The position numbers and the translations under genes were made by a program. Positions 1 through 64,000 of a DNA stretch of 64,000 nt are shown here, piece after piece. How positions within the stretch are numbered: the first letter of the stretch is position 1; the number at the start of each line of letters is the position of its first letter. The notes beneath the pieces were generated by a model. It did not search any database. It was not told the DNA's origin and saw nothing but the letters and a program-made list of their open reading frames with translations. Source of the DNA: an uncultured Gammaproteobacteria bacterium (GTDB lineage: Bacteria > Patescibacteriota > Patescibacteriia > UBA9934); the NCBI GenBank assembly GCA_964613815.1, contig CAZTKG010000001.1, positions 200,895 to 264,894 of the forward strand, written 5' to 3'.

Positions 1-478
1 GATCGCGTCTCTAGGACGAGCGTGTTTGCGTCGATGTCAACTTCGACAATTTCGCCTCCTGGGCCGCGATGGTGTCGTTTTGGTGCGTGATCGGACACGA
101 AACGTGCGACCATCTCTCCCTCATCTGACTCACCTCCTGCGATGAAGATCGTTGTGCCGACTTCGTAGTCTTCGAGATCTACGTCGTCTGGCTCGACATC
201 TTCAGCGACAAGCCTTGTGTCGTCTGTGATGGAGAAGGTGATTTGATCGCCTTCGACATACCCACGCTTTTCGAGCACCTTTTGAACCAGGTCTCGCTCG
301 GCAGTCAGGGAAATGGTTAATGTTGTATCTGTAACCTCTACGAGCTCTCCAGCGAATGGAATGCGATGCTTTGGCTTGTGATGCTTGCCGCCTTCTGCTG
401 CGAATGACAGAGAAGGAATGGCCATAAGACTAAACACCGGAATAAAGATCGCTGATGTGATGAGCTTTTTTGGTGACA
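1..478 (-). CDS. Partial secreted hypothetical protein (5' end in window, 3' end beyond position 1)
   Basis: Manual reverse-strand translation from ATG at 478..476 (MSPKKLITSAIFIPVFSLMAIPSLSFAAEGG...) stays open to position 1. N-terminal signal-peptide-like hydrophobic stretch and internal repeated motif (EVTDTTLTISL / EVDIDANTLVLE). Not in ORF track because no stop lies in the window. Confidence 0.5.
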
Positions 479-580
479 TAGATTGATTTTAAGATTAATG
501 CGCTGGGCACCGCGGCCGCTAGTGCCTGTGCGTACGGAATGTTTTACACGCGTGATGATGAGATGTTACGAATTGCAGCG

Positions 581-589
581 TGATATAAT
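581..589 (+). promoter_or_regulatory. Extended -10 element (TGaTATAAT) immediately upstream of the 596 start; implies leaderless or very short-leader transcript
   Basis: Sequence cgTGaTATAATgagggtATGG; TATAAT at 584-589, TG at 581-582, ATG at 596. No clear -35. Confidence 0.3.
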
Positions 590-595
590 GAGGGT

Positions 596-1120
596 ATGGA
601 ATCTGAAGCACTTGATAAGCTTGAGGGACTCTCTCAAGTTGTGGAGAACGTGTCTTTTTTGACGTGGGACCTCGTTGGCATCGTCGGGATCTTTGTGGCG
701 ATTTTGATCTACTCTTATACGGCTGGAAAGGAGGAGTCTATTCCGATGATGGTCGCCGGGTACGCAGCTGGATTTGTTTTTACGTTCTCTTCTCACTTTT
801 CGATGATTACGGATCGGTTTAGCGGAGAGCCTTGGATGGTTTCCGGGATTGCGCTGTTTGTGTTGTTTGCGGCGTTCTTTTGGATTATTAAGACGAATAG
901 CTTTTTTGAGCCCTATGTTGTGCCGACGGGCTATGAAATTGCGACGTTTACGGTTGGGGTCGTGGGGCTTTTGATTGCGGTTGGACTGACGGCGGTTCCG
1001 GATGATCTTGCTGCGACGCTATCCCCTATTGTTCGAACGGGGTTTATGAGCGAGATTGCGACGACGGTGTGGGCGCTCGTGCCAGTTGGGACATGGATTA
1101 TTCTTCGGGGGGATGACTAG
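596..1120 (+). CDS. Hypothetical integral membrane protein (4-5 predicted TM helices)
   Basis: 174-aa ORF with several long hydrophobic segments (IVGIFVAILIYSY, GYAAGFVFTF, GIALFVLFAAFFWII, VGVVGLLIAVGL). No recognisable family. Confidence 0.55.
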   Translation: MESEALDKLEGLSQVVENVSFLTWDLVGIVGIFVAILIYSYTAGKEESIPMMVAGYAAGFVFTFSSHFSMITDRFSGEPWMVSGIALFVLFAAFFWIIKTNSFFEPYVVPTGYEIATFTVGVVGLLIAVGLTAVPDDLAATLSPIVRTGFMSEIATTVWALVPVGTWIILRGDD

Positions 1121-1222
1121 ACAAATAGCGTTTTCTGATGTAGATTGAGTGCTCGTAACAAAATCTGGGCAGTAGGGTAAGGCTAAACCGTAACCTTATT
1201 CTGGAATCGCCCTCGTTTTTCT

Positions 1223-1762
1223 ATGCTTACACGAGCGCTTCAAAAAGAATTTGATAAGTTTTACGCCACGCACTTAGACCGCGTGTATCGATTTGTTTTC
1301 TTTCGGGTAAAGATGAACAAGGATGTTGCAGAAGACCTCACGAGCGAGATCTTCATGAAGGCCTTGAAGCACTTTGCAAAGTACGATCCCAAACGGTCGC
1401 AAGTTGCTTGGATCATGACGATTGCGCGGAACCATGTCATCAATCATTATCGCGATACAAAGGAAACGTGCGATGTTGATGAACTTGCGTTTAAGCTTCC
1501 CGGGGAAGATGGTCGCAAAGTCCTTGAATCGATGAACGACACGATGCTCGTTCAAGAAGCGATCCTGCAGCTAAAGCCGAAGGATCGAAAGATTATTGAA
1601 ATGAAGTATTTGCAAGGCTATCGCTATAAAGAGATCGCCGAAATGCTTAACAAGACCGCTGGTGCTGTGCGGATCGAATCGCACCGAGCGATGAAGAAAT
1701 TGCGATCTATTTTAGAAAAACCCTATGCCGTGTACCGAAAAACAACTAAAGAAGCTGCGTAA
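1223..1762 (+). CDS. RNA polymerase sigma factor, sigma-70 family ECF subgroup
   Basis: 179 aa; region-2-like (DLTSEIFMKALKHF...ARNHVINHYRD) and region-4 HTH (LQGYRYKEIAEMLNKTAGAVRIESHRAMKKLR) typical of ECF sigma factors. Confidence 0.85.
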   Translation: MLTRALQKEFDKFYATHLDRVYRFVFFRVKMNKDVAEDLTSEIFMKALKHFAKYDPKRSQVAWIMTIARNHVINHYRDTKETCDVDELAFKLPGEDGRKVLESMNDTMLVQEAILQLKPKDRKIIEMKYLQGYRYKEIAEMLNKTAGAVRIESHRAMKKLRSILEKPYAVYRKTTKEAA

Positions 1763-2453
1763 AGCGAGCAAGCCGAATCGACGATTTAAGCGTGTTCTCA
1801 AGTCTCAACTTCGACTTGAGATGCGTGACACGTACCCGCTTTTTGTCCCTGCCTGGCCTCGGCTTTTGGTGGCACCGACGGCGATTTTTGTCTTGGTGTT
1901 TACCATGGGCGTTGGGAGCTTTGCGTATGCGAGTCCGTCGGTCACGGATAGTCATCCGCTTTATGTCGTCAAAACCGGCATTGAGTCCGTGGAAGGCATG
2001 ATGCATCGGTCGCCCGGCGCGAAGGCTCAATATCATGCACGTATGATGGAGCGACGACTCGCCGAAGGTGAACGAGAACATTCCTTGAAACAGCTTAGCG
2101 AGCGGCATATCGATGAGATCGCGCATCAGTTTTCAAATGTTATTACACACGTGAGCACCGCAAGCGCCGACACTACAGAACGTGATCAAATCGTCACACA
2201 ACTTCAATCGCAGGTTGCTCGGTACGACTATCTCATGCAGCTTGTTGAAGCGGAAAGCGAAGTTGACACGCGAGCTGAGATGCACCTGTGGGTGAGCGAA
2301 AGTGAGCTAAGTGATGATCAAAAACGAGCCCTTTATGAGCACTTGAAGCATACGGCGGCCGAGGCGGCTGTAGATGTGGGAGATGTTGACCAGTTTATTT
2401 CTCCGGAGTTACGAGGAGATCGAGGGGACGTGCCCCGTGTCAGATTTCAATAA
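1725..2453 (+). CDS. Putative anti-sigma factor / membrane-anchored partner of the ECF sigma (DUF5667-like architecture)
   Basis: Overlaps sigma gene by 38 nt (translational coupling). Short basic N-terminus, one TM helix (LLVAPTAIFVLVFTMGVGSFAYA), extracytoplasmic helical C-terminal domain. Call rests on gene order and topology only. Confidence 0.45.
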   Translation: MPCTEKQLKKLRKASKPNRRFKRVLKSQLRLEMRDTYPLFVPAWPRLLVAPTAIFVLVFTMGVGSFAYASPSVTDSHPLYVVKTGIESVEGMMHRSPGAKAQYHARMMERRLAEGEREHSLKQLSERHIDEIAHQFSNVITHVSTASADTTERDQIVTQLQSQVARYDYLMQLVEAESEVDTRAEMHLWVSESELSDDQKRALYEHLKHTAAEAAVDVGDVDQFISPELRGDRGDVPRVRFQ

Positions 2454-2485
2454 AAATATCGCCCGTGATTGGGCGATATTTTTAG
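2453..2485. terminator. Bidirectional rho-independent terminator between the convergent anti-sigma and dnaJ genes
   Basis: aaaatatcgccc-gtgatt-gggcgatatttt perfect 11-12-bp stem flanked by T/A runs on both strands. Confidence 0.5.
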
Positions 2486-3528
2486 ATCTTTAGATCCAGC
2501 TCTTCCATGAGCTTTTTTTGTTTTCTTGAGAGCTTCTTTGGCGTTACGACGTTGATGATGACAATCTGATCTCCCGCCGATCGGCCAGACTGGACGCCCT
2601 TTCCGCGAAGGCGAAGCTGATCTCCTGGCTGTGTTCCTGCGGGAATTTTTAGTTTTACTGATCCCTCGACGGTATCCACACTTACCTCATCGCCAAGTGC
2701 TGCCTGTGTGAATCCAATAGCCTTTTCGACATAGAGATCATTTCCATGCCGCTCGAATCTTGCGTCGTCGGTTACGCGAATGCGAATATAGAGATCTCCA
2801 GCTGGGCCGAGACTTCCGATAGATTCACCCTGACCTCGCACGCGGATTTTTACTCCTGTTTCTACGCCTGCAGGAAAATCTACTCTTAGTGTTTTTGATG
2901 CATGCACCGTTCCTGAACCCGAGCATGTCCCGCATTTCTTTTCTGGCTTCTCCCCTCTTCCGTTGCAGCTTGAACAGGAGACCCGCGACTTCATTGCTCC
3001 GAGAATCGTGCGCTGTATTGTCTCCTGCACACCTGATCCGTTGCAGATCTCACAGTTCTTCAGGGCTGACTCTGGTTCCCCACCTGTTCCCGCGCATCGT
3101 TCGCAGTTATCGTTTTTTGATAGTGAAATCTCCTTTTCTACGCCGAAGACAGACTCTTTAAAACTGATCGTGACATCTATTTGGATATCTGATCCTGATC
3201 TAGACCTTCGACCACGCGTTCGTCCGCCAAAGAAATCTCCAAATATATCCCCCAAGTCCTCGAAATGCATTCCCTGGAATCCTTGACCAAATCCGCCCAT
3301 CCCGCCAAAACCTTGCCCTCCTGGCCCTGCGGATCCGAATTGGTCGTACTGAGACCGCTTTGAATCATCCGAAAGAACCTGGTAGGCCTCGTTTATTTCC
3401 TTAAACTTCTCCGCGTCACCGCCCTTGTCTGGATGATGCTTATGCGCGAGGTTGCGAAAAGCACGCTTCATCTCATCTTTTGAAGCGCCTTTTTCTACCC
3501 CTAGAGTTTTGTAATAGTCTTTTGACAT
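2482..3528 (-). CDS. dnaJ: Molecular chaperone DnaJ
   Basis: J-domain with HPD (KDYYKTLGV...HKHHPDK), Gly/Phe-rich linker, four CxxCxGxG zinc-finger repeats, C-terminal substrate-binding domain. Confidence 0.95.
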   Translation of the reverse strand: MSKDYYKTLGVEKGASKDEMKRAFRNLAHKHHPDKGGDAEKFKEINEAYQVLSDDSKRSQYDQFGSAGPGGQGFGGMGGFGQGFQGMHFEDLGDIFGDFFGGRTRGRRSRSGSDIQIDVTISFKESVFGVEKEISLSKNDNCERCAGTGGEPESALKNCEICNGSGVQETIQRTILGAMKSRVSCSSCNGRGEKPEKKCGTCSGSGTVHASKTLRVDFPAGVETGVKIRVRGQGESIGSLGPAGDLYIRIRVTDDARFERHGNDLYVEKAIGFTQAALGDEVSVDTVEGSVKLKIPAGTQPGDQLRLRGKGVQSGRSAGDQIVIINVVTPKKLSRKQKKLMEELDLKI

Positions 3529-3537
3529 GTTTATTGT

Positions 3538-3996
3538 CTATTCTGTGATATCTACGACCTCCGGCTTTTCGATTACGATGTAATCTTTATACTTCATCTC
3601 AATGGAGTCTGTGAGACTTCCTGCGTTGAAGGTGATCTCTTCGTTCTCTGATAGCCGCCCGTCCATGTAGGTCTTGAGGCCTATAATGGAGCCAAATGGC
3701 GGAACTGATCCTCTTACGCACCCGGTGACATCGACCGGGTCTTTTGCAAAGGACGTGCGCTCCCCGATGATCGCTCGAAGTTTCTTACTGTCCAAGCGAG
3801 GATCGGCTGGCATGACGCAGGGTATGTGCTCCTTTGTCTTATTTCCTCTGATAACCAATGCCTTTGCGCCCTGATGCATGTCCGTACCACGCACCTCTGA
3901 AGCCTGTGCGCTTGTGACGACTGGCTCATGGTGATGTGTGGTGTATTTCGCCCCGTGATCCTCGAGAGCTTGCTTGATCTTTTCGAATACCGTCAT
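3538..3996 (-). CDS. YbaK/ProX-type aminoacyl-tRNA deacylase domain protein
   Basis: 152 aa; resemblance to the YbaK/EbsC family (HEPVVTSAQASEVRG...KALVIRGNK...VPPFG). Sits inside the heat-shock operon between dnaK and dnaJ. Confidence 0.65.
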   Translation of the reverse strand: MTVFEKIKQALEDHGAKYTTHHHEPVVTSAQASEVRGTDMHQGAKALVIRGNKTKEHIPCVMPADPRLDSKKLRAIIGERTSFAKDPVDVTGCVRGSVPPFGSIIGLKTYMDGRLSENEEITFNAGSLTDSIEMKYKDYIVIEKPEVVDITE

Positions 3997-3997
3997 G

Positions 3998-4150
3998 TTA
4001 GTCGTTTTTTATGATTCTTGCTTTCACGTCAACAACTTTTTCCGCGGCCTTGCGCCTAGCTCTACGCCAAATGCGCTTTGCAATCTGTTTGAAGGTCCAT
4101 GCCGCGAGCGTGAATAGCCCGCGGCGGATCCATTTAAAGATGTTTGCCAT
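3998..4150 (-). CDS. Unannotated 50-aa small basic protein (MANIFKWIRRGLFTLAAWTFKQIAKRIWRRARRKAAEKVVDVKARIIKND)
   Basis: Hand-translated from ATG 4150..4148 to TAA 4000..3998. AGGAGG Shine-Dalgarno directly upstream (caggaggatATG). Fills the 169-nt gap between dnaK and the ybaK-like gene. Amphipathic, Trp/Arg-rich. Below the 60-aa cutoff of the ORF track. Confidence 0.4.
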   Translation of the reverse strand: MANIFKWIRRGLFTLAAWTFKQIAKRIWRRARRKAAEKVVDVKARIIKND

Positions 4151-4165
4151 ATCCTCCTGTTCCGA

Positions 4166-6094
<1,929 letters not shown>

Positions 6095-6586
6095 TTATTT
6101 TTCAGTTTTTTGAGAATTGATGATGACTTTTGCTGGGCGGATGATTTGATCCCCTGCTTTCCACCCTGTTTGAACTTCTTCTATGACGTGCTGGTCTGGC
6201 AGTTCCTGATCTTCGCGTTCGCCTGCGGATTCATGCTGGGCAGGATCGAACGCCTCCCCTACTGTCTTGATGCGCTCCAGTCCGATTGATGCCATCGCTT
6301 CATCGAACTGTTTTGCGATGAAGAGCACGCCTTGAAGCCAGTTTTGCACGTCCTTGTTTAGATCTTCGCTGTCCGGCGCGTGGTTTGTGGCCACTTGGAA
6401 ATTGTCGATCACCGGGAGCAATGCATGCGCGAGAGATATTGATAGCGCTCGTCGCTGATCCACCTTCGCCGCCGAGAGATCGTTCTTGAGATTCTCGTAG
6501 TCGGCAAGGGCGCGCTTCCAGCCAGCTAAATACTCTTCGTTCTTTGCTTTTAGTTCGTCGATGACTTTGATTTTGAGTTTTGGCAT
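6095..6586 (-). CDS. grpE: Nucleotide exchange factor GrpE
   Basis: 163 aa coiled-coil N-terminus plus GrpE C-terminal beta domain. Position between hrcA and dnaK with 3-6-nt gaps. Confidence 0.9.
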   Translation of the reverse strand: MPKLKIKVIDELKAKNEEYLAGWKRALADYENLKNDLSAAKVDQRRALSISLAHALLPVIDNFQVATNHAPDSEDLNKDVQNWLQGVLFIAKQFDEAMASIGLERIKTVGEAFDPAQHESAGEREDQELPDQHVIEEVQTGWKAGDQIIRPAKVIINSQKTEK

Positions 6587-6589
6587 AGT

Positions 6590-7276
6590 TTATTGAGATT
6601 CTAGGATGTCACGGGCCTGCTCTAGGAGTTTTATGTTGCGTCGGTAGTTCATGCGCATTGGACCCACTAGCCCCAGGATTCCCGTTACGCCGTTTGACAT
6701 GGTGTATTTGACCATGACTGCGGCCATTTGCTTATTGAATGGATTTTCTTGGCCCATCCAGACGTTTGTTTCGCTTTTGACGCTTGGGAACAGCTCTCTG
6801 AGCGTGACGTCGAACTTGTCTACGGCGTTTGAGATGAGACGAAGTGTTTGGATGTCTTCGAACTCCGGCTTAGAGAAGAGTTGGGAAATTCCACTGTAAT
6901 GACTCCAGCCTGTCTCGAGGCTTGCTAGCGCAGTTTCTCCTGATAGTCGCATGAGGCAGTGCGTGATCTCTCGGACGAGCTCGTGAGCGTTTTCGTAGCT
7001 AAGCTCTGCGTTCATACCTTCGATTGGCGCCTGCTGATGCATTGTTTCGCGAAGATAGAGGCGATACCCTTTCTCTGTTGGAACGCGGCCGGATGATGTG
7101 TGTGGCTGACGAATGTAGCCAAGGTCTTCTAGGCGCGCCATCTCGTTTCTGATGGTCGCGGATGAGACACCAAAATCATACGCATTAACGAGGGCGCGCG
7201 AGGCAATTGGCTGCGCGGTCTCTACGTATGTTTCTATAATGGCGTTGAGTATTTGACGTTGTCGCTCTGTGAGCAT
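6590..7276 (-). CDS. hrcA: Heat-inducible transcription repressor HrcA (short form)
   Basis: N-terminal winged-helix ([29 protein letters not shown]...[18 protein letters not shown]). CIRCE operator immediately upstream. The ORF-track start at 7282 is a TTG; the ATG at 7276 is preferred. About 228 aa, shorter than typical HrcA. Confidence 0.85.
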
Positions 7277-7283
7277 AAACAAA

Positions 7284-7310
7284 TTAGCAGTCTCAATTGT
7301 AGACTGCTAA
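7284..7310. promoter_or_regulatory. CIRCE operator (HrcA binding site)
   Basis: TTAGCAGTC-N9-GACTGCTAA perfect 9-N9-9 inverted repeat; consensus is TTAGCACTC-N9-GAGTGCTAA. Located 8 nt upstream of the hrcA start. Confidence 0.85.
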
Positions 7311-7324
7311 TTTATATTCGTCAA
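7296..7324 (-). promoter_or_regulatory. Sigma-70-like promoter of the hrcA-grpE-dnaK operon overlapping CIRCE
   Basis: On the minus strand TTGACG (7324..7319), 17-nt spacer, TACAAT (7301..7296). The -10 lies inside the CIRCE spacer, the classic arrangement. Confidence 0.5.
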
Positions 7325-7389
7325 GTTTGTCTTCTCCCACCTCGTCACTCACTCCCCCCATCTCGAGCGAAGTCGAAAGATCTTGCCCT

Positions 7390-8142
7390 CTATGCCGCGC
7401 CTTTTGCGAGTTTTTTCTTGAGTTCCGCGATCCTGTGCTGCGCGGAATCGATCTGTTCTCTTCGAATGTTTGCCGCATTTGACTGCCCCTCTCCTTGTTG
7501 TGTGAGTTTGTCTAGGGTCTGCTGCAATTGAGCTATTCGTGTTTCGTGCGCCAAAATTTCTTCGTTGACGTTCTCTGCAGACTCGTAGCCCGTTTCGTTT
7601 CGTACCACTGATCTACGTTCTGCCTGTCGCGACATGCCCCGAGCATGCACTCTGCGCTGAGCTGCGAGCAGTCCAACGATATGATCCCTGGTAAGCCCTG
7701 CCGCCACCAAAGCTTCCTGCTGCTGCCGTGTCGCACCCCCTTGTTCACTCATGAGGCCGTTTGCGAGTGCATAGTCCATCCACTGCCCCCAAGCCTCTCG
7801 GTCACGCTCTGCTTGGCGTTCCCGTGATGAAATTGGGCCTCGTTCTTGATCTCTTGCCACCTGTGCGTCCATTGCCTTCACGCGCGCCATGTATTCTTGC
7901 TGCGCTGCCGCCTGCTGATCTGGCGTCTGTGTCTCGCCGAGCGCCTCAAGCGCTTTGCCGCGGGCAGCCGCTGCCTGCGCTGTATCTGTCTCTGCGCTTT
8001 TGAACAGCGCGGACTTTAGCCTGGCCCACATTCCCTTCTCTTGCTTCGCATCGGCCGCAGCTGGCTTTGGCTGCTGTTCTTGCTTGCTTTCGAAGGCTTC
8101 TGGATTCACTGTTCCTGACTCTGGTTTCCCTGCCATACGCAT
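7390..8142 (-). CDS. Hypothetical Ala/Gln-rich coiled-coil protein
   Basis: 250-aa ORF, low complexity with heptad-like stretches, no recognisable domain. Its 3' end abuts a solo family-1 repeat arm. Confidence 0.45.
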   Translation of the reverse strand: MRMAGKPESGTVNPEAFESKQEQQPKPAAADAKQEKGMWARLKSALFKSAETDTAQAAAARGKALEALGETQTPDQQAAAQQEYMARVKAMDAQVARDQERGPISSRERQAERDREAWGQWMDYALANGLMSEQGGATRQQQEALVAAGLTRDHIVGLLAAQRRVHARGMSRQAERRSVVRNETGYESAENVNEEILAHETRIAQLQQTLDKLTQQGEGQSNAANIRREQIDSAQHRIAELKKKLAKGAA

Positions 8143-8150
8143 AAAATAGA

Positions 8151-9818
8151 TTATTTAGCTCCTGCGAGCTGCTTCTTTTTGGCGGTTGACCACGAGGAAG
8201 CATTAAGCTTTTTGCGAGTTAGTAGTTGAGAGAAGTGCTCTCCACTGAGCATATTTGGCACAATGACGAACATTGCCCCCATTTCGTACATCTTTGCCAC
8301 GTCTGATGTTTTCTTTACCGTCACCACCACCTTCACCTTTGATTTTCGTGACTTCTTGTAGCTTAGGATATCTTGATTGATCTGGATATCTGGGATTGTG
8401 GATACAATCAGCTTTGCTTTTCCTGCCTGAATGGAGTCTAGGAACTCTTCGTTTCCAACATCTCCGTAGACATTTGGAATGCCCTTTTCTGAGAGCTCTG
8501 CCTGGAGGACTGGGTTGAAGTCGGCGACTGTGTAATTCTTTGTCATCTTTTTGATGGCTGGGAGAAGGGTCTCGCCCATGCCCTGGTAGCCGAAGAGGAG
8601 GACTTCGCTTGCTGGGGACTTTCGCTTCCTCTTTTCGATCTTTCCGACGCCCATCCATGAGAAGAGAAATTCTAACTTATCGTAAAGGAGTTCGTTGTAG
8701 GAAATGAGATAGGTGGAGAGTGTGATGGTGATGATGGCGACTAAGGTTGCCATGCTGACGATAGCGGGAGCGACAAGACCAACGGAAACAGCTGCAGCGA
8801 GGATAATGAAGGAGAATTCGCTGATTTGGGCGAGTGTGACGCCGGTGAGGAACCCTGCTCTTGGGTGATAGCCGAAGGCGCGGAGGATAAGGAGGAGGAT
8901 GATTGGGTTTCCGATGAGAACGAAGAGGCTGAAGATGATGGACTCATCGATGAAGCCGGTGATGTCGGAGAATGTGAGCTGGGTGCCGAGAATGATGAAG
9001 AAAATGATGAGGAAGAAGTCTCTGAGCGGACGGACGCGGCTGTTGATTTCTGACTGGAAGCCTGTTGATGCGAGGGAGACCCCTGCGAGAAGCGCGCCGA
9101 TTTCGATCCCGAATCCGATGAGGTGGAGGACGCTTGCGAGGGCGAAGCACCAACTAATAGCGACGAGGAAGAGAAGTTCTTGGTTGCGCGCAGCGTAGCG
9201 CATGAGGTGTGGGAGGATCCACTTTGCCGCAAGGTAGAGGAGGAAGAGGACGGCCGCTCCCTTGAGGAGAACGAAGGTGATGGCTCCTGTTAATGATCCT
9301 GATTCTGCGCCGAGACTGCTAATGACGAGCAGCGTGATCATAGCGACAAGGTCCTGGATGAGGAGGATGCCGATGCTGATACGGCCGTAGAAACGGTCTA
9401 GGTCTTCTTTGTCTGACAGGAGCTTTACGATGACGATCGTGCTTGAGAGGGCGAAGGCGAGGCCGAGGAGGAGAGCTGTTTGGGCGTGGAAGCCTAAGAG
9501 AAGGGCGATGCCGAAGCCTGCTAGGGTGGTAAAGAGAACTTGGCCTAGGCCTCCTATTATAGCGATCTTTCCGACGTCTTTTGCTTGTTGCCAGTGCAGG
9601 TTGAGCCCGACCAGGAACAACAAGAAAGCGATGCCGATTTCGCTTAGGGACTCGAACATGTGAGCTGACCCCGCTTCTGCGAGGAGATTTGGCCCGATTA
9701 ACAGCCCTGTAAGGATGTATGCGATGATGAGTGGCTGCTTGAGCCTGTATACGAGAAGGGATACGACGCCAGCCGTTACGATGACTGCGCCCATCTCGAT
9801 AAATGCCATGTCGATCAT
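8151..9818 (-). CDS. Cation:proton antiporter (CPA2/Kef-type) with C-terminal RCK/TrkA-N domain
   Basis: About 12 TM helices typical of the Na+/H+ exchanger fold, followed by a Rossmann-like RCK segment (EVLLFGYQGMGETLLPAIKK...). Confidence 0.85.
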   Translation of the reverse strand: MIDMAFIEMGAVIVTAGVVSLLVYRLKQPLIIAYILTGLLIGPNLLAEAGSAHMFESLSEIGIAFLLFLVGLNLHWQQAKDVGKIAIIGGLGQVLFTTLAGFGIALLLGFHAQTALLLGLAFALSSTIVIVKLLSDKEDLDRFYGRISIGILLIQDLVAMITLLVISSLGAESGSLTGAITFVLLKGAAVLFLLYLAAKWILPHLMRYAARNQELLFLVAISWCFALASVLHLIGFGIEIGALLAGVSLASTGFQSEINSRVRPLRDFFLIIFFIILGTQLTFSDITGFIDESIIFSLFVLIGNPIILLLILRAFGYHPRAGFLTGVTLAQISEFSFIILAAAVSVGLVAPAIVSMATLVAIITITLSTYLISYNELLYDKLEFLFSWMGVGKIEKRKRKSPASEVLLFGYQGMGETLLPAIKKMTKNYTVADFNPVLQAELSEKGIPNVYGDVGNEEFLDSIQAGKAKLIVSTIPDIQINQDILSYKKSRKSKVKVVVTVKKTSDVAKMYEMGAMFVIVPNMLSGEHFSQLLTRKKLNASSWSTAKKKQLAGAK

Positions 9819-10138
9819 TTGTTCTTTTTTACAGTGTGTTCAATAACTCGTGCGAGGTGTTCTCCGTAGATAATCTCGGTCACAAGCCCTATGCCAATGA
9901 CGAAGTATGGAACAGCGGATAGCATGAAAAATGTGGATAACAAACGAGACCCTGACTGCGTGACAGCCAAGTCGCCATATCCGACGGTGGTGATAGTAGC
10001 TACCGTGTAGTACAGCGCGTCGATCGCGGTCCACCCCTCTAGGAACATAAACGCTGCGGTTCCTCCTAGAATCATGCAAATAAGCACGAGAATGAAAACG
10101 ATGAAGCGCGCGCTTGTGAGAAACTTCGGCGCGAGCAT
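9815..10138 (-). CDS. Two-TM potassium channel pore protein (TVGYGD selectivity filter)
   Basis: 107 aa: TM1, pore helix, selectivity filter TTVGYGD, TM2. Stop overlaps the start of the downstream CPA2/RCK gene (ATGA). Confidence 0.8.
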   Translation of the reverse strand: MLAPKFLTSARFIVFILVLICMILGGTAAFMFLEGWTAIDALYYTVATITTVGYGDLAVTQSGSRLLSTFFMLSAVPYFVIGIGLVTEIIYGEHLARVIEHTVKKNK

Positions 10139-10221
10139 ATGTGCTCCATTATATCATAATTCTTCTCCGTCATTGCGAGCGCAGCGCGGCAATCTCAATC
10201 CAAATAACCGCCTTCTCATCT

Positions 10222-10296
10222 CCCATCTCGACCTTGTGGAGAGATCCTGGTTCTGCCCTCGATTTCTTCAGATCTCTCCACGTTGGTCGAGATGGG
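10222..10296. repeat. Family-1 palindromic repeat, copy B
   Basis: Arm cccatctcgaccttgtggagagatc, 24-nt loop, inverted arm gatctctccacgttggtcgagatggg. Confidence 0.85.
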
Positions 10297-10351
10297 ACTA
10301 TTAGCCCCTTAAATGACAAAGAAAAAATCACCCCCTGTGGGTGATTGATGT

Positions 10352-10732
10352 CTAGGCTTCGGACTGAGCAGCCGAGAGTATGGACTCGAGGTCCCGAACC
10401 GTCATCTTGACGTCCTGAGTAGTATTGCTCGAATGGCAGTTGATGGCCAGTGAGTCACTTGCTATACCGAGCGCTCTCTCGAATGCGCGCAACCTCAGGT
10501 CGTTTTCCGCGCTCTCGCTGTTCTTGCCGACCTCGACAACCAGCACTTTGGTGTCGAGATTTATCTGCTCACCGAGTCGCTTGATGAGCTGATCGGCAGC
10601 TTGATCTGCCCACTCATTCCTCTCGTGGATCTTGCGTATTTCATCGACCTTCTCGAGCGCTTGTCTTCTTCGCGACATCCTTCCTCCCATGAAAGAACGC
10701 CTCATCCTTGCACGAGCTCTCGATCTTGTCAA
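10352..10732 (-). CDS. Hypothetical protein (GC-rich patch)
   Basis: 126-aa ORF; the N-terminal Arg-rich stretch suggests the true start is further in. No recognisable domain. Confidence 0.3.
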   Translation of the reverse strand: MTRSRARARMRRSFMGGRMSRRRQALEKVDEIRKIHERNEWADQAADQLIKRLGEQINLDTKVLVVEVGKNSESAENDLRLRAFERALGIASDSLAINCHSSNTTQDVKMTVRDLESILSAAQSEA

Positions 10733-10853
10733 GGCCGTCCCCCTCTGTCATCCAGAGCGAAGCGTGGGATCCATTCGGGCGGCACTGCTGACATGAACCG
10801 ACGTCGATCATGAGCACGCCTGCATCCCGAATGGATCCTTCGCTGCGCTCAGG

Positions 10854-11294
10854 ATGACGTGCGGATTGACAGATACCTCAATACCTGCCATGCTTACCCC
10901 TCCTCCTGGAGCATTCATGACCACCACTCCAATCCCGCTCTTTGGCGGATCAGCCGCCAAATCTGCCGTACTTCTCTTTCTTGGCTGGACTGCCTTCAGC
11001 CACCTAGTCACATTCGTAGAGCTCTCTGCACGAGCAGGAGTCACACCGTTCGAGCTCCTTTTTCTGAACTGGGCAATGCTGGCGCCGGTCTGCGCTTTCG
11101 CGGGCTGGAAGTGGATGACGCCTGCTCGCGCCCAATCGCGCTCAACGATCGTCGTCGCTCTTGCGGCCGCGGCCGGCACCCTTGTCAGCGGCCTGATCCT
11201 GATGCCGCCGAACGTGGCAGGCTCGCTGCTCTTCATCTTCTACATGTTCGCCATGTTTACGGCCATGCCGTATAACGTGCGACGCAATGCGTAG
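10854..11294 (+). CDS. Hypothetical membrane protein (GC-rich patch)
   Basis: 146-aa ORF with 3-4 hydrophobic helices. Overlapped by antisense ORFs typical of high-GC DNA, so the coding strand is uncertain. Confidence 0.3.
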   Translation: MTCGLTDTSIPAMLTPPPGAFMTTTPIPLFGGSAAKSAVLLFLGWTAFSHLVTFVELSARAGVTPFELLFLNWAMLAPVCAFAGWKWMTPARAQSRSTIVVALAAAAGTLVSGLILMPPNVAGSLLFIFYMFAMFTAMPYNVRRNA

Positions 11295-11405
11295 CTCACC
11301 GTAAGGTGAGCGTTTTTATTTCGCCCGTCTCGCCTGAGATCCTCTGAATAAAAATCCGCCTTGAAGGCGGTGATGAGAGCGAGTGTCGCGGCAGACAAGG
11401 AAGAG

Positions 11406-11810
11406 CTACAGCGAGCCGAGCGGAACCTGCACGATGTCATATTCTCCGCATCTGGCGAGTTGCTGCCTAGCACAGTGTGCCGGGACCTCGTGGAATTCTC
11501 CGTGCATCTGAACGTATGTCGCTACCCATTCCGGAAGATCCTCTCTGCGCACTCTGCGGCAGCTGACCTCCCTCAAGAATTCGAATCGCTCTCTGAGAAC
11601 GGGGGCGCAGAGACGTGTCATTGCACCGATCTCGAAGCTGTTCACACTTCTGCCCACCATGTGAGTGAGGATGTCTTGAATCCCACCTATGTGGCGCGTT
11701 GAGAGCAATTGACCGGTTACAATGGAGAGGAGGTCGGAGAGGTGGAAAGCGCGAGCTTGCATATAAGTCCCCTTTTTTGTAGGCGATTTGTTGCGCAGCA
11801 AAGATACCAA
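11406..11810 (-). CDS. Hypothetical protein (GC-rich patch)
   Basis: 134-aa ORF, tandem with the 11878..12252 ORF on the same strand. No recognisable domain. Confidence 0.3.
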   Translation of the reverse strand: MVSLLRNKSPTKKGTYMQARAFHLSDLLSIVTGQLLSTRHIGGIQDILTHMVGRSVNSFEIGAMTRLCAPVLRERFEFLREVSCRRVRREDLPEWVATYVQMHGEFHEVPAHCARQQLARCGEYDIVQVPLGSL

Positions 11811-11877
11811 CTTTTTGCCGATTTGTCAATGCTATGGAGTAATTTTTGCCATAAAAAATTGCACGCCTTACTGCGTG

Positions 11878-12252
11878 CTAGTCGATGCTCTTCGCACCAA
11901 CCAAGAGGTCGTGCAGGTCTGAGAGCTTGATCTTGATCATGTCAGTCCCCGCCTCTATGTGCATGGAAATCGGGATCACGGTGCCGAGCAGCTTGCCGAT
12001 TTCCGCCAGGATCTCCTCTTCAGCCCTTGTCGGGAAACCCCCTTCGCAAACCATGACCGTGATCAGCGTGTCATGCTCTGCGCTGTGCGCCTGCGCAATC
12101 ATCGCCCTGGCCCGGCTCCCTGCGTAGCCTTCTCGATACTCTCTCATCGTTCGCGTTGTTTGCGCGTGGAGCCGAGCTCCGAGGTCTGTCAGTGCCATAC
12201 TTCCTCCTGGAAAGAACGTATGATTCGTCACATCTGAGATGCGCGATGTCAA
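11878..12252 (-). CDS. Hypothetical protein (GC-rich patch)
   Basis: 124-aa ORF upstream of the 11406..11810 ORF on the same strand. No recognisable domain. Confidence 0.4.
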   Translation of the reverse strand: MTSRISDVTNHTFFPGGSMALTDLGARLHAQTTRTMREYREGYAGSRARAMIAQAHSAEHDTLITVMVCEGGFPTRAEEEILAEIGKLLGTVIPISMHIEAGTDMIKIKLSDLHDLLVGAKSID

Positions 12253-12262
12253 TACCGCCTAC

Positions 12263-12408
12263 ATCCTGAGGAGGGAGAGCGCAGCCACGTCGCTCGCGAG
12301 CGACGTGGCGTAGCCGACTGACGGAAGGATCTCGTGCCGCGCGGCATGGACGTCGGTGTCCGTACGGGATCCTTCCGCCGAGGGGACCGCCCCCTCGACT
12401 CAGGATGG
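12263..12408. repeat. Family-2 nested-stem repeat, copy 1
   Basis: CCTGAGGAGGGAGAG ... CTGACGGAAGGATC, loop, GGGATCCTTCCGCCG ... CTCGACTCAGGATGG. Two nested inverted repeats, just upstream of the tRNA. Confidence 0.75.
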
Positions 12409-12492
12409 TGGACAACTTGACACGCCCCCTCCCCTTCGCTATCATCACGTCACGATTTCCCGCGCGACGCCTTGAAGTATTACGCGTATCAA

Positions 12493-12567
12493 GGCCCCAT
12501 CGTCTAATGGTTAGGACGCAAGGTTCTCATCCTTGAAATCGGGGTTCGATTCCCCGTGGGGTCACCA
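12493..12567 (+). tRNA. tRNA-Glu (anticodon CUC)
   Basis: Hand-folded cloverleaf: acceptor GGCCCCA/TGGGGTC, D-arm GTCT/GGAC, anticodon stem CAAGG/CCTTG with loop TTCTCAT (U33, CTC at 34-36), T-arm GGGGT-TCGATTC-CCCCG, encoded CCA. Confidence 0.8.
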
Positions 12568-12646
12568 AAAAACATGCACTTTGGTGCGTGTTTTTTGTTT
12601 TGACTTAACAAACAAAAAACTCAACCAAGCCAGGTTGAGTAGTTGA

Positions 12647-13600
12647 TCAATGAACCGTTTTCGTAGAGCTATCGATGTTCACGCTGGGAATGAAGTCGCC
12701 TGCATCTAGCGCTGCACCCCCCTGCGAAATCACTACGTCTGACGTGATCAAACTTGCAGTAAAAATCGCACCAACCGAAGCACCGATGTCTACTTCGATA
12801 ACGAGAGCGAGTGCACTTCCTGGCGTCATAGCTTCGTCAGCCTCAAAGATGACAGTCTGACATGCGTCGCTGTCGCCCGCGTCAGTGTCGAGCTCGAGTG
12901 GTCCAGCTATCACAGTTCCGCCACTTTCGGCTATCTTGAGATTTGTGATATTGCCGTGACCGCCCGTGTTGATTAGCCCGTCATCGTCTAGATCTGACGC
13001 ACCCGGGTCATCATCTTCCTCGTCAGGCGGATCACCATCTCCGTCGTCATCTGCGCAGAATTTTATCGGAACATCTTCCATCAGGACATCTGCATCTGAC
13101 GTGATGATGAGTTCTAGCAAGGATACATTGAGGTCTCCAGAAGATGCGTACCCTGCGCTTGGGCCGAGAGATACGATGATGATCTCCGCCGTGGGGCATT
13201 CGAGAATGCTCGCGTCGGTATCGTCGCAGTCGTCCGCGAGAATGAGTCCGTCATTGTCGAGATCGTCGTCTGGCGTTGTGATGTCACAATCGTTGTCGAA
13301 CGTGTCGTATGGAACCTCAGTGGCGCCGGGATTGATGTCTGCATCCGTGTCGTTGCAGTCTCTGGCACCACGTGCTCTCACGTAGCCAGTGACACTACGT
13401 AAACAAGTGTGTATCGCCCCGGGTGGAGAGCCGTAGCCGTCGCTGTCGCTGTCAGGAAGGTGCCATATGCGTCTTGATGCGTATGGATTTGGATTGAGCG
13501 GACGACAGTCCACCGCGTCTACAATTCCATCGTTATCAGCGTCGTTCTCAAGAGAGCCTGCAAAGGTGAATGCGATCAGAATCGGGAAAAAGAGCGTCAT
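12647..13600 (-). CDS. Secreted Asp-rich repeat protein, putative calcium-binding (thrombospondin-type-3-like DxDxDG repeats)
   Basis: Signal peptide MTLFFPILIAFTFAGS; repeated DNDGIVDAVDC / DSDSDGYG / DNDCD / DLDNDGL / DDDGDGDPPD motifs; many Cys. Confidence 0.6.
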   Translation of the reverse strand: MTLFFPILIAFTFAGSLENDADNDGIVDAVDCRPLNPNPYASRRIWHLPDSDSDGYGSPPGAIHTCLRSVTGYVRARGARDCNDTDADINPGATEVPYDTFDNDCDITTPDDDLDNDGLILADDCDDTDASILECPTAEIIIVSLGPSAGYASSGDLNVSLLELIITSDADVLMEDVPIKFCADDDGDGDPPDEEDDDPGASDLDDDGLINTGGHGNITNLKIAESGGTVIAGPLELDTDAGDSDACQTVIFEADEAMTPGSALALVIEVDIGASVGAIFTASLITSDVVISQGGAALDAGDFIPSVNIDSSTKTVH

Positions 13601-13929
13601 TTCGTATTCCTTTTTGGGGTTACTTGATGTGAGCGTGGTATAGCATTATTTCACCCTTTTGTCTAGCCTTTGGTGTGAAAGGGGTCAGGTCGTGTATCGT
13701 GACATTTTTGGAGCTTGCCTCATTGTGAAATGGTAGGATGAACAGCCCCCTATGCTGCGCCTGATTTTGAAAATTGTCACGATACACGACCCGACCCCAT
13801 CCACTACTCGATCATCGCCGCGATGTGCTATTACGCTGGAGCCACGGTCGCGACCCTCCGCTGAACGCCTCCGCCGCCCCATAGAGCGCCCTGCTCTGCG
13901 GGGCGTTTCTTTTTTTGACCCTGACCCTG

Positions 13930-14003
13930 CCCCATCTCGACCTTGTGGAGAGATCTTACCTCTGCGCTGTCCGAAGAGATCTCTCGGCTACGCTCGAGAT
14001 GGG
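13930..14003. repeat. Family-1 palindromic repeat, copy C
   Basis: cccatctcgaccttgtggagagatct, loop, agatctctcggctacgctcgagatggg. Confidence 0.85.
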
Positions 14004-14055
14004 AAGAGACATTTTCCAAAATTAAAACCGCAGAGCGAATCTGCGGGATGGGGGC

Positions 14056-14553
14056 TCAAGGGGAAGCGGACACGGGGATGGGGCTCAGGGGCAGCTCGGG
14101 CACGTGCAGCCAGGCTGGGATGGCGCGGCGGCGCCTGGACCAGTTGAGGAATGCGCGTGAGAGGCTCGCCATCCAGGTCAGGCCGACTTCGAAGTCGTTT
14201 GACTTGGCGTCTTCGTCCATGCCGGCGAGGTCGAACCCTTCTGGAGCGCGGTCGGGGAGCACCATACGCTGGCACTCGTACCCTGCACCGTCATCCAACT
14301 TGCGGATGCCGATGATTGCGCACGACTGACGAGGGTCTCTCCCCTGTGTGAGAACGAGCGAAACTGCGGTGCAGTCTGCGCGTTCTGAGGGGATGATGCG
14401 GAGGATCATGCCTGCGTGCTCTGCGGCGTTTCCGCGGAATTGGGCGTAGAGCCCGATCCTTCCGTATGCGGCAGCGAAGAGTTCCTGTGTCGCTTCCGAG
14501 ATGTCGTTCATGCAGTCTCCTTTTTTGCGAGAACGTGAGAGGGATATTGCCAT
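14056..14553 (-). CDS. Hypothetical protein
   Basis: 165-aa ORF; probable start at the internal MNDISEATQELF. C-terminal part runs through GC-rich repetitive DNA and may be over-called. Confidence 0.35.
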   Translation of the reverse strand: MAISLSRSRKKGDCMNDISEATQELFAAAYGRIGLYAQFRGNAAEHAGMILRIIPSERADCTAVSLVLTQGRDPRQSCAIIGIRKLDDGAGYECQRMVLPDRAPEGFDLAGMDEDAKSNDFEVGLTWMASLSRAFLNWSRRRRAIPAWLHVPELPLSPIPVSASP

Positions 14554-14602
14554 GGATTTTGTATTTTGTCAAGCCTGAGATTTCAATCTTGATTATTTCT
14601 GC

Positions 14603-14965
14603 ATGTTTGGTATATTTTTGATACTTCCCTGGAGAAGCATGTCACTTTCGTCTGCTATGGATCGGCTCGGTATCAGCGATGGACCCGGCCTTGCTCGGCA
14701 AAATGCGTACAAGAAGAAGCAGCTGGCTCATGCTCAAGCCGACGAGCAGGCCGAGGTCTTTCGCGGCATGAGCTATGCGGAGCAGTGCGCGTGGTGCAGA
14801 TCGCTCACGGAGAAGCCTGGGCTTTCGTGCTCTGATGCGATGAGAAGCGATGAGCTTGTGCAGGTCGCCGTCCATGACGAGCATACATGGCCCTTCCATC
14901 GTACGACGGCCTTTCTCGATATTTGGTCTGGTACGTACTACGGCTGGGCCCACGAACGCGTGTAA
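14603..14965 (+). CDS. Hypothetical protein
   Basis: 120-aa ORF divergent from the previous gene. No recognisable domain. Confidence 0.3.
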   Translation: MFGIFLILPWRSMSLSSAMDRLGISDGPGLARQNAYKKKQLAHAQADEQAEVFRGMSYAEQCAWCRSLTEKPGLSCSDAMRSDELVQVAVHDEHTWPFHRTTAFLDIWSGTYYGWAHERV

Positions 14966-15016
14966 CGCTCGGATGGGCGTTCTTTTTTTTGGATGAAAAA
15001 AGAGCCCAGATCGGGC

Positions 15017-15874
15017 TTATTCTTGTTCGTGTGCCTCGAGAAGCGGCGCAATTCCCTCTGTCTCCATTGCGGCGAGCATCTTCCAGTTCGCGTCGTCAAA
15101 GACCGTTGTATGCCCAACCAATCTCTTTCGCTGGCGGACGAGTGTTTCGGCTGTGACTTGGCTGCTGAGATCGATCTCTCCCAGTCGAGCCTCCGCGAGC
15201 ATCCCGTCCGCGATGGCGAACTCGGCGAGCCAGAATGCCTCTTCGTCCACATATGCGGCGTGAGCGCGCTCCGCGGCCTTCATGTCTCCCCTACCATGCC
15301 TTGCGCGTTCGCAGGCTATGTTCGATTGCTTCGCTTGGCTGTCGCCGTGACTTGTAATGATCGTGAAGACTCTTATGATCGCGGTTCGGCTGTCGGCATT
15401 GAATGCAGCTGTTCGAGTTCTAATGACATCGCCCGCCCTCTTGTTCAAATGCCTCGTTGCGGGGGCGTAGCCGTATGGCGCGAGGACTGTCCAGAAAAGG
15501 CGACTCCAAGCTGGCGTCTGCATGAGCCTTCGAAGACCGGTGAGGTCTTTTGATGCCTTGTCGATCTCTTCTTTGTTCATCTTGTACGTCAAGAGGTTGA
15601 ACAAGAGATAGAGCGTCACCACGAACATGGCGCTGAAGCTCATGCTGACCCTCATGAATAGCAGAACTGCGTAGGCTCCTGCCATGAGACTCGCGAGCCC
15701 ATTGAGCATGACTGTCCTTTGCTCGAAGACGGTGAGTAGCACTCTATCCTCACAAAGCTGAAAGAGATCGTCCAGGGCCTTGCGGATGTTTTTGAATGCG
15801 CCCATCTGTCCCGTGAGCGGCATGAATCGTCTGAAGTCGTACGGATGAGCTTCGGCTGCGATGTCGTCTGACAT
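15017..15874 (-). CDS. Hypothetical membrane protein
   Basis: 285 aa with hydrophobic helices in the middle (GLASLMAGAYAVLLFMRVSMSFSAMFVVTLYLLFNLLTY). No recognisable family. Confidence 0.45.
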   Translation of the reverse strand: MSDDIAAEAHPYDFRRFMPLTGQMGAFKNIRKALDDLFQLCEDRVLLTVFEQRTVMLNGLASLMAGAYAVLLFMRVSMSFSAMFVVTLYLLFNLLTYKMNKEEIDKASKDLTGLRRLMQTPAWSRLFWTVLAPYGYAPATRHLNKRAGDVIRTRTAAFNADSRTAIIRVFTIITSHGDSQAKQSNIACERARHGRGDMKAAERAHAAYVDEEAFWLAEFAIADGMLAEARLGEIDLSSQVTAETLVRQRKRLVGHTTVFDDANWKMLAAMETEGIAPLLEAHEQE

Positions 15875-15943
15875 TGTTTCTCCAAAAGAAAGAACGATAG
15901 GTTTAGCCTATCGTGTCAATCTATTTCTGACAAATGATAACCT

Positions 15944-16888
15944 CTACATCAAATTAAACAACTTCCCGATGAAGAGGGCGTAGATGACGAGGTACATCGC
16001 GCCTTCGTAGCTGTGCATGCGCTTGCTGATGCCTCCGATGATGAAGAGGAGGGTTGCGACGATGAGGACCGGGATACCAAGGGTTAGCGTGCTGTGGTCG
16101 ATCGCGATTGTTGTGAATAAGCCCGGGAGGCCAACGACGAGGAGGAGGTTGAAGACGTTTGAGCCGAAGATGTTTCCGAGGGCGACGTCTGACTTTCCTG
16201 CAAGCGCGGCTTTGACGGAGACGATGAGTTCTGGGAGCGATGTTCCGACCGCGACGGCTGCGAGAGAGATAGCCCCGACGCCGATGTCGAAAATGGTCGC
16301 GAGCTCGATGACGGAATCAACGAGGTACTTTGCGCCGAAAATGAGACCTAGGAGGCCGAGGATAAGGAAGAGGATGTCTGCGGCGACGATTTTTGGACGC
16401 TTTGCTTTCTTTTTTCTAGCGCGCTTTTTGGTGGACTCGTCTTTGTAGGTGATCGAGTAGATGAAATAGATGAAAAACGCAACCATGAGGAGCATGGACT
16501 CGATGCGCGTGATTTGTCCATCCATAGCAACGCCGAGGAAGAGGACGGTTGTTGCGGCAAGGAGCGGGAGGTCGAGGTCGATGAGGTCTTTTGAGACCAC
16601 GAGCTTCCGGCCGATGAGTGCACTAACTCCTACAACGAGGAGGATGTTGGCGATGTTGGAACCGATGGCGTTTGCGGCGACCATCTCTGTGACGCCCTGC
16701 ATGGTGGCAACGATGGATGAGATAACCTCGGGGAGCGAGGTTCCGAGGCCGACGATGACGACGCCGATGACGAAGGAAGAGAGCCCTGCGGCGAGGCCGA
16801 TTTTTTCGGCGCTTTTTAGGAGCCAGCCTGCGCCTTTGACGAGGACAACGAGGGATAACAAAAATACCCCCAGCCAGAATAGAATCAT
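15944..16888 (-). CDS. Ca2+/cation antiporter, CaCA family (YrbG-like)
   Basis: 314 aa; two homologous halves each with an alpha-repeat (GTSLPE...), cytoplasmic basic loop between them. Confidence 0.85.
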   Translation of the reverse strand: MILFWLGVFLLSLVVLVKGAGWLLKSAEKIGLAAGLSSFVIGVVIVGLGTSLPEVISSIVATMQGVTEMVAANAIGSNIANILLVVGVSALIGRKLVVSKDLIDLDLPLLAATTVLFLGVAMDGQITRIESMLLMVAFFIYFIYSITYKDESTKKRARKKKAKRPKIVAADILFLILGLLGLIFGAKYLVDSVIELATIFDIGVGAISLAAVAVGTSLPELIVSVKAALAGKSDVALGNIFGSNVFNLLLVVGLPGLFTTIAIDHSTLTLGIPVLIVATLLFIIGGISKRMHSYEGAMYLVIYALFIGKLFNLM

Positions 16889-16922
16889 ATGCTAGGAGTA
16901 TATCATGTCGGTCAACCTCGAA

Positions 16923-17021
16923 GAGATCTCTCCACTCCCTTTGGTCGGTCGAGATGGGGGGCGGAGGGACTTGTTAATAAACACGTTCCGCCCTCTCCCA
17001 TCTCGACCTTGTGGAGAGATC
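16923..17021. repeat. Family-1 palindromic repeat, copy D (arms in tail-to-tail order)
   Basis: gagatctctccactccctttggtcggtcgagatggg...loop...ccctctcccatctcgaccttgtggagagatc. Lies immediately 3' of the GIY-YIG gene. Confidence 0.85.
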
Positions 17022-17027
17022 TTGCAG

Positions 17028-17318
17028 CTATACAATGTAAAAATACAAATCCCTCCTCTCTTTATTCGTCCTGTCGATCAACCAATCCTTCTTTTTTCGT
17101 GACCACTTCTTCAATTGGATCTCACGCTCTCTTGCGCCGTCGTAATCACCTCCGGCTTCGAAGTAAACGAGTTTTGTTGCGTTGTATTTCTGTGAAAAAC
17201 CTTCGACTGCCTTTGCTTTATGTTCGTGCACTCTGCGGATAAGATCACTTGTGCAGCCAATGTACAGCACCGTATCGCCCGGGTTGGCCATGATATATAT
17301 GCAGTATTCCTCCTCCAT
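17028..17318 (-). CDS. GIY-YIG nuclease family small protein
   Basis: YCIYIMANPGDTVLYIGCTSDLIRRVHEHK... is the GIY-YIG catalytic module. The ORF-track start at 17345 lies inside repeat copy E, so the start is moved to the ATG at 17318 (MEEEYCIYIM). Confidence 0.75.
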   Translation of the reverse strand: MEEEYCIYIMANPGDTVLYIGCTSDLIRRVHEHKAKAVEGFSQKYNATKLVYFEAGGDYDGAREREIQLKKWSRKKKDWLIDRTNKERRDLYFYIV

Positions 17319-17333
17319 AAATAAAGATAATAC

Positions 17334-17414
17334 CCCCTCTCCCATCTCGACCTTGCGGAGAGATCTTGCGCCTGCCGCTATCAGATCTCTCGACTACGCT
17401 CGAGATGGGAGGGG
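17334..17414. repeat. Family-1 palindromic repeat, copy E
   Basis: cccctctcccatctcgaccttgcggagagatct, loop, agatctctcgactacgctcgagatgggagggg. Immediately 5' of the GIY-YIG gene. Confidence 0.85.
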
Positions 17415-17424
17415 TGCGGAAGAT

Positions 17425-17700
17425 CTATTTTAACTTTTCAATGATCTCCGGAATATCATTCACCGACACCTCCCCGAGCCATTCATTGTTCGGCATGACG
17501 ATGACTGTCACGCCCGTGAGACAGTTGCCGAGGCAGGAGCTTTTGATGACGCGGACGTCTGTATATTCTGCTGCTGCAGCCATTTTGAGTTCGTGGTAGA
17601 GATTTTCTGACCCGCGCTTCATGCAGCAGTCCATGTCGCCCTCGCGCTCACGTTGGCAGACGAGGACGAGTTTTCGGAAGGGATTATTTGCTGGAATCAT
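17425..17700 (-). CDS. Thioredoxin-like [2Fe-2S] ferredoxin
   Basis: 91 aa with Cys spacing C-x(10-12)-C...C-x3-C (VLVCQ...DCC...SSCLGNC) matching thioredoxin-fold [2Fe-2S] ferredoxins. Confidence 0.55.
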   Translation of the reverse strand: MIPANNPFRKLVLVCQREREGDMDCCMKRGSENLYHELKMAAAAEYTDVRVIKSSCLGNCLTGVTVIVMPNNEWLGEVSVNDIPEIIEKLK

Positions 17701-18442
17701 TTTGGACGGATTTACTGAATGTTTCGAAGGCTTTTACGACCTCAAGCGGAATCGCGAAGATGACCGTGTTTGACTGGTCGGATGAGAGGTCGTTTAGGGT
17801 TGAAAGCGTTCGAAGGTGGAGGGCGCCTGGAGACTTTGCGAGCATTGTCGCTGCTTCTTTGAGGTTTGTTGCTGCCTGCACCTCTCCCTGTGCCTTGATG
17901 ACGACAGCGCGTCGCTCTCGCTCTGCCTCTGCTTGTTTTGCGATTGTTCGCTTCATTTCTTCTGGAAGCGTGATGTCTTTGAGCTCAACATTATCAACCT
18001 GAATTCCCCACGGGTCTGTGAGCGAATCTACGAGTTCTTTGATCTTTCTTGATGCCTCATCTCGCTTTGTGAGGAGTTCGTCGAGATCCATCTCTCCCAC
18101 AACGTTCCGCATGGTTGTTTGCGCGAGTTGGGATACCGCGTGCTTGAAGTGCTCTACTTCGATGATGGCCTTTTCTGCATCTTTGACCTTGTAGTAGAGA
18201 ACCGCGTTGATGCGTGCGGAGATATTGTCTTTTGTGATCGCTTCTTGATCTGGCACATCAACCGCTTTGACGCGGATGTCGACCTTTTTCATGGACTGAA
18301 AAACGGGAATCACGAGACGCCATCCTGGCTGGAGCGTCTTTGTGTAGCGACCGAGCTGAAATTTGACCCCTCTTTGGTATTCGTTGATTTGGCGAATGCT
18401 AATGAGAATTATAAAAACGACGAGGTAAATCAAGTATTGCAT
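17684..18442 (-). CDS. SPFH/band-7 (stomatin/prohibitin-like) membrane protein
   Basis: N-terminal TM helix, then the band-7 core (NEYQRGVKFQLGRYTKTLQPGWRLVIP...DVPDQEAITKDN) and C-terminal coiled coil. Confidence 0.85.
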   Translation of the reverse strand: MQYLIYLVVFIILISIRQINEYQRGVKFQLGRYTKTLQPGWRLVIPVFQSMKKVDIRVKAVDVPDQEAITKDNISARINAVLYYKVKDAEKAIIEVEHFKHAVSQLAQTTMRNVVGEMDLDELLTKRDEASRKIKELVDSLTDPWGIQVDNVELKDITLPEEMKRTIAKQAEAERERRAVVIKAQGEVQAATNLKEAATMLAKSPGALHLRTLSTLNDLSSDQSNTVIFAIPLEVVKAFETFSKSVQNDSSK

Positions 18443-18452
18443 ACGCTTCGGT

Positions 18453-19235
18453 TTAGATTATGATCAAAATGATGATCGCTACCGCAATTCGGTAAAGCGA
18501 GAACCAACCGTAGCTGATTTTTGCCACCATTGCAAGGAGAAAACGTATGGCTAGAGTCCCCGCAAAGAAGGCGGAGATGAAGCCAGCGATGATGATTGGG
18601 AGGGGGGTTTCTAGACCTGTCGTGATGACATCGAGGAAGGTGACGAGGCCTGCGCCGGCGATTGCAGGTATGGCGAGGAGGAAGGAGAAGCGGGCGGCGG
18701 CGGTTCTTGAGAGGCCGGCGAGGAGGCCTCCGGTGATGGTGATGCCTGAGCGTGATGTTCCTGGGATGAGGGCGAGCATTTGCATGCAGCCGATGGCGAT
18801 TGCTTTGGTCCAGGTGAGGGTTTCGATGTTTTCTGTGGTCTTTTTGGATGAGGCGAATCTGTCGGCAGCCCAAAGCGCGATACCCCAGACGATGAGGCCT
18901 GTAGCGATGGCTTCTGGGGAGCGTATGAGGTCGATATCGAATACTGATAGGGCTACGCCGAGAATGCCCACTGGGATGGTTGCGATGATGATTTTGGCGA
19001 GGAGGGAGTTTTCTTTCTTGGTTTTGCAGGTTTTGATGAGGTCGGCGATGTCGGTCCTGAGAACCCAGATGATGGCGAGGAGGGTTGCGACGTGGACGGC
19101 GACGTCAAAATCCATCCCCTGCTCGGACCAGCCGAGGAGCTTGGGGATGAAGATGAGGTGGCCCGAAGAGGAGATCGGAAGGAATTCCGTGATCCCCTGG
19201 ACGGCGCCGAGGATGATGGGTTCGAGGAGTTGCAT
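18453..19235 (-). CDS. uppP: Undecaprenyl-diphosphatase UppP/BacA
   Basis: 260 aa polytopic; conserved BacA motifs (GITEFLPISSSGHL; PGTSRSGITITGGL). Confidence 0.9.
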   Translation of the reverse strand: MQLLEPIILGAVQGITEFLPISSSGHLIFIPKLLGWSEQGMDFDVAVHVATLLAIIWVLRTDIADLIKTCKTKKENSLLAKIIIATIPVGILGVALSVFDIDLIRSPEAIATGLIVWGIALWAADRFASSKKTTENIETLTWTKAIAIGCMQMLALIPGTSRSGITITGGLLAGLSRTAAARFSFLLAIPAIAGAGLVTFLDVITTGLETPLPIIIAGFISAFFAGTLAIRFLLAMVAKISYGWFSLYRIAVAIIILIII

Positions 19236-19250
19236 GCGTGTTTTTGACGT

Positions 19251-21302
19251 CTACTCTCCTGTCTTTTTGATCGGTGGGAGGGGTGAGATCTCGCCGCTTG
19301 GCCTTGACTTGGCCGGCGCAGCATTGCTCGTTTCAGACCTTGGTCGGCGATCTTCTTCTGGCTTTCGGCGTCTTCGGCGGCGCTTTCTTGGCTGTCTGCC
19401 CGCAGATTCTGATGAAGTCTGTGGCGACTTTTGATCCTGCTCTGGTTTTTCTTCCTGTTTTAGCACCGCCTCTTTTGGCCTGGGTTTTTCTTGGTCAAAT
19501 TTAAGAGGAGTTGGTGCATCTACAGGCCTTGATTCTTGTTTTGCGACTGGCTTTGATGTGGGCACCTTTCGAGGCTCTTTGCGCTCTTCTTTCTTATCTG
19601 CTGGCGCTGCTAATGCGGAAAGTGAGATACTCTCCCCCACTTTTCGCTCGATCGGCTTGCTGTTTTCGATCTTTGGCTGTGGAGCTAGCGCTGGACGGTC
19701 CTGTCGAGGCGGTCGATCGTTTCGTGGTCGATCTTCTCGTGGTCGATCCTGCCGGCCCTGATCGCTGCGCGGAGGCTTTTGATCTCGCCCTCGATCGCGT
19801 CCGCCTCCGCCCTTTCGCCCCTTTTCTCGCTCTGCCTTGATTTTAGGCATGCAGTCTTCGCAGTAGATTGGCCTTGATCTGTCGAGTTCAACCGGGAGCT
19901 GGAAGTTCTTTTTGCATCCTGAACAGTCGTACGCGTGCCCAAAGCGCTGCTTCTTCATCTCCTTCTTCTTTGTTTTTGCCTTGGCGTATTCGTCGTCCAA
20001 GTCCACATCTTTTCCAAAACCACTCCAAATAGCGACCTTTTCTTCGATCTTGGCTCGCGGCGTCGTGTAACGCTCGCGTGACTGAGCAATGACCCGCTCT
20101 TCCGAGCCTGTCTTTTGTGCGATTGGTGGGAGCGTTGCTGCGGAGAACGGCTGCGATGTGACGCCATCGATCATTAATTTAAGATAAATGTTGAACTTTG
20201 GGAGGTTGATGATGTCCTCCGGTGTGAACCGTGGGAGGAATTCGTCTTCCATGAACTTTGCATCTGGACCACCCACGCGGAATGCAATCAGGGTCCCGAC
20301 GTTTCCAAATACTGCGTCTCGCACCTCTTCCGTGAGTTGTGCGATATACTGGTGCGCCATGACAAGGTTGAGTTTGTATTTTCGCGCCTCAGATAAGATT
20401 GATGCGAATGACTCAACAGCAAAGTTTTGAAACTCATCAACGTAGAGATAAAAGTCTGTTCTATCATCTTTTGCAGTGTCGACACGTTCCATCGCGGACA
20501 TCTGGATCTTGGTGATAAGCATTCCTCCAAGGAGGCGAGACGCGTCCTCTCCAAGTCGCCCCTTTGAAAGGTTTACGATGAAGATTTTTTCCTCGTCCAT
20601 GATCTTTCGAACGTTGATGGAGGAATTTGCTTGCGCGACAATGTTTCGAATAATTGCTGCGGACAAAAACTGACCGACCTTGTTTTGAATCGGCGCTACC
20701 GCCTCGGTGGCGAATTTTTGTTGGTAGGAGGCGAACTCTTTGACCCAGAATTGTTTGACAATTGGATCTGTGACATTTGAGACGATTTCTTTTCTATAGA
20801 CCTCGTCTGAAAGCATGCGGTTGATGCCGAGGAGGGTTGTTCCAGGGTTGTCGATAAGGGCAAGAATGGCGTTGTTGAGGATGTATTCCATTCGTGCAGA
20901 CCAGACGCCTTCCCAGATTTTTTTGAAGACACTCATCATGCCCGCTGCGACGAGATGCTTCATGTTGGCGTCGACGGATTCGAGAATGTTGAATCCGACT
21001 GGATGTTCCAGGTCGCCTGGATTGAAGTAGACGACGTCGTTGATACGCCAGGATGGGATGTAGTCGAGGAGGAGCTCTGCCGTGTCTCCGTGTGGGTCGA
21101 CGTATGCACAGCCGTGGCCGGCGTAAATATCGGACAGGATCATGTTCTCGAGGAGCGTCGTCTTTCCCATGCCGGTTTTTCCGATGACGTAGGTGTGACG
21201 GCGGCGATCATCTGTTTTAATGCCAAATTTCCGCAAGGAGTTGCGGAAGTTTGTTTTGGCAAAATAGATAATGTCGTCTTCGTGTTCGTGCGGATATTGC
21301 AT
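19251..21302 (-). CDS. VirD4/TraD/TrwB-like coupling-protein ATPase with C-terminal zinc ribbon and Arg/Asp-rich tail
   Basis: Walker A VIGKTGMGKTT, Walker B FYLYVDEFQNF, sensor region VMAHQYIAQL. C-terminal CSGCKK...CEDC zinc-ribbon-like and an RDRGRDQKPPRSDQGRQDRPREDRPRNDRPPRQDRP low-complexity tail. Confidence 0.7.
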   Translation of the reverse strand: MQYPHEHEDDIIYFAKTNFRNSLRKFGIKTDDRRRHTYVIGKTGMGKTTLLENMILSDIYAGHGCAYVDPHGDTAELLLDYIPSWRINDVVYFNPGDLEHPVGFNILESVDANMKHLVAAGMMSVFKKIWEGVWSARMEYILNNAILALIDNPGTTLLGINRMLSDEVYRKEIVSNVTDPIVKQFWVKEFASYQQKFATEAVAPIQNKVGQFLSAAIIRNIVAQANSSINVRKIMDEEKIFIVNLSKGRLGEDASRLLGGMLITKIQMSAMERVDTAKDDRTDFYLYVDEFQNFAVESFASILSEARKYKLNLVMAHQYIAQLTEEVRDAVFGNVGTLIAFRVGGPDAKFMEDEFLPRFTPEDIINLPKFNIYLKLMIDGVTSQPFSAATLPPIAQKTGSEERVIAQSRERYTTPRAKIEEKVAIWSGFGKDVDLDDEYAKAKTKKKEMKKQRFGHAYDCSGCKKNFQLPVELDRSRPIYCEDCMPKIKAEREKGRKGGGGRDRGRDQKPPRSDQGRQDRPREDRPRNDRPPRQDRPALAPQPKIENSKPIERKVGESISLSALAAPADKKEERKEPRKVPTSKPVAKQESRPVDAPTPLKFDQEKPRPKEAVLKQEEKPEQDQKSPQTSSESAGRQPRKRRRRRRKPEEDRRPRSETSNAAPAKSRPSGEISPLPPIKKTGE

Positions 21303-21308
21303 AGGCGT

Positions 21309-22898
21309 CTACATTGGCAGATTTGTTGGCGTAGCTTGATCACGGTCAACTGGCTCGTCGCTAATGTCGAGTCCCGGAGGGAGCGGAGCTGGCATCCCTA
21401 CTTTTGGCATCCCTACGTGATCCTGCCTTGACTCTGGTGATTTCTTCTGGGCCTCCGCAATATCTTCCGTTTTGACCTCTTCTTGTTCTGAAGGACCTGT
21501 GGGCGCAGAAGGTGTTGGGACTGTCAGAGGACCTGATCTTACTCTTCTTTGCTTTTGCTTCGGCGCATCTGTTGGTGCCGCGTCTACATTTGGTAGCGTT
21601 GGAACGTCTTCCCCAGCGAAATCGAGATCCACAGGTGGCTCTGCGCGTCTTGCGCCAGTGACACGTAGGACAGGTGTTCGCGCGTCTGCTGCTGGGAAGT
21701 GGAACATGGTTGCAAGCTCTTCGCATGTGAGGATGTATGGCGTACAACCTGGACTGAATGAACGGCTCTGATAGCGCTTTGAGATCGTGCGCTGACGACC
21801 CGGCATCTGCCACTGCATCCAGAAGTAATCGTCTTTTGTGGTTGCTGGAACGTGGATGCCGAAGTTGTTCCAGCCCATGTGACGGTATTGGTGGAAGTAG
21901 CCTTTTGTCATGGCGGCGATCGTCCCTTTTCTGAATTGATCTTTGCGCGCCCAGTAGACAAACCGAACTTTTGACTTCCATCCGAGGGTTTCTAGCTTCT
22001 TTTGGATGCCATCGATCTCCGTCCGTTCTTCTGGCGTGATCTTGAACATTTTGAAATTGTCCTCTTCCGCACCACCCTCGCTTCCCGGCAGCTTAATACC
22101 AAGTGTATCTTCTAGAATCCCACTGACTAACCAGCCTATTGTTTTCTGATAAAATGACTTCTTTTTCTGCTTTGCCTTTCCATATAAGTCGTCGATTCTT
22201 TCGGCCCCCTTGTCCCGCCAATGCTGCTCGTTTGGCTGCATTATGATGAGCTGCATCCAATAGTGCTCGTGGGACTTCATGCGCCCCATTAACTCGAAGA
22301 GCGTGAGCATTGGGTCCTTGAATCGGCCGTCTTTCTCGCCTTGATGCTCGAACATCTCGTACGTCTTGATTGGGAGATAACTAGGCTTTCGAAGCACCAT
22401 CTCTGATCCGAAAAGATCGTATTCCTCTTGTGGCCATTCGGTTGGGATCTTTTTGGTGTAGTCTTCTACTTCTAGGAACTGTGCCTCTGGGTACTGTGCG
22501 TAGAACGCCCCTTGAATGAGGTCAATGTATTTCTGATCAGTTCGAACGTAAAAGCGGATATCTCCTCCGCTACCAGCGATTTCAAATGAAAATATTGCTT
22601 GAAATTTTCCATAGAAATTTGCCTCTTTCCAGGTGATGGATGACTTACTTCCAGCAATTTGCTTGAAGAAGTTTACCATTCCCATTGGGGACTGCATGGA
22701 ATCTGGCGGGACGTGGATTTCGTAGAGATGCCACTTGCGCTTCATGGCAAACTGATCCTGCTTTCTGCCGACCCAGACCATCCAGAACCCCTTGAGCATG
22801 ACCCAAAAAATCCCGACTGGGCCTAGGATGAAAAGCATGTATGCCAATATGACTTCTACTGGCGTGGAGATGAAGTAGCTCTTGATGAGTTCAAACAC
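21309..22898 (-). CDS. Hypothetical membrane protein, predicted partner of the VirD4-like ATPase
   Basis: 529 aa; two N-terminal TM helices, large soluble domain, Pro-rich C-terminus. Stop 6 nt before the ATPase start on the same strand. Confidence 0.55.
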   Translation of the reverse strand: MFELIKSYFISTPVEVILAYMLFILGPVGIFWVMLKGFWMVWVGRKQDQFAMKRKWHLYEIHVPPDSMQSPMGMVNFFKQIAGSKSSITWKEANFYGKFQAIFSFEIAGSGGDIRFYVRTDQKYIDLIQGAFYAQYPEAQFLEVEDYTKKIPTEWPQEEYDLFGSEMVLRKPSYLPIKTYEMFEHQGEKDGRFKDPMLTLFELMGRMKSHEHYWMQLIIMQPNEQHWRDKGAERIDDLYGKAKQKKKSFYQKTIGWLVSGILEDTLGIKLPGSEGGAEEDNFKMFKITPEERTEIDGIQKKLETLGWKSKVRFVYWARKDQFRKGTIAAMTKGYFHQYRHMGWNNFGIHVPATTKDDYFWMQWQMPGRQRTISKRYQSRSFSPGCTPYILTCEELATMFHFPAADARTPVLRVTGARRAEPPVDLDFAGEDVPTLPNVDAAPTDAPKQKQRRVRSGPLTVPTPSAPTGPSEQEEVKTEDIAEAQKKSPESRQDHVGMPKVGMPAPLPPGLDISDEPVDRDQATPTNLPM

Positions 22899-22941
22899 AA
22901 AAGGCGCTTGGTTACTTGCGCCTTATTATATCACAGCTTGG

Positions 22942-23844
22942 TTACGATGATTTCTTCGACGACTTCTTCTCCCACCAAACAAGGAGTGGACTTGCAAGAA
23001 ATAGAGAAGAGTATGCTCCGGAGAGGATCCCGATTATCAGCGCAAGAATGAATGATCGCGTTGTTTCTCCGCCGAAGAGGAAGATCGCGACCAGTACGAG
23101 TAAGGTTGTTACCGAGGTATTGATTGATCGAGCGAAGCTTTGCACCACTGACCTGTTTACAATATCTGCGAATGAGATATCTCGGTAACGATTGCCGATG
23201 AGGTTTTCTCGGGTTCTGTCGAATACTACGATCGTGTCGTTGATGGAGTACCCCATGATCGTGAGCAGCGCCGCGACGAATGCCGTGTCAACCTGGAAGC
23301 CGTAGAGGTGACCTAGGACAGCGAATGCGCCGATTGGGATAATGACATCGTGCACCGCTGCGACAATCGTGAGCAGCCCGTACTTCCATGAAGCGACTGG
23401 CTTTGAGACTTTTCGAAAAGCCCATGCTACGTAGAGGACGATTAAAATGAGGAGGAGGGCTACCGCAGAGATCGATGACTGGCGTAGCTCTTCGCCGATG
23501 ACTGGACCTACTGATTCGTATCGGAGTTCGTCAACTGCGCCAAATGAGGACTCTAGGGCGGCCAGGACATTGTCGTGGTCGTCTTGTGTGATGTTGCCGA
23601 ACCTTAGAATCGCCTCTGTTTCGCCAGATGCCTGCACGGTTGCCGGATAGCCGATGTTTTCTACTGTTGATCGGATCGTTGTGATGTCTACTTCGGATTC
23701 GAATGCGACCTCTAGAATACTTCCGCCCGTGAAGTCGATCCCCATGTTTAGGCCGAATGTTGCGATCGAGAAAATCGATAGCACGATGAGAGCAACCGAT
23801 ATGGTCAGCCAGGTTTTTGTGTTTTTGATTACCGCGATTGCCAT
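22942..23844 (-). CDS. secF: Protein translocase subunit SecF
   Basis: 300 aa, 6 TM, conserved SecF C-terminal half (IGYSINDTIVVFDRTREN); directly downstream of secD. Confidence 0.85.
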   Translation of the reverse strand: MAIAVIKNTKTWLTISVALIVLSIFSIATFGLNMGIDFTGGSILEVAFESEVDITTIRSTVENIGYPATVQASGETEAILRFGNITQDDHDNVLAALESSFGAVDELRYESVGPVIGEELRQSSISAVALLLILIVLYVAWAFRKVSKPVASWKYGLLTIVAAVHDVIIPIGAFAVLGHLYGFQVDTAFVAALLTIMGYSINDTIVVFDRTRENLIGNRYRDISFADIVNRSVVQSFARSINTSVTTLLVLVAIFLFGGETTRSFILALIIGILSGAYSSLFLASPLLVWWEKKSSKKSS

Positions 23845-23845
23845 A

Positions 23846-25870
23846 TTATGATGATTTCTTTTGGGACTCGCTCACTCCGTATAGCCACGTGGACTTCCCT
23901 ACCTTGAATGAACTTGTCCATTTTAAGAATACGCGCGTTACCAGGATCGCAGTGAGCATTGAGATAATAATTCCTACTGCCAGCGTTAGTGCGAAACCTT
24001 TAACAAAACTTGTTGCCATTGAAAAGAGAACGATGGAGGCGATAAGGGTTGTGAGGTTTCCGTCACGAATTGATGTCCATGCTCGGCGGAAGCCTTCGTC
24101 GATCGCTGTTGGGAGGTCTCTCCCGCTCTTTAACTCCTCTTTTAGACGCTCGAAGATCAGGACGTTGGCGTCAACCGCCATTCCAATGGAGAGAATGAAC
24201 CCTGCGATTCCTGCGAGGGTTATCGTGACACCTAGCCATTTGTAGAGTGTGAGGTTGATCGCGCTATATACGAAGAGTGCCATTACTGCCAGAAGACCGC
24301 AGAGTCTGTAGTAAGCGACCATAAAAATCGCGACGAGAGCGAAGCCAATCATCGCTGCCTTTAGGGACCGTTCTAGCGATGTTGCACCAAGGGTTGGGCC
24401 TACTGTTTGCTGACTGACGAGGTCGATAGCTACCGGCAGCGCACCTGCGTTTAGGCGCATTGCGAGTAATTTCGACTCTTCTAGCGTGAAGTTTCCGGAG
24501 ATCGTTGCTTGGCCGCCGTAGATTGCCTCTTGGACGACAGGGATCGAGATCGGCTCTCCGTCTAGGAAGATAGCAATAACTTCCCCAACGCGTGATTCTG
24601 TGAGTTGCTGGAACAGCTCTCCACCCTCCGCATTGAAGTCCATGACAACATATGGAAGACCTGTGTTTGGGTCAAAAGCTACTGATGCTTGATTGATGTG
24701 TTCTCCTGATAGCTCTGTGTTTTCCCAAGCTGCGTCGCCGCCGATAAGGTCGAGAATGGTCGTCCACGGCATTTCGATATGGGCGATATTGTAGGTATAG
24801 ATCGGGCTGGATGATTGACGGTAGATGATGTGATAACCGAAGTCTGTTTCGATTACGCCTGAGATTGATCCGTCTGAGATGGCAAATAATGCATCCTCGA
24901 AGTCTTGGACCATTTGACCTCTCTGAACAAGACCTAAGCTTCCTCCATCTTCTGCACTTGGGCCGTCTGATTTTTCTGTTGCGGTTGCGGCGAAATTTGC
25001 TACTGACACGTCACGCGCGATTTCTTCCGCGAGGAGCTGAGCCTCTACTTTTGAACGGTCGTTGTCGCAGCGCAATGACTCTGCGTGACACACGAGGATA
25101 TGCGAAGCCTCGATTGCAGCATCCTCGACTCGCTCCGTGTAGTTCACGATGTGCATTGAAGAGCCTGACTCATAGAGACCGTTAATGACTCCCGGCTGGA
25201 TGTTTTCTGTCGTGATTTGATTGATGAGCTCTCCGAAAATCGGGCCAGCGTTGTCTAGGTTTTCGATGATACCACCCTCTAATGAGGTTGATCTATCGAT
25301 TGAAAATTCATCTACCAGTGAAGAGAAGTCTTCTCCTGCTAGCGCTCTGTCTAGAACCGCAAGAGCCGATGCTTCTTCTGTGATGTTTGCTGTGTCGATG
25401 ATTGATTGCTGATCCTCTGTAGCGAGTACCTCAGTCTCTCTTGGAATTTTGAATTCAAGGATTGGGGTTTCGCCTATTTGAGCGATTGCCTCTGAGACGT
25501 CGAAAATACCTGCTAGCTCGATGATGATGCGATAATTACCGCCGCCGAGCTGGGTCTGGACGAGCGGTTCTGCGACACCAAATGCGTCTACGCGGCGTTC
25601 GATGACGTCTCGGACACCTTCTAGCGCGCTCTCTCGTTCGCCCTCGTCGATCGCAGACATGTCCGCGTCGTAAACGAGATGAGCTCCGCCCTGGAGATCG
25701 AGTCCGAGCTTGAATTCCTCCTCGTTCAGCGTAACTGCCGGGATGCCGATCGCGTTAAAGAACGTGTTCCACGTCTTTGGGAATGCGATAGATGCAGTAA
25801 ATAAGAACAGCAAAACGATTGCTGCAACGCCTAAGTTTAGGTTTCTTTTTGAAGATTGTTTTTTTGCCAT
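23846..25870 (-). CDS. secD: Protein translocase subunit SecD with an inserted PpiC/parvulin-type PPIase domain
   Basis: SecD P1-head start (LGLDLQGGAHLVY) and C-terminal TM bundle (IDEGFRRAWTSIRDGNLTTLI...). A parvulin-like segment (ASHILVCHAES...GGSLGLVQRGQMVQDFEDALF...FGYHIIY) is embedded in the periplasmic region. Start moved to the internal ATG 25870 (MAKKQSSKRN...); the 73-aa upstream extension looks non-coding. Confidence 0.8.
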   Translation of the reverse strand: MAKKQSSKRNLNLGVAAIVLLFLFTASIAFPKTWNTFFNAIGIPAVTLNEEEFKLGLDLQGGAHLVYDADMSAIDEGERESALEGVRDVIERRVDAFGVAEPLVQTQLGGGNYRIIIELAGIFDVSEAIAQIGETPILEFKIPRETEVLATEDQQSIIDTANITEEASALAVLDRALAGEDFSSLVDEFSIDRSTSLEGGIIENLDNAGPIFGELINQITTENIQPGVINGLYESGSSMHIVNYTERVEDAAIEASHILVCHAESLRCDNDRSKVEAQLLAEEIARDVSVANFAATATEKSDGPSAEDGGSLGLVQRGQMVQDFEDALFAISDGSISGVIETDFGYHIIYRQSSSPIYTYNIAHIEMPWTTILDLIGGDAAWENTELSGEHINQASVAFDPNTGLPYVVMDFNAEGGELFQQLTESRVGEVIAIFLDGEPISIPVVQEAIYGGQATISGNFTLEESKLLAMRLNAGALPVAIDLVSQQTVGPTLGATSLERSLKAAMIGFALVAIFMVAYYRLCGLLAVMALFVYSAINLTLYKWLGVTITLAGIAGFILSIGMAVDANVLIFERLKEELKSGRDLPTAIDEGFRRAWTSIRDGNLTTLIASIVLFSMATSFVKGFALTLAVGIIISMLTAILVTRVFLKWTSSFKVGKSTWLYGVSESQKKSS

Positions 25871-25935
25871 ACAAAAGTGGGGGTATTTTAACAGAATGAT
25901 GGCGTGTGGCAAGGGTTTGTGTGGGTTTTTGAAAA

Positions 25936-25965
25936 AAAGGCTCCCAGGATGGTTACTGGGAGTTG
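25936..25965 (-). terminator. Rho-independent terminator of the 25953..26645 gene
   Basis: On the minus strand ctcccagtaaccatcctgggag followed by cctttttttc. Confidence 0.5.
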
Positions 25966-26645
25966 ATGCGGAACTGGAGTGGATAGGTGACCGTGAGCTC
26001 GTAGGGGTCGAATGTGGGTGAGGTACGTCGAGCCTCACGAACCGCCTTATCCCTGCTTTTTTCGATGTGCGCCCGGGTGTTTTCCGCATTTGCTCCTTCG
26101 AGTAGGAGTGCGTATTTTCTATTCACCCTCTGCACCTCACTTTGACGCTCCCTCCAGACTTGTTCGTCGACCTCTTCTTGATGATCGTCCATCCGAGGGA
26201 AGTGAATCGACTCAAAGACGTCCGCCATACATTCCGTTGCGTCACCCGCCCTGATGTCGGAGCCATACACCCAAGCGACTCGGACACCTCCCCCTTGAGT
26301 TACGACGAAGCGGATCGCTACCGTTGTCACCGTTTTACGTTCGGACTCAGGGTGCATCTCGAAACAGTCGAGAAGTTCCGGCATGCGCGTGATGACGTAA
26401 ACGCTGATGTTTGAGAGCTCTCGCTGCGTTTCCGTATATGGAAACGAAGCTGAAACGATTCCGATCTCTGCAAAGAGAGACCCGACCTCTCCCCAATCGC
26501 GCGTGTAGGATTCGCCTGTTGGGTCGATGAGCTCTTGCGCTGACTTCTCCGGCAGGGACATCCATTTCGCCATCCCCTTTTCTGATGACGTACCTTGAGA
26601 TGCTGCCGCGCTGATGATGAACCAAAAAAGAACAAGAAGATTCAC
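25953..26645 (-). CDS. Hypothetical secreted protein
   Basis: 230 aa with signal peptide MNLLVLFWFIISAAAS. No recognisable domain. Confidence 0.45.
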   Translation of the reverse strand: MNLLVLFWFIISAAASQGTSSEKGMAKWMSLPEKSAQELIDPTGESYTRDWGEVGSLFAEIGIVSASFPYTETQRELSNISVYVITRMPELLDCFEMHPESERKTVTTVAIRFVVTQGGGVRVAWVYGSDIRAGDATECMADVFESIHFPRMDDHQEEVDEQVWRERQSEVQRVNRKYALLLEGANAENTRAHIEKSRDKAVREARRTSPTFDPYELTVTYPLQFRINSQ

Positions 26646-26665
26646 TGTCCCTCCGTTTTGTGCTG

Positions 26666-27004
26666 TTAGTGAAGCTTTCCGCCGAGCGGGACGTCCTTGT
26701 CTGTGGAGACGAGGATGCAGTCGCCGTTCGTATCGGCAAATCCGAGCGTGAGGACTTCAGACTTGTGTTTGCCGATTTGGCGGGGCTCAAAGTTTACTAC
26801 GCCGAGGACGAGTTTTCCAATGAGCTCTTCGGCGGCGTAGTTTGGCTTGAGTCGAGCTAATGACTTTTTCTTGCCGAGATCTGGGCCGAAGTCGATGATT
26901 AGGATGTGTGTTGAGAAGCGGCCTTCTGGGAAGTCTGTTGATTCGAGGACTTTGCCGATACGGATGTCGACCGCCTCGAATTGGTCGAATGTGATTGTTT
27001 GCAT
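26666..27004 (-). CDS. tRNA-binding domain protein (CsaA/Trbp111-like, MetRS C-terminal-domain fold)
   Basis: 112 aa; FEAVDIRIGKVLES...LVLGVVNFEPRQIGKHKSEVLTLG matches the OB-fold tRNA-binding domain family. Confidence 0.75.
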   Translation of the reverse strand: MQTITFDQFEAVDIRIGKVLESTDFPEGRFSTHILIIDFGPDLGKKKSLARLKPNYAAEELIGKLVLGVVNFEPRQIGKHKSEVLTLGFADTNGDCILVSTDKDVPLGGKLH

Positions 27005-27028
27005 ATGCGTGTTGATGCCCTGCAGCCA

Positions 27029-27139
27029 CCCTGAGGATAGAGAGACCTTGCTCTCTGACGGAAGGATCTCTTGGCATGGCAGTGCCGCGCGGTGGGGGAT
27101 CCTTCCGTCGGGGGCGATATTCCCCCTCCTCAGGATGGG
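27029..27139. repeat. Family-2 nested-stem repeat, copy 2
   Basis: CCCTGAGGATAGAGAG...CTGACGGAAGGATC, loop, GGGATCCTTCCGTCGG...CCCCCTCCTCAGGATGGG. Confidence 0.75.
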
Positions 27140-27165
27140 AGCTGATAAGGGAAGGTGAGGTGGTA

Positions 27166-27621
27166 TTAAGTGATGTTTGGCTTGATGAACGGCCGCGTGA
27201 GATCGATGTCTCTTTGGAGCATCGAGTGGAGGGGATCTGGAAGCTCATCAAACGGAAACCAGCCCAGTTCTTCGATTTTGTGCGGCTCGCCGTTCGTGAC
27301 ATCTGCTGGGTCGATCTCTACGGCGTGCGTGAGGGCTATCCAGTGGGTTTGCTGGTCTTGATGGTTGCGCAGGACGTTGTTTGCGCCGGCGAAGACGACG
27401 TTTTTTGGCGTTGCACCGTATTCTTCTTTGATTTCACGATGGAGCGCTTCTTCGAAGGTTTCGCCGTGCTCCAATCTGCCCCCGCCGCAGTCCCATTTGC
27501 CGATTTCGTCTCGGCAGTTTGCGGAGCGTTTGTGCATGAGGACGTTGCCTTGGCCGTCGTGGCACATAAATACGACGGTGACGCCGATGTGGTCTATTCC
27601 TACTTTCATATCATGCATCAA
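27166..27621 (-). CDS. NUDIX hydrolase
   Basis: Nudix box GGGRLEHGETFEEALHREIKEEYG. Confidence 0.8.
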   Translation of the reverse strand: MMHDMKVGIDHIGVTVVFMCHDGQGNVLMHKRSANCRDEIGKWDCGGGRLEHGETFEEALHREIKEEYGATPKNVVFAGANNVLRNHQDQQTHWIALTHAVEIDPADVTNGEPHKIEELGWFPFDELPDPLHSMLQRDIDLTRPFIKPNIT

Positions 27622-28183
27622 ATGTGATTCTCTTCATTTCTCGCCACTTAATCCCCTCGTCTTCGTAGATATCGCCTGCATGGCCCTGATATGTGTCAGA
27701 TGCCTTATATCCGAGCATTTCTACACCTTTCATAACCTCTTGTTCTGACGCTCCCTCGATTTCGATGAATGGAGCTAACATTGGCCATTCGTCAAGATCA
27801 AATTGCAGGCTACCTAACTCGTAGCGTGTTCTTTTGGTTTCTTGGTAGGACTTTTGCTCAAGACCTATAGAAATGAGGAAAGTGATAGCTTTTTCTGCGT
27901 TTTCTACAGTGAGTTCTACCTCTTCACAGGTTGCAATTTGGTCTTTTGATGGGATTTGGTGGCATTTGTAGGCCATTTGTATGGTGCCATCGCCAATGTC
28001 TCGCACACGGACCCAGGCGCGAGATGACTCTAGAGGGCGGCCTGGGAAGTCGAAAGTCCAGCGCTTTTGAAGGACTTCTGGGGTCTTTTTTGCGCCAAGA
28101 TCAGTCAATTTCTGGTCTATTTTGGCCTTATCTATGTTGAGAACGCGGGTTTCGAATTCTTGCATATGTGGAGATTTTAGCAC
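27611..28183 (-). CDS. CYTH-domain protein (class IV adenylyl cyclase / triphosphatase-like)
   Basis: 190 aa; N-terminal EFETRVLNID resembles the CYTH ExExK motif. Overlaps the NUDIX gene by 11 nt. Confidence 0.5.
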   Translation of the reverse strand: MLKSPHMQEFETRVLNIDKAKIDQKLTDLGAKKTPEVLQKRWTFDFPGRPLESSRAWVRVRDIGDGTIQMAYKCHQIPSKDQIATCEEVELTVENAEKAITFLISIGLEQKSYQETKRTRYELGSLQFDLDEWPMLAPFIEIEGASEQEVMKGVEMLGYKASDTYQGHAGDIYEDEGIKWREMKRITFDA

Positions 28184-28185
28184 AT

Positions 28186-28220
28186 CACCCCACCTCGACC
28201 ACGGTGGAGATGGGGTGAAA
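28186..28220. repeat. Family-1-related solo hairpin
   Basis: caccccacctcgaccacggtggagatggggtg (variant of cccatctcgacc...ggagagat) forming its own hairpin. Confidence 0.4.
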
Positions 28221-28333
28221 ATACGTCATGATTACGCTTTTGACCTCTCCTTCTTGACAAAATTACTATTTTGTGATATCTTTGTATGTTCCCAAGTACC
28301 TTCCCTGAACTGCGACTGCCCATAGGAGGCAAT

Positions 28334-28624
28334 ATGTTCGCTATCTTCGCCCGCGTCTCGGCCCCGGCCAAGACCCTCGAGCGCGCCAATGCGCTCGTCA
28401 ACTCCGACGCCGCTGACGAGACCGCAAAAGCGCGTTTGAGCCCGCAAAAGCGTGCGGATCTGTGGCTCATGGCCGCGTTATACGCCTTCGCTTCCGTGCT
28501 CTTCTCGCACCCGTTCGCGGGCGCGAACGTCGCTGGCCCGATCGGCGCCCTGCTGATTCTTCCGTTCGTTGAGCACTGCCTGAAGTGCTGGTGGCGGGTC
28601 GACTACACGCCCACTACGAGCTGA
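28334..28624 (+). CDS. Hypothetical small membrane-associated protein
   Basis: Start chosen at the ATG preceded by AGGAGGcaat (MFAIFARVSAPAK...); the ORF-track start is 28286. Hydrophobic C-terminal half. Confidence 0.4.
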   Translation: MFAIFARVSAPAKTLERANALVNSDAADETAKARLSPQKRADLWLMAALYAFASVLFSHPFAGANVAGPIGALLILPFVEHCLKCWWRVDYTPTTS

Positions 28625-28647
28625 TCCTAGCATCAGCTCGTGGCCGC

Positions 28648-28680
28648 TCACCCCCAGAAATGGGGGTGATTCTTTTTCTC
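28648..28680 (+). terminator. Rho-independent terminator
   Basis: cacccccagaaatgggggtg stem-loop followed by attctttttctc. Confidence 0.5.
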
Positions 28681-28784
28681 TTGTTCATGTAGACTTGACA
28701 GAATCTCTTTGCTGTGGTAGTCTACGTTGTCGGCCTGGGAAACCTCCCGGCCACAACCTGAGTCCTTGCGGCTCAAGGAGAATA

Positions 28785-28868
28785 CATGGGCACGATGATC
28801 AACGACGGCGACAACTACGGCGCCATCTGGAACACCTCCCGCACCCGACCCAGCGTCACGCGACGCTG
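28785..28868 (+). CDS. Possible 27-aa peptide (MGTMINDGDNYGAIWNTSRTRPSVTRR)
   Basis: AAGGAG Shine-Dalgarno 6 nt upstream of the ATG; precedes two small membrane-protein genes. Speculative. Confidence 0.2.
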
Positions 28869-29006
28869 ACCCCCTACGAGGTCATCCTCGCTCTACCCTG
28901 CTCGGCGTTTGGCCCTCTGCGCCTACGCCGAGTGAATTATTTTCTACGACATTTCAGTGCATAGATGTAGCGTCGTTTGACGGATCATCTGTTCATTGGA
29001 GGTAAA

Positions 29007-29318
29007 ATGAACCCCCGTCGCCCGACGTCACCCTTTGATGTCACCACCCTTGTCACCCTTAGCGGGTCAGATGCAGCTCGGGCTGATACGCTTCTGTGGT
29101 ATACGCTTGGTGGAGCATTTCCTACATTTGCCATGCTCGCCGCGATTGCGGTCTGTACGGCATTCGTTCACGAGATGCATCCGGACCGTTTGGACATAGC
29201 ATGTGTCATTCTCCGAGATCTCGATAAGGTCATCTTTCCAGCCATCATGGCTGCTGCCATCCTCGTCGGCGTGATCAATGGTCAGTACCATGCTCGTCGA
29301 CGCCATGGAATACCGTGA
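29007..29318 (+). CDS. Small hypothetical membrane protein
   Basis: Start at the ATG preceded by GGAGGtaaa (MNPRRPTSPFDV...); ORF-track start 28977. Two hydrophobic helices. Confidence 0.4.
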   Translation: MNPRRPTSPFDVTTLVTLSGSDAARADTLLWYTLGGAFPTFAMLAAIAVCTAFVHEMHPDRLDIACVILRDLDKVIFPAIMAAAILVGVINGQYHARRRHGIP

Positions 29319-29554
29319 TGCCTGGCGATCACCATGTCCGCAGAGGCACCGTAGCTTTTGTCATCGCACTGCTACTGATCCTGCTCCTGCCTTTCGGGCA
29401 GGCCGCAGCATCACAACTCCCGATGATCGCGCCACATATCTTCCCTCTCGAAACTCCATGGGGACGGGTTGGCATGATTCTCGGAGCCATGATCTGTTCG
29501 TCCGTGATGGGCGGGATGATCATTGGCCACGCGCTATGCCGCCGACTTCTCTAG
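29315..29554 (+). CDS. Small hypothetical membrane protein
   Basis: 79 aa, ATGA overlap with the previous gene, two hydrophobic helices. Confidence 0.4.
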   Translation: MMPGDHHVRRGTVAFVIALLLILLLPFGQAAASQLPMIAPHIFPLETPWGRVGMILGAMICSSVMGGMIIGHALCRRLL

Positions 29555-29629
29555 CCCGACCATTCGCTCCCTTGAGCGTCTGGTCGGTATTTGTTTGCAA
29601 AAAAGACGGCTCAATCGCCGTCCTTTTCT

Positions 29630-32353
29630 CTATTTCCCGCAACACTGCTTATACTTCTTTCCACTTCCACACGTGCATGGCTTGTTGCGCCCAGTTTTCT
29701 GATCTGCGGATTTGATGATTGCCGCTGCTGCCCCCATTGTCTTCCTTGCTCCAGCAAACTGTAGGCGCGCTTTTTCTAGAATTGATGGCGCGAGCTTGAT
29801 CACCTGCTGGGCCTTGAGCGTCTGCCCGAGGATTTTGAAGATGTTGTAGACCACTTCTCGACGAATGGATTGCTGAAGGGCGCTGAAGTGCTCAAATGCC
29901 TCGCGCTTGTACTCAACGAGTGGGTCGCGCTGACCATATCCTCGAAGACCGATTGATCTACGAAGATAAGTCATTGTGTCGAGATGACTGACCCAGGCGT
30001 TGTCGATTGAACGGAGAATGACTCCCTTTTCTAACTTCTTGAGCTGACTCTTGTCTTCAAATGCTTCCTCCGCCTTGTCGAGGCGCGTGTTTATGACAAC
30101 CATCGTCCCCTCGATGACCTCTGTGCGAATTTCTGCAAGACGCTCTTTGTCCTTTGGAATTTCTGGAAGCGCTGTTTTGATTTTTCCTGCGAGCTCTTCT
30201 GGCAATACTGTAATCGTACCAAGTGCTTCTATGATTTCTTTTGGGTCCCAATCTCCTCGGTTTTTTTCTTGGAACTCCTTTGGTACATCATCTGTCGCTT
30301 CTGTGGTGTGAAAATGGACGATGCGTTCCACCTCGGCCTCAATCATGCTTGAGATTTCTTTTTTGGCGTCAAACTCGTCGTCTTTTACCATCTCTCGCCG
30401 CTTGTCGTAGATACCTGTCCGGTGTTTGTTTAGGACATCATCGTAGTCGAGGAGATGTTTTCGCACGTCAAAGTTGCGGCCCTCAACGCGGGACTGGGAC
30501 TTTTCTAGGGTCTTGGAGATAATCTTACTTTCGATTGGTACAGTCTCTTCAACTCTGAGGGTGTCCATGACTTTTGCGACGCGGTCACCTCCGAAGATAC
30601 GCATGAGGTCATCTTCTAACGATACGTAAAATTGTGTTGTTCCAGGATCCCCCTGACGACCGGCTCGCCCTCTAAGCTGGTTGTCGATCCGCCGCGATTC
30701 GTGCCGTTCGGTTCCGATGACGTGCAGGCCGCCGAGATCTTTGACCTCTTGTTGCTCTTCTGACGTAGATGGGTTCCCTCCGAGGACAATGTCGACTCCA
30801 CGTCCTGCCATATTTGTTGCGACGGTTATTGATCCTTTTTTTCCTGCCTGGGCGATGATCTGACCCTCGCGTTCGTGATTCTTTGCGTTGAGCATCTCAA
30901 ATTTGAGACCGGCTTCCCTGAGCATGTTACCGATGAGCTCGTTCTTTTCGATGGAGGCGGTTCCGATGAGGACGGGCTGCCCCCTTTCCTGACGTTCTTT
31001 TGCTTCTGCGATGATACTCATGAGCTTTCCGCGCTCGGTCTTGTAGACGCGGTCAGCGCTATCATTTCTCGCAATTGGTTTATTTGTTGGAATAACGAGA
31101 ACATCTAGATCATAAATCTTTGCAAACTCTTCTGCCTCCGTTGCCGCTGTTCCGGTCATTCCTGAGAGCTTCGTGTACATCCGAAAGTAATTTTGGAACG
31201 TGATCGTGGCGAGGGTCTTACTTTCTCGTTTGATTTCTACCCCCTCTTTTGCCTCGATCGCTTGGTGAAGACCCTCTGAATACCGACGACCTTCCATGAT
31301 GCGACCAGTGAATTCATCAACGATTTTTACTTGCCCCTCTTGGATGACGTAGTCCTTGTCTTTTCTAAAGACAGCGTGTGCCTTTAGCGCCTGCTCTGCG
31401 TGGTGGATGAGAGCGAGACCTCCTTCTGAGTAAAGGTTTTCTACGCCGAGCTTCTTCTCCATCTTTTCGATTCCAGCGTCGGTGAACGTTGCGACGCGCA
31501 TTTTTTCGTCGATGTTGAAGTCCTCATCTTCTTTGAGGTCCTGCGCGATGCCTGCGAATTTGTAGTACATCTCGCCAGACTCTTCTGCCGGGGCACTGAT
31601 GATAAGCGGCGTTCTCGCCTCGTCGATGAGGATAGAGTCGATTTCGTCGATGATAGCGTAGTTTAGGTCGCGCTGAACCATGCGCTCCTTGGTTGGCGCC
31701 ATATTGTCACGAAGATAGTCGAAGCCGAATTGGTTGTTTGTGCCGTAAGTGATGTCGGCGTTGTAGGCATCTGCTCGCTCAGCTGGACGAAGGTAGTCCA
31801 TCTGGACTTTGAATGAGCCTGTGTTGTTTTGGTCTTGATGATCTTCTGCCTTCCAGGACTCGTCGTAGATGTAGCCACCTTCCTGCTGAATGCAGCCAAT
31901 GGAGAGACCGAGGAACGCGAATACCTGCCCCATCCACACAGCGTCACGCTTCGCTAGGTAGTCGTTTACGGTGATGAGGTGTACGCCTTTTTCTGACAGG
32001 GCGTTTAGGTATGTCGAAAGTGTTGACGTGAGCGTTTTCCCTTCTCCGGTGCGCATTTCTGCGATCATGCCGCGGTGCATGGAGAGCCCGCCGATGATTT
32101 GGACGTCGTAGTGGCGTTGACCGAGAGTTCGCATACCAGCCTCTCGCACGACAGCAAAGGCTTCGTAGGCAATGTCGTCTAGGGTTTTGCCGTTTTTGAT
32201 TGCTGTTTTGAATTCTTCTGTTTTTGCCTTGAGTTGGTCGTCTGATAGTGCCTTGATGCCTGATTCTAGGGCATTTACCTGTTCTACCTCTTCTCGTAGG
32301 GACTTGAGAAGCTTTTTATTGGGGTCTCCGAAGATTTTGGTGAGGATGCTCAT
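29630..32353 (-). CDS. secA: Preprotein translocase ATPase SecA
   Basis: 907 aa; DEAD-motor motifs, preprotein cross-linking and helical scaffold domains, C-terminal zinc-binding tail CTCGSGKKYKQCCGK. Confidence 0.97.
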   Translation of the reverse strand: MSILTKIFGDPNKKLLKSLREEVEQVNALESGIKALSDDQLKAKTEEFKTAIKNGKTLDDIAYEAFAVVREAGMRTLGQRHYDVQIIGGLSMHRGMIAEMRTGEGKTLTSTLSTYLNALSEKGVHLITVNDYLAKRDAVWMGQVFAFLGLSIGCIQQEGGYIYDESWKAEDHQDQNNTGSFKVQMDYLRPAERADAYNADITYGTNNQFGFDYLRDNMAPTKERMVQRDLNYAIIDEIDSILIDEARTPLIISAPAEESGEMYYKFAGIAQDLKEDEDFNIDEKMRVATFTDAGIEKMEKKLGVENLYSEGGLALIHHAEQALKAHAVFRKDKDYVIQEGQVKIVDEFTGRIMEGRRYSEGLHQAIEAKEGVEIKRESKTLATITFQNYFRMYTKLSGMTGTAATEAEEFAKIYDLDVLVIPTNKPIARNDSADRVYKTERGKLMSIIAEAKERQERGQPVLIGTASIEKNELIGNMLREAGLKFEMLNAKNHEREGQIIAQAGKKGSITVATNMAGRGVDIVLGGNPSTSEEQQEVKDLGGLHVIGTERHESRRIDNQLRGRAGRQGDPGTTQFYVSLEDDLMRIFGGDRVAKVMDTLRVEETVPIESKIISKTLEKSQSRVEGRNFDVRKHLLDYDDVLNKHRTGIYDKRREMVKDDEFDAKKEISSMIEAEVERIVHFHTTEATDDVPKEFQEKNRGDWDPKEIIEALGTITVLPEELAGKIKTALPEIPKDKERLAEIRTEVIEGTMVVINTRLDKAEEAFEDKSQLKKLEKGVILRSIDNAWVSHLDTMTYLRRSIGLRGYGQRDPLVEYKREAFEHFSALQQSIRREVVYNIFKILGQTLKAQQVIKLAPSILEKARLQFAGARKTMGAAAAIIKSADQKTGRNKPCTCGSGKKYKQCCGK

Positions 32354-32401
32354 AATGGGGCTATTGTGCGGGATTTGAGCTTAATTATCAAGGGTTGACA
32401 G

Positions 32402-32523
32402 CACTCCCCATCTCGAGCGTAGTCGAGAGATCTCACGGTATAGCGATGCTGGTGTTTCTATTTGTGACAGTCATGACGCACTCCCCCGAAGAGATCTCTC
32501 GACTTCGCTCGAGATGGGAAGGG
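32402..32523. repeat. Family-1 palindromic repeat, copy F (long loop, extra direct repeat gcactcccc at both arms)
   Basis: cactccccatctcgagcgtagtcgagagatctc ... cactcccccgaagagatctctcgacttcgctcgagatgggaaggg; between hpf and secA. Confidence 0.85.
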
Positions 32524-32537
32524 ACGAAAAAAGAGGC

Positions 32538-32843
32538 TTATCGCCTCTCTTTGTATTGCTTTATCTGCCGTTTGAGCTCGTCGGTGACCTTGTCGATGGA
32601 TGCGTAGAGGTCTTCTGTTGTTGCCTCTGCGCGTAGCATCTTTCCTGGGATGGTGAGGTTCACCTCTGCCTTGAAGATCTTCCCTTTTGTCTTTTGCCTT
32701 GCCGTCTTGCCGACATCGACTCTGACATCGCATGGCGATAGGCCTTCTGTGAGTTTTGCGACCCCCTCGATCTGCTTTTCGACCCTTGCCCGAATGGCGG
32801 GTGTTACGTCTAAATGCGTGCCGTGAATGGATACGATTCTCAT
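32538..32843 (-). CDS. hpf: Ribosome hibernation promoting factor / RaiA (short form)
   Basis: 101 aa, MRIVSIHGTHLDVTPAIRARVEKQIEG... matches the YfiA/HPF family. Confidence 0.85.
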   Translation of the reverse strand: MRIVSIHGTHLDVTPAIRARVEKQIEGVAKLTEGLSPCDVRVDVGKTARQKTKGKIFKAEVNLTIPGKMLRAEATTEDLYASIDKVTDELKRQIKQYKERR

Positions 32844-32860
32844 ATCGTTTTGGCTACGAA

Positions 32861-33826
32861 TTATTGAATATATTGTACCTCGTCATGGAGGTTGATGCCG
32901 AATTGCTCCTTTGCCTGTTCTTTGACGTGGTTTACGATCGCCATGACATCCTCAGCTTTCGCCTCCCCGAGATTCACGACGAAGTTGCCGTGCTCGTCGC
33001 TGATTTTGGCGCCGCCGACTTGGTACCCTTTGAGGCCCATTTGGTCGATGATCCAGCCGGAGCTGAGGCGCATGGATTTGATCATTGGCTCTGGGATGTC
33101 TAGCTTGGTTTTGATGGATTCTAGCTCTTCTTGTGACACGATGTCGTAGTTTTTGAACATGCAGCCGGCAGAACCTGCGTAGAGAGGTTGGGAGGATTTT
33201 CTGGCGTTGAGATGGTCGGTGAGCTTTGCCTTGAGTTCTTCGGCCTTGCCGGGCTTGAGCTCTAATGTTGCTTCGAGGACGATATCTTCTGAGTGCTTGA
33301 TGGCGGACTCTCGGTAGCCGAAGTTGAGATCTACTGCTTGGATGTCGATGACTTCATGGTTGCGGAGGATTTTTACCGATGTTACCGAGTCCTTCATTTC
33401 TCCACCGAAGCAGCCAGCGTTTCCTCTGACGGCGCCACCGATGGTGCCCGGGAGGGAGATGGCCCATTCGAAGCCCTCTAGACCTGCCGATGCGGTGATT
33501 CTGGCGAGGGCGGCGGAGATCATGCCTGCGCCTGCAGTAACGGTCGTGTCCGTGATTTGATGATCTCGGAGGGCGAGCTTGATGCATGCGCCGCGGAAGC
33601 CTTCATCGGCAACCAAGGTGTTTGATCCTCCGCCGAGGATGAAGTAGCGGACATCTTCATCTGACATCACCTTGATTGCGTGCTGGAGCTCCTCGATAGT
33701 TCTGACTTCGATGAACAGATCAGCAGGGCCTCCGATGCGAAAATTTAGATGCTTTGCGAGAGGCTCGTCTTGTTTAACGCGGTCTGTTGAGATCTTTTTT
33801 GCGAGTTTTTTGATCGTTTCTTCCAT
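32861..33826 (-). CDS. murB: UDP-N-acetylenolpyruvoylglucosamine reductase MurB
   Basis: FAD-binding domain (NFRIGGPADLFIEV...ILGGGSNTLV) and MurB C-terminal domain. Start set at the internal ATG 33826, because the ORF-track extension would overlap murC. Confidence 0.9.
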   Translation of the reverse strand: MEETIKKLAKKISTDRVKQDEPLAKHLNFRIGGPADLFIEVRTIEELQHAIKVMSDEDVRYFILGGGSNTLVADEGFRGACIKLALRDHQITDTTVTAGAGMISAALARITASAGLEGFEWAISLPGTIGGAVRGNAGCFGGEMKDSVTSVKILRNHEVIDIQAVDLNFGYRESAIKHSEDIVLEATLELKPGKAEELKAKLTDHLNARKSSQPLYAGSAGCMFKNYDIVSQEELESIKTKLDIPEPMIKSMRLSSGWIIDQMGLKGYQVGGAKISDEHGNFVVNLGEAKAEDVMAIVNHVKEQAKEQFGINLHDEVQYIQ

Positions 33827-33827
33827 A

Positions 33828-35138
33828 TTATTTTTTGTATTCTCTTGCGAGCGTGTCGATTGCGCCGGCACCCATGTAGATAATGACGTCGCCTTCGGTC
33901 TTGATTTTGTTGATTTGATCACGCACGGCGTCGAAGTCCTTTGCGTAGATTACCTCCTCTACGGTGTTTTGTTTTTTGATGAGGTCAGCGAGGTCTTTTG
34001 ATGACTCGTACTTTTCTTCTGTGCGGCCGGCGACTTCGTAGACTTCTGAGAGGATGAGGACATCGGTCTTGTCGAAGACGTGCTTGAAATCATCAAATAG
34101 CTCGTGGGTTCTGGAGTGCTGATGAGGCTCGTAGACGGTGATGATACGGCGGCGTTCGAAGGTTTCTCTGTAGGCGCTCAGGGAGGCGTTGATCTCTGTT
34201 GGGTGATGGGCGTAGTCGGAGTAGACATCGGCCCCGTCGAAGTTGCCGATGTACTCGAATCGACGCCAAGTGCCCCTGAAGTTTCTCAGTGCTGTACAAA
34301 TGACCTCACTGTCGATATTGAGATACTTTGCCACAGCGACCGCTGCAGAAGCGTTTATCGCGTTGTGCTCACCAGGGTATTGCAACTCAAAGACCTCGTC
34401 ACCTACAGTGAACTCGCCCGGTCCGCGTGCATCAATACCGAAGGCTGTACCGTTTTTTATAGTCAGTTTTGATGAGATCTCATCTCCCGTTAGAGTGAAG
34501 ACTTGACTCTCTTCTGGCATGGCATCAATCCATTTCTGGAAAGTCTCTTGGATGTGGTCAATGTCCCTGTAGAAATCTAAATGATCTGCTTCGATATTGG
34601 TTATGACAGCTATTTCGGGGATGATTTCGAGCATGCTTGCCATGTATTCACATGCTTCGACGACAAACCAGTCACCTTCCCCGATTCTAACATTGCCCCG
34701 ATTCAAGCCGATGACATTTGTTCCGACGATGACGGTGGGGTCAAGACCGGCCTCCGTCAATACCGCCGCAATCATTGCCGTCGTCGTGCTCTTGCCGTGA
34801 GTTCCGCTTACCGCGATAACCCTATAACTTTTTGCAAGTTCGCCGAGAAACTGAGGATAAGACATCAGCGTGATTCCACGTGACTTTGCAGCTTTACGTT
34901 CTGAATTTGATTCTGGAATCGCTTGCGTGTAGATTACGAGATCACAGTCTTTTGGGACGTTGCTTTCTTTGTGGCTGATTTTTATTGTTGCGCCTGCTTC
35001 TTTTGCGGCGTCGGTGATTTCTGATTGGGCCATGTCAGATCCTGATACTTTTGCGCCTCGAGCGAGCCACCACTTTGCTACTGCGGACGTGCCGATTCCG
35101 CCAATGCCTATAATGTGGACGTTTTTTGCGTTTTTCAT
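33828..35138 (-). CDS. murC: UDP-N-acetylmuramate--L-alanine ligase MurC
   Basis: N-terminal HIIGIGGIGTSAVAKWW, Mur-ligase P-loop GTHGKSTTTAM, C-terminal domain. Confidence 0.92.
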   Translation of the reverse strand: MKNAKNVHIIGIGGIGTSAVAKWWLARGAKVSGSDMAQSEITDAAKEAGATIKISHKESNVPKDCDLVIYTQAIPESNSERKAAKSRGITLMSYPQFLGELAKSYRVIAVSGTHGKSTTTAMIAAVLTEAGLDPTVIVGTNVIGLNRGNVRIGEGDWFVVEACEYMASMLEIIPEIAVITNIEADHLDFYRDIDHIQETFQKWIDAMPEESQVFTLTGDEISSKLTIKNGTAFGIDARGPGEFTVGDEVFELQYPGEHNAINASAAVAVAKYLNIDSEVICTALRNFRGTWRRFEYIGNFDGADVYSDYAHHPTEINASLSAYRETFERRRIITVYEPHQHSRTHELFDDFKHVFDKTDVLILSEVYEVAGRTEEKYESSKDLADLIKKQNTVEEVIYAKDFDAVRDQINKIKTEGDVIIYMGAGAIDTLAREYKK

Positions 35139-35242
35139 ACCTCTAGTTTATCCCCTTTGCGCCATATTCGTAAAGATGCGAAAATGCGGTCAATATGTTG
35201 CGCGATCCTACAGTCTAGTGTTTTTTCTTGCTTTGAGCGCGG

Positions 35243-35349
35243 AGATCCTTCCGGCGTGCTAGGGCTGGCACGCCTCAGGATGGGAATAGCTCAGCAACGA
35301 TTCTCCCCATCCTGAGGAGGGGGATAGTCGCCCCTGACGGAAGGATCCC
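35243..35349. repeat. Family-2 nested-stem repeat, copy 3 (stems in swapped nesting order)
   Basis: gcgcggAGATCCTTCCGG...CCTCAGGATGGG, loop, CCCATCCTGAGGAGGG...CTGACGGAAGGATCccgcgcgc. Located in the murC/glyA divergent intergenic region. Confidence 0.75.
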
Positions 35350-35385
35350 GCGCGCACGAATCTTTTATTACCAAATACAAACACT

Positions 35386-36675
35386 ATGAACATCAACATC
35401 GAGGATCCAGAAATCGCAAGCCTACTTAATGATGAACTCAAACGTCAGCAGGACGGGCTTGAAATGATTCCTTCCGAGAATTTCGTGAGCCAGTCTGTGC
35501 TTGATGCGCTTGGGTCAATTGCGACCAATAAATATTCTGAGGGGTATCCTGGGAAGCGGTATTACGGTGGATGTGAGTACGTGGATAAGATCGAACGGAT
35601 TGCGCAGGAGCGGGCGAAGGCGCTGTTTGGAGTGACGCATGCGAATGTACAGAGTTACAGTGGATCGCCGGCGAATCAGGCGGTGTATTATGCGCTTTTG
35701 GAACCTGGGGATACGGTGATGGGGATGCATCTTTACTATGGCGGGCACATGACGCATGGGTTGAAGGTGAATTTTTCTGGGACGATGTATAACTCTGTCC
35801 AATATCAAACGCGCCGGGATGGGTATCTTGATTTGGATGCAATGGATGCGATGGCGCAGGAGCATAAGCCGAAGATGATCATTGTTGGCGCGACGGCGTA
35901 TCCTCGGATTTTTGACTGGCAGGCTTTGAAGGAGATCGCGGATCGGGCTGGGTCTATTTTGATGGCGGATATTTCGCATATTTCTGGGCTTATTGTTGGA
36001 GGTCAGCATCCGACGCCTTGCGGGATTGCGGATGTGGTGACGACGACGACGCATAAGACGTTGCGCGGGCCACGGGGGGCGATGATTTTGTGTAATGGGA
36101 ATCCGTCTACACCACTCAAGAAGGTTAAGAAGACGCGGGAGAATATTCCGACGTTGATTGATCGTGCGATTATTCCTGGACTTCAAGGGGGGCCGCATAA
36201 TCATAAAACCGCGGCGATTGCGGTGGCTTTGAAGGAGGCTGCGGATGAATCATTTAAAGACTATGCGGCGCAGATTGTGGTGAATGCGAAGGCGCTTGCG
36301 GCGGAGATGATGGAGCGTGGGTTTGATTTGGTGACCGGGGGGACGGATAATCATCTTTTACTTTCTGATCTAACGAATAAAGGCGTGACTGGGAAGCAGG
36401 CGGAGGCGGCGCTTGATAAGGCTGGGATTACGGTGAATAAGAATACGGTGCCATTTGATCCGCGGAGTCCGTTTGATCCGAGTGGGATTCGGCTGGGGAC
36501 GCCGGCGCTTACGACGCGGGGGATGAAAGAATCGGAAATGAAGATGATTGGGGCGTGGATTGATCGGGCGGTGAGGGATTTTGATGACGCGGAAAAGCTT
36601 GAGGAGATTCGTGCGGAAGTGGAGGAGATGACGGCGAAGTTTCCGCTGTATGCGGGGACGAGTTATATTCAATAA
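35386..36675 (+). CDS. glyA: Serine hydroxymethyltransferase GlyA
   Basis: 429 aa; PLP-lysine region VVTTTTHKTLRGPRGAMIL, conserved SHMT N-terminus. Confidence 0.95.
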   Translation: MNINIEDPEIASLLNDELKRQQDGLEMIPSENFVSQSVLDALGSIATNKYSEGYPGKRYYGGCEYVDKIERIAQERAKALFGVTHANVQSYSGSPANQAVYYALLEPGDTVMGMHLYYGGHMTHGLKVNFSGTMYNSVQYQTRRDGYLDLDAMDAMAQEHKPKMIIVGATAYPRIFDWQALKEIADRAGSILMADISHISGLIVGGQHPTPCGIADVVTTTTHKTLRGPRGAMILCNGNPSTPLKKVKKTRENIPTLIDRAIIPGLQGGPHNHKTAAIAVALKEAADESFKDYAAQIVVNAKALAAEMMERGFDLVTGGTDNHLLLSDLTNKGVTGKQAEAALDKAGITVNKNTVPFDPRSPFDPSGIRLGTPALTTRGMKESEMKMIGAWIDRAVRDFDDAEKLEEIRAEVEEMTAKFPLYAGTSYIQ

Positions 36676-36690
36676 TCGTCATCCGCCTCG

Positions 36691-36778
36691 CTCCCATCTC
36701 GACCGAGCGAAGCGAGTGGAGAGATCTCTTCGAACTCGAATAGCTGCGAGATCTCTCCACTTTGGTCGAGATGGGACA
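36691..36778. repeat. Family-1 palindromic repeat, copy G
   Basis: ctcccatctcgaccgagcgaagcgagtggagagatctct, loop, gagatctctccactttggtcgagatgggacagg. Confidence 0.85.
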
Positions 36779-36803
36779 GGAAGAAAATGCTTATCTTCAA
36801 AAA

Positions 36804-36827
36804 ACTGGCTAAAATAGCCGGTTTTTT
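36804..36827 (+). terminator. glyA rho-independent terminator
   Basis: ctggct-aaaa-tagccgg stem-loop followed by TTTTTTG. Confidence 0.45.
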
Positions 36828-36838
36828 GTCTTTTTTAC

Positions 36839-36867
36839 TTGACAAAAGGCGTTTTTTGTGCTATTCT
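36839..36867 (+). promoter_or_regulatory. Sigma-70-like promoter at the AT-rich/GC-rich boundary of the cassette-like island
   Basis: TTGACA (36839-36844), 17-nt spacer, TATTCT (36862-36867). Confidence 0.4.
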
Positions 36868-36888
36868 TAGCTGTTCTTTGAACGCTAA

Positions 36889-37519
36889 ATGCCTACGCTA
36901 CCCCCACCCAATTCTGGATATCCCATGCGCCCCGAACCCTCCATTCTTCGCGCCAGCCTTGCCCTCCCGCTCTTCGGCGTCATTCTCACCGGCATCTTCC
37001 ACAAGTTCCCCGCGGACTTCAACCCGTGGATCATGTACGGCGTCTTCCTCGCCTGCATGGGGGGCGCTCATCTATGCCTTCATTCGTGACGATCGTTATA
37101 TCGTCCTGCGATTCCTGATCGAGAATGATGAGAAGGGCATCTACAGCCTCCCGTTCATGGCAGCTGTGGATCGCCTGAAGAAGCATGACCCGAAGGTGCA
37201 TGCGCTGATCCTCGGCCATGCGAATATGCAGGATGCTGTCGTGGATGGACTGAAGCACTTGCTCATGCGCACACGAGCGCATCGAGCAGATCACCTCGGC
37301 CCGACCTGCGTCGAATTCCACCAGACGGTTCTGACCCTCTGCACGCTCGCTCGTAGCATCCCGCCCTCTCGCTTCGCTGCCCTCCTCGATGACCAGAGCG
37401 GGCCATGGATGGAGCTGATGATCGACCTTCTGAACAGCTACTCTGTACAAGCCCTGCATGAGCGGCGACTTCCGCTGCTCCACTGCCTGGAGATCAAGAA
37501 TCGACTGATCCCCCGCTGA
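36889..37519 (+). pseudogene. Hypothetical membrane-anchored protein, apparently frameshifted at a G6 tract near 37053
   Basis: Frame A 36889..37089 (MPTLPPPNSGYPMRPEPSILRASLALPLFGVILTGIF...) and frame B continuing to 37519 (ALIYAFIRDDRYIVLRFLIENDEK...) join at atggggggcgc. The ORF-track 36839 start lies inside the promoter and is not credible. Confidence 0.3.
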
Positions 37520-37526
37520 GGCACTT

Positions 37527-37612
37527 GCCGAGGACCCAAGCTTAGCTTGGGCGCCTCGGCAGTCTTACTGAGATGCATTCGTGCACTCTGAGGACTTCCT
37601 TCACCCCCTTCT
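37527..37612 (+). repeat. Conserved inter-cassette junction, copy 1 (GC hairpin + AGTCTTACTG + CTGAGGAC..CTTCAC + GAGGAGA SD)
   Basis: gCCGAGGaCCCaAGCTtAGCTtGGgcGCCtCGGCAGTCTTACTG...CTGAGGACttccTTCAC...GAGGAGAactcaATG; near-identical to the 38234..38332 junction. Confidence 0.7.
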
Positions 37613-37639
37613 TCAACACTGCTCAACGAGGAGAACTCA

Positions 37640-38227
37640 ATGAGCCCCCCTACGACCATCCGCGAATACTATGACCTTCTCGGCCAGGAGCTTGATGTTT
37701 CCTGGCCTGGATGGCGCAACTTCCGCAGCGTCCATCTCCGCGGCTCCCCCATCATGGTGATGGGGTGGCTGAGCGATGATCGCACTATCCTCATGGATAG
37801 CCTCACCGCGGCGGAATCACGCCTGCTTGGAGGCGGCTTCGGGTTCAAGTACCCCGATTCGTGCAACTGCGTCGTAAGGACGCCTGATCCGCGTCCAGAC
37901 TGCGCGGCCGATGAATGGCCCGATGTATGGATCTGGTCTCAGATTCGTCACGGCGGCTTGCGGGACTCTGACCGCATCCTGGCTCGCAAGGAGCTGCTCC
38001 GTCGCAGTCCCAACGAGCCCACTCTCGGACGTGTAGCGCTCAACGACGCGTTCGCGTGGCGGCACAATTACCATGACAGGTACAACCGCGCGCTCGCGAA
38101 GATCGTTAGCGAGACGATCGGCGCCGATGCGCTCATCGACATGATCGAGCGTGACATGACCAGTGGCGAAGACCAGTGCATGCCCCTCGACTGGTCGGAG
38201 CGTACCCTCCTGCTCCTTCGGGGATAA
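37640..38227 (+). CDS. Hypothetical protein (cassette 2 of GC-rich island)
   Basis: 195-aa ORF preceded by the conserved junction and a GAGGAGA SD. No recognisable domain. Confidence 0.45.
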   Translation: MSPPTTIREYYDLLGQELDVSWPGWRNFRSVHLRGSPIMVMGWLSDDRTILMDSLTAAESRLLGGGFGFKYPDSCNCVVRTPDPRPDCAADEWPDVWIWSQIRHGGLRDSDRILARKELLRRSPNEPTLGRVALNDAFAWRHNYHDRYNRALAKIVSETIGADALIDMIERDMTSGEDQCMPLDWSERTLLLLRG

Positions 38228-38233
38228 CAACCC

Positions 38234-38320
38234 CTTCTTGCCGAGGGCCCGAGCTCAGCTCGGTGCCCTCGGCAGTCTTACTGGCGCGCGAAATCCTTCG
38301 CGCTCCTGAGGACCCCTTCA
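38234..38320 (+). repeat. Conserved inter-cassette junction, copy 2
   Basis: gCCGAGGgCCCgAGCTcAGCTcGGtGCCcTCGGCAGTCTTACTG...CTGAGGACcccTTCACtcGAGGAGActATG. Confidence 0.7.
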
Positions 38321-38332
38321 CTCGAGGAGACT

Positions 38333-38743
38333 ATGTCTCAGCGTATCCTCAACCTTTCTGGACGAGCCATCCCAGCATCACTTCGCCAAGTTGGTGTCGT
38401 GGACCCGGAAGGCGCCGTCACGCTCGGCCTCGTTCTTGAGGCAATTCGGAACGACCCGTCCAACCTGTATGATCAGCATGTGTCGCTGCTCCTTGCCGCG
38501 GCACGGCAAGCGAGCATTCGGTTCGTGTGGATCGGTATCACCCTCTTCATGCAGCAGACCGTGGATGCGCTCAGCGTCGCCGGTTTCGTCCCGGTTCGTC
38601 TCGAGTTCCTAGATGCGGGCATACGCAGGACTCTGGACGCCTCCGGTGTCGATGGTGCTCAGATGCGGCTCAACTACCGCTTCCGGCCCTTCCTCCAGAA
38701 CGATCCAGTGCCAGAGATCACCTTCGGGATGTCTCTCGGCTGA
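38333..38743 (+). CDS. Hypothetical protein (cassette 3 of GC-rich island)
   Basis: 136-aa ORF unrelated in sequence to cassette 2, same junction upstream. Confidence 0.45.
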   Translation: MSQRILNLSGRAIPASLRQVGVVDPEGAVTLGLVLEAIRNDPSNLYDQHVSLLLAAARQASIRFVWIGITLFMQQTVDALSVAGFVPVRLEFLDAGIRRTLDASGVDGAQMRLNYRFRPFLQNDPVPEITFGMSLG

Positions 38744-38756
38744 GCTCATCAGTATC

Positions 38757-38812
38757 GAGCCTCGTGATCGCAAAGACCCCGCGTCTTGCGATGCGAGGCC
38801 TTCTTTTTTCTC
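38757..38812. terminator. Bidirectional terminator between the island and the convergent permease gene
   Basis: gagcctcgtgatcgcaaagaccccgcgtcttgcgatgcgaggcc long hairpin followed by ttcttttttctc. Confidence 0.5.
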
Positions 38813-38822
38813 TTTATTTTTG

Positions 38823-39959
38823 CTATGTCACGATCATCATGATGATTCCTGTGATAAATACGAGTGCACAGGCATACATGGTCCAGCTTGGGACTTTGAA
38901 CGCACGCTTCGTGGTTGTGGCGTGTTTTTTTGCGGATAAGTATGTGGCGATGATGAGGAGACTTGCACAACCGCCGAAGACGCCGCCGACGAAGCCGACG
39001 ACTTCGATGAATTCTCGGATGTTTAGAAGGAAGAGGGCCATAGGGACGGAAATAACGACGGCCCAGCTAGTCATGTAGCGGCGTTTGTAGTCGATGGTGA
39101 GCATGTCCATGAAGGACATTCCGAGAATCAGGAAACTCGTGAAGACGGAGAAGAGGCCGATGAGGGAGCCGATGAGGAGGACCCATTCGCCGACGACGGC
39201 GCCGAGGCCGGTGATGGCGTCTTGGGTGGTTCCGGCGCCGCTTACGGCGACGATAATGCCGGTGAAAATAAGGTAGACGACGGATACGATGGCGACGCCG
39301 GTGATGATAGCTCTTGGGAGGAGGCGTTTTTGGCGGCCGAGGACTTGAGCCATTTCTGGGACAACGGCGGCTCCACCTAAGGCAAATATCACGACACCGA
39401 ATGGGGTGAACCAGTGGTCTGTGGTTATGGAGGTGAGGTTTGTGAGGTCAATGTGAGGAGTGGATCCTGTGAGGATCAGTGCCAGGAGGATGAATAATAG
39501 GGCCACAAAGATCCCCTCTAGGCGGACGATGAAGCCGAGGCCTCCGATGAGGAGGAGGCTGCAGATTGTGTAGAAGATGATTTGGTAGGTGAATACGGAG
39601 CCTCCGAGGAGCGGCGAGATGAGGGCGTGGAGGAAGCCGCCGCCGAGGATGAGGTATGCGAGAAGGGCTCCCCAGCTGCTTGCGGCGATGGTGATGAAGG
39701 CGGCCCAGGTCCAGTGTTTGCCGAGGTATTTTTTGGTGAGGCCGGCGAGGTGGTGTTTGCCGCGGGTTGTGACGATGACTTCGCTGTAGGCAGCGAGGAC
39801 GAGCATGTAGACGAGGGCGAGGGCGACGAGCCAGGTAGCGCCGATCGCGAATCCTGATTGCGAGAAAACGTAAGGGAGCCCGAAAATTCCGACGCCGATG
39901 ACGGAACCGATGAAGGGCTGGACAGCGCGCCAGAATACCCTCTTTTTTGCAGATATCAT
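38823..39959 (-). CDS. Amino-acid permease (aromatic amino acid / Aa_trans-like, 11 TM)
   Basis: 378 aa polytopic; N-terminal FWRAVQPFIGSVIGVGIFGLPYVFSQSG is typical of Trp/Tyr-permease-family transporters. Confidence 0.75.
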   Translation of the reverse strand: MISAKKRVFWRAVQPFIGSVIGVGIFGLPYVFSQSGFAIGATWLVALALVYMLVLAAYSEVIVTTRGKHHLAGLTKKYLGKHWTWAAFITIAASSWGALLAYLILGGGFLHALISPLLGGSVFTYQIIFYTICSLLLIGGLGFIVRLEGIFVALLFILLALILTGSTPHIDLTNLTSITTDHWFTPFGVVIFALGGAAVVPEMAQVLGRQKRLLPRAIITGVAIVSVVYLIFTGIIVAVSGAGTTQDAITGLGAVVGEWVLLIGSLIGLFSVFTSFLILGMSFMDMLTIDYKRRYMTSWAVVISVPMALFLLNIREFIEVVGFVGGVFGGCASLLIIATYLSAKKHATTTKRAFKVPSWTMYACALVFITGIIMMIVT

Positions 39960-39986
39960 AAGGAAATTATATCACAGGCTTCCTCT

Positions 39987-40038
39987 TCCCCATCTCGACC
40001 GAAGTGGAGAGATCTCTCGACTTCGCTCGAGATGGGAA
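39987..40038. repeat. Family-1 palindromic repeat, copy H (compact, no loop)
   Basis: ccccatctcgaccgaagtggagagatctctcgacttcgctcgagatgggaag; between the permease and dnaB. Confidence 0.85.
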
Positions 40039-40098
40039 GTGCTTTTGATGAATACGGGTAGCATTTGCGATTGCGGTGGATTGGGTTAATATGGGGCC

Positions 40099-41541
40099 AT
40101 GACTGATCGCGCGGGAAAAATCCCTCCTCAAAGTATTGAGGCGGAAGAATCGCTTCTGGGAGCCATTTTGACGGACTCGGAATCGCTTATTAAAATTGTT
40201 GATGTTTTAAAGGCGGAGGACTTTTATAAAAATGCCCATTCGCGTGTGTATGGGGCGATTGTGGAATTGTATGAGCGGCATGAGCCGGTTGATTTGTTGA
40301 CGGTTGGAAATCGGCTTGAGGAGTCGGACATGCTTAAGTACATCGGCGGGCGGACGACGCTTGTGGAACTGACGAACAAGGTGGCTTCGGCGGCGCATCT
40401 TTCGCATTACGCCGAAATCATTCAAAAGAAGGCGACATTGCGGCGGCTGATTCGGACGGCTGGAGAGATTGCGGAGATGGGATATGACGAGGGGGAGGAT
40501 GTGGATATTTTGATCGATGAGGCGGAGCAGAAGCTTTTTAATGTTTCTGGGCACTTTGTGAAGCAGGCATTTACGCCGATTCGGTCTGTTTTGAGTGGGG
40601 CGTTTGAGCGGATTGATGAGCTGCATAAGAATCGAGGGCAGTTGCGCGGGCTTCCGACGGGGTTTATTGGCGTGGATAATCTTCTCGCTGGACTTCAGCG
40701 GTCTGACCTTGTGATTCTCGCGGCGCGTCCTGCGGTTGGAAAGACAAGTTTTGCGCTGGATATTGTGCGAGCGGTTTCGCTGAAAACGAAGCAGCCTGTT
40801 GGCCTGTTTTCGCTGGAGATGAGTAAGGAGCAGCTTGTGGATAGAATGATTTGTGCAGAAGCGAATATTGACTTGTGGAAAATGCGTACGGGGCGGCTTA
40901 GTGAGAAGGATGATGACTTTCCTCGCATCGGTGAGGCGCTTGCGAAGTTGAGTGAGGCGCCGATCTTTATTGATGACTCTGGAATGGCGAACATTATGAC
41001 CATTCGTACGAAGACGCGGCGGCTGAAGGCGGAGCATGGACTTGGAATGATTGTGATTGATTATTTGCAGCTCATGGATGGGCGGAAGTCTGGAGAGAAC
41101 CGAACGCAAGAAATTTCTGAGATCAGTCGAGGCTTGAAGCAGATTGCGCGTGAACTTGATGTCCCGGTTCTTGCGCTCTCGCAGCTTTCTCGTGCGGTAG
41201 AACAGTCTAAGCCTGCGATTCCTAAGCTATCTCACCTTCGTGAATCTGGGTCGATTGAGCAGGATGCGGATGTGGTGATGTTTATGTATCGAAAGGCGGC
41301 GGACAGAAACTATCAGCCGGAGGAGTTGACGCCTGATGAGAAGAACACGGGTGAGCTCCATATTGCAAAGCATCGTAATGGGCCGACAGGGATGGTACGA
41401 TTGTTTTGGGATGCGAAACGTGCGAGTTTTCGTAATCTTGAGCAGCGCCAGATGGCACCGCAAGGGCAGGCACATAATCCAGCGAATGTTGGACTCCCGC
41501 CTGGGATGGCGCCAAAACAATCTGCTCCCGTAAATCAGTAA
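40099..41541 (+). CDS. dnaB: Replicative DNA helicase DnaB
   Basis: 480 aa; N-terminal domain (SIEAEESLLGAIL), Walker A ARPAVGKTSFAL, RecA-like motifs (IDYLQLM, SQLSR). Confidence 0.95.
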   Translation: MTDRAGKIPPQSIEAEESLLGAILTDSESLIKIVDVLKAEDFYKNAHSRVYGAIVELYERHEPVDLLTVGNRLEESDMLKYIGGRTTLVELTNKVASAAHLSHYAEIIQKKATLRRLIRTAGEIAEMGYDEGEDVDILIDEAEQKLFNVSGHFVKQAFTPIRSVLSGAFERIDELHKNRGQLRGLPTGFIGVDNLLAGLQRSDLVILAARPAVGKTSFALDIVRAVSLKTKQPVGLFSLEMSKEQLVDRMICAEANIDLWKMRTGRLSEKDDDFPRIGEALAKLSEAPIFIDDSGMANIMTIRTKTRRLKAEHGLGMIVIDYLQLMDGRKSGENRTQEISEISRGLKQIARELDVPVLALSQLSRAVEQSKPAIPKLSHLRESGSIEQDADVVMFMYRKAADRNYQPEELTPDEKNTGELHIAKHRNGPTGMVRLFWDAKRASFRNLEQRQMAPQGQAHNPANVGLPPGMAPKQSAPVNQ

Positions 41542-41549
41542 TATTTTCT

Positions 41550-41843
41550 ATGTTCAATAAATTGAAACAAATTAAAGATATTCGTAAGCAAGCTAAGTCC
41601 ATGCAGTCTGTGATGGCTGAGATTGTGATTGTTGGCCAAGGAAAAGGTGGAAAAGTGATGATTACGCTTGATGGGAATCAGGCGGTTCAGGGGGTGAAGA
41701 TCGAGGAAGGGATGAGTACTTCGGATATTGCCGATGGGGTGAAAGCCGCGTTTAATGATGCGACGAAGAAGTTGCAGAAGGAGATGGCGATGAAGTTGAA
41801 GGATATGGGCGGACTTGATGCGCTCAAGGACCTTGGGCTGTAG
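41550..41843 (+). CDS. ybaB: Nucleoid-associated protein YbaB/EbfC
   Basis: 97 aa; MFNKLKQIKDIRKQAKSMQ...GKGGKVMITLDGN matches the YbaB family. Classic position before recR. Confidence 0.85.
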   Translation: MFNKLKQIKDIRKQAKSMQSVMAEIVIVGQGKGGKVMITLDGNQAVQGVKIEEGMSTSDIADGVKAAFNDATKKLQKEMAMKLKDMGGLDALKDLGL

Positions 41844-41850
41844 GTGATGT

Positions 41851-42450
41851 ATGCGTCAGTTTCCGGCACCTATCCACAATGCTGTGGCAGCCTTTACACG
41901 ACTGCCTGCTGTGGGGCCGAAAACGGCGCTTCGGTATACATTTGCGCTTTTGCGGATGAGCCCGAGCGTGCGTCAGGGGCTTGCGCGTGCGATTGAGCGG
42001 CTTGATGATGTACGTGTTTGTCGGACCTGTTATGCGCATTCTGAGGAGCCGGTTTGTGGGATCTGTTCTGATCCTCGACGGGATGCGGGCCTTTTGTGTG
42101 TCGTGTCTGAGTCTCGAGACATTGCGACGATTGAGGCGACGGATGCGTATCGTGGGCGGTATTTTGTTCTTGGGGGGACGCTGAGTCCCATTGAAGGACG
42201 GACGCCGGAGACGCTTCATGTGCGGCAGCTTATGGGGATACTTGATTCGAGTCCGCATGTTAGTGAAGTGATTTTGGCGTTTTCTCCTGATGTGCATGGG
42301 GAGACGACGATCTTGTATCTTGCTAAACGACTGAAAGAACTCGGCAAAAAAACCACGAAACTTGCTCGTGGTCTTCCGATTGGGGCGGACTTGGAATATA
42401 CGGATGAGATTACGCTTCTTGGGGCGCTTGAGGGACGACGCGAGGCGTGA
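41851..42450 (+). CDS. recR: Recombination protein RecR
   Basis: HhH motif (LPAVGPKTALRY), C4 zinc finger (CRTCYAHSEEPVCGICSD), Toprim domain. Confidence 0.9.
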   Translation: MRQFPAPIHNAVAAFTRLPAVGPKTALRYTFALLRMSPSVRQGLARAIERLDDVRVCRTCYAHSEEPVCGICSDPRRDAGLLCVVSESRDIATIEATDAYRGRYFVLGGTLSPIEGRTPETLHVRQLMGILDSSPHVSEVILAFSPDVHGETTILYLAKRLKELGKKTTKLARGLPIGADLEYTDEITLLGALEGRREA

Positions 42451-42452
42451 TC

Positions 42453-43286
42453 TTATCTTGAGGCGATTGCTTGAGCTGCCTTGAGAACATTTGAGAGCAA
42501 GTATGCGACCGTTAGCGGTCCTACTCCTCCTGGGACAGGACTGATGAAGGCGGCATTTTCGATGACATCTGGAGCGGCGTCGCCTATTGTGCGGCGGCCG
42601 TTTTTGTTTGTGCCGACATCGATCACGATGGCGCCATTTTTTGTCATTTGTTTTGTGAGGACCCCTGCCCTGCCGACGGCGACAATGATAATGTCAGCTT
42701 CTTTTGTTTTTTGGATAAGCTCAGCGTCGTCAGGATTGATGATTTCGCTTGCTGTGCCGAGTCCTGCGAGAAGATGCACGATTGGCTCGCCGAAGATACC
42801 GCTGTTTGCGATGATGGCTGCGCGTTTTGACTTTAGCGGCTGCCGCGTTGCTGTCACAAGTTTCATGACGGCAAGTGCGACCGGGGGGACGAATGCTGGA
42901 GCGCCATTTAAGAGACCGCCTCGATTGATTGGATGGAAGCCGTCGACGTCCTTTTTGGGGTCGATTGTGCTAATAATGGCGTTTTCGTCCTGTCCTGAGA
43001 GGGGGAATTGGACGAGGATTCCATGAATATCGTCTCGCTTGTTAAAATTTTGGACCGCTTTTTTGATGTCTTCTGTGGATGCATCTTCTGGAAATAGCTG
43101 TTTATCCACGTATATCCCTGCCTCTTTCGCCGCTTTTTCCTTGAGGGATACGTACAGCTTGGAAGCTGGGTCAGAACCGACCAAAATGACCCCTAATCCT
43201 GGTAAAATAGGGAGTTTTTTGATGCGAATTGCGGTTTTTTCGAGGATTTTCTTTGCTAAAAGTGACCCTTTGATGATTTCTGACAT
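42453..43286 (-). CDS. folD: Bifunctional methylenetetrahydrofolate dehydrogenase/cyclohydrolase FolD
   Basis: 277 aa; GVILVGSDPASKLYVSLK and a C-terminal Rossmann segment typical of FolD. Confidence 0.9.
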   Translation of the reverse strand: MSEIIKGSLLAKKILEKTAIRIKKLPILPGLGVILVGSDPASKLYVSLKEKAAKEAGIYVDKQLFPEDASTEDIKKAVQNFNKRDDIHGILVQFPLSGQDENAIISTIDPKKDVDGFHPINRGGLLNGAPAFVPPVALAVMKLVTATRQPLKSKRAAIIANSGIFGEPIVHLLAGLGTASEIINPDDAELIQKTKEADIIIVAVGRAGVLTKQMTKNGAIVIDVGTNKNGRRTIGDAAPDVIENAAFISPVPGGVGPLTVAYLLSNVLKAAQAIASR

Positions 43287-43480
43287 AGGCGGTTTGTGGC
43301 CGAACTATAGCGTAAAACGGGGAAAAATCAAGCTTTTTTGGGGAAAACTTGGAGATAGGGGAAAATGTCCATAAAACATTGACAAAATGGGGGTTTTGTG
43401 GTATTTTGTGGCGTTGATCTTTGTCAATTTCACCCCGAATTTGCGCGGTTTCCGTGCAATTTTTCCAACCTGGAGAATCC

Positions 43481-45460
43481 ATGTCCCCCAATCCCTCATT
43501 CCTCGACCGCGCAGAAGGCGCAGCGTTCGACACCATCGGGCAGCACAAGCTGTCACACGGCGATGAGATCCTGGGCTCGCTTCTGCTCAAGCTGCACCTC
43601 CCGGGTGCACGCGGCGCAGAGCTGATGTTCCATGGCAACGACGACAACCTCCCCGAAGGCCCCGAGCATCTGCACGTCGGCATCGGCGGCGGGATGTTCG
43701 ACGAACATCGCGCGGAAGGACGGCTGCCGAATACGTGCAGTGCGGTTCTTGTCGCAGAAGCGCTCGAGATCGCGGATGCGCCCGAACTGCAGCTTGTCCT
43801 CAACGAGGCGCTGCGCGCGGACACAACTTCTGGTCAGCAGACCATGGAGCTCGCGCAGATGATCAAGACGCTGAACTCCCATGGCGATCAGGTCAAGGCG
43901 TCCGACAATCCAGACCTCCGCGTCTGGAAGATGGCGGCGCGGGCCTACCTTGCCGTGATCAACCAGCAGCGTGGCGACGAGCCGCGCGAACTCGACGTCG
44001 AGCAGATGCAGGTCCCGGAGAACTCGTGTCTCCCGGAACTCACCAAGAACAACCGAGCGAAGCAGCGGATCGATACCTTGATCCTCCCGGCGTTCTGCGA
44101 AATCCGCGCGCTCGCGCAAGCGAAGCTCCTGAAATGGTACGGATACGAGGGCTGGAACATGCCCGAGGACTCTGACCGACTGGAGATCGTTTTCGTGCGT
44201 ACCCAGCGTCAGCTGGAGCGCGAGATCCGCGCCTCGGACTATCGCTGTATCGTGATCGGTATCGAAGGAGGGCAGGTCCCTCCAACGATGACGGTCAGGC
44301 GGCTCGCCAAAGACCTCAAGGTCCGGTGGGTCAAGGAGATGCTGCGCGTGTTCCTGCGCGAGTGTCATCGGTGGGACCGCTACGGCCCCGATGGCTACGA
44401 ACCCGACGACGGCGGCGAGAGCCCCGACTACGACAGCCGGCGGTGGGTCCGCCCCCTCGAGCTCGTCAACTTGGTCAGCTGGCTCAATGGCTGGTCCAAG
44501 ATGGGTCCGGTGGAGATCTGGGACTACGTGGAAGAGGTGTTCGACGCCGTCTTCCGTGAGAGTCAGAACTTCTGGGAGGTCTGTCCCGCGCAGTTCAAGC
44601 GACGTGCCTTTGTGACGTCGTTCCCACTTCCGGAATCCTGTCGCGTTCGCATCGTGCCCGAAGTCGTCGAGAACATCCACGACGACGAAGACGAATACGA
44701 CGCGGACATCGACGGTCCGCGCGGCCTGATCGAGACGGTTTCGGCAGGCGTCAAGCTCCTTGAAGGACCCGCACCTGAGGCGCCGGAACAGCGGCTGAAG
44801 ATCTGTATCGTGTTCACCAACAACTCGGTGATGCACAAGTATGCGAGAGCGATCGAAGGCTGTCATGTGGTCATCGTGCGCAACAGCCGCCGTCAGGTTC
44901 AGCTGTTCACACATCGAGATCACAAGATGGCGGCACGGTATGCTGCAGCAGCCATCAGCCTGCTGGAGCACGTCGTCGCAGAGCAGGACCATGACCTCGA
45001 GGCGCAGTGGGCCCATATCTGTGAGATCGCTCGAACTGGACGTGGTCGCAACCTCCTCGGCGCAGCGTCCCACTGGTATGCGCATGATGTGGCCGGAAGT
45101 GTCCTCAACGGTTCCCTGACACATCCCGAGGTCCCGGCAACGAAACTCGATGATCACGAGCTCGTCGAAATGGTCCTCGCCGCTGCCGCTGCGTATGTAG
45201 GCGACTTCGCAGCCCTTCAGGACGCACAATTCGACGCTGCGTCCCGACTTGCCACGGGTCAGAAGTCCTCAACCGAGGAAGAGATCGCCACCGTGCACGA
45301 CAACGTCGCAGATCTCTTCGACTACATCAAGGGCCTTCGGCTCGTGATGGCGGATGAGGGCGACGAGGCCGTGACCGAGGACGACACCGAAGTCGATGAG
45401 GATGCGACCGAGGTCGAAGTCGACCTGCAGGCAGATTTCGACCCCACCTCCGACGAGTAG
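43481..45460 (+). CDS. Large hypothetical protein (659 aa) with acidic C-terminal tail; GC-rich, likely horizontally acquired
   Basis: Start at the ATG preceded by GGAGaatcc; ORF track begins at 43421. Weak promoter-like TTGGAC-N18-TATTTT upstream. No recognisable domain; C-terminus DEGDEAVTEDDTEVDEDATEVEVD. The antisense 558-aa ORF is judged spurious. Confidence 0.5.
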   Translation: MSPNPSFLDRAEGAAFDTIGQHKLSHGDEILGSLLLKLHLPGARGAELMFHGNDDNLPEGPEHLHVGIGGGMFDEHRAEGRLPNTCSAVLVAEALEIADAPELQLVLNEALRADTTSGQQTMELAQMIKTLNSHGDQVKASDNPDLRVWKMAARAYLAVINQQRGDEPRELDVEQMQVPENSCLPELTKNNRAKQRIDTLILPAFCEIRALAQAKLLKWYGYEGWNMPEDSDRLEIVFVRTQRQLEREIRASDYRCIVIGIEGGQVPPTMTVRRLAKDLKVRWVKEMLRVFLRECHRWDRYGPDGYEPDDGGESPDYDSRRWVRPLELVNLVSWLNGWSKMGPVEIWDYVEEVFDAVFRESQNFWEVCPAQFKRRAFVTSFPLPESCRVRIVPEVVENIHDDEDEYDADIDGPRGLIETVSAGVKLLEGPAPEAPEQRLKICIVFTNNSVMHKYARAIEGCHVVIVRNSRRQVQLFTHRDHKMAARYAAAAISLLEHVVAEQDHDLEAQWAHICEIARTGRGRNLLGAASHWYAHDVAGSVLNGSLTHPEVPATKLDDHELVEMVLAAAAAYVGDFAALQDAQFDAASRLATGQKSSTEEEIATVHDNVADLFDYIKGLRLVMADEGDEAVTEDDTEVDEDATEVEVDLQADFDPTSDE

Positions 45461-45548
45461 AAGCGTCACGCTCCTCGTCTTATCTTCCCCCCTTGGGAGC
45501 CCCAGTGGCTTCTGAGGGGGGATGTTTGTATAAAAAGAAGCCTCTTTG

Positions 45549-46556
45549 CTATGAAGCTTGAGACTTTTTGTGACGTCTGCGGCCAGATTGCCAGCCTTTA
45601 ATGAGACGTTGACGTTGCTGTTGGCGCGCGTTTGTCCAGAGACGGTATTCCTCGATTTTCCGTGGGATTTCTGAGAGCGGTATCTGCCTTACCACGATAT
45701 GGAATGATCCGTCGAATACCCTCCAGGGACCGAACCAGCCGTTTGCGTTTGCGCCGAATCCACATGTGAGTTCGACGACGGGAAGCGTCCAGCTGGATGC
45801 CTCAAGAGCCTCGAATGACCCGTTTGCTCGTGCGACGCCGACATGCGTGAGCATTTCGAGGTCACGAACCTTGCCGCTGAATTTCTTCTGATCGGCTGCG
45901 AGCGCGCTTGGGAGCGGACGGTGCTGGTCCTCGAGGATGACGTACGCCCTCCCCTCTTCGATGACACGAGTGATGAATTCCCGAATCTTCTTCTTGGCCT
46001 GCTTCGGCCTCTTGTACCGAATGACCTGCACGACGCCGATGACGATTCCGGGAAGGATGGCGATGACAGAGATCAGGATGTTTAGGACGTTCTTCTGCTT
46101 GCTGATGATGGTTGCACGCGAGTTGATGAACTTGGCAACATACCAAATCAGAAGCGGTACCCCCATGAATGGCGGATGATTGGAGAGGACGAGAACCGGT
46201 TTTCCGAGGAAGTCGAAGTCTGGGCGCGGTGCTCTGATGTCCATCCAGAGGAGAAACTGGACGATATGCGTGATGTTGCTTGACCATCTGCGGAGCGAAT
46301 CCTCGAGCGGGCTGCGAACCCCTACGAATCGCTTCCGCAGCTCGTAGGGGATGTGCATGATGAGGATCTTGAGCCCGTGGTAGGCCGTTGCGAGAACACT
46401 CAGAATGCCTGCAATCGGCACCCTGACTGATTTGCTGATGAATTCTTGCATGGATTCTCCTGCGCTCATGTCTATGCGCAGCTGATGAAAGAGCTGTGGG
46501 ATTATGCCTCGATCAGCTCCTTGTGTCAACTCATGTGTATGAAAAAATCTCTGCAT
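45549..46556 (-). CDS. Putative membrane-associated acyltransferase (PlsC/LPLAT-like); weak call
   Basis: 335 aa with a central hydrophobic region and a VLVLSNHPPFMG segment loosely resembling the acyltransferase H(X4)D block. Confidence 0.35.
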   Translation of the reverse strand: MQRFFHTHELTQGADRGIIPQLFHQLRIDMSAGESMQEFISKSVRVPIAGILSVLATAYHGLKILIMHIPYELRKRFVGVRSPLEDSLRRWSSNITHIVQFLLWMDIRAPRPDFDFLGKPVLVLSNHPPFMGVPLLIWYVAKFINSRATIISKQKNVLNILISVIAILPGIVIGVVQVIRYKRPKQAKKKIREFITRVIEEGRAYVILEDQHRPLPSALAADQKKFSGKVRDLEMLTHVGVARANGSFEALEASSWTLPVVELTCGFGANANGWFGPWRVFDGSFHIVVRQIPLSEIPRKIEEYRLWTNARQQQRQRLIKGWQSGRRRHKKSQAS

Positions 46557-46870
46557 TATGCAGAGATTTTTTCGATCTTTATCTTGGTGAAATGTTGGCG
46601 ATGACCAACGTTTCGGCGGTAGCGGCTTTTTGACTTGTATTTGATGACAGAGACTTTTTTGTCTCGGCCGGATTCGACGATTGAGGCCTCCACCTTCGCG
46701 CCGCTAACGGTAGGAGTTCCAACTTTGACGTCCGTGCCCTTTTCGTCAGAGACGAGCATCGCGTCAAATGCGAGCCTTGCTCCGGCGTCACCCTCGAGCT
46801 TTTCTACTTTGAGTTCTTGCCCTTCTTTGACGAGATATTGCTTCCCTCCGGTTTGGATCACTGCGATCAT
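46556..46870 (-). CDS. rplU: 50S ribosomal protein L21
   Basis: MIAVIQTGGKQYLVKEGQ...HRQHFTKIKI is the L21 signature. Confidence 0.9.
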   Translation of the reverse strand: MIAVIQTGGKQYLVKEGQELKVEKLEGDAGARLAFDAMLVSDEKGTDVKVGTPTVSGAKVEASIVESGRDKKVSVIKYKSKSRYRRNVGHRQHFTKIKIEKISA

Positions 46871-46978
46871 AGATTGATCTTACGCTGCTTTTGGTACGCG
46901 ATTGTTGCGGTTTGAAACCTCGGCAGGCGATGAATAATGTGCCAGGACTGTATCAGAAAGTAGGTTTTTTGGCAAGGG

Positions 46979-47431
46979 CTAGTCGTACTGCACCTTGTAG
47001 CCGATGAGGATCCCATGGGCGTCGACATAACCAGCTGGAAATTCGATAGCAGCATCTGCCCGGATCGGGCTTGATGACATGGTTTCTGGCTCCTCCCCCG
47101 GGAGCGGCGCTGACACGTTTTCGCTGATCTTTTTTACTTTTCCATCTTGAATCCAGATGACGTCGAGATCGAATTTCATGCCGTCCATCGTGAACGTTCG
47201 TGTTTCTTGATCGTTAAAGATAAACATCATGCCGTCCGCTTTTTCCATTTGGGCCGTTGAAACTCCGGATAACCCCTTTTGTTGCTCACTTCTTGAATCG
47301 GCGACCCAAAGATTCGCCTGAATTCCGTTGATGTCTACGGCCGTTGTTGATTTGGCAGCTGGCCCCCTTGTTCCAATGATGACGGTGAGAATGAGTGCGA
47401 TGACCGCTGTGAATGTGATCCATTTAAGCAT
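46979..47431 (-). CDS. DUF192-family secreted protein
   Basis: Signal/TM N-terminus, then ...GLSGVSTAQMEKADGMMFIF...FTMDGMKFDLDVIWI...AIEFPAGY pattern of DUF192 (COG1430). Confidence 0.55.
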   Translation of the reverse strand: MLKWITFTAVIALILTVIIGTRGPAAKSTTAVDINGIQANLWVADSRSEQQKGLSGVSTAQMEKADGMMFIFNDQETRTFTMDGMKFDLDVIWIQDGKVKKISENVSAPLPGEEPETMSSSPIRADAAIEFPAGYVDAHGILIGYKVQYD

Positions 47432-48452
47432 ACTGTTGTTTTGAGAGCCTTGATACTGCGAGGAATGTTAGCGTAAAAAGGATGATTAATGCAACCAGCT
47501 TTTGCCAACTTGAGAAGATAAGGGTCGTGAGGCCGAAGCATGTCGCAATAATCGTGTATATTGCAACGATTGATTTAGATGAAAATCCAGCATCTTTTAA
47601 TCTGAGATGGAGATGTGATCTGTCGCCTGATTTGATGGAAACTCCTCGCCTTCTACGGCTTCTGATGACGAAAAGTATGTCGATTGCCGGGACACCGATG
47701 ACAAGTAGGGCGGTCGCTATTTTGGAGCCACTGATGATCGCGAGCGTGCCGAGCATGTATCCGATCAGTGTGCTTCCGCCTTCGCCGAGGAAGATGTGTG
47801 CTGGGGGAAGATTCCAAAGGGCGAATCCTGCCGTTGCCGCAAAGGCGATCAGGGCCATGAGGGCGACGTCTGGCTGGTAGAAGGCTGCTGATAGAGCGAG
47901 GAGCGCGATCATGAGGAAGCCGACGGATCCAACGCTTGCCGTAAGACCGTCGAGGCCGTCGAGGAGCTTTGTCGTGTAGATAATGACCATAAGCCATGAA
48001 AAGGTGATGGCCGATGAGGTGAGCCGTGTCAGTTCGAAGGCACCCCCTGCTGGATTGGTGATTTTTGAGGGGCCGATTCCTGCGAGAACAGCGATCGCGC
48101 ATGCAATGATCGGGAACAGGATAGATGCCTTTGGCGGGAGCGTGTACTTGTCGTCGATAATCCCTCCGATGATCAGAACTGTGGCGCCCGCAAGGAATCC
48201 TGCAATGTGTCCAGCAGTGATGTCACCTGCCGTGAAATGCCTTGACTCGATCATGATAACAACAGTCGGGATGGTGAATGCCAAAAAAATCGCCACTCCA
48301 CCGAGAAGCGGTGTGGGGATTTTGTGATGTTTCCGTTTTCCGTCTGGCGCGTCTGTTACTCCCCAATTTTTTGCGAATTTTCGCACCGTGTGTGTGAGAT
48401 GCACGGCCAGTATCAGCGCGCCAATAACCGGGATAATCCACCAGCTTGGCAT
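47424..48452 (-). CDS. Glycosyltransferase family 4 polyprenyl-phosphate sugar-1-phosphate transferase (MraY/WecA family)
   Basis: 342 aa, 10-11 TM; DAPDGKRKHHKIPTPLLGGVAIF and LDGLDGL motifs of the MraY/WecA family. Confidence 0.85.
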   Translation of the reverse strand: MPSWWIIPVIGALILAVHLTHTVRKFAKNWGVTDAPDGKRKHHKIPTPLLGGVAIFLAFTIPTVVIMIESRHFTAGDITAGHIAGFLAGATVLIIGGIIDDKYTLPPKASILFPIIACAIAVLAGIGPSKITNPAGGAFELTRLTSSAITFSWLMVIIYTTKLLDGLDGLTASVGSVGFLMIALLALSAAFYQPDVALMALIAFAATAGFALWNLPPAHIFLGEGGSTLIGYMLGTLAIISGSKIATALLVIGVPAIDILFVIRSRRRRGVSIKSGDRSHLHLRLKDAGFSSKSIVAIYTIIATCFGLTTLIFSSWQKLVALIILFTLTFLAVSRLSKQQYA

Positions 48453-48494
48453 AGCGATAATGTACGCGGTGAATTTGGATCTTGCAAGGATGAA

Positions 48495-51149
48495 TTACAG
48501 CTCTGGAGCTTTTTCGATGGTGATCCCGCCACCTTCCTGGAGAATAATTGCATCTCGTCTCTCGACCTTTCCGCCTAGAATTTCTTCCGCGATTGCGTTT
48601 TCGATCGTCTCTTGAACGACACGTCTGAGTGGACGGGCGCCAAATTTTGGATCGTATCCCTTTTTTGCGAGTTCGATCACAGCTGGCTCTGATGCCTTGA
48701 AGTCGATTCCCTTTTCTTCTAGGCGCTTTGTGACTTTCTTGATCATGATTCTGGCGATAGCGATGATATTTTCCTGCGTGAGCGGCTTGAAGACCACAAT
48801 GCCGTCAAATCGGTTGAGGAACTCTGGCCTGTAGACCTCTTTGAGCTCCTGCTCCATGAGATGCTGCTTGATGGTTTCTGACGGCGTACCTTTTGAGACC
48901 TCGTCTTGGATGTAGGATGTTCCCGCATTTGAGGTCGCGATGAGAATCACGTTTGTGAAGTCGATTGTGTGCCCCAGGCCATCTGTGAGACGGCCGTCAT
49001 CCATGACCTGCAAGAAGAGGTTGAGGATGTCAGAATGCGCCTTCTCAAGCTCATCGAGCAGCACGAGAGCGAACGGGTTTTTGCGCACAGCCTCTGTGAG
49101 TTGACCGGGTTCGCCTGCAGATCCAATGAGGCGCTCGATTGAGGCCTTATCTTGATATTCTGACATGTCAAAACGAAGCATTGACTCTTCGTCTCCAAAG
49201 TAGACCTCTGCCGTCGCCTTAGCTGTCTCTGTTTTCCCGACACCTGTTGGTCCAAGAAAGAGGAAGTTGGCAATTGGACGTTTTTCTGATCGGAGCTCCA
49301 CTCGGGCACGGCGGAGCGCAGCCGCGATTGCGCCCACGGCCTCATCTTGACCAATGACACGTTCGTGAATCTTTGCCTCGAGATTGAGCATCTTCTCACC
49401 CTCATCCTCTGTGACATCTGTTACTTTGACGTGTGTTTTTTGGTTGATAATTGTCGCCACGTCTTGTTTTGCTATACGCGCCCATTCTTGACCGCGCTTT
49501 GCCACGTCATGCGCGACCTCTTTTGCAAGGAGCATCGCCTTTTCTGGAAGGAAGCTTTCGTGCATGTATCGGTCGGAAAACTCCACAATCGCGCGTAAAG
49601 ACTCGTACGTGAAAACAACGTTGTTTTGATGCTCGATGCCGCCGACTCGTGACTGGAGAACGTAGATTGCATTTTCGTGACTCGGCTCTTCGACGATGAT
49701 CTTTTCGAATGTTTTACCAATGACGCCGCGTTCGATGGATTTTGTGTAGGCCTCTGGCGTTGTTGTGGCGATGACGAATGTGTACCCCTTTTCCAATTCT
49801 GAGGCGAGCGCTGCGGAAAGATCTGCCCCGTGTGACCCATCTGCAACTTGCTCGAGACTGTCGATAATGAGCACGATATTTCCCGATCTACCGACTTCTT
49901 GCATCGTGTACAGCAAGCGCTCTTCTGCACCCTGCCCCCCTGATGCACTTGCGATGTGCGGGATGGAGATTCGAATGAGTCTCTTGTCTTTGAGGATTTC
50001 CGGGACACGCTCCTCCGCCATGAGCTCCGCGATTCCGCCGATAATTGCACCTTTTCCTGTTCCTGATTCACCGACGAGCACAACGCTTTTATTTCCCCCC
50101 TCGATCGCGCGCATGATTTGTTCGATTTCTGACTCTCTCCCGATGAGCATTGGGATGCCGCCTTTCACTGCCTTTACGGTAAGATCTTCGGAGACACTGT
50201 CGAGGAATGGCGTTGCAACTGATGTGTAGGCTTTGTTCATGGTCCCTGTAGCCTTGAAGGCGGCTGCGTGACGGCTGTCTTCGTAGCGCTCTTTTAGCCG
50301 GTCCTGGATCCGGACCCATTCGACGCAATACTTCATGTCTTCTTCCTCAATCTTGAGATCAAATAAGAGCTCTTTGATGAAGTCGTCTGCTTTGTAGGCG
50401 CAGTAGATGATGTCGATAGCTCCAACGCGCCTTCGTTTGGATGCAAGAGCGTCCGAAAGTGCGCAAGCGATGACCTGCTGCGCGTCTGCTCCGAAGACAG
50501 TGCTTCCCTGGGGAGACTCTGTGAGGCGACGTTTTATGGGCTCTTTGAGGTCATTAAAACTGATGCCTAGTCGCATAAAAAGACCAGCGACCGCTGAGGA
50601 CTCTAGAGCTCCAGAAAACAGATGAATTGGGAGCGTGCGTGCGTGACCGCTTTGTTTTGCGAGCGCGAACGCGGACTCTACGGATTTGATGCCGTCCTCC
50701 GAGAGGAGACGGATGATGTTTTTCTTTTTTTCGACGACATCTATCGATGGGATTGATACTGGCTTAATGACTGCGCCCTCAGCCGGTGTAGGCATCTTGA
50801 TATACCCGGTCTTTTTTTGGAATGCCCTGTAGAACAGGAAGCATGCGAGCGCGATCGCTATCCAAAGCAGTGAAACGCGGGGAGTTGGCATGCTCCAGGA
50901 GAGGTTTGCGAGCTCGTTTTGGCCGCCTGAGATTGAAAGCCAGCCATATCCGAGGACTGCTCCCGCTAATGCTAGAGCCGATGCGATGTTGATAAGACCA
51001 TTTGCCCACTTCTTCGCTTTTCTTCGCGAGATTCCTCCGGTTGAAAGTTCTTTTTTCCAATACCAAAACACGCCGTTTATGGAAACGCCCCAAATTCCAG
51101 ATGTGGATGATTTTTTTGGAGGCTGTTTGCTTTTTAGGAGATCTTCCAT
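48495..51149 (-). CDS. Clp/Hsp100 AAA+ chaperone (ClpC/ClpB-type, two nucleotide-binding domains) with predicted N-terminal membrane anchor
   Basis: NBD1 VLVGESGTGKG, NBD2 FLGPTGVGKTE plus sensor motifs. Short middle region. N-terminal about 110 aa contain two hydrophobic helices. Confidence 0.88.
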   Translation of the reverse strand: MEDLLKSKQPPKKSSTSGIWGVSINGVFWYWKKELSTGGISRRKAKKWANGLINIASALALAGAVLGYGWLSISGGQNELANLSWSMPTPRVSLLWIAIALACFLFYRAFQKKTGYIKMPTPAEGAVIKPVSIPSIDVVEKKKNIIRLLSEDGIKSVESAFALAKQSGHARTLPIHLFSGALESSAVAGLFMRLGISFNDLKEPIKRRLTESPQGSTVFGADAQQVIACALSDALASKRRRVGAIDIIYCAYKADDFIKELLFDLKIEEEDMKYCVEWVRIQDRLKERYEDSRHAAAFKATGTMNKAYTSVATPFLDSVSEDLTVKAVKGGIPMLIGRESEIEQIMRAIEGGNKSVVLVGESGTGKGAIIGGIAELMAEERVPEILKDKRLIRISIPHIASASGGQGAEERLLYTMQEVGRSGNIVLIIDSLEQVADGSHGADLSAALASELEKGYTFVIATTTPEAYTKSIERGVIGKTFEKIIVEEPSHENAIYVLQSRVGGIEHQNNVVFTYESLRAIVEFSDRYMHESFLPEKAMLLAKEVAHDVAKRGQEWARIAKQDVATIINQKTHVKVTDVTEDEGEKMLNLEAKIHERVIGQDEAVGAIAAALRRARVELRSEKRPIANFLFLGPTGVGKTETAKATAEVYFGDEESMLRFDMSEYQDKASIERLIGSAGEPGQLTEAVRKNPFALVLLDELEKAHSDILNLFLQVMDDGRLTDGLGHTIDFTNVILIATSNAGTSYIQDEVSKGTPSETIKQHLMEQELKEVYRPEFLNRFDGIVVFKPLTQENIIAIARIMIKKVTKRLEEKGIDFKASEPAVIELAKKGYDPKFGARPLRRVVQETIENAIAEEILGGKVERRDAIILQEGGGITIEKAPEL

Positions 51150-51152
51150 ATG

Positions 51153-51524
51153 TTAAAACCAACCGCCGACCCCGTGGTAGGCAATACTTGCCAGTGCAAC
51201 AACAGGGAGTGTGACGTAACAAATCATGATAAGGATGACGAGGACGATCCAGAGCGCAACGCCGATGCTGCGAACAACGATTTGGAAGAGACGGACGAAG
51301 AAGCTGATAATGCGACTTTGCCAATCGCGCATGCCGAACATGGGGACAAAAAGATTTTTGATCCAGACCCCGAGTGAGATAGATTTGGCGTACATTGTAA
51401 TGGAGCGAAGCGCCCATTTGCCGACCATAGCGAGACCCTGGGTGTACCACCAAATTGGCCACCGAATGATGGCTAATGCGGAGTCTGTGATAATGTATCG
51501 CAGCATTTCTAGAAAAGCGTGCAT
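51153..51524 (-). CDS. Hypothetical membrane protein
   Basis: 123 aa with 3 predicted TM helices. Confidence 0.4.
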   Translation of the reverse strand: MHAFLEMLRYIITDSALAIIRWPIWWYTQGLAMVGKWALRSITMYAKSISLGVWIKNLFVPMFGMRDWQSRIISFFVRLFQIVVRSIGVALWIVLVILIMICYVTLPVVALASIAYHGVGGWF

Positions 51525-51541
51525 ATGCTGCGTTTAGTATA

Positions 51542-52039
51542 TCATGTGGACGAGCCCGAACGATGCATTGCGAGTTCGTGTGCGGTGATCTTGTCGTTGA
51601 TGAGACGTACATATTTTTGATCCTGACCGCTCACTGTCTCATCTATTCTTTTTATTGTCGCGTTCATGGTCGCCATATCTTGGTCTATTTTCCCCGCCCA
51701 TGTTTGAATGCATTCGTAGATCTCTTTTTTTGCCATATCGACCGTCACATAGATTTCTGCTCTGAGCTCTGTTTTGATTCTGGCCTCAGAAGCCTCTATT
51801 GCTTCAGTGATATCTCTGCCTAGCTCTGTTTTTAGCTCTGTCTTTAGCCTACATTCAGACGCAGCGATCGCATCTAATACCTCTGCCTTGAGTTCAGTCC
51901 GCGATGCCTTGATCGCGTCTAGCACTTCTGCCTTGAGTTCAGTCCGCGATGCCTTGATCGCGTCTAATACCTCTACCTTGAGGCCGGCCCGTGATGCACC
52001 GATTGCACCTAAAATTTCTAACTTGTCGCTTTGTGTCAT
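51542..52039 (-). CDS. Hypothetical coiled-coil protein with 15-aa tandem repeats (EVLDAIKASRTELKA)
   Basis: 165 aa; DNA shows about 3 copies of a 45-bp tandem repeat at roughly 51838-51975. Confidence 0.45.
   Translation of the reverse strand: MTQSDKLEILGAIGASRAGLKVEVLDAIKASRTELKAEVLDAIKASRTELKAEVLDAIAASECRLKTELKTELGRDITEAIEASEARIKTELRAEIYVTVDMAKKEIYECIQTWAGKIDQDMATMNATIKRIDETVSGQDQKYVRLINDKITAHELAMHRSGSST
51838..51975. repeat. 45-bp tandem repeat (about 3 copies) inside the coiled-coil gene
   Basis: ctgccttgagttcagtccgcgatgccttgatcgcgtctagcactt repeated with 2-3 substitutions. Confidence 0.7.
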
Positions 52040-52191
52040 AAAAACTTGCTACGATTTAGAATGGGATCTATATCGCATCAACTAAAAACACTCTGAAGTC
52101 GTGGCTTAGAGTGTTTTTCTCTGGCTAGGAGAGATGTGATAATTATAGTTTTTCATCCTGACCCTCGATCGTCAATGATGACTGTGGACAT

Positions 52192-53478
<1,287 letters not shown>

Positions 53479-54078
53479 CTAGCCAGCGAGAAGGCGGCGG
53501 ATCTCGGCGAGGACGGAGGCCGTCTTGTGTTCGAAGCCGCCGTCGCAGGTGACCCGGATTGCTCCTGCGCCCTTGTACACGTCCCATGTTCGCTCGTTCA
53601 ATGCCAGAGCGTACTCTGGCGTTTTCTCGAAGCGGTGTTCGTTGCCATCTGTTCGATTCCAGTCTTCAGGATAGGTATCGAGGAAGATGATCGCATCGTA
53701 CTCCGCAAGGATCGCCTCACGGTCGTACGGCCGCCTGATGAGTCCCTCGATGTAGCCAGGAGGAACGTACGCCTCCCCATCGAGCGGGCTGCGGTCAAGG
53801 ACGATCATCCTGATGCCGCCTTGAATTTCGGCGAGGCGCCTGTGAGCTGGGAGTATTTGCTCTCCGACGATAAATACCGCTGTCTGGAAGGCGTCGAGCA
53901 ATGCCTGGTCTGGCGGATTGCCGTAGCCCGGGAATCCGCCGTCGAGAAGGATGCCGGCTGCCTCGGGAGCGATGAGGACCTGACTGCCGAATTCTTCCCT
54001 GATCATGCGGAGAATGGTCGATTTTCCGCTGCGTGGGCCGCCTGTGATAAGGACGATGATGTATGAAGTGACTGTCAC
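53479..54078 (-). CDS. P-loop NTPase / predicted kinase (AAA_28-like)
   Basis: 199 aa; Walker A ITGGPRSGKST near the N-terminus, size and layout of small nucleoside/nucleotide-kinase-like ATPases. Confidence 0.55.
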   Translation of the reverse strand: MTVTSYIIVLITGGPRSGKSTILRMIREEFGSQVLIAPEAAGILLDGGFPGYGNPPDQALLDAFQTAVFIVGEQILPAHRRLAEIQGGIRMIVLDRSPLDGEAYVPPGYIEGLIRRPYDREAILAEYDAIIFLDTYPEDWNRTDGNEHRFEKTPEYALALNERTWDVYKGAGAIRVTCDGGFEHKTASVLAEIRRLLAG

Positions 54079-54161
54079 TTTACCTCCAAAGAACGGAGGG
54101 ATGGTACCGATTATTGATATTTCTGTAAAGAAAAATCCGCGAACGAGTCGCGGGTGAGCTG

Positions 54162-54623
54162 CTACGCGGGAGCGTATCCAGCAGTGTCAAAGCAGGCGGG
54201 AACGATGCTGAGCTCGAGGCTGGGGTCCTCGGCGAGAAGGTCGCCGACAGGCCGATCTGTCTGACTGTCGATGAACGGAGCGGCGATTTCGACTTCGCCG
54301 TCCGCATCGCGCTCGTTCTGACCGTAGTCGAAGGTGATCTGCCGATCCTTGTGAATCCACCTGATCGCGACCAGATTGCGCCCATCGACGCATACGGTAG
54401 GCCTTCGACCGTTGTGGTTGGTGAAGCGACCGAAGTCGTCTTCTACGTGGATCGGCCCTTTGTCGTCGCAGCCGATCTGGATGGATGTACGAGTCCGCTG
54501 ACGCGTAGCTGACCCATTCATCGCATGGACGATCTCGCCCACGCGGAAGGACCTCGCTGCGAACAGCGCCATCCCATCTCCAGTCTCGACTGCGAAAACG
54601 TTTCCTTCTGCATCTTTGATCAC
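54162..54623 (-). CDS. SET-domain protein (putative protein-lysine methyltransferase)
   Basis: 153 aa; GRFTNHNGRRPT (NHSC-like) and ITFDYG (ELxFDY-like) motifs characteristic of SET domains. GC-rich codon usage. Confidence 0.55.
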   Translation of the reverse strand: MIKDAEGNVFAVETGDGMALFAARSFRVGEIVHAMNGSATRQRTRTSIQIGCDDKGPIHVEDDFGRFTNHNGRRPTVCVDGRNLVAIRWIHKDRQITFDYGQNERDADGEVEIAAPFIDSQTDRPVGDLLAEDPSLELSIVPACFDTAGYAPA

Positions 54624-54715
54624 ATGCCCTCCTTGGCAAAGAACTGTGGGAGAATATCAGCTCCTGCGATTCTTGTCAATCCTTTTCTGACAAGCGGGTT
54701 CGTGGTACGAATAAG

Positions 54716-55303
54716 ATGTTCATTCCGGAGGCTTTCATGCCAATCTTTCTCTTCTTCGTCTTCCTTGGGCTCGTGTTCTACCTTGGCCTACTTGGCTACC
54801 ATGCCATTGATGAGCAACATAAGGTCGGCCTCCCTGTCTCGCTTTGCATCGTGCTTTTTTCTGCGACCAGCATTGAAATCTCTGGGCTCTCTACTCAGAG
54901 CCGCGTCGTCGCTATCTTGCTCTTCCTGCTTTTGCTTTGCTGGTTTGGCTGGTCAGCCCTTGCTTCGCTCTGTACGCGCAGCGGTGCGCAAGAAGGCTTT
55001 TTCGAGATTCTTCTTGTCGGAATCTGTGCGATGCAAATCCTCGTCAATGACCTTTCTTGGCAGCATCTTGCGATGTCGATTCTTACCTTCTCAACGCAGG
55101 TTATCGAAGCGCGTAATATTCGCCGTGATGGGCGTGATGGGTACAAGATGTTCTGGATCGTTTTGTGTTTTATCCATCTTCTCTTTGCCATGCATCTCCT
55201 GCCGCAATATCCGCAGATTGGCTGGCTCTATGCGTTCTCGATTGGCCTTGCCGGCGTTCTTGGTCCGCTCATTATTGCCCTCAGCACTCCTCGTAGACCT
55301 TAA
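54716..55303 (+). CDS. Hypothetical membrane protein
   Basis: 195 aa, 5-6 hydrophobic helices. Confidence 0.45.
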   Translation: MFIPEAFMPIFLFFVFLGLVFYLGLLGYHAIDEQHKVGLPVSLCIVLFSATSIEISGLSTQSRVVAILLFLLLLCWFGWSALASLCTRSGAQEGFFEILLVGICAMQILVNDLSWQHLAMSILTFSTQVIEARNIRRDGRDGYKMFWIVLCFIHLLFAMHLLPQYPQIGWLYAFSIGLAGVLGPLIIALSTPRRP

Positions 55304-55374
55304 CTGCACAGCCATACCTGATGCGGTTTTTTTATATGCAAAAACCGAGCGTGTGCTCGGTTTTTGATGACTCT

Positions 55375-57339
55375 CTATGCTGAGAGCGGATCGTTTCCTG
55401 TGAGGATCTCCGTGTAATCGTCGTACACATCCCCGTCTGTGTCTTCGTTGTTTGGATCAGTTCCGTACCGTGCCTCTTGGCCGTTCGTGAGACCGTCGCC
55501 ATCGTTGTCGGCGGTCCCACTATCTGTTAGTTCCCAGCGGTTTTTGAGGAGCGTTGAATCTACATCCATGTCAGTGATATCCGTGATCGCGTTCCCTGAG
55601 TAGAACTTACTGAAGTAGGTTGGCTGTACGTCGATGACGTATGCCGCCCAGTCCTCGCCCCAGAGTGCAATCGCGATCTCTTCTGTGCTTACCCATCGCA
55701 TTCGCGGCTTGAAGTCGTCTGAGCTCTGCTCTAATGCGTAGACCTTTGGATCACTTTGAACCTTGATGAGTAGTGACCCCGCCTTTGGAACCATGAGACC
55801 TTCTAGAGTTAGCGCTGAGAGCGTTGCATCTGTGACTTCTTGCACTTCGCTGAATGAGTCTGCCCATGAGAAGTAGCTGTTTTCGTCCATGAATACGCGC
55901 CGTCCGCAGTTCTCTGTGATGTAGTAGACGGATGGGAAATTTGTGCTCTTTACGTATGCTCCGACTGATACTTCTGTAATCTCTTCTTCTTCGCCGGTGA
56001 GTGGGGATGTTCCAGTTCCACTTGGCATTTCGCAGGCTACTGTCGTTGTATCTTCGTCGGTGGTCGTCGTTGAGGTTGATCCGCCTCCGCCGCCTCCTCC
56101 GCCGCCTCCTCCGCCTCCGCTTGAGGTTGTGCCGCTATCTGTTGAAGGAGTTGATGCCGCCTGGAAGGTATCCGCTGATACGTCATCATCTTCGTCAATC
56201 GTGAGATCTGCCGCGTCTGTTGTTTTGATTTCGTAAGTTCCGTCAACTCCAGCGGTTGCTGGGTTTATTATTCCGTCGATCGTGCAAGTTTCTGCCGCAG
56301 CTGACTCGTTTGTTCCCCCAGATCGCGTGATTGTAACTACCTGGCCAGATACCGCTGTTGCGAAGTCTCCATCTACTGTTGAACATGTCGCGTCACTTGC
56401 ACCGCTTACATCGAATACACTTGAGTAGGTTACAACGATTTTCCCGTCTGATGGGATTCCTGTCACCGTCGTGAAGCTGACCGTGTTTTGCTGTGTTTGA
56501 CTCACGATGAGTGTCGCAGGCTGAACGTTTGTACTGGCGAGCGTGCCGATCGTTCTCGTTACCGCAAAGTCGGATAAGGCCGTTGTCGTGAATGAACATG
56601 CGCTGCTCGCGACTGTGCAATTTGAGCCGAGGTCGGTCCATGAACCCTCAGGTCCTCTGTTATAAATATCGAGCGACAAGCCATCATAGAATGCGTCTGT
56701 AACCGCCAGGCTGATTGTCACTGCCGTGTCCGATGATGTATCCGTGCCTTCGTGCCCGAAGTTTACATCCCCTAGAGGGACAAGCGTTGATGAGAGGGCC
56801 CCAGTCGATGCGCTGCCACTTGCTTCAAAACTCGTCCAATCTATGTTTGATGCTGCGGAAAATACCGATCCAGTTGGCACCAGCACCGTATCCGTCCCTG
56901 CCGTTGCCTGAAATGCGAAGTCAAATGTCATGGTTCCTGCCGCTGTGTGATCCGAGGTATTGAATCGTACAACACCTGATCGGTAAAGCTCATCAACGTC
57001 TGCCACTACGACTTCGAACCGCTCGTCGTCAGAGTCCCACGAAAGCCCGCCGCTGTTCCCTATGTCGTACCCTCGACCATACCCGTAGGCGAATGTGTCG
57101 AGATCGTCTCCACCGATTCGGCGACCAGCTGTGTCTCCACTGTCCCATCCGTAGCCTGATCCATACCCGTACCCATACCCGTAACCGAATGACGCGATGT
57201 CGTCGCCGGTCTGCCTGGCGAATTGCGCGTACATAGATGGCACGAATATGAATCCGACGATGAAAAGTATAAATGCAGCAAATGCGATTGCTGCTACTTT
57301 TTCTTCTCTCTGAAGAAAGCCCCTTTTACCCTCTCTCAT
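55375..57339 (-). CDS. Cell-surface protein with GYGYG repeats, a poly-Gly tract and C-terminal DxDxDG calcium-binding repeats
   Basis: Start at internal ATG 57339 (MREGKRG...); ORF track starts at 57408. N-terminal TM anchor, GYGYGYGSGYGW, (G)14 linker, C-terminal DNDGDGLTNGQE...DTDGDVYDD thrombospondin-type-3/dockerin-like repeats. Confidence 0.6.
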   Translation of the reverse strand: MREGKRGFLQREEKVAAIAFAAFILFIVGFIFVPSMYAQFARQTGDDIASFGYGYGYGYGSGYGWDSGDTAGRRIGGDDLDTFAYGYGRGYDIGNSGGLSWDSDDERFEVVVADVDELYRSGVVRFNTSDHTAAGTMTFDFAFQATAGTDTVLVPTGSVFSAASNIDWTSFEASGSASTGALSSTLVPLGDVNFGHEGTDTSSDTAVTISLAVTDAFYDGLSLDIYNRGPEGSWTDLGSNCTVASSACSFTTTALSDFAVTRTIGTLASTNVQPATLIVSQTQQNTVSFTTVTGIPSDGKIVVTYSSVFDVSGASDATCSTVDGDFATAVSGQVVTITRSGGTNESAAAETCTIDGIINPATAGVDGTYEIKTTDAADLTIDEDDDVSADTFQAASTPSTDSGTTSSGGGGGGGGGGGGGSTSTTTTDEDTTTVACEMPSGTGTSPLTGEEEEITEVSVGAYVKSTNFPSVYYITENCGRRVFMDENSYFSWADSFSEVQEVTDATLSALTLEGLMVPKAGSLLIKVQSDPKVYALEQSSDDFKPRMRWVSTEEIAIALWGEDWAAYVIDVQPTYFSKFYSGNAITDITDMDVDSTLLKNRWELTDSGTADNDGDGLTNGQEARYGTDPNNEDTDGDVYDDYTEILTGNDPLSA

Positions 57340-57441
57340 AATAAAATATTGTCTGTTTGATTGAAGTATACATGAGGGGCTCCTGATAGCCGCGGCGATT
57401 ATCCACACGGACGATCACGAGATGTATTAAGGTGTAGGCGT

Positions 57442-58968
57442 ATGACATTCATGAAAGGTAGACTTATTTGGATCGTGCTCAGCGTGATATTGAGTTTTGG
57501 ATTTATTTTGCGGGTTCATGACCTTGGGCATGACTCGCTTTGGATTGATGAGGGGTTTACGGTGAATGCGGCGCTCGAGACTTTGGAGAAGGGCTATCCC
57601 GAGCTTGATTCTGGACTTCTTTATAAACGCGGGATTGTGAGCACGTATTTAATTGCTGGATCCATTGGATTGTTTGGTGAGGGTCATGTGCCGAGTCGGA
57701 TGCCCAGTGTTTTGATCGGGACAGGGTTTATTGCGCTGATTTTTTTCTTTGCACGTACGTTATTTTCGACACCCGTTGCCCTTTATAGCTCGGCGCTGAT
57801 CGCGCTTTCGCATTTTTGCATTGCGTGGAGTCGGCAGGCGCGTATGTATATGAGTTTTGTGTTTTTGGTTTTTGCGGCGCTGTACGCGTTTTGGCTTTTG
57901 ATGGAGCGGTTTACGTGGTGGCGGCTTGGGGGGGTTTTGATTTTTACTGTTTTTGCCATTTTGGAACATTCGCTAGGACTCGTCTTGATTCCTGTGTTCT
58001 TTTTGATGGGAGCATTGAGTGCGTGGCTCCGGGCGCGCTCTTCTGGCCTGGGGCTCTTCACCTATGCGTCCACAGCTTTCAAATCTCAACTTCCTGATCA
58101 CGCTTCTCGTTTTGTCGTTCTGAGCCTTGTGTTCTTTTTGTTTGGGCTCCTGCTGAAGCTTGGGGTGCCATATATTGAGACTTCGCTGATCCCGCACGCG
58201 TTCGCTGTGAGCGATGTGTATCGACGATTTGTCCTGCAAAGCTATCTCGCTGCGCTCATCGGCGCTGGACTCGCGCTTTCCATTGCCCTTTTTCGTGAGC
58301 GAGACCATCGCCCCTTCTACTTCTTAGCACTTGCGTTTATTGTGCCGTTTTTGATCGTGAGTGTTGGGACGGATGTTTTTGCTGGGCGCTATTTGTTTGT
58401 GACGCTACCGACCCTGCTCGTTTTGACCGCGTATGCAATCTGGCAGACCTCGATTGCGCTATGGACCGAGGATCGACTTCGGGTTGCAGGATCGGTTTTG
58501 ATCACCGTCACCATTCTCTGGCTTGGAAACTTTTCCACAGGGCTTGCGTCATCTTACCGTCTTGAAATGCGAACACCGCAGCCGGACTTCTTTCGGGCGT
58601 ATGAAGCAATTAAAGCCTACGGCGCTTCTGATGAGAGTGTAATCATTTCTCCTTATACACAAATGGATCGCGTCTATCTTGGACAGACGGACTTTTGGCT
58701 GCCGATTTCTTATTCTGGAAAGGTTGATGAGATCGCTGGACAGATGACCTCGACGGGCCGACGCGATATTTATAACAACACGCCATTCATAGAGAACCTT
58801 GACCATTTACGTCGCATTGCTCAAAATGGAGATGGTTTTATTGTTCTAGATTCCATGGCCATGCACCGCGTGTCGCCGTTTTATCTCGACTATATCTTTG
58901 TTGAGTACGAGTTGATATTTCACGATCAAGGAGGGTCTTTACACGATATTTGGGTGTTTGAATTCTAG
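57442..58968 (+). CDS. GT-C fold membrane glycosyltransferase (PMT_2 / ArnT / family-39-like)
   Basis: 508 aa, about 11 TM; N-terminal HDSLWIDEGF and the first extracytoplasmic loop match dolichyl-phosphate-mannose-protein mannosyltransferase / ArnT-like enzymes. Confidence 0.75.
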   Translation: MTFMKGRLIWIVLSVILSFGFILRVHDLGHDSLWIDEGFTVNAALETLEKGYPELDSGLLYKRGIVSTYLIAGSIGLFGEGHVPSRMPSVLIGTGFIALIFFFARTLFSTPVALYSSALIALSHFCIAWSRQARMYMSFVFLVFAALYAFWLLMERFTWWRLGGVLIFTVFAILEHSLGLVLIPVFFLMGALSAWLRARSSGLGLFTYASTAFKSQLPDHASRFVVLSLVFFLFGLLLKLGVPYIETSLIPHAFAVSDVYRRFVLQSYLAALIGAGLALSIALFRERDHRPFYFLALAFIVPFLIVSVGTDVFAGRYLFVTLPTLLVLTAYAIWQTSIALWTEDRLRVAGSVLITVTILWLGNFSTGLASSYRLEMRTPQPDFFRAYEAIKAYGASDESVIISPYTQMDRVYLGQTDFWLPISYSGKVDEIAGQMTSTGRRDIYNNTPFIENLDHLRRIAQNGDGFIVLDSMAMHRVSPFYLDYIFVEYELIFHDQGGSLHDIWVFEF

Positions 58969-58970
58969 CT

Positions 58971-61082
58971 ATGACTATTCCCTCCTCTCTGCAACGGATC
59001 GCACTTAACGGCCTTGATCTCTGGCGCCGATTCTACGCCCACGCACTCGCCCCGCTCGCGATTTTTTCGGTGGGGCTTTTTGCGTTTTTTCAGATTCCTG
59101 ATGATACGGATCAGTTGATTTTCTTTTCGTTTGCGTTTCTTTTGGCTTATGCGGTTTACGTGGAATTGCGAGATCTTGATATTCATAAACCCATCTTTGC
59201 TGCATTTGCTGCAGCATTCATCTTTCTCTTTTTGTTTGAGCAAGCTGATACAACCCTGATTCCAGAAACATCAATTCTTCGAAACTCCATGAATGTCCTA
59301 ACAGATGTTCATTTTCACCTTTACGTCCTAGCCGCCACCGCTGGCGTCGTGACAGTTTTCATCTACCGCTTTGAGCTTCGAGAACAGTCCCTTCTAGAAG
59401 ATGAGGTGAAGACTGTTTCTCGAGAGAATAAAACGCTTTATGGCCCCCACCGTCAGCGCAGGAGCGCTCAAATTTCTTCATTCCTTCTTTCTAAACTAGA
59501 AAATGAAGGATGGTTCTGGCTTCTTTGCGTCGCCGCGCTGTCGATCACGGGTCTCCTTCTTCGTCTTGAGCAAATTTCGGACATGGGTCAAGGCATTGAT
59601 GGTTATTACCACCTTCTTGATGCAAGGCACTACCTCGCTCATGGAGAGTTCGTCTATAAACGTGCTCAATTCTTTAGTGCGTTGATTGCGATGAGCTACG
59701 CGCTTTTTGGAGAAAGTATTGCCTCGGCCTATCTTCCGAATATCTTTGTCAGCGTTTTATCGATTCCGCTAAGCTATGTTGTTGGTCGTCGCTATGTTGG
59801 GCGACTTGGCGGGATGATTACCGCCCTCCTTCTTACTACTTCGTTTTGGCACATCGGGGACATGGCAAACCTGCGCATGTACCCGCTCTTTTGCTTTTTG
59901 ACGCTTCTGATCTTTTGGCTTGTTCCGGTGCTCTTAGATGTTCGGCGTGATCAGGATGTGAAAGCTACCGTGAAACGATACGGCCTGTTACTCGCGATCT
60001 TGATTGGACTGTTTGCCCTTGGATTTCATGTTCACAAACTCACCGCGAGCCTTGTTCCAATTTTCGTCTTCTTCCTTATCCTCACAACGGGCGCGTCAGT
60101 CATCCAAGACATTCGGGAAAAGCACATTTCTGCAAAGACAAAGATTATTTCCTCTTTTCTCGGCACCGTTCTTGCGATTGGGGTTTTTCTTTATATTAAA
60201 CAACCGTCACTTGTGACCAGCGCATTGCGATGGGATCCGGTTCTCTTTCAAGAATGGGATACCTACGCTGGCCAAATTCGTACAAGCCTTGGATGGCTCT
60301 TGAGTCTCTTTGGGCACCAAACAATCTATTTGTTTTTGATTATTTATCTTGCACTCTGTCTTGCTAGACAAAAAATTACCTCCTCGATTCCATGGATCTT
60401 CTTTGTTGGCATCTGGTTTATGAGTGCATTTCTTTTCACTCGTGAATATTTTGCTCCCCGATATATTGTATTCACCCTTCCTTTCTTATTTATGGTGATT
60501 GGGGGCGTTATCGCAATTACGAGCCGTCAGTTTTTTCAGCAACGCGCGCTTCAGGTCATCCTCTCTCTCTGCCTTGTTATTCTCCTTGTCCCCTGGTCGC
60601 GCACAGAAATCGTTGTTAACGAAAAGCTGGGTGAGACAGAACTCCAGGAGCTTTACTACGCGTTTAATGATGTTGTGTCTCAAATTCCTGTCCGCGAGTC
60701 AGATGGGATGATTGATACGTCAACAGGAGCACTTGCCTATCATCAATCTACTGTCGATGACATTGTTTATATTCGCAGCATTGACGATAGAGGAAGCGGG
60801 CGCCCCATCCCAACAACCGTGCTTGAAAATCGATTCCTGTCGACAGTTCGCACACATGAACATGGCTGGTTCTTGACGGACATTTACCGTTTTCAGCACT
60901 GGGATTGCGATGTGACTGTTCCGTGCTCTATTCGCTCCCTCGTTGATGAGCACCCAGAAGTCTTTTATACGCACACCTATCCTGAAGATGACCAACTTCT
61001 TCTTATTGAATGGGACCATTCTTGGTCGCCAGGAATCATCGACTCGCTAGCTTTTCCTGCACTATCTGACGAGGTCCTCTAG
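58971..61082 (+). CDS. Second GT-C fold membrane glycosyltransferase (PMT_2/ArnT-like) with large C-terminal soluble domain
   Basis: 703 aa; polytopic N-terminal two thirds (GYYHLLDARHYLAHGEF...), C-terminal about 200-aa soluble domain. Confidence 0.7.
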   Translation: MTIPSSLQRIALNGLDLWRRFYAHALAPLAIFSVGLFAFFQIPDDTDQLIFFSFAFLLAYAVYVELRDLDIHKPIFAAFAAAFIFLFLFEQADTTLIPETSILRNSMNVLTDVHFHLYVLAATAGVVTVFIYRFELREQSLLEDEVKTVSRENKTLYGPHRQRRSAQISSFLLSKLENEGWFWLLCVAALSITGLLLRLEQISDMGQGIDGYYHLLDARHYLAHGEFVYKRAQFFSALIAMSYALFGESIASAYLPNIFVSVLSIPLSYVVGRRYVGRLGGMITALLLTTSFWHIGDMANLRMYPLFCFLTLLIFWLVPVLLDVRRDQDVKATVKRYGLLLAILIGLFALGFHVHKLTASLVPIFVFFLILTTGASVIQDIREKHISAKTKIISSFLGTVLAIGVFLYIKQPSLVTSALRWDPVLFQEWDTYAGQIRTSLGWLLSLFGHQTIYLFLIIYLALCLARQKITSSIPWIFFVGIWFMSAFLFTREYFAPRYIVFTLPFLFMVIGGVIAITSRQFFQQRALQVILSLCLVILLVPWSRTEIVVNEKLGETELQELYYAFNDVVSQIPVRESDGMIDTSTGALAYHQSTVDDIVYIRSIDDRGSGRPIPTTVLENRFLSTVRTHEHGWFLTDIYRFQHWDCDVTVPCSIRSLVDEHPEVFYTHTYPEDDQLLLIEWDHSWSPGIIDSLAFPALSDEVL

Positions 61083-62210
61083 GAGACTGTGCATTTCCGG
61101 GATGACGGCATTGATGTCGTGATGTGATTTTGCATACTTGTATGCACGGAGTCCAGCCGCCTTCTTCTCCTCCATGTCATTTATCAATGCCCCTGTCTTT
61201 TTGTAAAAAGCCTCTATGTCGCCATCTGTGATGACGCCCAAACCGTGTGACCTGATCACGTTGTTTGGATCGATGTCGATCGACGCGACTGGTATTTTAT
61301 TCTTCGTGGCCTGAATAAGTGTATTTGGAAATCCCTCAAACCTGGAGGTGATGACAAATAGGCTCGCTTCCTTAAATTCTTCATTGATTTTGTGAAACGG
61401 TACAAGGCCCTTGTATGTCACATTGGGCACATTTTTGCAGAGTGCTTCAATTTTCGTCTGGTAGTCCGCCTTATTGAGCGCCGGCGGGGCGATCATAATG
61501 AAATCTGTGTCTGGATTTTGCCTTGCTAGCTCGATGAAAATCTCTGGACGCTTCCAGTCTTCACACCTTCCAACCCAAAGGACTGGGCCATCCCAGGTCT
61601 TTTCCACCTCTTCGACCGGATAAACTGATAAAAGAAGATTTGATTCGATCTGATAGTTGTTGCGTAGCATTTCTTGCTGATCTGAGTTTTGCGCGATCAC
61701 AAGATCCGCCCCCTCTAGACCATATCGATACCAGCCGCCAGCAGAACCATTTCCGCGCTCGTACTCCCCCGAGCAGTCGATTTCGTGTGCCGCCATGTAA
61801 ACCAACTTTACGCCAATGAGCTTTGTCCAGAGTCGCAATTTTCCAAAGCCACCGCTTGCTGATCGAACGATCATGATGTCGTAACGATGAAAGAGGAATC
61901 GTGCGGCAAACACAAGCTTAGATGACCATTTTTTTGACTTTCTAATGAGTTGCTCTTTTAGAGATTCATTTTCTGATTTTGAGGCGTATTTTTGAATGGT
62001 TCTCATGAGCCTAATTCCATCCCTGACCTCCATCCCTGGTTGCCCAAAATCTGCAACAAGATAACTTACCTCACAGCCGAGTTCTTTCATTTTTTTTCCG
62101 ATGTAGTACATCTGAACCTCAGCACCTCCAAATCCGCCTCCGCAATCTGGATTAAATAGCGGATATGTTGAAAGTGAAACAAAGCAAATTTTTAGCGGAC
62201 GCTTTGGCAT
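61062..62210 (-). CDS. Glycosyltransferase family 4 (GT-B fold)
   Basis: GGFGGAEVQ N-terminal motif and C-terminal E-x7-E-like region. Start set at ATG 62210 (MPKRPLKICFV...); the ORF-track start 62276 would overlap the upstream gene. Confidence 0.8.
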   Translation of the reverse strand: MPKRPLKICFVSLSTYPLFNPDCGGGFGGAEVQMYYIGKKMKELGCEVSYLVADFGQPGMEVRDGIRLMRTIQKYASKSENESLKEQLIRKSKKWSSKLVFAARFLFHRYDIMIVRSASGGFGKLRLWTKLIGVKLVYMAAHEIDCSGEYERGNGSAGGWYRYGLEGADLVIAQNSDQQEMLRNNYQIESNLLLSVYPVEEVEKTWDGPVLWVGRCEDWKRPEIFIELARQNPDTDFIMIAPPALNKADYQTKIEALCKNVPNVTYKGLVPFHKINEEFKEASLFVITSRFEGFPNTLIQATKNKIPVASIDIDPNNVIRSHGLGVITDGDIEAFYKKTGALINDMEEKKAAGLRAYKYAKSHHDINAVIPEMHSLLEDLVR

Positions 62211-62211
62211 A

Positions 62212-63633
62212 TTAGCTGACTTTGGAGATCGTGTAGCGAAACTTTCCAGATGGGGACCTTGGAATCTGTTCAACAAAGGTCATGCGTATTTTGCACTCTT
62301 CCCCCATTACCGCACGGACCTCTTCGGCGATCTTGTCTAGCTGATCTTGCTTTGGGTCCCTTGCTTTGACGATGAAGATCTGGATCAAGTCCTCTTTCTC
62401 CTGAATGACCTGAAAGGTCTCCACCCAGTCCTGAAAGTAAAAAACATGCGTAAAATATTCGCCATGTATTCTTGATCCATTCAAAGCCTTGAAGTGGTCA
62501 GATGATCTGCCGGTTATGTGACCAATGAGCTTGAACCCCCTTCCGCAAGAGCACCTCTTGTCAGACTGGACCGCTGTGTCGCCGATGCGGTATCGAATGA
62601 TTGGCATCGCGTAGCTGATGAGTGATGTCACATAGACGTCACCCTGCTCTCCTGCAGCAACAGGCTCAAGATTCGCGTCAAGGATCTCAACAATGTGAGA
62701 GTACTCGAATATGTGCAGCCCCTCGTTTTTTGGGCACGATGCAGCGATGTCGCCCACCTCCCTTGAACCATATTGATTAATCACCGGGCAGTTGAAAACT
62801 TCGTGTATGAGGTCGTACTGAAAATCATGCATTGTACCTGCTGTGACAACAATTACTTTTGGCGCGTGAATGCGGATACCCGTCTTTTTGATAAACTTCG
62901 CCATTTCGTAGGCGGAATCTACGTAGGCCCAAACACCGACAGGCTTTACCCTGTTCCAGGTTTTCGTGTACTCGCGCCAAATATCGTCTGATACATAAAA
63001 TGCGTTTAAGAGCCGCCTGTTCGCAAGGAAGTTATCGATATGCGCACGGACACCAATGGAACCCTTCAGCAGATCTCGTTCCGATCCCCAAAGGTTGATC
63101 TGTGATTCGCCGTACATCTTTTGCCCCATGGAGAAAAAGTACATGTTGCTCGCAGACCAATTCGCATACTCCCTGTCTTGAATGACGGTGATTGGCTTTC
63201 CGGTTGATCCGCCGGAAGAGTTTCGATACCAGGCTCGACTCTCAAGATCTGATGATTTAAGATCCTCGAATCTTGTGCGGATAATGTCCTTTGTAAGGAT
63301 CGGTGCATTACGTAGATTTTCTGCCGTGATACCTGCTAGGACTTCCTTGTAATATGGAACTTGCTCCTTTGCGTGATTAATGAGACTTCCGAGCCGTTCC
63401 GATTGATATGTCTCAATATCTTCCGTTGGTGCGAATTCTAACCCCATGATGAGCTCGAAATTTTTTACCTGATCTGGATTTGCCTGGCGTAGAAACTCAT
63501 ATCTCCATGGCTTTTTCGACGTACTGGAAGCTGCAGCTGCCTTTATCATCCCTTTTGCTAAAAATCCCCCTGTCTTCATTGCTCGAAATGGGCTCATAAT
63601 AGAGATTTTGAAATTTTTCCTGTTTTCACCCAT
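62212..63633 (-). CDS. Adenylate-forming enzyme, CapK / PaaK (phenylacetate-CoA ligase)-like
   Basis: RNSSGGSTGKPITV P-loop-like AMP-binding motif and overall size of CapK/F390-synthetase-family proteins. True start may be an internal Met (63597 or 63579). Confidence 0.7.
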   Translation of the reverse strand: MGENRKNFKISIMSPFRAMKTGGFLAKGMIKAAAASSTSKKPWRYEFLRQANPDQVKNFELIMGLEFAPTEDIETYQSERLGSLINHAKEQVPYYKEVLAGITAENLRNAPILTKDIIRTRFEDLKSSDLESRAWYRNSSGGSTGKPITVIQDREYANWSASNMYFFSMGQKMYGESQINLWGSERDLLKGSIGVRAHIDNFLANRRLLNAFYVSDDIWREYTKTWNRVKPVGVWAYVDSAYEMAKFIKKTGIRIHAPKVIVVTAGTMHDFQYDLIHEVFNCPVINQYGSREVGDIAASCPKNEGLHIFEYSHIVEILDANLEPVAAGEQGDVYVTSLISYAMPIIRYRIGDTAVQSDKRCSCGRGFKLIGHITGRSSDHFKALNGSRIHGEYFTHVFYFQDWVETFQVIQEKEDLIQIFIVKARDPKQDQLDKIAEEVRAVMGEECKIRMTFVEQIPRSPSGKFRYTISKVS

Positions 63634-63995
63634 GTCTCAAACGCTTCTACAAACTCCTTCATCTGCTGCAACTCAGCCTTTAAGCTGCCCGTTTCGATCC
63701 CATAATGGTCGCAAATTTGAATATTGGTTCTCATGGATTCGTATGTCGCTTCGTGGTTTGAGAGGTATACCTGCATGACCAACCTCTCCTTCTCTGAGAA
63801 TAAATTGTTTAGGTACGGATTTCGTTCGGCTGCGATAATGTTATCCTCTTTCCACATGCGAATAACGATGTCGTAAAGGAGCCCGCCTATATAGAGCGCG
63901 ATGCATGATGTCAGTGAAAGGAGCGGCAATAAAATGAGCTTGTGAATATCTACCATCTTAGATACGTATGGCAGGTACACGCCGGCCAACGTCAT
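63594..63995 (-). CDS. Hypothetical membrane protein (glycosylation cluster)
   Basis: 133 aa, 2 TM helices at the N-terminus. Confidence 0.4.
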   Translation of the reverse strand: MTLAGVYLPYVSKMVDIHKLILLPLLSLTSCIALYIGGLLYDIVIRMWKEDNIIAAERNPYLNNLFSEKERLVMQVYLSNHEATYESMRTNIQICDHYGIETGSLKAELQQMKEFVEAFETWVKTGKISKSLL

Positions 63996-64000
63996 TGAAT

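What the first reader, a model, noticed from the sequence alone, without database searches (positions are those of the whole stretch)
23846..25870. SecD with a parvulin-type peptidyl-prolyl isomerase domain inserted in its periplasmic region
Between the SecD P1-head start (GLDLQGGAHLVY) and the C-terminal TM bundle lies a segment with PpiC/parvulin hallmarks (HILVCH...GGSLG...FGYHIIY). A foldase physically fused to the translocon ratchet subunit would couple export to prolyl isomerisation. This architecture is not the textbook SecD.
Basis: partly seen in the sequence, partly recalled or inferred. Interest (0 to 1): 0.55.

Follow-up and report, generated by a model that had tools for sequence, protein, structure and literature searches.

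The report
SecD carrying built-in prolyl isomerase domains
This gene encodes the protein-export motor subunit SecD with two prolyl-isomerase (parvulin) domains built into its moving external head; a whole branch of ultra-small Patescibacteria has this design, which would place a folding helper at the export channel's exit, and I found no paper describing it.

Summary
Window 23846-25870 (minus strand) encodes a 674-aa SecD, followed directly by secF. Its external P1 region carries a 243-residue insert (residues 144-386) where Thermus, Deinococcus and E. coli SecD have about 35 residues.

The insert is two parvulin domains, not one. PB (248-352) is a strong canonical match: Pfam Rotamase E 4e-26, and 1.6-1.9 A rmsd to the human Pin1 catalytic domain in the model. 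Its catalytic-type residues are kept in 70/70 relatives. PA (152-247) is degenerate and lacks its first strand. That strand appears to be supplied by residues 356-368, after PB, so PB is nested inside a circularly permuted PA.

Sister lineages have one permuted parvulin in the same site. In 90/90 such proteins the 'SHILI' signature follows 'GYHII' instead of preceding it.

All 240 closest database proteins (two searches) carry the parvulin. Among 80 species-representative genomes, 20 Patescibacteria have it, mostly labelled as ABY1 orders. Nomurabacteria, Saccharibacteria and non-CPR bacteria do not.

Most likely function, inferred only: a prolyl isomerase/chaperone fixed to the translocon's pulling head. 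This would be a covalent counterpart of PrsA, PpiD or SurA docking on SecDF. No paper describing it was found. Verdict: new variant of a known kind, moderately high interest.

The parts
23846..25870 (-). secD coding sequence (674 aa plus stop) with the parvulin module inside
   Evidence: ORF and translation. TIGR01129 secD scores 368.6 bits against a cut-off of 244.4. The same 674-aa gene is called on 12 independent contigs.
25781..25849 (-). N-terminal transmembrane helix TM1 (residues 8-30). Everything from here to about residue 490 is extracytoplasmic.
   Evidence: Helix at model positions 7-28 in the AlphaFold model. Coordinates checked. The topology follows solved SecDF structures (PMC5974789).
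25442..25714 (-). GG motif and N-terminal part of the P1 base (residues 53-143), ending in the 'ILEFKI' strand
   Evidence: Pfam Sec_GG 53-73 and SecD_1st 85-143. Aligns to Thermus SecDF residues 30-123.
24713..25441 (-). The insert (residues 144-386): a two-parvulin module replacing the roughly 35-residue segment of canonical SecD
   Evidence: Query 50-149 aligns to Thermus 30-124 and query 387-650 to Thermus 160-423. E. coli SecD has the same 35-residue gap, 292 to 328. The insert-only AlphaFold model has pLDDT 94.7 and pTM 0.81.
25130..25417 (-). PA: first, degenerate parvulin-like domain (residues 152-247), running alpha1 to beta4 with no leading beta1 strand
   Evidence: Pfam Rotamase 23.1 bits, E 1.5e-4, profile positions 19-96 only. 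Relatives score two Rotamase stretches. pLDDT is 95-98. H240 is kept in 63/70 relatives.
24815..25129 (-). PB: canonical Pin1-loop-type parvulin domain (residues 248-352). Catalytic-type residues are H257, D302/G303, T342 and H347. An invariant Cys pair, C261 and C268, sits in the beta1-alpha1 loop.
   Evidence: Pfam Rotamase E 4.1e-26. Foldseek to the Pin1 PPIase domain gives TM 0.83-0.87 and rmsd 1.6-1.9 A over 110 columns. Conservation is 70/70 for H257, C261, C268, H347, T/S342 and an acidic (one Cys) residue at 302/303.
24767..24805 (-). Trailing strand (residues 356-368, PIYTYNIAHIEMP): the displaced beta1 strand that completes PA after PB
   Evidence: DSSP shows unbroken strands 238-260 and 345-368 in both models. 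PA folds confidently without the SecD 'ILEFKI' strand. In relatives this strand reads xSHILIxT or xSRILxxT. H364 is kept in 51/70.
24431..24721 (-). Remainder of the SecD P1 head (residues 384-480)
   Evidence: Pfam SecDF_P1_head E 2e-29, profile positions 18-114 of 114. Aligns to Thermus SecDF from residue 160.
23918..24424 (-). SecD transmembrane bundle TM2-TM6 (residues 483-651), including the conserved TM4 aspartate D567 (Thermus D340)
   Evidence: Pfam SecD_SecF_C. The Asp is invariant in 70/70. Coordinates checked.
22942..23844 (-). secF (300 aa), starting one base after the secD stop codon
   Evidence: TIGR00966 SecF scores 279.4 bits against a cut-off of 160. Adjacency is shown.

Best explanation
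This is a functional SecD, the proton-driven accessory motor of the Sec translocon. Its swinging extracytoplasmic P1 head carries a rigid module of two parvulin domains.

The chain leaves the P1 head after the 'ILEFKI' strand. It builds a parvulin domain (PA) that starts at helix alpha1. It then continues from PA's last strand straight into a complete canonical parvulin (PB). It returns along a second long strand that supplies PA's missing first strand, and re-enters the P1 head. So PB is nested in a circularly permuted PA, and PA is nested in SecD.

PB keeps the parvulin catalytic residues and most likely acts as a prolyl cis-trans isomerase. PA is degenerate and probably acts as a scaffold or substrate-binding surface.

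The P1 head is the part of SecDF that contacts emerging precursors and swings between membrane-facing and upright positions. The module would therefore meet each exported chain as it leaves SecYEG, hold it and isomerise its prolyl bonds. That is the job done non-covalently by PrsA, PpiD-YfgM or SurA in other bacteria.

Shown here: the architecture, its conservation, the fold and the retained catalytic-type residues. Inferred: the strand pairing (from secondary-structure strings, not coordinates), the enzymatic activity, and the coupling to export.

The confidence of 0.65 refers to the functional reading. The architecture itself I hold at about 0.97, and the permuted, nested topology at about 0.8.
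For: Architecture:
- Pfam and NCBIfam hits.
- 243 residues sit where solved SecDFs from Thermus, Deinococcus and E. coli have about 35.

Not an artefact:
- The identical gene is on 12 contigs from independent assemblies.
- 120/120 nearest clusters share the architecture.

The SecD core is intact:
- TIGR01129 scores above its cut-off, the TM4 Asp is conserved and secF is adjacent.

Fold:
- Full model pLDDT 85.7.
- Insert alone pLDDT 94.7 and pTM 0.81, meaning one rigid unit.
- PB superposes on the Pin1 PPIase domain at 1.6-1.9 A rmsd.

Catalytic residues:
- H257, T/S342 and H347 are kept in 70/70 relatives.
- An acidic residue (Cys in one sequence) is present at 302/303 in 70/70 relatives.
- Mean column identity of that alignment is only 44%.

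Permutation:
- In 90/90 single-parvulin SecDs the His-Ile-Leu strand signature follows G-Y-H-I-I and never precedes it.
- Moving that strand to the front raises the Pfam Rotamase score by 4.3-4.8 bits and extends profile coverage from positions 9/10-95 to 1-95.
- That gain equals the 4.4 bits PB gets from its own first strand.

Nesting:
- Strands 238-260 and 345-368 are unbroken in both models.
- PA is confident even when the SecD strand is absent from the modelled sequence.

Biological plausibility:
- The P1-head cavity contacts precursors and swings (PMC5974789).
- PpiD contacts SecD's periplasmic domain (PMC9643414).
- SurA binds the holotranslocon, and AlphaFold-supported modelling there suggests SecDF's periplasmic domains recruit it (PMC9987972).
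- In Mycoplasma, PrsA-like PPIC proteins form a dome on SecDF-SecYEG (bioRxiv 10.1101/2025.04.25.650208).
Against: - No activity data exist for any member.
- In this protein the position equivalent to Pin1 Cys113 is Gly (G303), and the acidic residue is one position earlier (D302). 20/70 relatives share this 'S[DE]GP' variant, and its catalytic competence is unknown.
- Parvulin domains of PpiD and SurA P1 are catalytically inactive or dispensable in E. coli (background knowledge), so a conserved fold does not prove enzymatic need.
- One close Uhrbacteria relative (L013) has SecD without the module, so it is not indispensable for SecD itself.
- This protein's own trailing strand (IAHIEM) is not recognised as beta1 by the Pfam profile: 22.8 against 23.2 bits.
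- Whether these genomes lack free PrsA/PpiD-type foldases could not be checked. Only this 64-kb window was scanned, and it has none.
Confidence: 0.65

Rival explanations
1. The module is a non-enzymatic holdase or docking surface. It enlarges the substrate-capturing area of the P1 head or binds a partner (cell-wall, S-layer or pilus component). Prolyl isomerase activity would be absent or irrelevant, as for the PpiD parvulin domain and SurA P1.
For: - PA is clearly degenerate: 23 bits, no conserved Thr-equivalent, and GG.LG reads EGGIIEN here.
- The Cys113-equivalent in PB is Gly in this protein.
- The rigid two-domain unit (pTM 0.81) looks like a structural arm.
Against: - Both catalytic-type His, the Thr/Ser and an acidic (one Cys) residue at 302/303 are kept in 70/70 relatives, while the surrounding columns average 44% identity.
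- Single-parvulin relatives also keep the set, with the first His delivered by the permuted strand in 90/90.
- Purely structural parvulins usually lose these residues (background knowledge).
Confidence: 0.25
2. The insert is a tolerated passenger domain with no selected function. A permissive loop of the P1 head picked up parvulin repeats that are now drifting.
For: - The insert evolves faster than the core: 41-57% identity against 53-67% for the whole protein.
- One Uhrbacteria relative has lost it (L013).
- PA is degenerate.
Against: - It is retained in all 240 nearest clusters and across several candidate orders.
- The insert has 17 invariant positions, including the two catalytic-type His of PB and a Cys pair.
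- Both AlphaFold models are highly confident.
- A drifting passenger would not preserve these residues.
Confidence: 0.05
3. The fusion is an assembly or gene-calling artefact that joins a parvulin gene to secD.
For: The window comes from a metagenome-type genome, and the ORF finder also lists a longer 747-aa frame.
Against: - The parvulin lies in-frame in the middle of the P1 domain, with SecD sequence on both sides.
- The identical protein occurs on 12 contigs from JGI, ENA and Logan assemblies.
- More than 200 distinct homologues from many samples have the same layout.
Confidence: 0.01

Closest known systems
Canonical SecD/SecDF (Thermus thermophilus 3AQP/5YHF, Deinococcus radiodurans 5XAM/5XAN/5XAP, E. 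coli SecD in 5MG3)
   Same: - TM1, GG motif, P1 base, P1 head, six-helix RND-type bundle with the essential TM4 Asp, and adjacent secF.
- Sequence E 2e-81 to Thermus SecDF.
- Foldseek E about 1e-24.
- Meets the TIGR01129 cut-off.
   Different: A 243-residue double-parvulin module replaces a roughly 35-residue segment early in the P1 head, just after the LEF(K/R) strand. None of the solved SecDFs has an insertion there.
Pin1-type and PrsA-type parvulin PPIase domains (Pfam PF00639/PF13616; e.g. human Pin1 1PIN, S. aureus PrsA 2JZV)
   Same: - PB has the full parvulin fold at 1.6-1.9 A rmsd to Pin1.
- It has the long beta1-alpha1 loop and 'R(T/S)K.EA' helix start.
- Both His, the Thr and an adjacent acidic residue are present.
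   Different: - The Pin1 phosphate-binding basic cluster K63/R68/R69 reads C261/L266/R267, so phospho-specificity is not expected.
- An invariant CX6C pair occupies that loop.
- There is no WW domain.
- PB is embedded inside another parvulin rather than free-standing.
SurA (two tandem parvulins, P1 inactive and P2 active), PpiD and PrsA: extracytoplasmic parvulin chaperones that work at or near the Sec translocon
   Same: - Like SurA, it has tandem parvulins with one degenerate and one catalytic-type domain.
- It is extracytoplasmic.
- The presumed job is to receive chains leaving SecYEG.
- PpiD contacts SecD (PMC9643414).
- SurA binds the SecYEG-SecDF-YidC holotranslocon, with SecDF's periplasmic domains suggested to recruit it (PMC9987972).
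   Different: - There is no SurA_N/trigger-factor-like chaperone domain (no such Pfam hit).
- It has no anchor or signal peptide of its own.
- It is covalently part of SecD.
- The two domains are joined by a continuous two-stranded ribbon with a permuted strand order.
- Foldseek finds no PDB entry matching the two-domain unit; SurA is best at about 10-11 A rmsd.
Mycoplasma pneumoniae 'dome' complex (Mpn444/436/489 PrsA-like lipoproteins on SecDF-SecYEG)
   Same: PPIC-domain foldases are positioned directly over the Sec exit in contact with SecDF in a genome-reduced, wall-less or monoderm-like bacterium (bioRxiv 10.1101/2025.04.25.650208 and 10.1101/2024.09.05.611430).
   Different: In Mycoplasma, separate lipoproteins form a trimeric chamber. 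Here the foldase domain is a single-chain insertion in the moving P1 head.
Single-parvulin SecD of Buchananbacteria, Kerfeldbacteria, Komeilibacteria and Falkowbacteria (e.g. P0271, L015-L020, L025)
   Same: - Same insertion site.
- Same permuted order: alpha1...beta4, then beta1.
- Same clade of Patescibacteria.
   Different: They have one parvulin (insert about 142 aa) instead of two. They have no CX6C loop, because the permutation breakpoint lies where that loop would be.

Membership tests
SecD (NCBIfam TIGR01129; Pfam SecD_1st, SecDF_P1_head, SecD_SecF_C) | Profile score above the curated cut-off | tested here: met
   TIGR01129 scores 368.6 bits against 244.4. The Pfam SecD_1st, P1_head and SecD_SecF_C domains are all above their gathering scores.
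SecD (NCBIfam TIGR01129; Pfam SecD_1st, SecDF_P1_head, SecD_SecF_C) | N-terminal TM helix, large extracytoplasmic P1 domain, then five more TM helices with the essential TM4 aspartate | tested here: met
   AlphaFold helices at 7-28 and 491-652. D567 aligns to Thermus D340 and is invariant in 70/70.
SecD (NCBIfam TIGR01129; Pfam SecD_1st, SecDF_P1_head, SecD_SecF_C) | Partner SecF encoded adjacently or fused | tested here: met
   secF lies at 22942-23844, one base after the secD stop; TIGR00966 scores 279.4 bits against 160.
SecD (NCBIfam TIGR01129; Pfam SecD_1st, SecDF_P1_head, SecD_SecF_C) | Proton-motive-force-dependent stimulation of protein export | not testable with these tools
   Needs genetics or biochemistry.
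Parvulin / PpiC-type PPIase (Pfam PF00639, PF13616) | Profile score above the gathering cut-off | tested here: met
   PB: Rotamase 92.2 bits against 21.7 and Rotamase_3 94.0 against 22.5. PA alone: 23.1 against 21.7, which is marginal.
Parvulin / PpiC-type PPIase (Pfam PF00639, PF13616) | Four-stranded sheet with four helices (parvulin fold) | tested here: met
   For PB, Foldseek to the Pin1 PPIase domain gives TM 0.83-0.87 and rmsd 1.6-1.9 A. For PA, the secondary-structure order fits but with the first strand displaced.
Parvulin / PpiC-type PPIase (Pfam PF00639, PF13616) | Catalytic-type network: His, Cys/Asp, Thr/Ser, His (Pin1 H59, C113, T152, H157) | tested here: inconclusive
   H257, T342 and H347 are present and kept in 70/70. 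The C113-equivalent is G303 here, with D302 adjacent. Across the family an acidic (one Cys) residue is always at 302 or 303. Whether the shifted Asp works is unknown.
Parvulin / PpiC-type PPIase (Pfam PF00639, PF13616) | Canonical strand order beta1-alpha1...beta4 | tested here: not met
   This applies to PA and to all single-parvulin SecDs: beta1 follows beta4 in 90/90 and never precedes it, and the de-permutation test gains 4.3-4.8 bits. PB itself is canonical.
Parvulin / PpiC-type PPIase (Pfam PF00639, PF13616) | Measurable prolyl cis-trans isomerase activity | not testable with these tools
   Needs an enzyme assay.
Pin1 subfamily (phospho-Ser/Thr-Pro specific) | Basic cluster K63/R68/R69 in the beta1-alpha1 loop | tested here: not met
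   The equivalent residues are C261/L266/R267. Family columns are C (70/70), T/E/Q-rich, and G/R/S.
SurA / PrsA / PpiD chaperone families | SurA_N / trigger-factor-like chaperone domain flanking the parvulin, plus own signal peptide, lipobox or TM anchor | tested here: not met
   No Pfam hit other than the Rotamase and SecD families on the whole protein. NCBIfam SurA, PrsA and PpiC models score far below their cut-offs.

The most novel reading that the evidence does not exclude
The parvulin in SecD may be a natural circularly permuted PPIase. Its permutation breakpoint is the active-site-lining beta1-alpha1 loop, so the catalytic cleft would be welded to the precursor-binding P1 head of a proton-driven motor. 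In the tandem form a second parvulin rides on a rigid beta-ribbon arm.

If the head's power stroke physically feeds the chain through the isomerase, this would be a mechanically actuated, proton-powered foldase. That would be energy-coupled folding catalysis outside the cytoplasm, where no ATP is available. It may also replace free PrsA/PpiD-type factors in a large branch of Patescibacteria.
Probability: 0.3. Interest if true: 0.8.

Novelty: new variant of a known kind. Interest (0 to 1): 0.62.

Why it matters
How exported proteins are handed from the Sec channel to folding factors is an open question. Recent work shows PpiD, SurA and PrsA-like proteins docking non-covalently on SecDF. A covalent SecD-parvulin chimera, fixed in hundreds of Patescibacteria lineages, is natural evidence that SecDF's P1 head is the hand-over point.

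It also offers a simple 1:1 system in which to study that hand-over structurally. It points to a genome-economy solution in ultra-small bacteria, where one polypeptide combines the motor and the foldase.

The permuted strand order and the domain-in-domain-in-domain nesting also matter for protein evolution and engineering. No published report of a permuted parvulin was found in the searchable library. Annotation pipelines currently label these proteins simply 'SecD', so the extra function is invisible.

Tried and rejected
1. E. coli SecD, being larger, might have its own insertion at the same site. Rejected: its extra residues lie elsewhere, and the LEFRL-to-head gap is 292 to 328, the same about 35 residues as Thermus.

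2. Residues 144-247 might be a SurA_N/PrsA-like chaperone domain. Rejected: the region is a degenerate parvulin and there is no SurA_N hit.

3. The SecD strand 'ILEFKI' might serve as PA's first strand. Rejected: the insert alone, without that strand, folds at pLDDT 94.7 and pTM 0.81 with PA at 95-98.

4. Each parvulin unit might close on itself by a beta4-beta1 hairpin. Disfavoured: strands 238-260 and 345-368 are unbroken in both models. This remains unproven without coordinates.

5. Direct BLASTP of PA against PB was uninformative (E 0.05).

6. The 1.84-billion-representative search with the insert alone was meant to count fusions. It was dominated by free multi-parvulin proteins: only 5 of the best 150 were SecD, so no total count was obtained.

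7. The de-permutation test on this protein's own trailing strand gave no score gain. Support for its role comes from relatives and from the models.

8. Six literature searches found no description of SecD-parvulin fusions or permuted parvulins. The library covers open-access papers only.

9. Artefact and longer-ORF readings were rejected.
Full report
**1. What is at the coordinates**

The minus strand of 23846-25870 encodes a 674-aa protein beginning MAKKQSS. A longer in-frame ORF reaches 26089. However, homologues are 660-690 aa and cover the query from its first residues, and independent gene callers on 12 contigs from JGI, ENA and Logan assemblies call exactly the 674-aa product.

secF (300 aa; TIGR00966 279 bits against a cut-off of 160) starts one base after the secD stop. 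SecA lies 3.7 kb upstream.

**2.

Pfam finds the following:
- SecD_1st, residues 85-143
- Rotamase_3, 247-349 (E 1.2e-26), and Rotamase, 257-351 (E 4.1e-26)
- SecDF_P1_head, 384-480 (profile positions 18-114 of 114)
- SecD_SecF_C, 483-651

NCBIfam TIGR01129 (secD) scores 368.6 bits against a cut-off of 244.4, matched in two stretches that straddle the insert.

Against solved structures, query 50-149 aligns to Thermus SecDF 30-124 and query 387-650 to Thermus 160-423. Deinococcus SecDF behaves the same way. In E. coli SecD the LEFRL strand ends at 292 and the head resumes at 328. Canonical SecDs therefore have about 35 residues where this protein has 243 (residues 144-386, window 24713-25441).

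The essential TM4 aspartate (Thermus D340) is D567 here and is invariant in 70/70 relatives. The SecD core looks functional.

**3. The insert is two parvulin domains, nested**

The segment before the strong parvulin is itself a weak parvulin match when scanned alone: Rotamase 23.1 bits, E 1.5e-4. It covers only profile positions 19-96, so it lacks the first strand. In other family members both domains score as Rotamase. I call them PA (about 152-247) and PB (248-352).

AlphaFold2 results:
- The whole protein with 70 homologues gives mean pLDDT 85.7 and pTM 0.52, with the insert at 85-96.
- The insert alone gives pLDDT 94.7 and pTM 0.81, meaning one rigid unit.

In both models DSSP shows two unbroken long strands, protein residues 238-260 and 345-368. 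The first runs from PA's last strand into PB's first strand (ASHILVC). The second runs from PB's last strand (FGYHIIY) into the trailing segment PIYTYNIAHIEMP.

The insert-only model lacks SecD's 'ILEFKI' strand, yet PA has pLDDT 95-98. The only strand left to complete PA's four-stranded sheet is the trailing one. My reading is that PA is a circularly permuted parvulin (alpha1...beta4, then beta1), and PB is a canonical parvulin nested in PA's beta4-beta1 connection. The two long strands would form a continuous two-stranded ribbon through both domains.

Note on numbering: the full-length model and alignment A1 lack Met1, so their numbers are one lower than protein numbers.

**4. Relatives make the permutation clear**

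I examined SecD loci from 80 GTDB species-representative genomes:
- 13 have the tandem module (about 670-730 aa). Labelled ones are Uhrbacteria, Magasanikbacteria and 'Parcubacteria'.
- 7 have a single parvulin in the same site (about 565-610 aa). Labelled ones are Buchananbacteria, Kerfeldbacteria and Komeilibacteria.
- The rest have none. These include Nomurabacteria, Saccharibacteria and all non-CPR phyla.

In the single forms the order is helix alpha1, ...GGDLG..., FGYHII, and then xSHILIxT, before returning to the head.

A second database search seeded with a single-form SecD returned 120/120 proteins with a Rotamase domain, 95 single and 25 tandem. In the 90 single forms that could be parsed, the His-Ile-Leu strand signature follows G-Y-H-I-I in 90/90 (88 strict matches plus 2 'HIM') and precedes it in 0/90.

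As a quantitative test I moved the trailing strand to the front:
- L015: Pfam Rotamase rose from 81.0 to 85.3 bits, and profile coverage from 9-95 to 1-95.
- L020: it rose from 74.4 to 79.2 bits, and coverage from 10-94 to 1-94.
- For comparison, PB gains the same amount from its own native first strand (74.4 to 78.8).
- This protein's own trailing strand (IAHIEM) gave no gain (22.8 against 23.2). In other tandem relatives that strand reads LHHILFRT, VSRILIKT or ASHIFIKN.

**5. Catalytic-type residues**

HMMER alignment to Pin1 maps the residues as follows:

| This protein | Pin1 |
|---|---|
| H257 | H59 |
| C261 | K63 |
| L266 | R68 |
| R267 | R69 |
| C268 | P70 |
| D302 | D112 |
| G303 | C113 |
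| T342 | T152 |
| H347 | H157 |

In 70 relatives with mean column identity 44%:
- H257 and H347 are invariant, and T342 is T or S in 70/70.
- Position 303 is D in 45, G in 20, E in 4 and C in 1.
- Whenever 303 is G, 302 is D or E ('S[DE]GP'), so an acidic (one Cys) residue is always present at 302/303.
- C261 and C268 are invariant. They form a CX6C pair in the loop that in Pin1 binds phosphate. A disulfide is plausible outside the cell but untested.
- The Pin1 basic cluster is absent, so phospho-specificity is not expected.

PB superposes on the Pin1 PPIase domain with TM 0.83-0.87 and rmsd 1.6-1.9 A. No PDB entry matches the two-domain unit; SurA is best at about 10-11 A rmsd. The whole model matches SecDF structures first.

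**6. Distribution and origin**

All 120 nearest 90%-identity clusters (53-67% identical) have the same architecture. Where named, they are 'SecD' of Candidatus Uhrbacteria, Patescibacteria or Parcubacteria.

Of the labelled orders, Uhrbacteria, Magasanikbacteria and Kerfeldbacteria are placed in class ABY1 and Nomurabacteria in Parcubacteria according to PMC12577380. Placing Buchanan-, Komeili- and Falkowbacteria in ABY1 is from my own memory of GTDB. Several parvulin-positive records carry only generic Patescibacteria labels or non-CPR titles (L001, L002, L006, L007, L012, L018). Their classification was not resolved. The trait is probably a synapomorphy of that branch, with occasional loss: L013, an Uhrbacteria MAG, has a short acidic linker instead.

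The nearest non-SecD relatives of PB are free secreted proteins made of two to seven tandem parvulins with the same 'SHILI...(T)R(T/S)KEEA' loop type but without the Cys pair. An out-of-register piece of such an array (alpha1...beta4-beta1) is exactly a permuted unit. Permutation by duplication and truncation is therefore a natural origin, though this is inference.

**7. How it most likely works**

Published work establishes three points about SecDF's P1 head. It has an amphiphilic cavity that cross-links to precursors. It swings between membrane-facing and upright forms. This motion is coupled to proton flow through the TM4 Asp and TM10/11 Arg (PMC5974789).

Published work also shows parvulin chaperones docking on this machine:
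- PpiD contacts SecD's periplasmic domain and cooperates with SecDF late in translocation (PMC9643414).
- SurA binds the holotranslocon, and AlphaFold-supported modelling there suggests SecDF's periplasmic domains recruit it (PMC9987972).
- PrsA-like PPIC proteins form a dome over SecDF-SecYEG in Mycoplasma (bioRxiv 10.1101/2025.04.25.650208 and 10.1101/2024.09.05.611430).

The simplest reading is that this Patescibacteria branch hard-wired the same partnership. The parvulin arm rides on the head, meets each chain leaving SecYEG, and isomerises or holds it.

In the permuted domain, the chain enters and leaves where the active-site-lining beta1-alpha1 loop would normally be. This should put the cleft next to the head junction (inference).

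The architecture, conservation and fold are shown. Activity and coupling are inferred.

**8. Rivals**

- A holdase-only or docking role is the main alternative (about 0.25).
- A neutral passenger domain is unlikely, given the 17 invariant positions in the insert and clade-wide retention.
- An assembly artefact is excluded.

**9. Novelty**

The proteins are in public databases but are labelled only 'SecD'. Six full-text searches found no paper on a SecD-parvulin fusion or on a circularly permuted parvulin. The library holds open-access papers only, so absence is not proof.

I rate this a new variant of a known kind. Both parts are well known. Their nested, permuted union in the moving head of a motor is not described.

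Noticed in passing
L013 (JBDRNK010000061.1, Candidatus Uhrbacteria MAG), locus 2884-4398: A SecD whose core is 63% identical to the query has no parvulin module. A roughly 50-residue acidic linker sits in its place. This is probably a secondary loss, and it shows the SecD core can exist without the insert.
   Followed up: partly
P0002 (978 aa) and L008 2851-5940 (Candidatus Magasanikbacteria, 1030-aa ORF): In some relatives SecD and SecF are fused into one chain that still carries the tandem parvulin insert.
   Followed up: no
L001, L006, L007, L012, L026 ('uncultured Gammaproteobacteria'); L002 ('Candidatus Binatia'); L018 ('Lysobacteraceae'): These record titles name non-CPR taxa, although the SecD genes are CPR-like. 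All except L026 carry the parvulin module. Mislabelling or mis-binning against real horizontal transfer was not resolved.
   Followed up: no
window 19251-21302 (-) and 21309-22898 (-): Directly downstream of secF lies a DUF8128 protein (529 aa). Next is a VirD4/TraG-like type IV coupling ATPase (683 aa) with a treble-clef zinc-finger hit and a roughly 200-residue basic, Pro/Arg/Lys-rich low-complexity tail.
   Followed up: partly
window 25067-25090 (-), residues C261 and C268: An invariant (70/70) CX6C pair sits in the beta1-alpha1 loop of PB. It is also present in most distant tandem forms (10 of 13 by pattern) but absent from free tandem parvulins. It may be a disulfide staple of the loop that binds phosphate in Pin1.
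   Followed up: partly
P0121, P0122, P0123, P0127, P0208 and others (representative-library hits): Free secreted or lipoprotein-like proteins built of 2-7 tandem Pin1-loop-type parvulin domains are the closest non-SecD relatives of PB (40-50% identity). One (P0245) combines parvulins with a caspase domain.
   Followed up: partly
window 25953-26645 (-): A 230-aa ORF with no Pfam match lies between a tRNA_bind-domain gene and secD. It overlaps the spurious upstream extension of the secD ORF. It is called as a gene in two of the three displayed copies of the contig (L081, L082).
   Followed up: no
window 29630-32353 (-): secA (907 aa, with all SecA domains including the SEC-C zinc motif) lies 3.7 kb upstream of secDF, so the region is a loose cluster of Sec genes.
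   Followed up: no

Follow-up and report, generated by a model that had tools for sequence, protein, structure and literature searches.

Within 64,000 nucleotides of a Patescibacteria genome close to Uhrbacteria (this whole stretch is called the window below), a short GC-rich island carries three small open reading frames (ORFs) separated by two spacers of strikingly similar sequence. A repeated and structured spacer between mutually unrelated genes raises the question of what it is for, and an earlier, sequence-only reading of this DNA had likened the locus to a gene-cassette array. The analysis presented here indicates that the island is a horizontally acquired, predicted transcription unit, and that its spacers most likely exert their effect on the common mRNA; they probably do not mark mobile gene cassettes.

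Results

A foreign, predicted transcription unit between glyA and a permease gene

The island (positions 36839-38810 of the window, ~1.95 kb) is flanked by glyA and by an amino-acid permease gene native to the host, and is composed of one near-consensus promoter, three ORFs on the same strand and one intrinsic terminator:

36798..36828, + strand: intrinsic terminator of glyA, left boundary of the island (14-pair stem, then a T-tract)
36839..36867, + strand: island promoter, TTGACA, 17 nt, TG-extended TATTCT (10/12 matches, plus TG)
36889..37089, + strand: 5' part of ORF1, frame 1 (encodes two predicted hydrophobic segments and runs into a premature stop past the frameshift; GC3 0.73; matches no family)
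37060..37065, + strand: G6 run at which ORF1 changes frame (removal of one G restores a 210-aa ORF)
37061..37519, + strand: 3' part of ORF1, frame 2 (GC3 0.71)
37640..38227, + strand: ORF2, 195 aa (belongs to an uncharacterised, all-helical family with very few members)
38333..38743, + strand: ORF3, 136 aa, an orphan (GC3 0.69)
38759..38809, + strand: closing intrinsic terminator, right boundary of the island (stem 38759-38799, T-tract 38800-38809)

The composition of this DNA is foreign. The island has a GC content of 58-63%, against a window mean of ~52% (sd 0.044), and GC3 values of 0.69-0.75, against 0.54-0.57 for glyA, dnaB and murC; moreover, its strand skew and third-position purine bias are reversed relative to the neighbouring genes. 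The jump from AT-rich to GC-rich DNA described earlier at the end of glyA is thus accurate for the island, but not for its surroundings, since the flanks have ~50% GC and the AT-rich part comprises only the promoter and the terminator spacer. The promoter proposed for the island edge (TTGACA-N17-TATTCT) is indeed present, with a TG extension, and is one of only two promoter-like sites in the region 36400-40200 (the other is at dnaB); neither junction contains such a site. The right boundary falls 14 nt before the stop codon of the permease gene, which is native and convergently oriented. The closing terminator, which had been called strong and bidirectional, has a stem and T-tract as described, but its U-tract serves the plus strand alone, hence it is not a canonical bidirectional terminator.

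The repeat search of the window revealed no direct repeats flanking the island. Phage_integrase, other recombinase and transposase domains are absent from the precomputed Pfam annotation (window ~27.6-48.2 kb), and Pfam scans of 27 further ORFs (mostly ≥150 aa) in the rest of the 64 kb, which left out a few housekeeping ORFs (e.g. DnaK, DnaJ, SecD, ClpB) and ORFs <150 aa outside the annotated stretch, identified no recombinase or transposase. Within this coverage, the earlier observation that there is no integrase nearby holds. A palindromic repeat of the host (~90 nt, 36686-36776) is located between glyA and its terminator, and a second member of the same family is found at 39982-40037; this family is unrelated to the junction motif.

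The three plus-strand ORFs were found where they had been predicted, and the suspected frameshift in ORF1 is real: frames 1 and 2 join at the G6 run, a hydrophobic helix spans the break, and the frameshift is identical in every independent assembly. ORF1 is inactivated or phase-shifted at this run. Because of the frameshift the operon may be decaying, and the conservation of the spacers need not reflect a current function. Searches with the 3' part of ORF1 gave no matches in Pfam, PHROGs, PADLOC, phage records or viral contigs. The idea that the plus-strand ORFs are spurious products of GC-rich DNA was rejected (GC3 > GC1 > GC2 in frame, proper Shine-Dalgarno spacing), and the reality of ORF2 is further backed by homologues at the protein level.

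The island in relatives and in independent assemblies

The relatives examined, whose glyA genes are 75-77% identical, contain neither the island nor ORF1-3. They retain the blocks murB-murC-glyA and permease-DnaB-YbaB-RecR, with other genes or rearrangements between them. At such a distance the borders of the insertion cannot be fixed. The permease gene was considered as a member of the island on account of its high GC3, and was rejected because its adjacency to DnaB is conserved in relatives that lack the island.

An exact search with the glyA, permease, ORF2 or ORF3 proteins identified 16-18 contigs (ENA, JGI and Logan assemblies), and the content is the same in all those that span the locus; as they represent a single population, this is a weak test of content variation. 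No arrays with differing content were encountered among these contigs. An assembly chimera was also rejected, as ENA, JGI and Logan assemblies from several samples agree on the island down to the frameshift. Many short-read contigs stop within hairpin HP1 of junction 2 (described below), and at least 10, drawn from three assembly sources, are broken at this hairpin. Ordinary perfect palindromes in unrelated loci are also sites of contig breaks, and one scaffold has an N-gap with poly-G/C junk at the site of the junction 2 hairpin; both observations point to a sequencing or assembly artefact.

ORF2 as a modular gene

Homology searches with the two complete proteins had different outcomes. ORF2 has no close homologue, but among ~15 billion proteins four remote homologues were identified; ORF3 retrieved only itself among 5.8 billion proteins, with no family, phage or viral match. 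The alignment of the ORF2 family has 24 invariant columns (including WP, GG, CxC and W-H-H-YN-A), and the predicted structure (pLDDT 75, pTM 0.70) matched no known family or fold. A comparison of the ORF products confirmed that the proteins flanking the junctions (ORF1b, ORF2 and ORF3) are mutually unrelated, which led us to reject a tandem duplication of gene plus spacer.

Each of the four homologues occupies a chromosomal position of its own, in another lower-GC genome and among housekeeping neighbours, where it stands alone or, in one case, with an unrelated partner gene. All are found in GC-rich, promoter-led modules and have a GC3 of 0.82-0.86 regardless of the GC content of the host. These data support the view that ORF2, the sole island ORF with relatives, behaves as a modular gene. 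The junction motif borders none of the four. G-poor leaders followed by a Shine-Dalgarno sequence of the AGGAGA type also precede ORF2 homologues elsewhere, and one of them (locus L041) has the same CCTTCAC...AGGAGA leader as the island. In the closest multi-gene relative (L048), two genes are joined by a plain 30-nt spacer without hairpins; the hairpin module is therefore not something that such operons generally need.

At least five GC-rich modules of the window, the island among them, follow the same type of promoter: exact TTGACA-N14-TGNTAT sites occur five times in the window, the island promoter being one, and all five precede GC-rich DNA. In another of these GC-rich modules, a perfect hairpin (28614-28643) is placed just past a stop codon and upstream of the real terminator.

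Anatomy and folding of the junctions

The two junctions (37520-37639 and 38228-38332) have the following parts:

37527..37560, + strand: HP1 of junction 1, GCCGAGG...CCTCGGC (-27.3 kcal/mol, z -5.2; 15 pairs; extendable to 37525-37562)
37561..37596, + strand: HP2 of junction 1, base AGUCUU/GAGGACU, bulges, apex with a UUCG loop (-12.2 kcal/mol, z -2.3)
37598..37639, + strand: G-poor leader and Shine-Dalgarno sequence of junction 1 (CCTTCAC 37598-37604, GAGGAGA 37628-37634)
38240..38273, + strand: HP1 of junction 2 (-34.3 kcal/mol, z -7.4; extendable to 38238-38275)
38275..38313, + strand: HP2 of junction 2, same conserved base, apex GCGCGAA-AUCC-UUCGCGC (-19.6 kcal/mol, z -3.9)
38315..38332, + strand: leader and Shine-Dalgarno sequence of junction 2 (CCTTCAC 38315-38321, GAGGAGA 38324-38330)

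The near-identical structured block reported for both junctions was confirmed: it extends over 47 nt with 85% identity, and both junctions as a whole fold much more stably than shuffled sequence (z -3.7 for junction 1 and -6.4 for junction 2). The block is followed by ~17-22 nt that cannot be aligned, and then by the common CTGAGGAC, CCTTCAC and GAGGAGA-N5/N2-ATG. The conserved ends of the junctions are CTTGCCGAGG and CCTCGGCAGTCTTACTG...CTGAGGAC, and the module fills each spacer from just past the stop codon to the Shine-Dalgarno sequence.

HP1 is a near-perfectly paired hairpin of 34 nt, which begins 5-10 nt past the stop codons of ORF1 and ORF2. Its two copies differ by one compensatory change (A-U to G-C) and by a register shift that still pairs; the shuffle control of this covariation was uninformative (242/500) and, with two copies only, the covariation is anecdotal. 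The base of HP2 is formed by AGTCTTACTG and CTGAGGAC(T). Its apices have no alignable sequence, yet upon this conserved base both form a bulged stem-loop of the same shape. The variable ~20 nt recognized in the sequence-only reading are accordingly variable, but they are the apex of a second hairpin. The base of HP2 contains a U.G pair, which is an A.C mismatch on the other strand, and in the minus-strand fold of junction 2 this base stem does not form, a point in favour of action at the RNA level. HP1 folds equally well from either strand, as DNA or RNA, which leaves room for a role at the DNA level.

No U-tract follows HP1 (the sequence continues with AGUCUUACUG), and the terminator scan does not call it, whereas the glyA and island terminators, like those of the other GC-rich modules of the genome, all have such a tract. 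HP1 is therefore not a canonical terminator, and it follows that ORF2 and ORF3 would depend on read-through. The motif is read in different frames in its two copies and so is not coding; for the same reason, and in view of an in-frame stop in junction 1, a junction-encoded peptide was rejected. A diversity-generating retroelement was rejected as well (the two copies differ by A>G, T>C, G>T and C/G changes, without adenine bias), and the Pfam annotation and scans of the window contain no reverse transcriptase domain. A search of Rfam 15, with its ribozyme and riboswitch families (cmscan, 36000-40500, E≤10), gave no match over either junction, all matches being far below the gathering scores; a known ribozyme or riboswitch was accordingly rejected. 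As had been noted before, the junctions are unlike integron attC sites: reading of the sequence revealed neither R'' (RYYYAAC) nor R' (GTTRRRY) boxes, and no AAC/GTT at the stem ends. There is no further copy before ORF1 or after ORF3, the latter being followed only by an unrelated intrinsic terminator.

Distribution of the junction motif

The 64 kb contain the 17-mer CCTCGGCAGTCTTACTG exactly twice, compared with 0.09 occurrences expected with up to 3 mismatches, and blastn (word size 7) found no further junction copy in the window or the related loci. Viral contigs gave four matches to the 17-mer, none with HP1, and no match to the HP1 pattern. The gapped HP2 pattern was matched in two genome contigs, four metagenome contigs and five viral contigs, in no case with HP1; several of these matches lie within coding sequence, and two of them (L016 and L018) have only a 16-mer in common. 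The genome scan covered 185,579 species, represented by one genome each, and its two matches, neither with HP1, are within a rough chance estimate of a few (based on pattern length and collection size). The motif, for which a genome-wide and metagenomic search had been proposed, is thus confined to its two copies across the window, the related loci and the viral, genome and metagenome collections scanned; the metagenome collection did not return the JGI contigs of the window itself, which makes absence there weaker than it appears. The sequence-only reading had named a motif unique to this locus, combined with a conserved syntenic operon in relatives, as what would speak against it: the former is borne out by these scans, and the latter has nothing to apply to, as no island is present in the relatives examined.

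Discussion

The explanation that we favour, tentatively and at slightly less than an even chance, is that the operon was acquired and that its spacers are cis-acting elements of the mRNA, each combining a decay barrier or processing site with an open ribosome-binding site. According to this model, one strong extended -10 promoter (36839) would drive three cistrons up to the terminator at 38759-38809, and both intercistronic spacers would be copies of one cis-acting RNA module of ~80-110 nt. HP1 and HP2 would halt decay in the 3'-to-5' direction, designate an endonuclease site, or both, by which each cistron would obtain its own stable segment and relative expression would be set, while the G-poor leader (CCTTCAC...) would keep the GAGGAGA of the next cistron unpaired and launch its translation. 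In this module HP2 abuts HP1, and the apex of HP2 is conserved only in shape, its bulged base in sequence. What the analysis shows directly is the anatomy, the differences between the copies that preserve structure, the foreign composition, and the absence of promoters and terminators inside the unit; both the action at the RNA level and the stabilizing or processing role are inferred.

Several well-known systems offer points of comparison. The module resembles REP/BIME elements (e.g. the E. coli malE-malF REP) in having a stable hairpin without a U-tract past a stop codon inside an operon, from which protection of the upstream cistron against 3' exonucleases and differential expression would be expected; HP1, a 34-nt palindrome in a transcribed non-coding position, also falls within the 20-40 nt range of such palindromes. 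REPs, however, number tens to hundreds per genome, scattered over it, and each family has its own 5' tetranucleotide. The junction motif is present in two copies in 64 kb, both in one foreign island, and the module adds a second hairpin and the leader of the next gene. Like the RNase III sites of phage T7 and the put elements of HK022, it consists of stem-loops of conserved structure that recur between the cistrons of one transcript and, like put, of two adjacent hairpins in two similar copies. It differs from both in that the island has no phage context or homology, and a put-like element would have no terminator downstream to override.

Two other readings of the copies were considered. The double hairpins might act during transcription, either as put-like read-through RNAs or as attenuators without a U-tract that lower expression from ORF1 to ORF3. 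Two abutting stem-loops in two similar copies within one transcription unit do recall putL and putR of phage HK022, HP1 is extremely stable and placed directly past each stop codon, and internal promoters are absent. We nevertheless regard this role as unlikely, given that an antiterminator would find no terminator to act on between the junctions and the final one, that no U-tract follows HP1, that no Rfam family was matched, and that the phage and viral searches were empty. Alternatively, the copies may be passengers, i.e. a REP- or MITE-like palindromic repeat of a GC-rich donor, or a functionless internal duplication or gene conversion. Intercistronic spacers are the typical location of REP/BIME-type palindromes, the host has its own, unrelated palindromic repeat family adjoining the island, and ORF1 is already broken. 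Against this stand the outcome of the 185,579-species scan (two matches without HP1, at about the level of chance), the replacement of the HP2 apex with retention of its fold, which is not expected under neutral decay, and the exact bounding of the module by stop codon and Shine-Dalgarno sequence in both copies; passengers are in our opinion similarly unlikely.

The likeness to cassette arrays deserves to be weighed in the same way, in the form of junctions that are DNA-level recombination or joining sites of a non-integron cassette system, with units added singly by a recombinase encoded elsewhere. Similarly to integrons, attC sites and CALINs, the island comprises small, mostly orphan ORFs of atypical composition and unassigned function, unrelated to each other, individually promoterless and in one orientation, and separated by imperfect palindromes whose ends are conserved and whose centre varies. 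The conserved outer boxes of HP2, its variable but palindromic centre and its bulged bases resemble the logic of attC, HP1 folds on both strands, genes of the ORF2 family occur at different loci with different partners in other genomes, and at least ten contigs from three assembly sources break in the junction 2 hairpin. An integron array, on the other hand, has IntI with attI and Pc adjacent, a recombination site after every cassette, and content that varies between strains. The island has no IntI detected in the 64 kb, no R''/R' boxes, only two copies of the element with none after the last ORF or before the first, a near-perfect hairpin in place of an attC-type stem, its own promoter at the edge, and the same content in every locus-spanning contig sampled. 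Furthermore, the motif is absent from everything else scanned and borders none of the four ORF2 homologues, the annotated or Pfam-scanned ORFs of the 64 kb yielded neither a recombinase nor a transposase domain, and the breaks at ordinary palindromes, together with the N-gap with poly-G/C, are signs of artefact. The island is foreign, its small ORFs are unrelated and ORF2 is modular, as the comparison with a cassette array implied, but the part of it that made the junctions recombination sites is unsupported, and we give it little credence. A broader variant, in which the island is a piece of an as yet undescribed, integrase-free gene-shuttling system specific to Patescibacteria, with GC-rich genes travelling as self-contained modules, several of which could be concatenated via junctions of the HP1/HP2 type, is a long shot. 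If it were true, a module would consist of a TG-extended consensus promoter, a G-poor leader, an ORF and a terminator, the junctions would be joining or recombination scars, and the lasting GC-richness would point either to a GC-rich donor pool that has escaped notice or to a property that the modules maintain.

Hundreds of genomic islands and transferred genes have been reported in 125 Patescibacteria genomes (PMC12455944). The locus analysed here is similar to those islands as regards compositionally deviant hypothetical genes placed among housekeeping genes in a streamlined CPR genome; it differs in that the block is only ~2 kb long and contains no mobility genes. It also differs in the set of modules with a TG-extended consensus promoter and very high GC3, a pattern that we did not find described in that study.

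If the spacers act as cis-acting mRNA elements, they would constitute one more case of intercistronic hairpins partitioning a polycistronic mRNA, this time in the little-studied Patescibacteria, whose mRNA processing has hardly been explored. The context around the junction is nonetheless a more useful result than the junction itself. Both here and in four other lower-GC genomes, accessory genes take the form of GC-rich modules that extend from the same strong type of promoter to a terminator. This pattern provides a simple signature in the sequence by which genes of recent acquisition could be found in CPR genomes, and raises the testable question of their origin.

Organization of the island and its host context

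The island occupies window positions 36839-38810, between glyA and a permease gene. Its layout agrees with the sequence-only reading, which described three plus-strand ORFs with a promoter at the island boundary and a closing terminator at the island end.

Features of the island and its upstream flank (window positions)
36675: end of glyA
36686-36776: host palindromic repeat, ~90 nt, between glyA and the glyA terminator
36798-36828: glyA terminator
36839-36867: near-consensus island promoter (TTGACA, 17 nt, TATTCT with TG before it)
36889-37519 (+): ORF1, frame change needed
37640-38227 (+): ORF2
38333-38743 (+): ORF3
38759-38809: island-closing hairpin with T-tract

The GC content of the island is 58-63% (window mean 52%, sd 4.4%), the GC3 of its ORFs is 0.69-0.75 versus 0.54-0.57 for glyA, dnaB and murC, and their purine bias at third positions runs counter to that of host genes. 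These deviations, together with the modularity of ORF2 (described below), support the earlier view of a foreign, modular island; the flanks, taken in that reading to be AT-rich, actually have a GC content of about 50%.

The best matches of glyA (75-77% identity) carry the names Patescibacteria or Candidatus Uhrbacteria. The relatives keep both the murB-murC-glyA and the permease-DnaB-YbaB-RecR blocks, and conservation of the latter indicates that the permease is native. The DNA between the blocks varies by relative genome, which places the island at a rearrangement-prone seam; ORF1-3 are absent from this DNA in all relatives examined. Exact glyA, ORF2, ORF3 or permease proteins are encoded by 16-18 contigs (ENA, JGI, Logan), and the island is identical in every one that spans the locus. 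These contigs represent a single population with no visible variation in content.

Copies of the host palindromic repeat family (core CCCATCTCGACCGAAGTGGAGAGATCTC, arms 96% complementary) at 36686-36776 and 39982-40037 flank the segment containing the island and the permease on both sides, and a partial copy lies near 28195-28215. An ORF of the T4SS coupling-protein type (683 aa, 19251-21302, minus strand), with TrwB_AAD_bind, T4SS-DNA_transf and TraG-D_C domains (Pfam), is located ~16 kb upstream of the island.

Proteins encoded by the island

The three proteins are mutually unrelated, as had been proposed, and none has a match in Pfam, PHROGs or PADLOC. ORF1 and ORF3 have no relatives among phage records or viral contigs, and for ORF2 and ORF3 a set of 5.8 billion clustered proteins held no match other than the query itself. 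An exhaustive HMMER search of 1.84 billion representatives revealed four genuine remote homologues of ORF2 (25-36% identity, E 5e-13 to 1e-4); a fifth match was dismissed as a spurious repeat protein. The alignment of the five family members contains 24 invariant columns, including WP, GG, CxC and W-H-H-YN-A-T-G-RD, and supports an all-helical AlphaFold model (pLDDT 75, pTM 0.70). Neither the model nor the alignment has a match among PDB sequences, PDB folds or viral folds. ORF2 is therefore a genuine protein to which no function is assigned.

The apparent frameshift of ORF1 is real, since the G6 run at which the frame changes (37060-37065) is identical in all independent assemblies. A hydrophobic segment of the protein is continuous across the break, which is either a pseudogene mutation or a slippage-prone site. 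In SRR8062323 two contigs meet at 37050/37051, about 10 nt upstream of this run; the abutment may reflect heterogeneity in run length (phase variation).

Anatomy of the two junctions

Junction 1 (ORF1/ORF2 spacer, 37520-37639) and junction 2 (ORF2/ORF3 spacer, 38228-38332) share a 47-nt block (85% identity), followed in both by CTGAGGAC, CCTTCAC, GAGGAGA and ATG. The 17-mer CCTCGGCAGTCTTACTG occurs in the window only in these two places (0.09 occurrences expected). The near-identity noticed earlier is thus real and well above chance.

Folding predicts two abutting hairpins per junction. The first, HP1 (GCCGAGG...CCTCGGC), has energies of -27.3 (z -5.2) and -34.3 kcal/mol (z -7.4) in junctions 1 and 2, respectively, and shows one compensatory A-U to G-C change between them. 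In the second, HP2, the conserved AGUCUU(A)CUG makes up one side of the base and CUGAGGAC(U) the other. The ~20 nt described as variable do vary in sequence, but they form the HP2 apex and so belong to a fold: UGCA-UUCG-UGCA and GCGCGAA-AUCC-UUCGCGC are wholly unlike, yet the bulged stem-loop is the same. Both spacers are built from one double-hairpin module, whose conservation lies in its structure. It extends from 5-10 nt past the stop codon up to the Shine-Dalgarno sequence, and is non-coding, since its reading frame differs between the copies. No Rfam family is matched by the junctions.

A single reading frame runs through the TAA stop of ORF2, 35 sense codons in junction 2 and the ATG of ORF3 (38225-38335), and read-through of this stop would yield an ORF2-ORF3 fusion. 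Junction 1 likewise has a length divisible by three (41 codons), but a TGA interrupts its frame.

Recombination sites or RNA elements?

Several observations argue against the cassette reading, in which the junctions are recombination sites, and we regard it as improbable. The motif is confined to its two copies in the window, in related loci and in collection scans, where all matches lacked HP1 and their count was within rough chance expectation. No copy follows ORF3, the content of the island is constant among the contigs sampled, attC core boxes are absent, and Pfam annotation and scans of covered ORFs revealed no recombinase domain within the 64 kb; the poor fit to the attC consensus and the lack of a nearby integrase had been noted at the outset. 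What could favour recombination is that at least 10 short-read contigs (ENA, JGI, Logan) terminate within HP1 of junction 2 (38240-38271), and that one scaffold (L002, 10602-10720) is bridged at this hairpin by Ns mixed with poly-G/C junk. HP1 of junction 1 contains no contig ends. However, short contigs of unrelated loci (L043, L048, L049) likewise end at ordinary perfect palindromes, which makes hairpin-induced sequencing or assembly failure the simpler reading; the contig ends are probably such artefacts, with heterogeneity the less likely alternative.

Two unrelated high-GC contigs, one belonging to an Actinomycetota MAG and one metagenomic, both contain GGCAGTCTTACTGCGG and CTGAGGAC, along with sequence able to form a hairpin, at intergenic positions (L016, 741-790; L018, 949-998, minus strand). 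They were dismissed as chance matches, having no HP1, wider homology or Rfam match.

The island has a single promoter and a single terminal terminator; neither promoter-like sites nor U-tracts occur in the junctions, and HP1 thereby differs from the canonical terminators of this genome. The island is therefore a predicted tricistronic transcript. A co-transcriptional role of the hairpins, put-like or as attenuators, seems unlikely, and slightly more doubtful still is that the copies are a passenger or functionless repeat. We tentatively favour a function in mRNA, as a decay barrier or processing site combined with an open ribosome-binding site. HP1 and HP2 might obstruct 3' exonucleases and/or be cut by an endonuclease that would divide the message into segments, which would give each cistron its own stability. 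The unstructured, G-poor leader that follows, with its strong Shine-Dalgarno sequence, might keep the next ribosome-binding site open within GC-rich, structure-prone RNA. REP stabilisers and phage intercistronic processing hairpins act in a similar way, but the copy number and sequence features of the double-hairpin module place it outside both families.

The ORF2 family and promoter-led GC-rich modules

The four ORF2 homologues come from four genomes, with housekeeping neighbours, at four different loci. All are GC-rich inserts that start with the same promoter type as the island.

ORF2 homologues and promoters
L041, 8001-8675: flanked by dprA and by a TSP3-repeat protein gene that lies just downstream of pth; promoter TTGACAATTTGGCTAATTTGTGCTATATT
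L045, 8001-8627: beside a class II aminoacyl-tRNA synthetase gene; promoter TTGACAAACCGGCGACTTGGTGTTATCTT
L048, 5058-5552: downstream of dcd, itself after the rplK-rplA cluster; promoter TTGACAAAACCCTGTTTTTATGATATCTT
L040, 295-930: on a short 2-kb contig; promoter TTGACAAACGGCTGATTTTCTGATATTTT
Window island: promoter TTGACAAAAGGCGTTTTTTGTGCTATTCT

The homologue genes have 60-66% GC and a GC3 of 0.82-0.86 (39-51% GC in the measurable flanks, those of L041, L045 and L048), so extreme GC3 is retained despite 25-36% amino-acid identity. A GGAG-type Shine-Dalgarno sequence and a 3' terminator-like hairpin with U-tract are present at all four loci, and a G-poor leader at L040, L041 and L048; the L041 leader has ...CCTTCAC...AGGAGA in common with the island. 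The homologue has no partner gene in L040, L041 and L045, and in L048 it is preceded by a 217-aa orphan to which it is unrelated, the two being separated by a plain spacer of 30 nt. Since the homologues occupy varied loci and none has HP1 or HP2, ORF2 is evolutionarily modular and the hairpin junction does not travel with it.

Other features of these loci were recorded. In L041, a different palindrome family (core GAGTCGATCGACTC) flanks the homologue island on both sides, the HP2-base 8-mer CTGAGGAC lies within the terminator stem 3' of the gene (8692-8699), and the 225-nt GC-rich leader has CTCGGCAG and CCTTCAC in junction 1 order; faint homology and coincidence are both possible. Downstream of the L040 homologue, a tandem multi-hairpin segment (945-1120 and 1203-1375, 258-nt period) ends in both copies in GTCGGAAGCTAAGCTTCCGAC, with an AAGCTnAGCTT core similar to the HP1 apex; a related 3' segment (CACGACyCCCGTCGTGGCA..GATACCCC) follows the L048 homologue. 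Between rplA and dcd, L048 carries a GC-rich (~59%) 158-aa ORF (2979-3455) with no Pfam match, in the position expected for rplJ.

The window contains five exact TTGACA-N14-TGNTAT (extended -10) sites, and nine when one mismatch is counted (0.86 expected).

Exact promoter sites in the window
11804-11829 (-)
28254-28279 (+)
36839-36864 (+)
43379-43404 (+)
54654-54679 (-)

All five lead into GC-rich DNA (89th to 99.8th percentile; P ~1e-5 for random placement) and accessory or unknown ORFs: DUF7736, a 96-aa orphan, the island, a 659-aa orphan, and a weak SET domain with AAA_28. A second GC-rich island (43379-45530, 60-64% GC), between folD and an unannotated ORF, has the same architecture of consensus promoter, leader, GGAGA Shine-Dalgarno sequence, 659-aa ORF (43481-45460, no Pfam match) and terminator. 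The shared promoter type and GC-rich DNA show that the island is one of several GC-rich modules that begin with a promoter and end with a terminator. Patescibacteria have already been reported to carry numerous islands and transferred genes (PMC12455944); in that paper we found no description of this promoter and GC3 signature.

The junction adds one more sequence to a type of element already known and, with only two copies, is of modest interest. The more promising lead is the surrounding pattern of GC-rich promoter-led modules and the ORF2 family, each member of which, here and in the four other genomes, was found within such a module.

Follow-up and report, generated by a model that had tools for sequence, protein, structure and literature searches.

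A divergent stand-alone SET-domain protein within a lineage-specific insertion in a Candidatus Uhrbacteria genome

Introduction

Small stand-alone SET-domain proteins (PF00856) are encoded by bacteria and viruses, for example, Microscilla marina and Aquicella lusitana, and are named in databases as SET domain-containing protein(-lysine N-methyltransferase). They have a SET core that lacks SET-I and share the motifs ..TRTSIxIG.., ..NH(S)xxP.., ..ITFDYxxNE.., and ..PF..., and some have a post-SET Cys cluster. To our knowledge, no member of this mini-SET clade has been characterized, and literature searches for the SET domain in the candidate phyla radiation (CPR) returned no relevant paper.

The SET proteins with solved structures include enzymes that act on very different substrates. 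MLL1/KMT2A, NSD, SETD8, and chlorovirus vSET carry an NH dyad and the Tyr of an FDY motif. BurB of Burkholderia thailandensis (PDB 9L4T/9L4V) is a compact SET-fold methionine S-methyltransferase without SET-I that starts DMSP synthesis. It has Leu-His instead of Asn-His and binds its substrate through main-chain atoms (PMC12542666). Bacterial SET effectors have also been characterized (PMC3980110, PMC10653858).

We analyzed a 64,000-nucleotide stretch of DNA, hereafter the window, in which a SET-like gene neighbors a gene for a P-loop ATPase. The host is Candidatus Uhrbacteria (CPR/Patescibacteria), and the source samples are JGI 3300007765 and ENA ERZ23498677 and ERZ23498945. The neighbor belongs to AAA_28 (PF13521), a family known best for the ribosylnicotinamide kinase domain of NadR; no literature was retrieved for PF13521. 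An earlier note, made from the sequence alone, had pointed to these two genes as a pair in a GC-rich patch and had remarked that bacterial SET proteins are often horizontally acquired.

Results

Both genes are encoded by the minus strand and span the positions given in the earlier note:

54162..54623, minus strand: predicted mini-SET methyltransferase gene, 153 aa, GTG start, AGGAGG ribosome-binding site 6 nt upstream
53479..54078, minus strand: AAA_28-type P-loop kinase-like gene, 199 aa, GTG start, GGAGG upstream

The product of the 153-aa ORF is a genuine SET-fold protein, as had been claimed from its motifs, even though it is not recognized on its own. As a single sequence, it scores 18.8 bits (E = 0.0023) against Pfam SET (PF00856), below the 22.4-bit cut-off, and had the proposed profile check ended there the assignment would have failed. 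No relatives emerged from single-sequence searches of NCBIfam, PHROGs, and PADLOC, from tblastn against phage genomes, or from scanning viral and metagenome contigs; phmmer against PDB gave no match at E ≤ 10, and the sole match in a word-indexed protein search was the same gene from another sample. Family-level and structural evidence overturn this result. Exhaustive phmmer searches identified 139 SET homologs at E < 1e-3, with the best non-self match at 3e-13 and the nearest homolog 45% identical. All 60 aligned homologs match Pfam SET (best 1.1e-13), and all 61 members of the alignment, the window protein included, do so at E ≤ 0.01. In a leave-one-out test, the family profile scores the window protein at 110.8 bits versus at most 6.8 bits for 2000 shuffles, and the 61-sequence profile matches 144 solved SET chains. 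Membership is therefore transitive: the homologs match PF00856, the window protein scores on their profile, and the profile matches solved SET structures.

The predicted structure agrees. The AF2 model has a pLDDT of 89.1 and a pTM of 0.82, with the SET core (about residues 9–127) at pLDDT 92–98 and an acidic, low-confidence tail at residues 128–153. The top 50 Foldseek matches in PDB are all SET or PR domains, among them MLL1 (1.1e-6), and vSET (3KMA) is also matched. BurB gives the best structural superposition, with an rmsd of 1.8–2.7 Å and a TM of about 0.55, the tightest fit being 1.8 Å over 102 columns.

Residues expected of a working enzyme are retained. Across 61 aligned sequences, N69, H70, Y100, and F117 are invariant, and all are kept in the window protein, as are the near-invariant G37, H59, P75, A86, F98, E104, and P116; in the family as a whole, F98 is invariant or near-invariant. 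The NHxxxP- and FDYG-like motifs first noticed in the ORF fall on these invariant columns. The Asn-His motif (N69-H70-N-G-R-R-P75; NHNGRRP) is one residue longer than the canonical NHSxxP, the active-site Tyr motif is F98-D99-Y100-G101, and the post-SET Pro-Phe (P116-F117) is present. Alignment to homologs thus places the catalytic Tyr, Asn, and His and the SAM-binding positions intact, one of the two points on which the earlier note had staked its claim. Since every clade-invariant residue is kept, we infer that the protein is an active SAM-dependent methyltransferase.

The window protein nonetheless diverges (≤45% identity) from the other members of its clade, a widespread group of 100–170-aa SET proteins from bacteria, phages, and giant viruses. 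It is in the same size class as the small stand-alone proteins and shares their SET core without SET-I, but differs from them in three extra loop insertions, an acidic tail of ∼25 aa, and the absence of the post-SET Cys cluster found in some. The lineage-specific insertions add 4 aa ahead of H59, a single residue to the NH..P loop, and 6 aa between E104 and P116. Substitutions at otherwise common positions are NHN-G for NHS, KDRQ for xGDE, and G101 for N. Relative to eukaryotic histone lysine methyltransferases, the protein has the same fold, NH dyad, and FDY Tyr but no SET-I, pre- or post-SET zinc clusters, or partner domains; identity to eukaryotic SET proteins and vSET is about 17–22%, and the organism lacks histones. 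Members of the clade are distributed sporadically but are not rare, contrary to the suggestion that bacterial SET proteins are uncommon: the profile search recovered 656 mini-SET relatives, and SET genes were recorded in more than 500 bacterial genomes by 2014 (PMC3980110).

The two genes reside, together with a third, in a block bounded by genes that are conserved among relatives:

52192..53322, minus strand: tgt (tRNA-guanine transglycosylase; Pfam TGT 3.6e-138, NCBIfam Tgt 3.9e-135), conserved flank
about 53331-53339, minus strand: −10 box of tgt, TGATACAAT, 8 nt ahead of the ATG
53351..53436, no strand assigned: palindromic intergenic repeat ("family-1") with termini TCCCATCTCGA / TCGAGATGGGA, lying after the ATPase stop codon and before the promoter of tgt
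54716..55303, plus strand: orf195, predicted multi-pass membrane protein (ORF and gene calls), divergent from the SET gene
55339..55366, no strand assigned: strong terminator hairpin, bidirectional, located where the TSP3-repeat gene and orf195 converge
55375..57408, minus strand: TSP3-repeat surface protein gene (Pfam TSP3_bac), conserved flank

The block is a lineage-specific insertion of ∼2 kb, at roughly 53340-55340, because syntenic relatives lack its genes. The tgt gene is 57–76% identical to those of Uhrbacteria metagenome-assembled genomes, and a tgt-orf123-clpB-like synteny is common to ∼35 related loci. Within an 8-kb radius, none of these ∼35 syntenic Uhrbacteria loci has the SET gene, the ATPase gene, or orf195. 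In at least six relatives (loci L004, L006, L008, L009, L010, and L017), the end of a TSP3-like gene is 10–150 nt ahead of tgt, and the order is terminator, promoter, and tgt ATG, with the terminator immediately 3' of the TSP3-like gene. In the window, the left boundary of the insertion is the equivalent hairpin (−17.9 kcal/mol, z = −7.0) and the right boundary is tgt with its own −10 box, in the same promoter arrangement as in relatives lacking the insert. Horizontal acquisition of the SET gene, proposed earlier on general grounds, is therefore supported. A possible pointer to a donor is the contig carrying P0011, which has 60% GC and comes from the sister sample series. Genes for glycosyltransferases and a ClpB-like protein are also nearby. 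We considered whether the insert is linked in function to tgt or queuosine; this is unsupported, as the private promoter layout of tgt is the same in insert-free relatives.

Signs of a mobile element are few. No ORF in the block encodes an integrase, transposase, phage, or defense protein, no flanking direct repeats were found around the insert, and no tRNA is located there, the sole tRNA being at 12493. Besides the P-loop, PHROGs and PADLOC yielded no matches, nor did the phage collection. One edge of the insert has only the palindromic repeat, which the earlier note had correctly placed upstream of tgt. Its folding energy is −50.9 kcal/mol (z = −3.5), copies occur at 10220, 13929, 16995, 17339, and 53351, and its terminal 11-mer occurs 12 times versus 0.06 expected; it was not found at the related loci. 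The product of orf195 has a weak, below-cut-off best Pfam match to Yip1 (E = 0.0024) and no homolog at the loci of relatives.

The composition of the block is elevated to a limited extent. GC content is 0.595 for the SET gene and 0.593 for the ATPase gene versus 0.527 ± 0.045 across 60 ORFs, and GC3 is 0.70 for both. The description of the patch as GC-rich holds relative to neighboring genes, but GC deviates by only +1.5 sd and GC3 by +1.4 sd, and the pair is exceeded in GC3 by seven further ORFs of the window. Despite its position inside the block, orf195 has a host-like GC of 0.509. Three overlapping ORFs (54187..54639, 54080..54385, and 53527..54066) were judged to be artefacts of GC richness because homologs exist for the SET and AAA_28 frames only.

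The ATPase is assigned with less resolution. It matches Pfam AAA_28 (PF13521) over residues 9–177 (E = 1.8e-12; 48.2 bits versus a 27-bit cut-off), with a Walker A motif (GGPRSGKST) and a Walker B-like MIVLD95. The sole homolog nearer than Pfam level is 39% identical, with P-loop and NEHRFE motif both conserved. The AF2 model, built from a two-sequence alignment, is poor (pLDDT 59.5), and its weak Foldseek likeness to thymidylate and adenylate kinases (E about 1e-3) therefore indicates a nucleotide-kinase-like fold and nothing more specific. Matches in NCBIfam and PDB are to generic P-loop proteins, the two plasmid matches are 27% identical, and there were none in phage genomes. With the AAA_28 family it shares the near full-length Pfam match, Walker A, and a DR-type Walker B region, but it matches no NCBIfam NadR/RNK model at E ≤ 0.1 and no NadR chain in PDB at E ≤ 10. 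An apparent loss of the P-loop in sister strains, where JGI/ENA call a 175-aa protein, proved to reflect nothing but a different choice of start codon, the DNA being 100% identical.

Candidate regulatory sites are located ahead of the SET gene and between the two genes:

54651..54679, minus strand: candidate sigma-70-like promoter of the SET gene, TTGACA-17-TATTCT, −10 extended by TG (10/12 consensus matches)
54137..54153, minus strand: terminator-like hairpin with a T-run, beginning 9 nt past the SET stop codon
54101..54129, minus strand: weaker promoter-like site for the ATPase gene, TTTACA-17-TACCAT (9/12 consensus matches)

The first site is located in the 92-nt divergent spacer between the SET gene and orf195 and is a candidate by consensus match alone. 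The hairpin is weak (−9.9 kcal/mol, z = −1.7) because 13 of 200 shuffles fold equally well. Promoter-like and terminator-like sites thus flank the SET gene, and the hairpin and second promoter-like site part it from the ATPase gene. The order of the genes is the reverse of that first described: on the coding strand, SET is 5' of the ATPase rather than downstream. None of nine neighborhoods of SET homologs, a small sample, has an AAA_28 gene, and the contig of the ATPase homolog has no SET gene. A functional pairing of the two, which the earlier note had implied, is unsupported because of these nine neighborhoods and because the SET gene has its own promoter-like site, although their like GC and adjacency allow for a functional link that a sample of this size may overlook. 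The genes were probably acquired together, because the GC and GC3 of the ATPase gene equal those of SET.

Discussion

The explanation that we favor, with some confidence, is that a stand-alone SET methyltransferase is carried by a ∼2-kb lineage-specific insert in which the kinase-like neighbor is independent. About 2 kb would have been inserted between the terminator of the surface-protein gene and the tgt promoter. Its genes would be a mini-SET gene equipped with its own promoter-like site and Shine-Dalgarno sequence and followed by a weak terminator-like hairpin, a probably co-acquired gene for an AAA_28 P-loop protein resembling nucleoside or nucleotide kinases, and, on the opposite strand, the orphan membrane-protein gene orf195. 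In the SET protein, SAM is predicted to be held between an N-terminal Gly-rich strand (G15–G17), N69-H70, and the post-SET P116-F117, and the nucleophile of the substrate would enter by a channel with Y100 in its wall. The Phe of F98-D-Y100 would be compatible with multiple methylation. By analogy, the substrate is most likely protein lysine, which may be in proteins of the bacterium itself or of a partner cell, and the kinase-like protein probably acts independently of SET. Our preference for lysine derives from what is known of other SET enzymes, because we know of no characterized clade member; retention of the Asn-His dyad also leans toward a lysine methyltransferase.

BurB provides the strongest case for a different substrate. 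The SET protein may instead be a BurB-like small-molecule methyltransferase that, with the AAA_28 kinase, forms a co-acquired two-enzyme cassette through which a marine CPR cell of reduced metabolism modifies a metabolite, nucleoside, or cofactor, but we consider this unlikely. BurB is the best full-length match of the 61-sequence profile (4.3e-15, profile positions 6–121) as well as the tightest structural fit, and the two proteins share a compact fold, a C-terminal ..DY...E.....F.. segment, and counterparts of BurB H93 (the His of the NH dyad) and Y124 (the FDY-type Tyr). BurB binds substrate through main-chain atoms, so there is no side-chain signature by which such an activity could be excluded. 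Small molecules are also the substrates of AAA_28 and kinase-fold proteins, and the SET and ATPase genes are equal in GC (0.59) and GC3. However, identity to BurB is 22–24%, and BurB scores 58.9 bits on the family profile versus 145–165 bits for true members, making it an outgroup. On a profile of the 13 closest relatives, BurB (6.9e-9) does no better than tie with the SET domain of MLL1 (5.4e-9), the top PDB match. The residues particular to BurB, Leu92 (before His93), His72, His138, and the CxC of Cys137/139, are absent; at the positions mapped through the profile alignment, the window protein carries N69, T46, and S120, and it lacks a Cys pair. Moreover, neither DMSP nor bur pathway genes are near the SET gene, and the adjacency to AAA_28 does not recur in the nine neighborhoods. 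The 6-aa insertion falls where BurB has its Met-binding main chain (V130–M132), and specificity or activity of the window protein may therefore differ.

Methylation directed outward by an effector is a more doubtful proposal. An episymbiotic CPR cell could deliver the SET protein as an effector into a bacterial or archaeal host and methylate nucleoid, ribosomal, or other proteins there, in analogy to Legionella and Chlamydia, whose SET effectors target eukaryotic histones. Horizontal acquisition by a symbiotic lineage fits this proposal, and a similar homolog (P0010) adjoins T4SS-pilin genes on a CPR-like contig. But the N-terminus (MIKDAEGNVF...), judged by eye, has no signal peptide or recognizable secretion signal, the insert has no secretion genes, and the family occurs in free-living bacteria, phages, and giant viruses in unrelated gene contexts.

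We also regard it as improbable that the SET gene is a decaying, noncatalytic remnant with no current methyltransferase role: its score below the Pfam threshold, three loop insertions, substitutions at common positions, and lack of close relatives would suit a pseudoenzyme, but the ORF is intact with a good ribosome-binding site and promoter-like site, all invariant and near-invariant family positions are retained, the core is confidently modeled, and the sequence is identical or nearly so across contigs of several samples.

With a stand-alone SET methyltransferase in an insert as the preferred reading, the result is mostly a gain in annotation rather than a new mechanism. A SET gene of this kind as a lineage-specific insert in a Candidatus Uhrbacteria genome is first seen here, and the locus offers a clean and datable example of genes gained by a CPR bacterium, with the regulatory signals of the flanking conserved genes still present. 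It is a long shot that the mini-SET protein of a CPR episymbiont acts on the proteins of another prokaryote, or that SET and the co-acquired kinase form a methylated-metabolite cassette. If the former were true, the protein would be an "epigenetic" effector of one prokaryote on another; if the latter, two steps would lead to a methylated metabolite otherwise beyond a reduced cell. The window protein adds a very divergent sequence to a poorly studied SET clade, whose nearest solved relatives are histone lysine methyltransferases on one side and the small-molecule S-methyltransferase BurB on the other.

Organization of the SET Locus

According to ORF calls, the minus strand carries three genes in tandem, with a membrane-protein ORF and a TSP3-repeat protein gene beyond them:

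57408..55375, minus strand, TSP3-repeat protein gene (677 aa), beyond orf195 and converging on it
54716..55303, plus strand, orf195, membrane-protein ORF (195 aa), divergent from SET
54623..54162, minus strand, SET ORF (153 aa), GTG start with AGGAGG 6 nt upstream
54078..53479, minus strand, P-loop ORF (199 aa), GTG start with GGAGG upstream
53322 to 52192, minus strand, tgt

The earlier note was right to report a SET-domain ORF beside a P-loop gene but had SET downstream of it; the coordinates show the reverse, with SET upstream.

Identity of the SET Protein

Judged from the single 153-aa sequence, membership in SET appears borderline. The match to Pfam SET (E = 0.0023) reaches 18.8 bits where the cut-off is 22.4 bits, and it is confined to the model's C-terminal half. 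NCBIfam yielded no match, phmmer against PDB sequences yielded none at E ≤ 10, and a word-indexed search recovered only the same gene from another metagenome. Searched exhaustively with phmmer, a set of 1.84 billion representatives gave 139 matches at E < 1e-3, almost all 100–170 aa long, the closest non-self match being at 3e-13 with 43–45% identity. The window protein and 60 of these homologues formed the family alignment (61 sequences). All 60 match Pfam SET (best 1.1e-13), and the window protein reaches 110.8 bits on a profile from which it was left out (2000 shuffles, at most 6.8 bits). The proposed SET assignment thus falls short with the sequence by itself but holds with the family profile, and the overall interpretation in the earlier note is partly supported.

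Structure is consistent with this assignment. The family profile matches 144 solved SET chains, and the AlphaFold2 model predicted from the family alignment is confident (pLDDT of 89.1, pTM of 0.82, core of 92–98). Every one of its best 50 PDB matches by Foldseek is a SET or PR domain, led by the histone lysine methyltransferase MLL1 (1.1e-6) and including the chlorovirus vSET. The family-invariant columns N69, H70, Y100, and F117 and the near-invariant columns G37, H59, P75, A86, F98, E104, and P116 are all present in the window protein, so the catalytic Tyr, Asn, and His are retained. Both motifs read from the sequence are real: FDYG, and an NHxxxP-like NHNGRRP in which the His-Pro gap is one residue longer than usual.

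Relative to its family, the window protein has three loop insertions in the alignment: 4 aa before H59, 1 aa after NH, and 6 aa (DADGEV) within the E104–P116 segment. It ends in an acidic C-terminal tail of ∼25 aa modeled with low confidence. In profile alignment, DADGEV falls within the segment equivalent to V130–M132 of BurB, the SET-fold methionine S-methyltransferase of Burkholderia thailandensis, whose main chain there holds the methionine substrate (PMC12542666).

Predicted Activity

Among full-length PDB matches to the 61-sequence profile, BurB ranks best (4.3e-15), and it also superposes most tightly on the model (rmsd of 1.8 Å over 102 columns, Foldseek). However, it is an outgroup, scoring 58.9 bits on the family profile versus 145–165 bits for family members, and a profile of the 13 closest relatives gives a tie between MLL1 (5.4e-9) and BurB (6.9e-9). 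BurB has a Leu before the His, where the window protein has Asn (N69–H70), and its His72, His138, and Cys pair are missing from the window protein, which has T46 and S120 instead. No DMSP or bur genes are near SET in the window.

The findings support a predicted active SAM-dependent SET methyltransferase. Taking solely the prior from characterized SET enzymes, we lean toward a protein-lysine substrate; action on a small molecule, as by BurB, is conceivable. With Phe at the F-D-Y position, the protein would be in the Phe/Tyr-switch state that permits multiple methylation.

The AAA_28 Neighbor

The 199-aa protein is clearly a member of AAA_28 (E = 1.8e-12; 48.2 bits, cut-off of 27; residues 9–177). 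It has a Walker A motif, as the earlier note had proposed, with the sequence GGPRSGKST, and a Walker-B-like MIVLD. Just one homologue closer than Pfam level was found (39% identity), and NCBIfam and PDB sequences gave no specific match to NadR, uridine kinase, or dephospho-CoA kinase. Its AlphaFold2 model is poor (pLDDT of 59.5), with weak likeness to thymidylate and adenylate kinases (E of about 1e-3). JGI/ENA gene calls (L084/L085, 10001–10528) start the gene at an internal ATG, yielding 175 aa and losing the P-loop; the underlying DNA is identical to the window. The GTG start, its ribosome-binding site, and the homologue alignment support a predicted full length of 199 aa.

A Lineage-Specific Insertion

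The tgt gene is 57–76% identical to those of many Candidatus Uhrbacteria/Patescibacteria MAGs. In tblastn comparisons of window proteins with related tgt loci, the order tgt, (variable gene), orf123, ClpB-like is common to ∼35 relatives. The TSP3-like gene ends 10–150 nt before tgt in six of them (L004, L006, L008, L009, L010, and L017), with a terminator hairpin and then a −10 box in this spacer, followed 7–9 nt later by the tgt ATG. Past its TSP3 gene the window has this terminator too (55339–55366; −17.9 kcal/mol, z = −7), and its tgt shows the −10/ATG arrangement of these relatives. SET, the AAA_28 protein, and orf195 were found within 8 kb in none of the ∼35 relatives. The ∼2 kb between terminator and tgt promoter is therefore a lineage-specific insertion, as expected had SET been acquired horizontally. 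It is 99.95–100% identical in contigs from ENA ERZ23498945, ENA ERZ23498677, and JGI 3300007765. The block shows neither an integrase nor a tRNA, has no direct repeats at its flanks, and bears no signature of phage or defense genes.

Neighboring sequences have features of their own. In the window (53320–53340, minus strand), L008, L009, L010, and L017, the −10-like box (TACAAT/TATACT) is only 7–9 nt from the tgt ATG that follows it and a Shine-Dalgarno sequence is absent, which suggests that tgt mRNA may be leaderless in this clade. In the TSP3-repeat surface protein, 13 consecutive glycines and a region rich in Ser/Thr are encoded at about 56000–56200. Large surface-protein genes immediately precede tgt in L003 and L007; L007 has three tandem ORFs (681–713 aa), taken to be paralogous surface-protein genes, of which the first alone matched the TSP3 protein. 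Between tgt and orf123, orf165 (51542–52039, minus strand) has four tandem 45-nt repeats (51821–52025), each encoding 15 coiled-coil-like aa. Relatives lack a homologue of orf165 here, so it is a further variable gene of the neighborhood.

The family-1 repeat reported upstream of tgt is present. It is a palindromic intergenic element of ∼70–85 nt with termini TCCCATCTCGA and TCGAGATGGGA, and the window contains 12 occurrences of its 11-mer versus 0.06 expected. Copies are at:

about 10221–10297, 13929–14004, 16996–17022, and 17340–17410
∼32509, 36692–36776, and ∼40027
about 53351–53436, between the ATPase stop and the tgt promoter (fold of −50.9 kcal/mol, z = −3.5)

None of the 40 related Uhrbacteria loci contains this family, whose members look REP/MITE-like or may serve as terminators or insulators.

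Composition and Origin of the Pair

The GC-rich patch described earlier is real but modest. GC is raised in SET (0.595) and the ATPase gene (0.593), with GC3 of 0.695 and 0.70, yet this is only +1.5 sd above window ORFs, and seven ORFs, transporters included, have higher GC3. The shared composition of the two genes would fit joint acquisition; GC of orf195 is host-like.

Further GC-rich patches (0.57–0.62) at 37000–40000 and 43400–45500 hold an amino-acid permease and ORFs without a Pfam match (e.g., 43421–45460, 679 aa), which could be additional acquired or fast-evolving genes. The mini-SET homologue P0011 (38–42% identity) is at 4944–5315 of L091 (JGI 3300007512 Ga0105016_1000221), a 101-kb contig whose 60% GC is that of the inserted pair; by its number, the JGI sample series of this contig is adjacent to a series with the window organism. 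P0011 adjoins an ORF of >3592 aa without Pfam matches.

We found no support for SET and the ATPase as a system. An AAA_28 gene occurs in none of nine SET-homologue neighborhoods, a small sample with no common neighbor that covered giant-virus-like, phage-like marine, Aquicella, and Bacteroidetes MAG sequences, a short contig, a CPR-like contig with T4SS pilins, and two unassigned, mostly Pfam-less contigs (P0006 and P0011). The contig of the sole ATPase homologue has no SET. By consensus only, SET has a good promoter-like match upstream (TTGACA-17-TATTCT with TG) and, 3′ of its stop codon, a modest hairpin and T-run; the ATPase gene has a weaker promoter-like match of its own upstream. A functional link is conceivable, but the pair probably reflects co-transfer alone. 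The SET gene itself is a horizontally acquired, divergent, and apparently intact mini-SET methyltransferase gene in a CPR bacterium.
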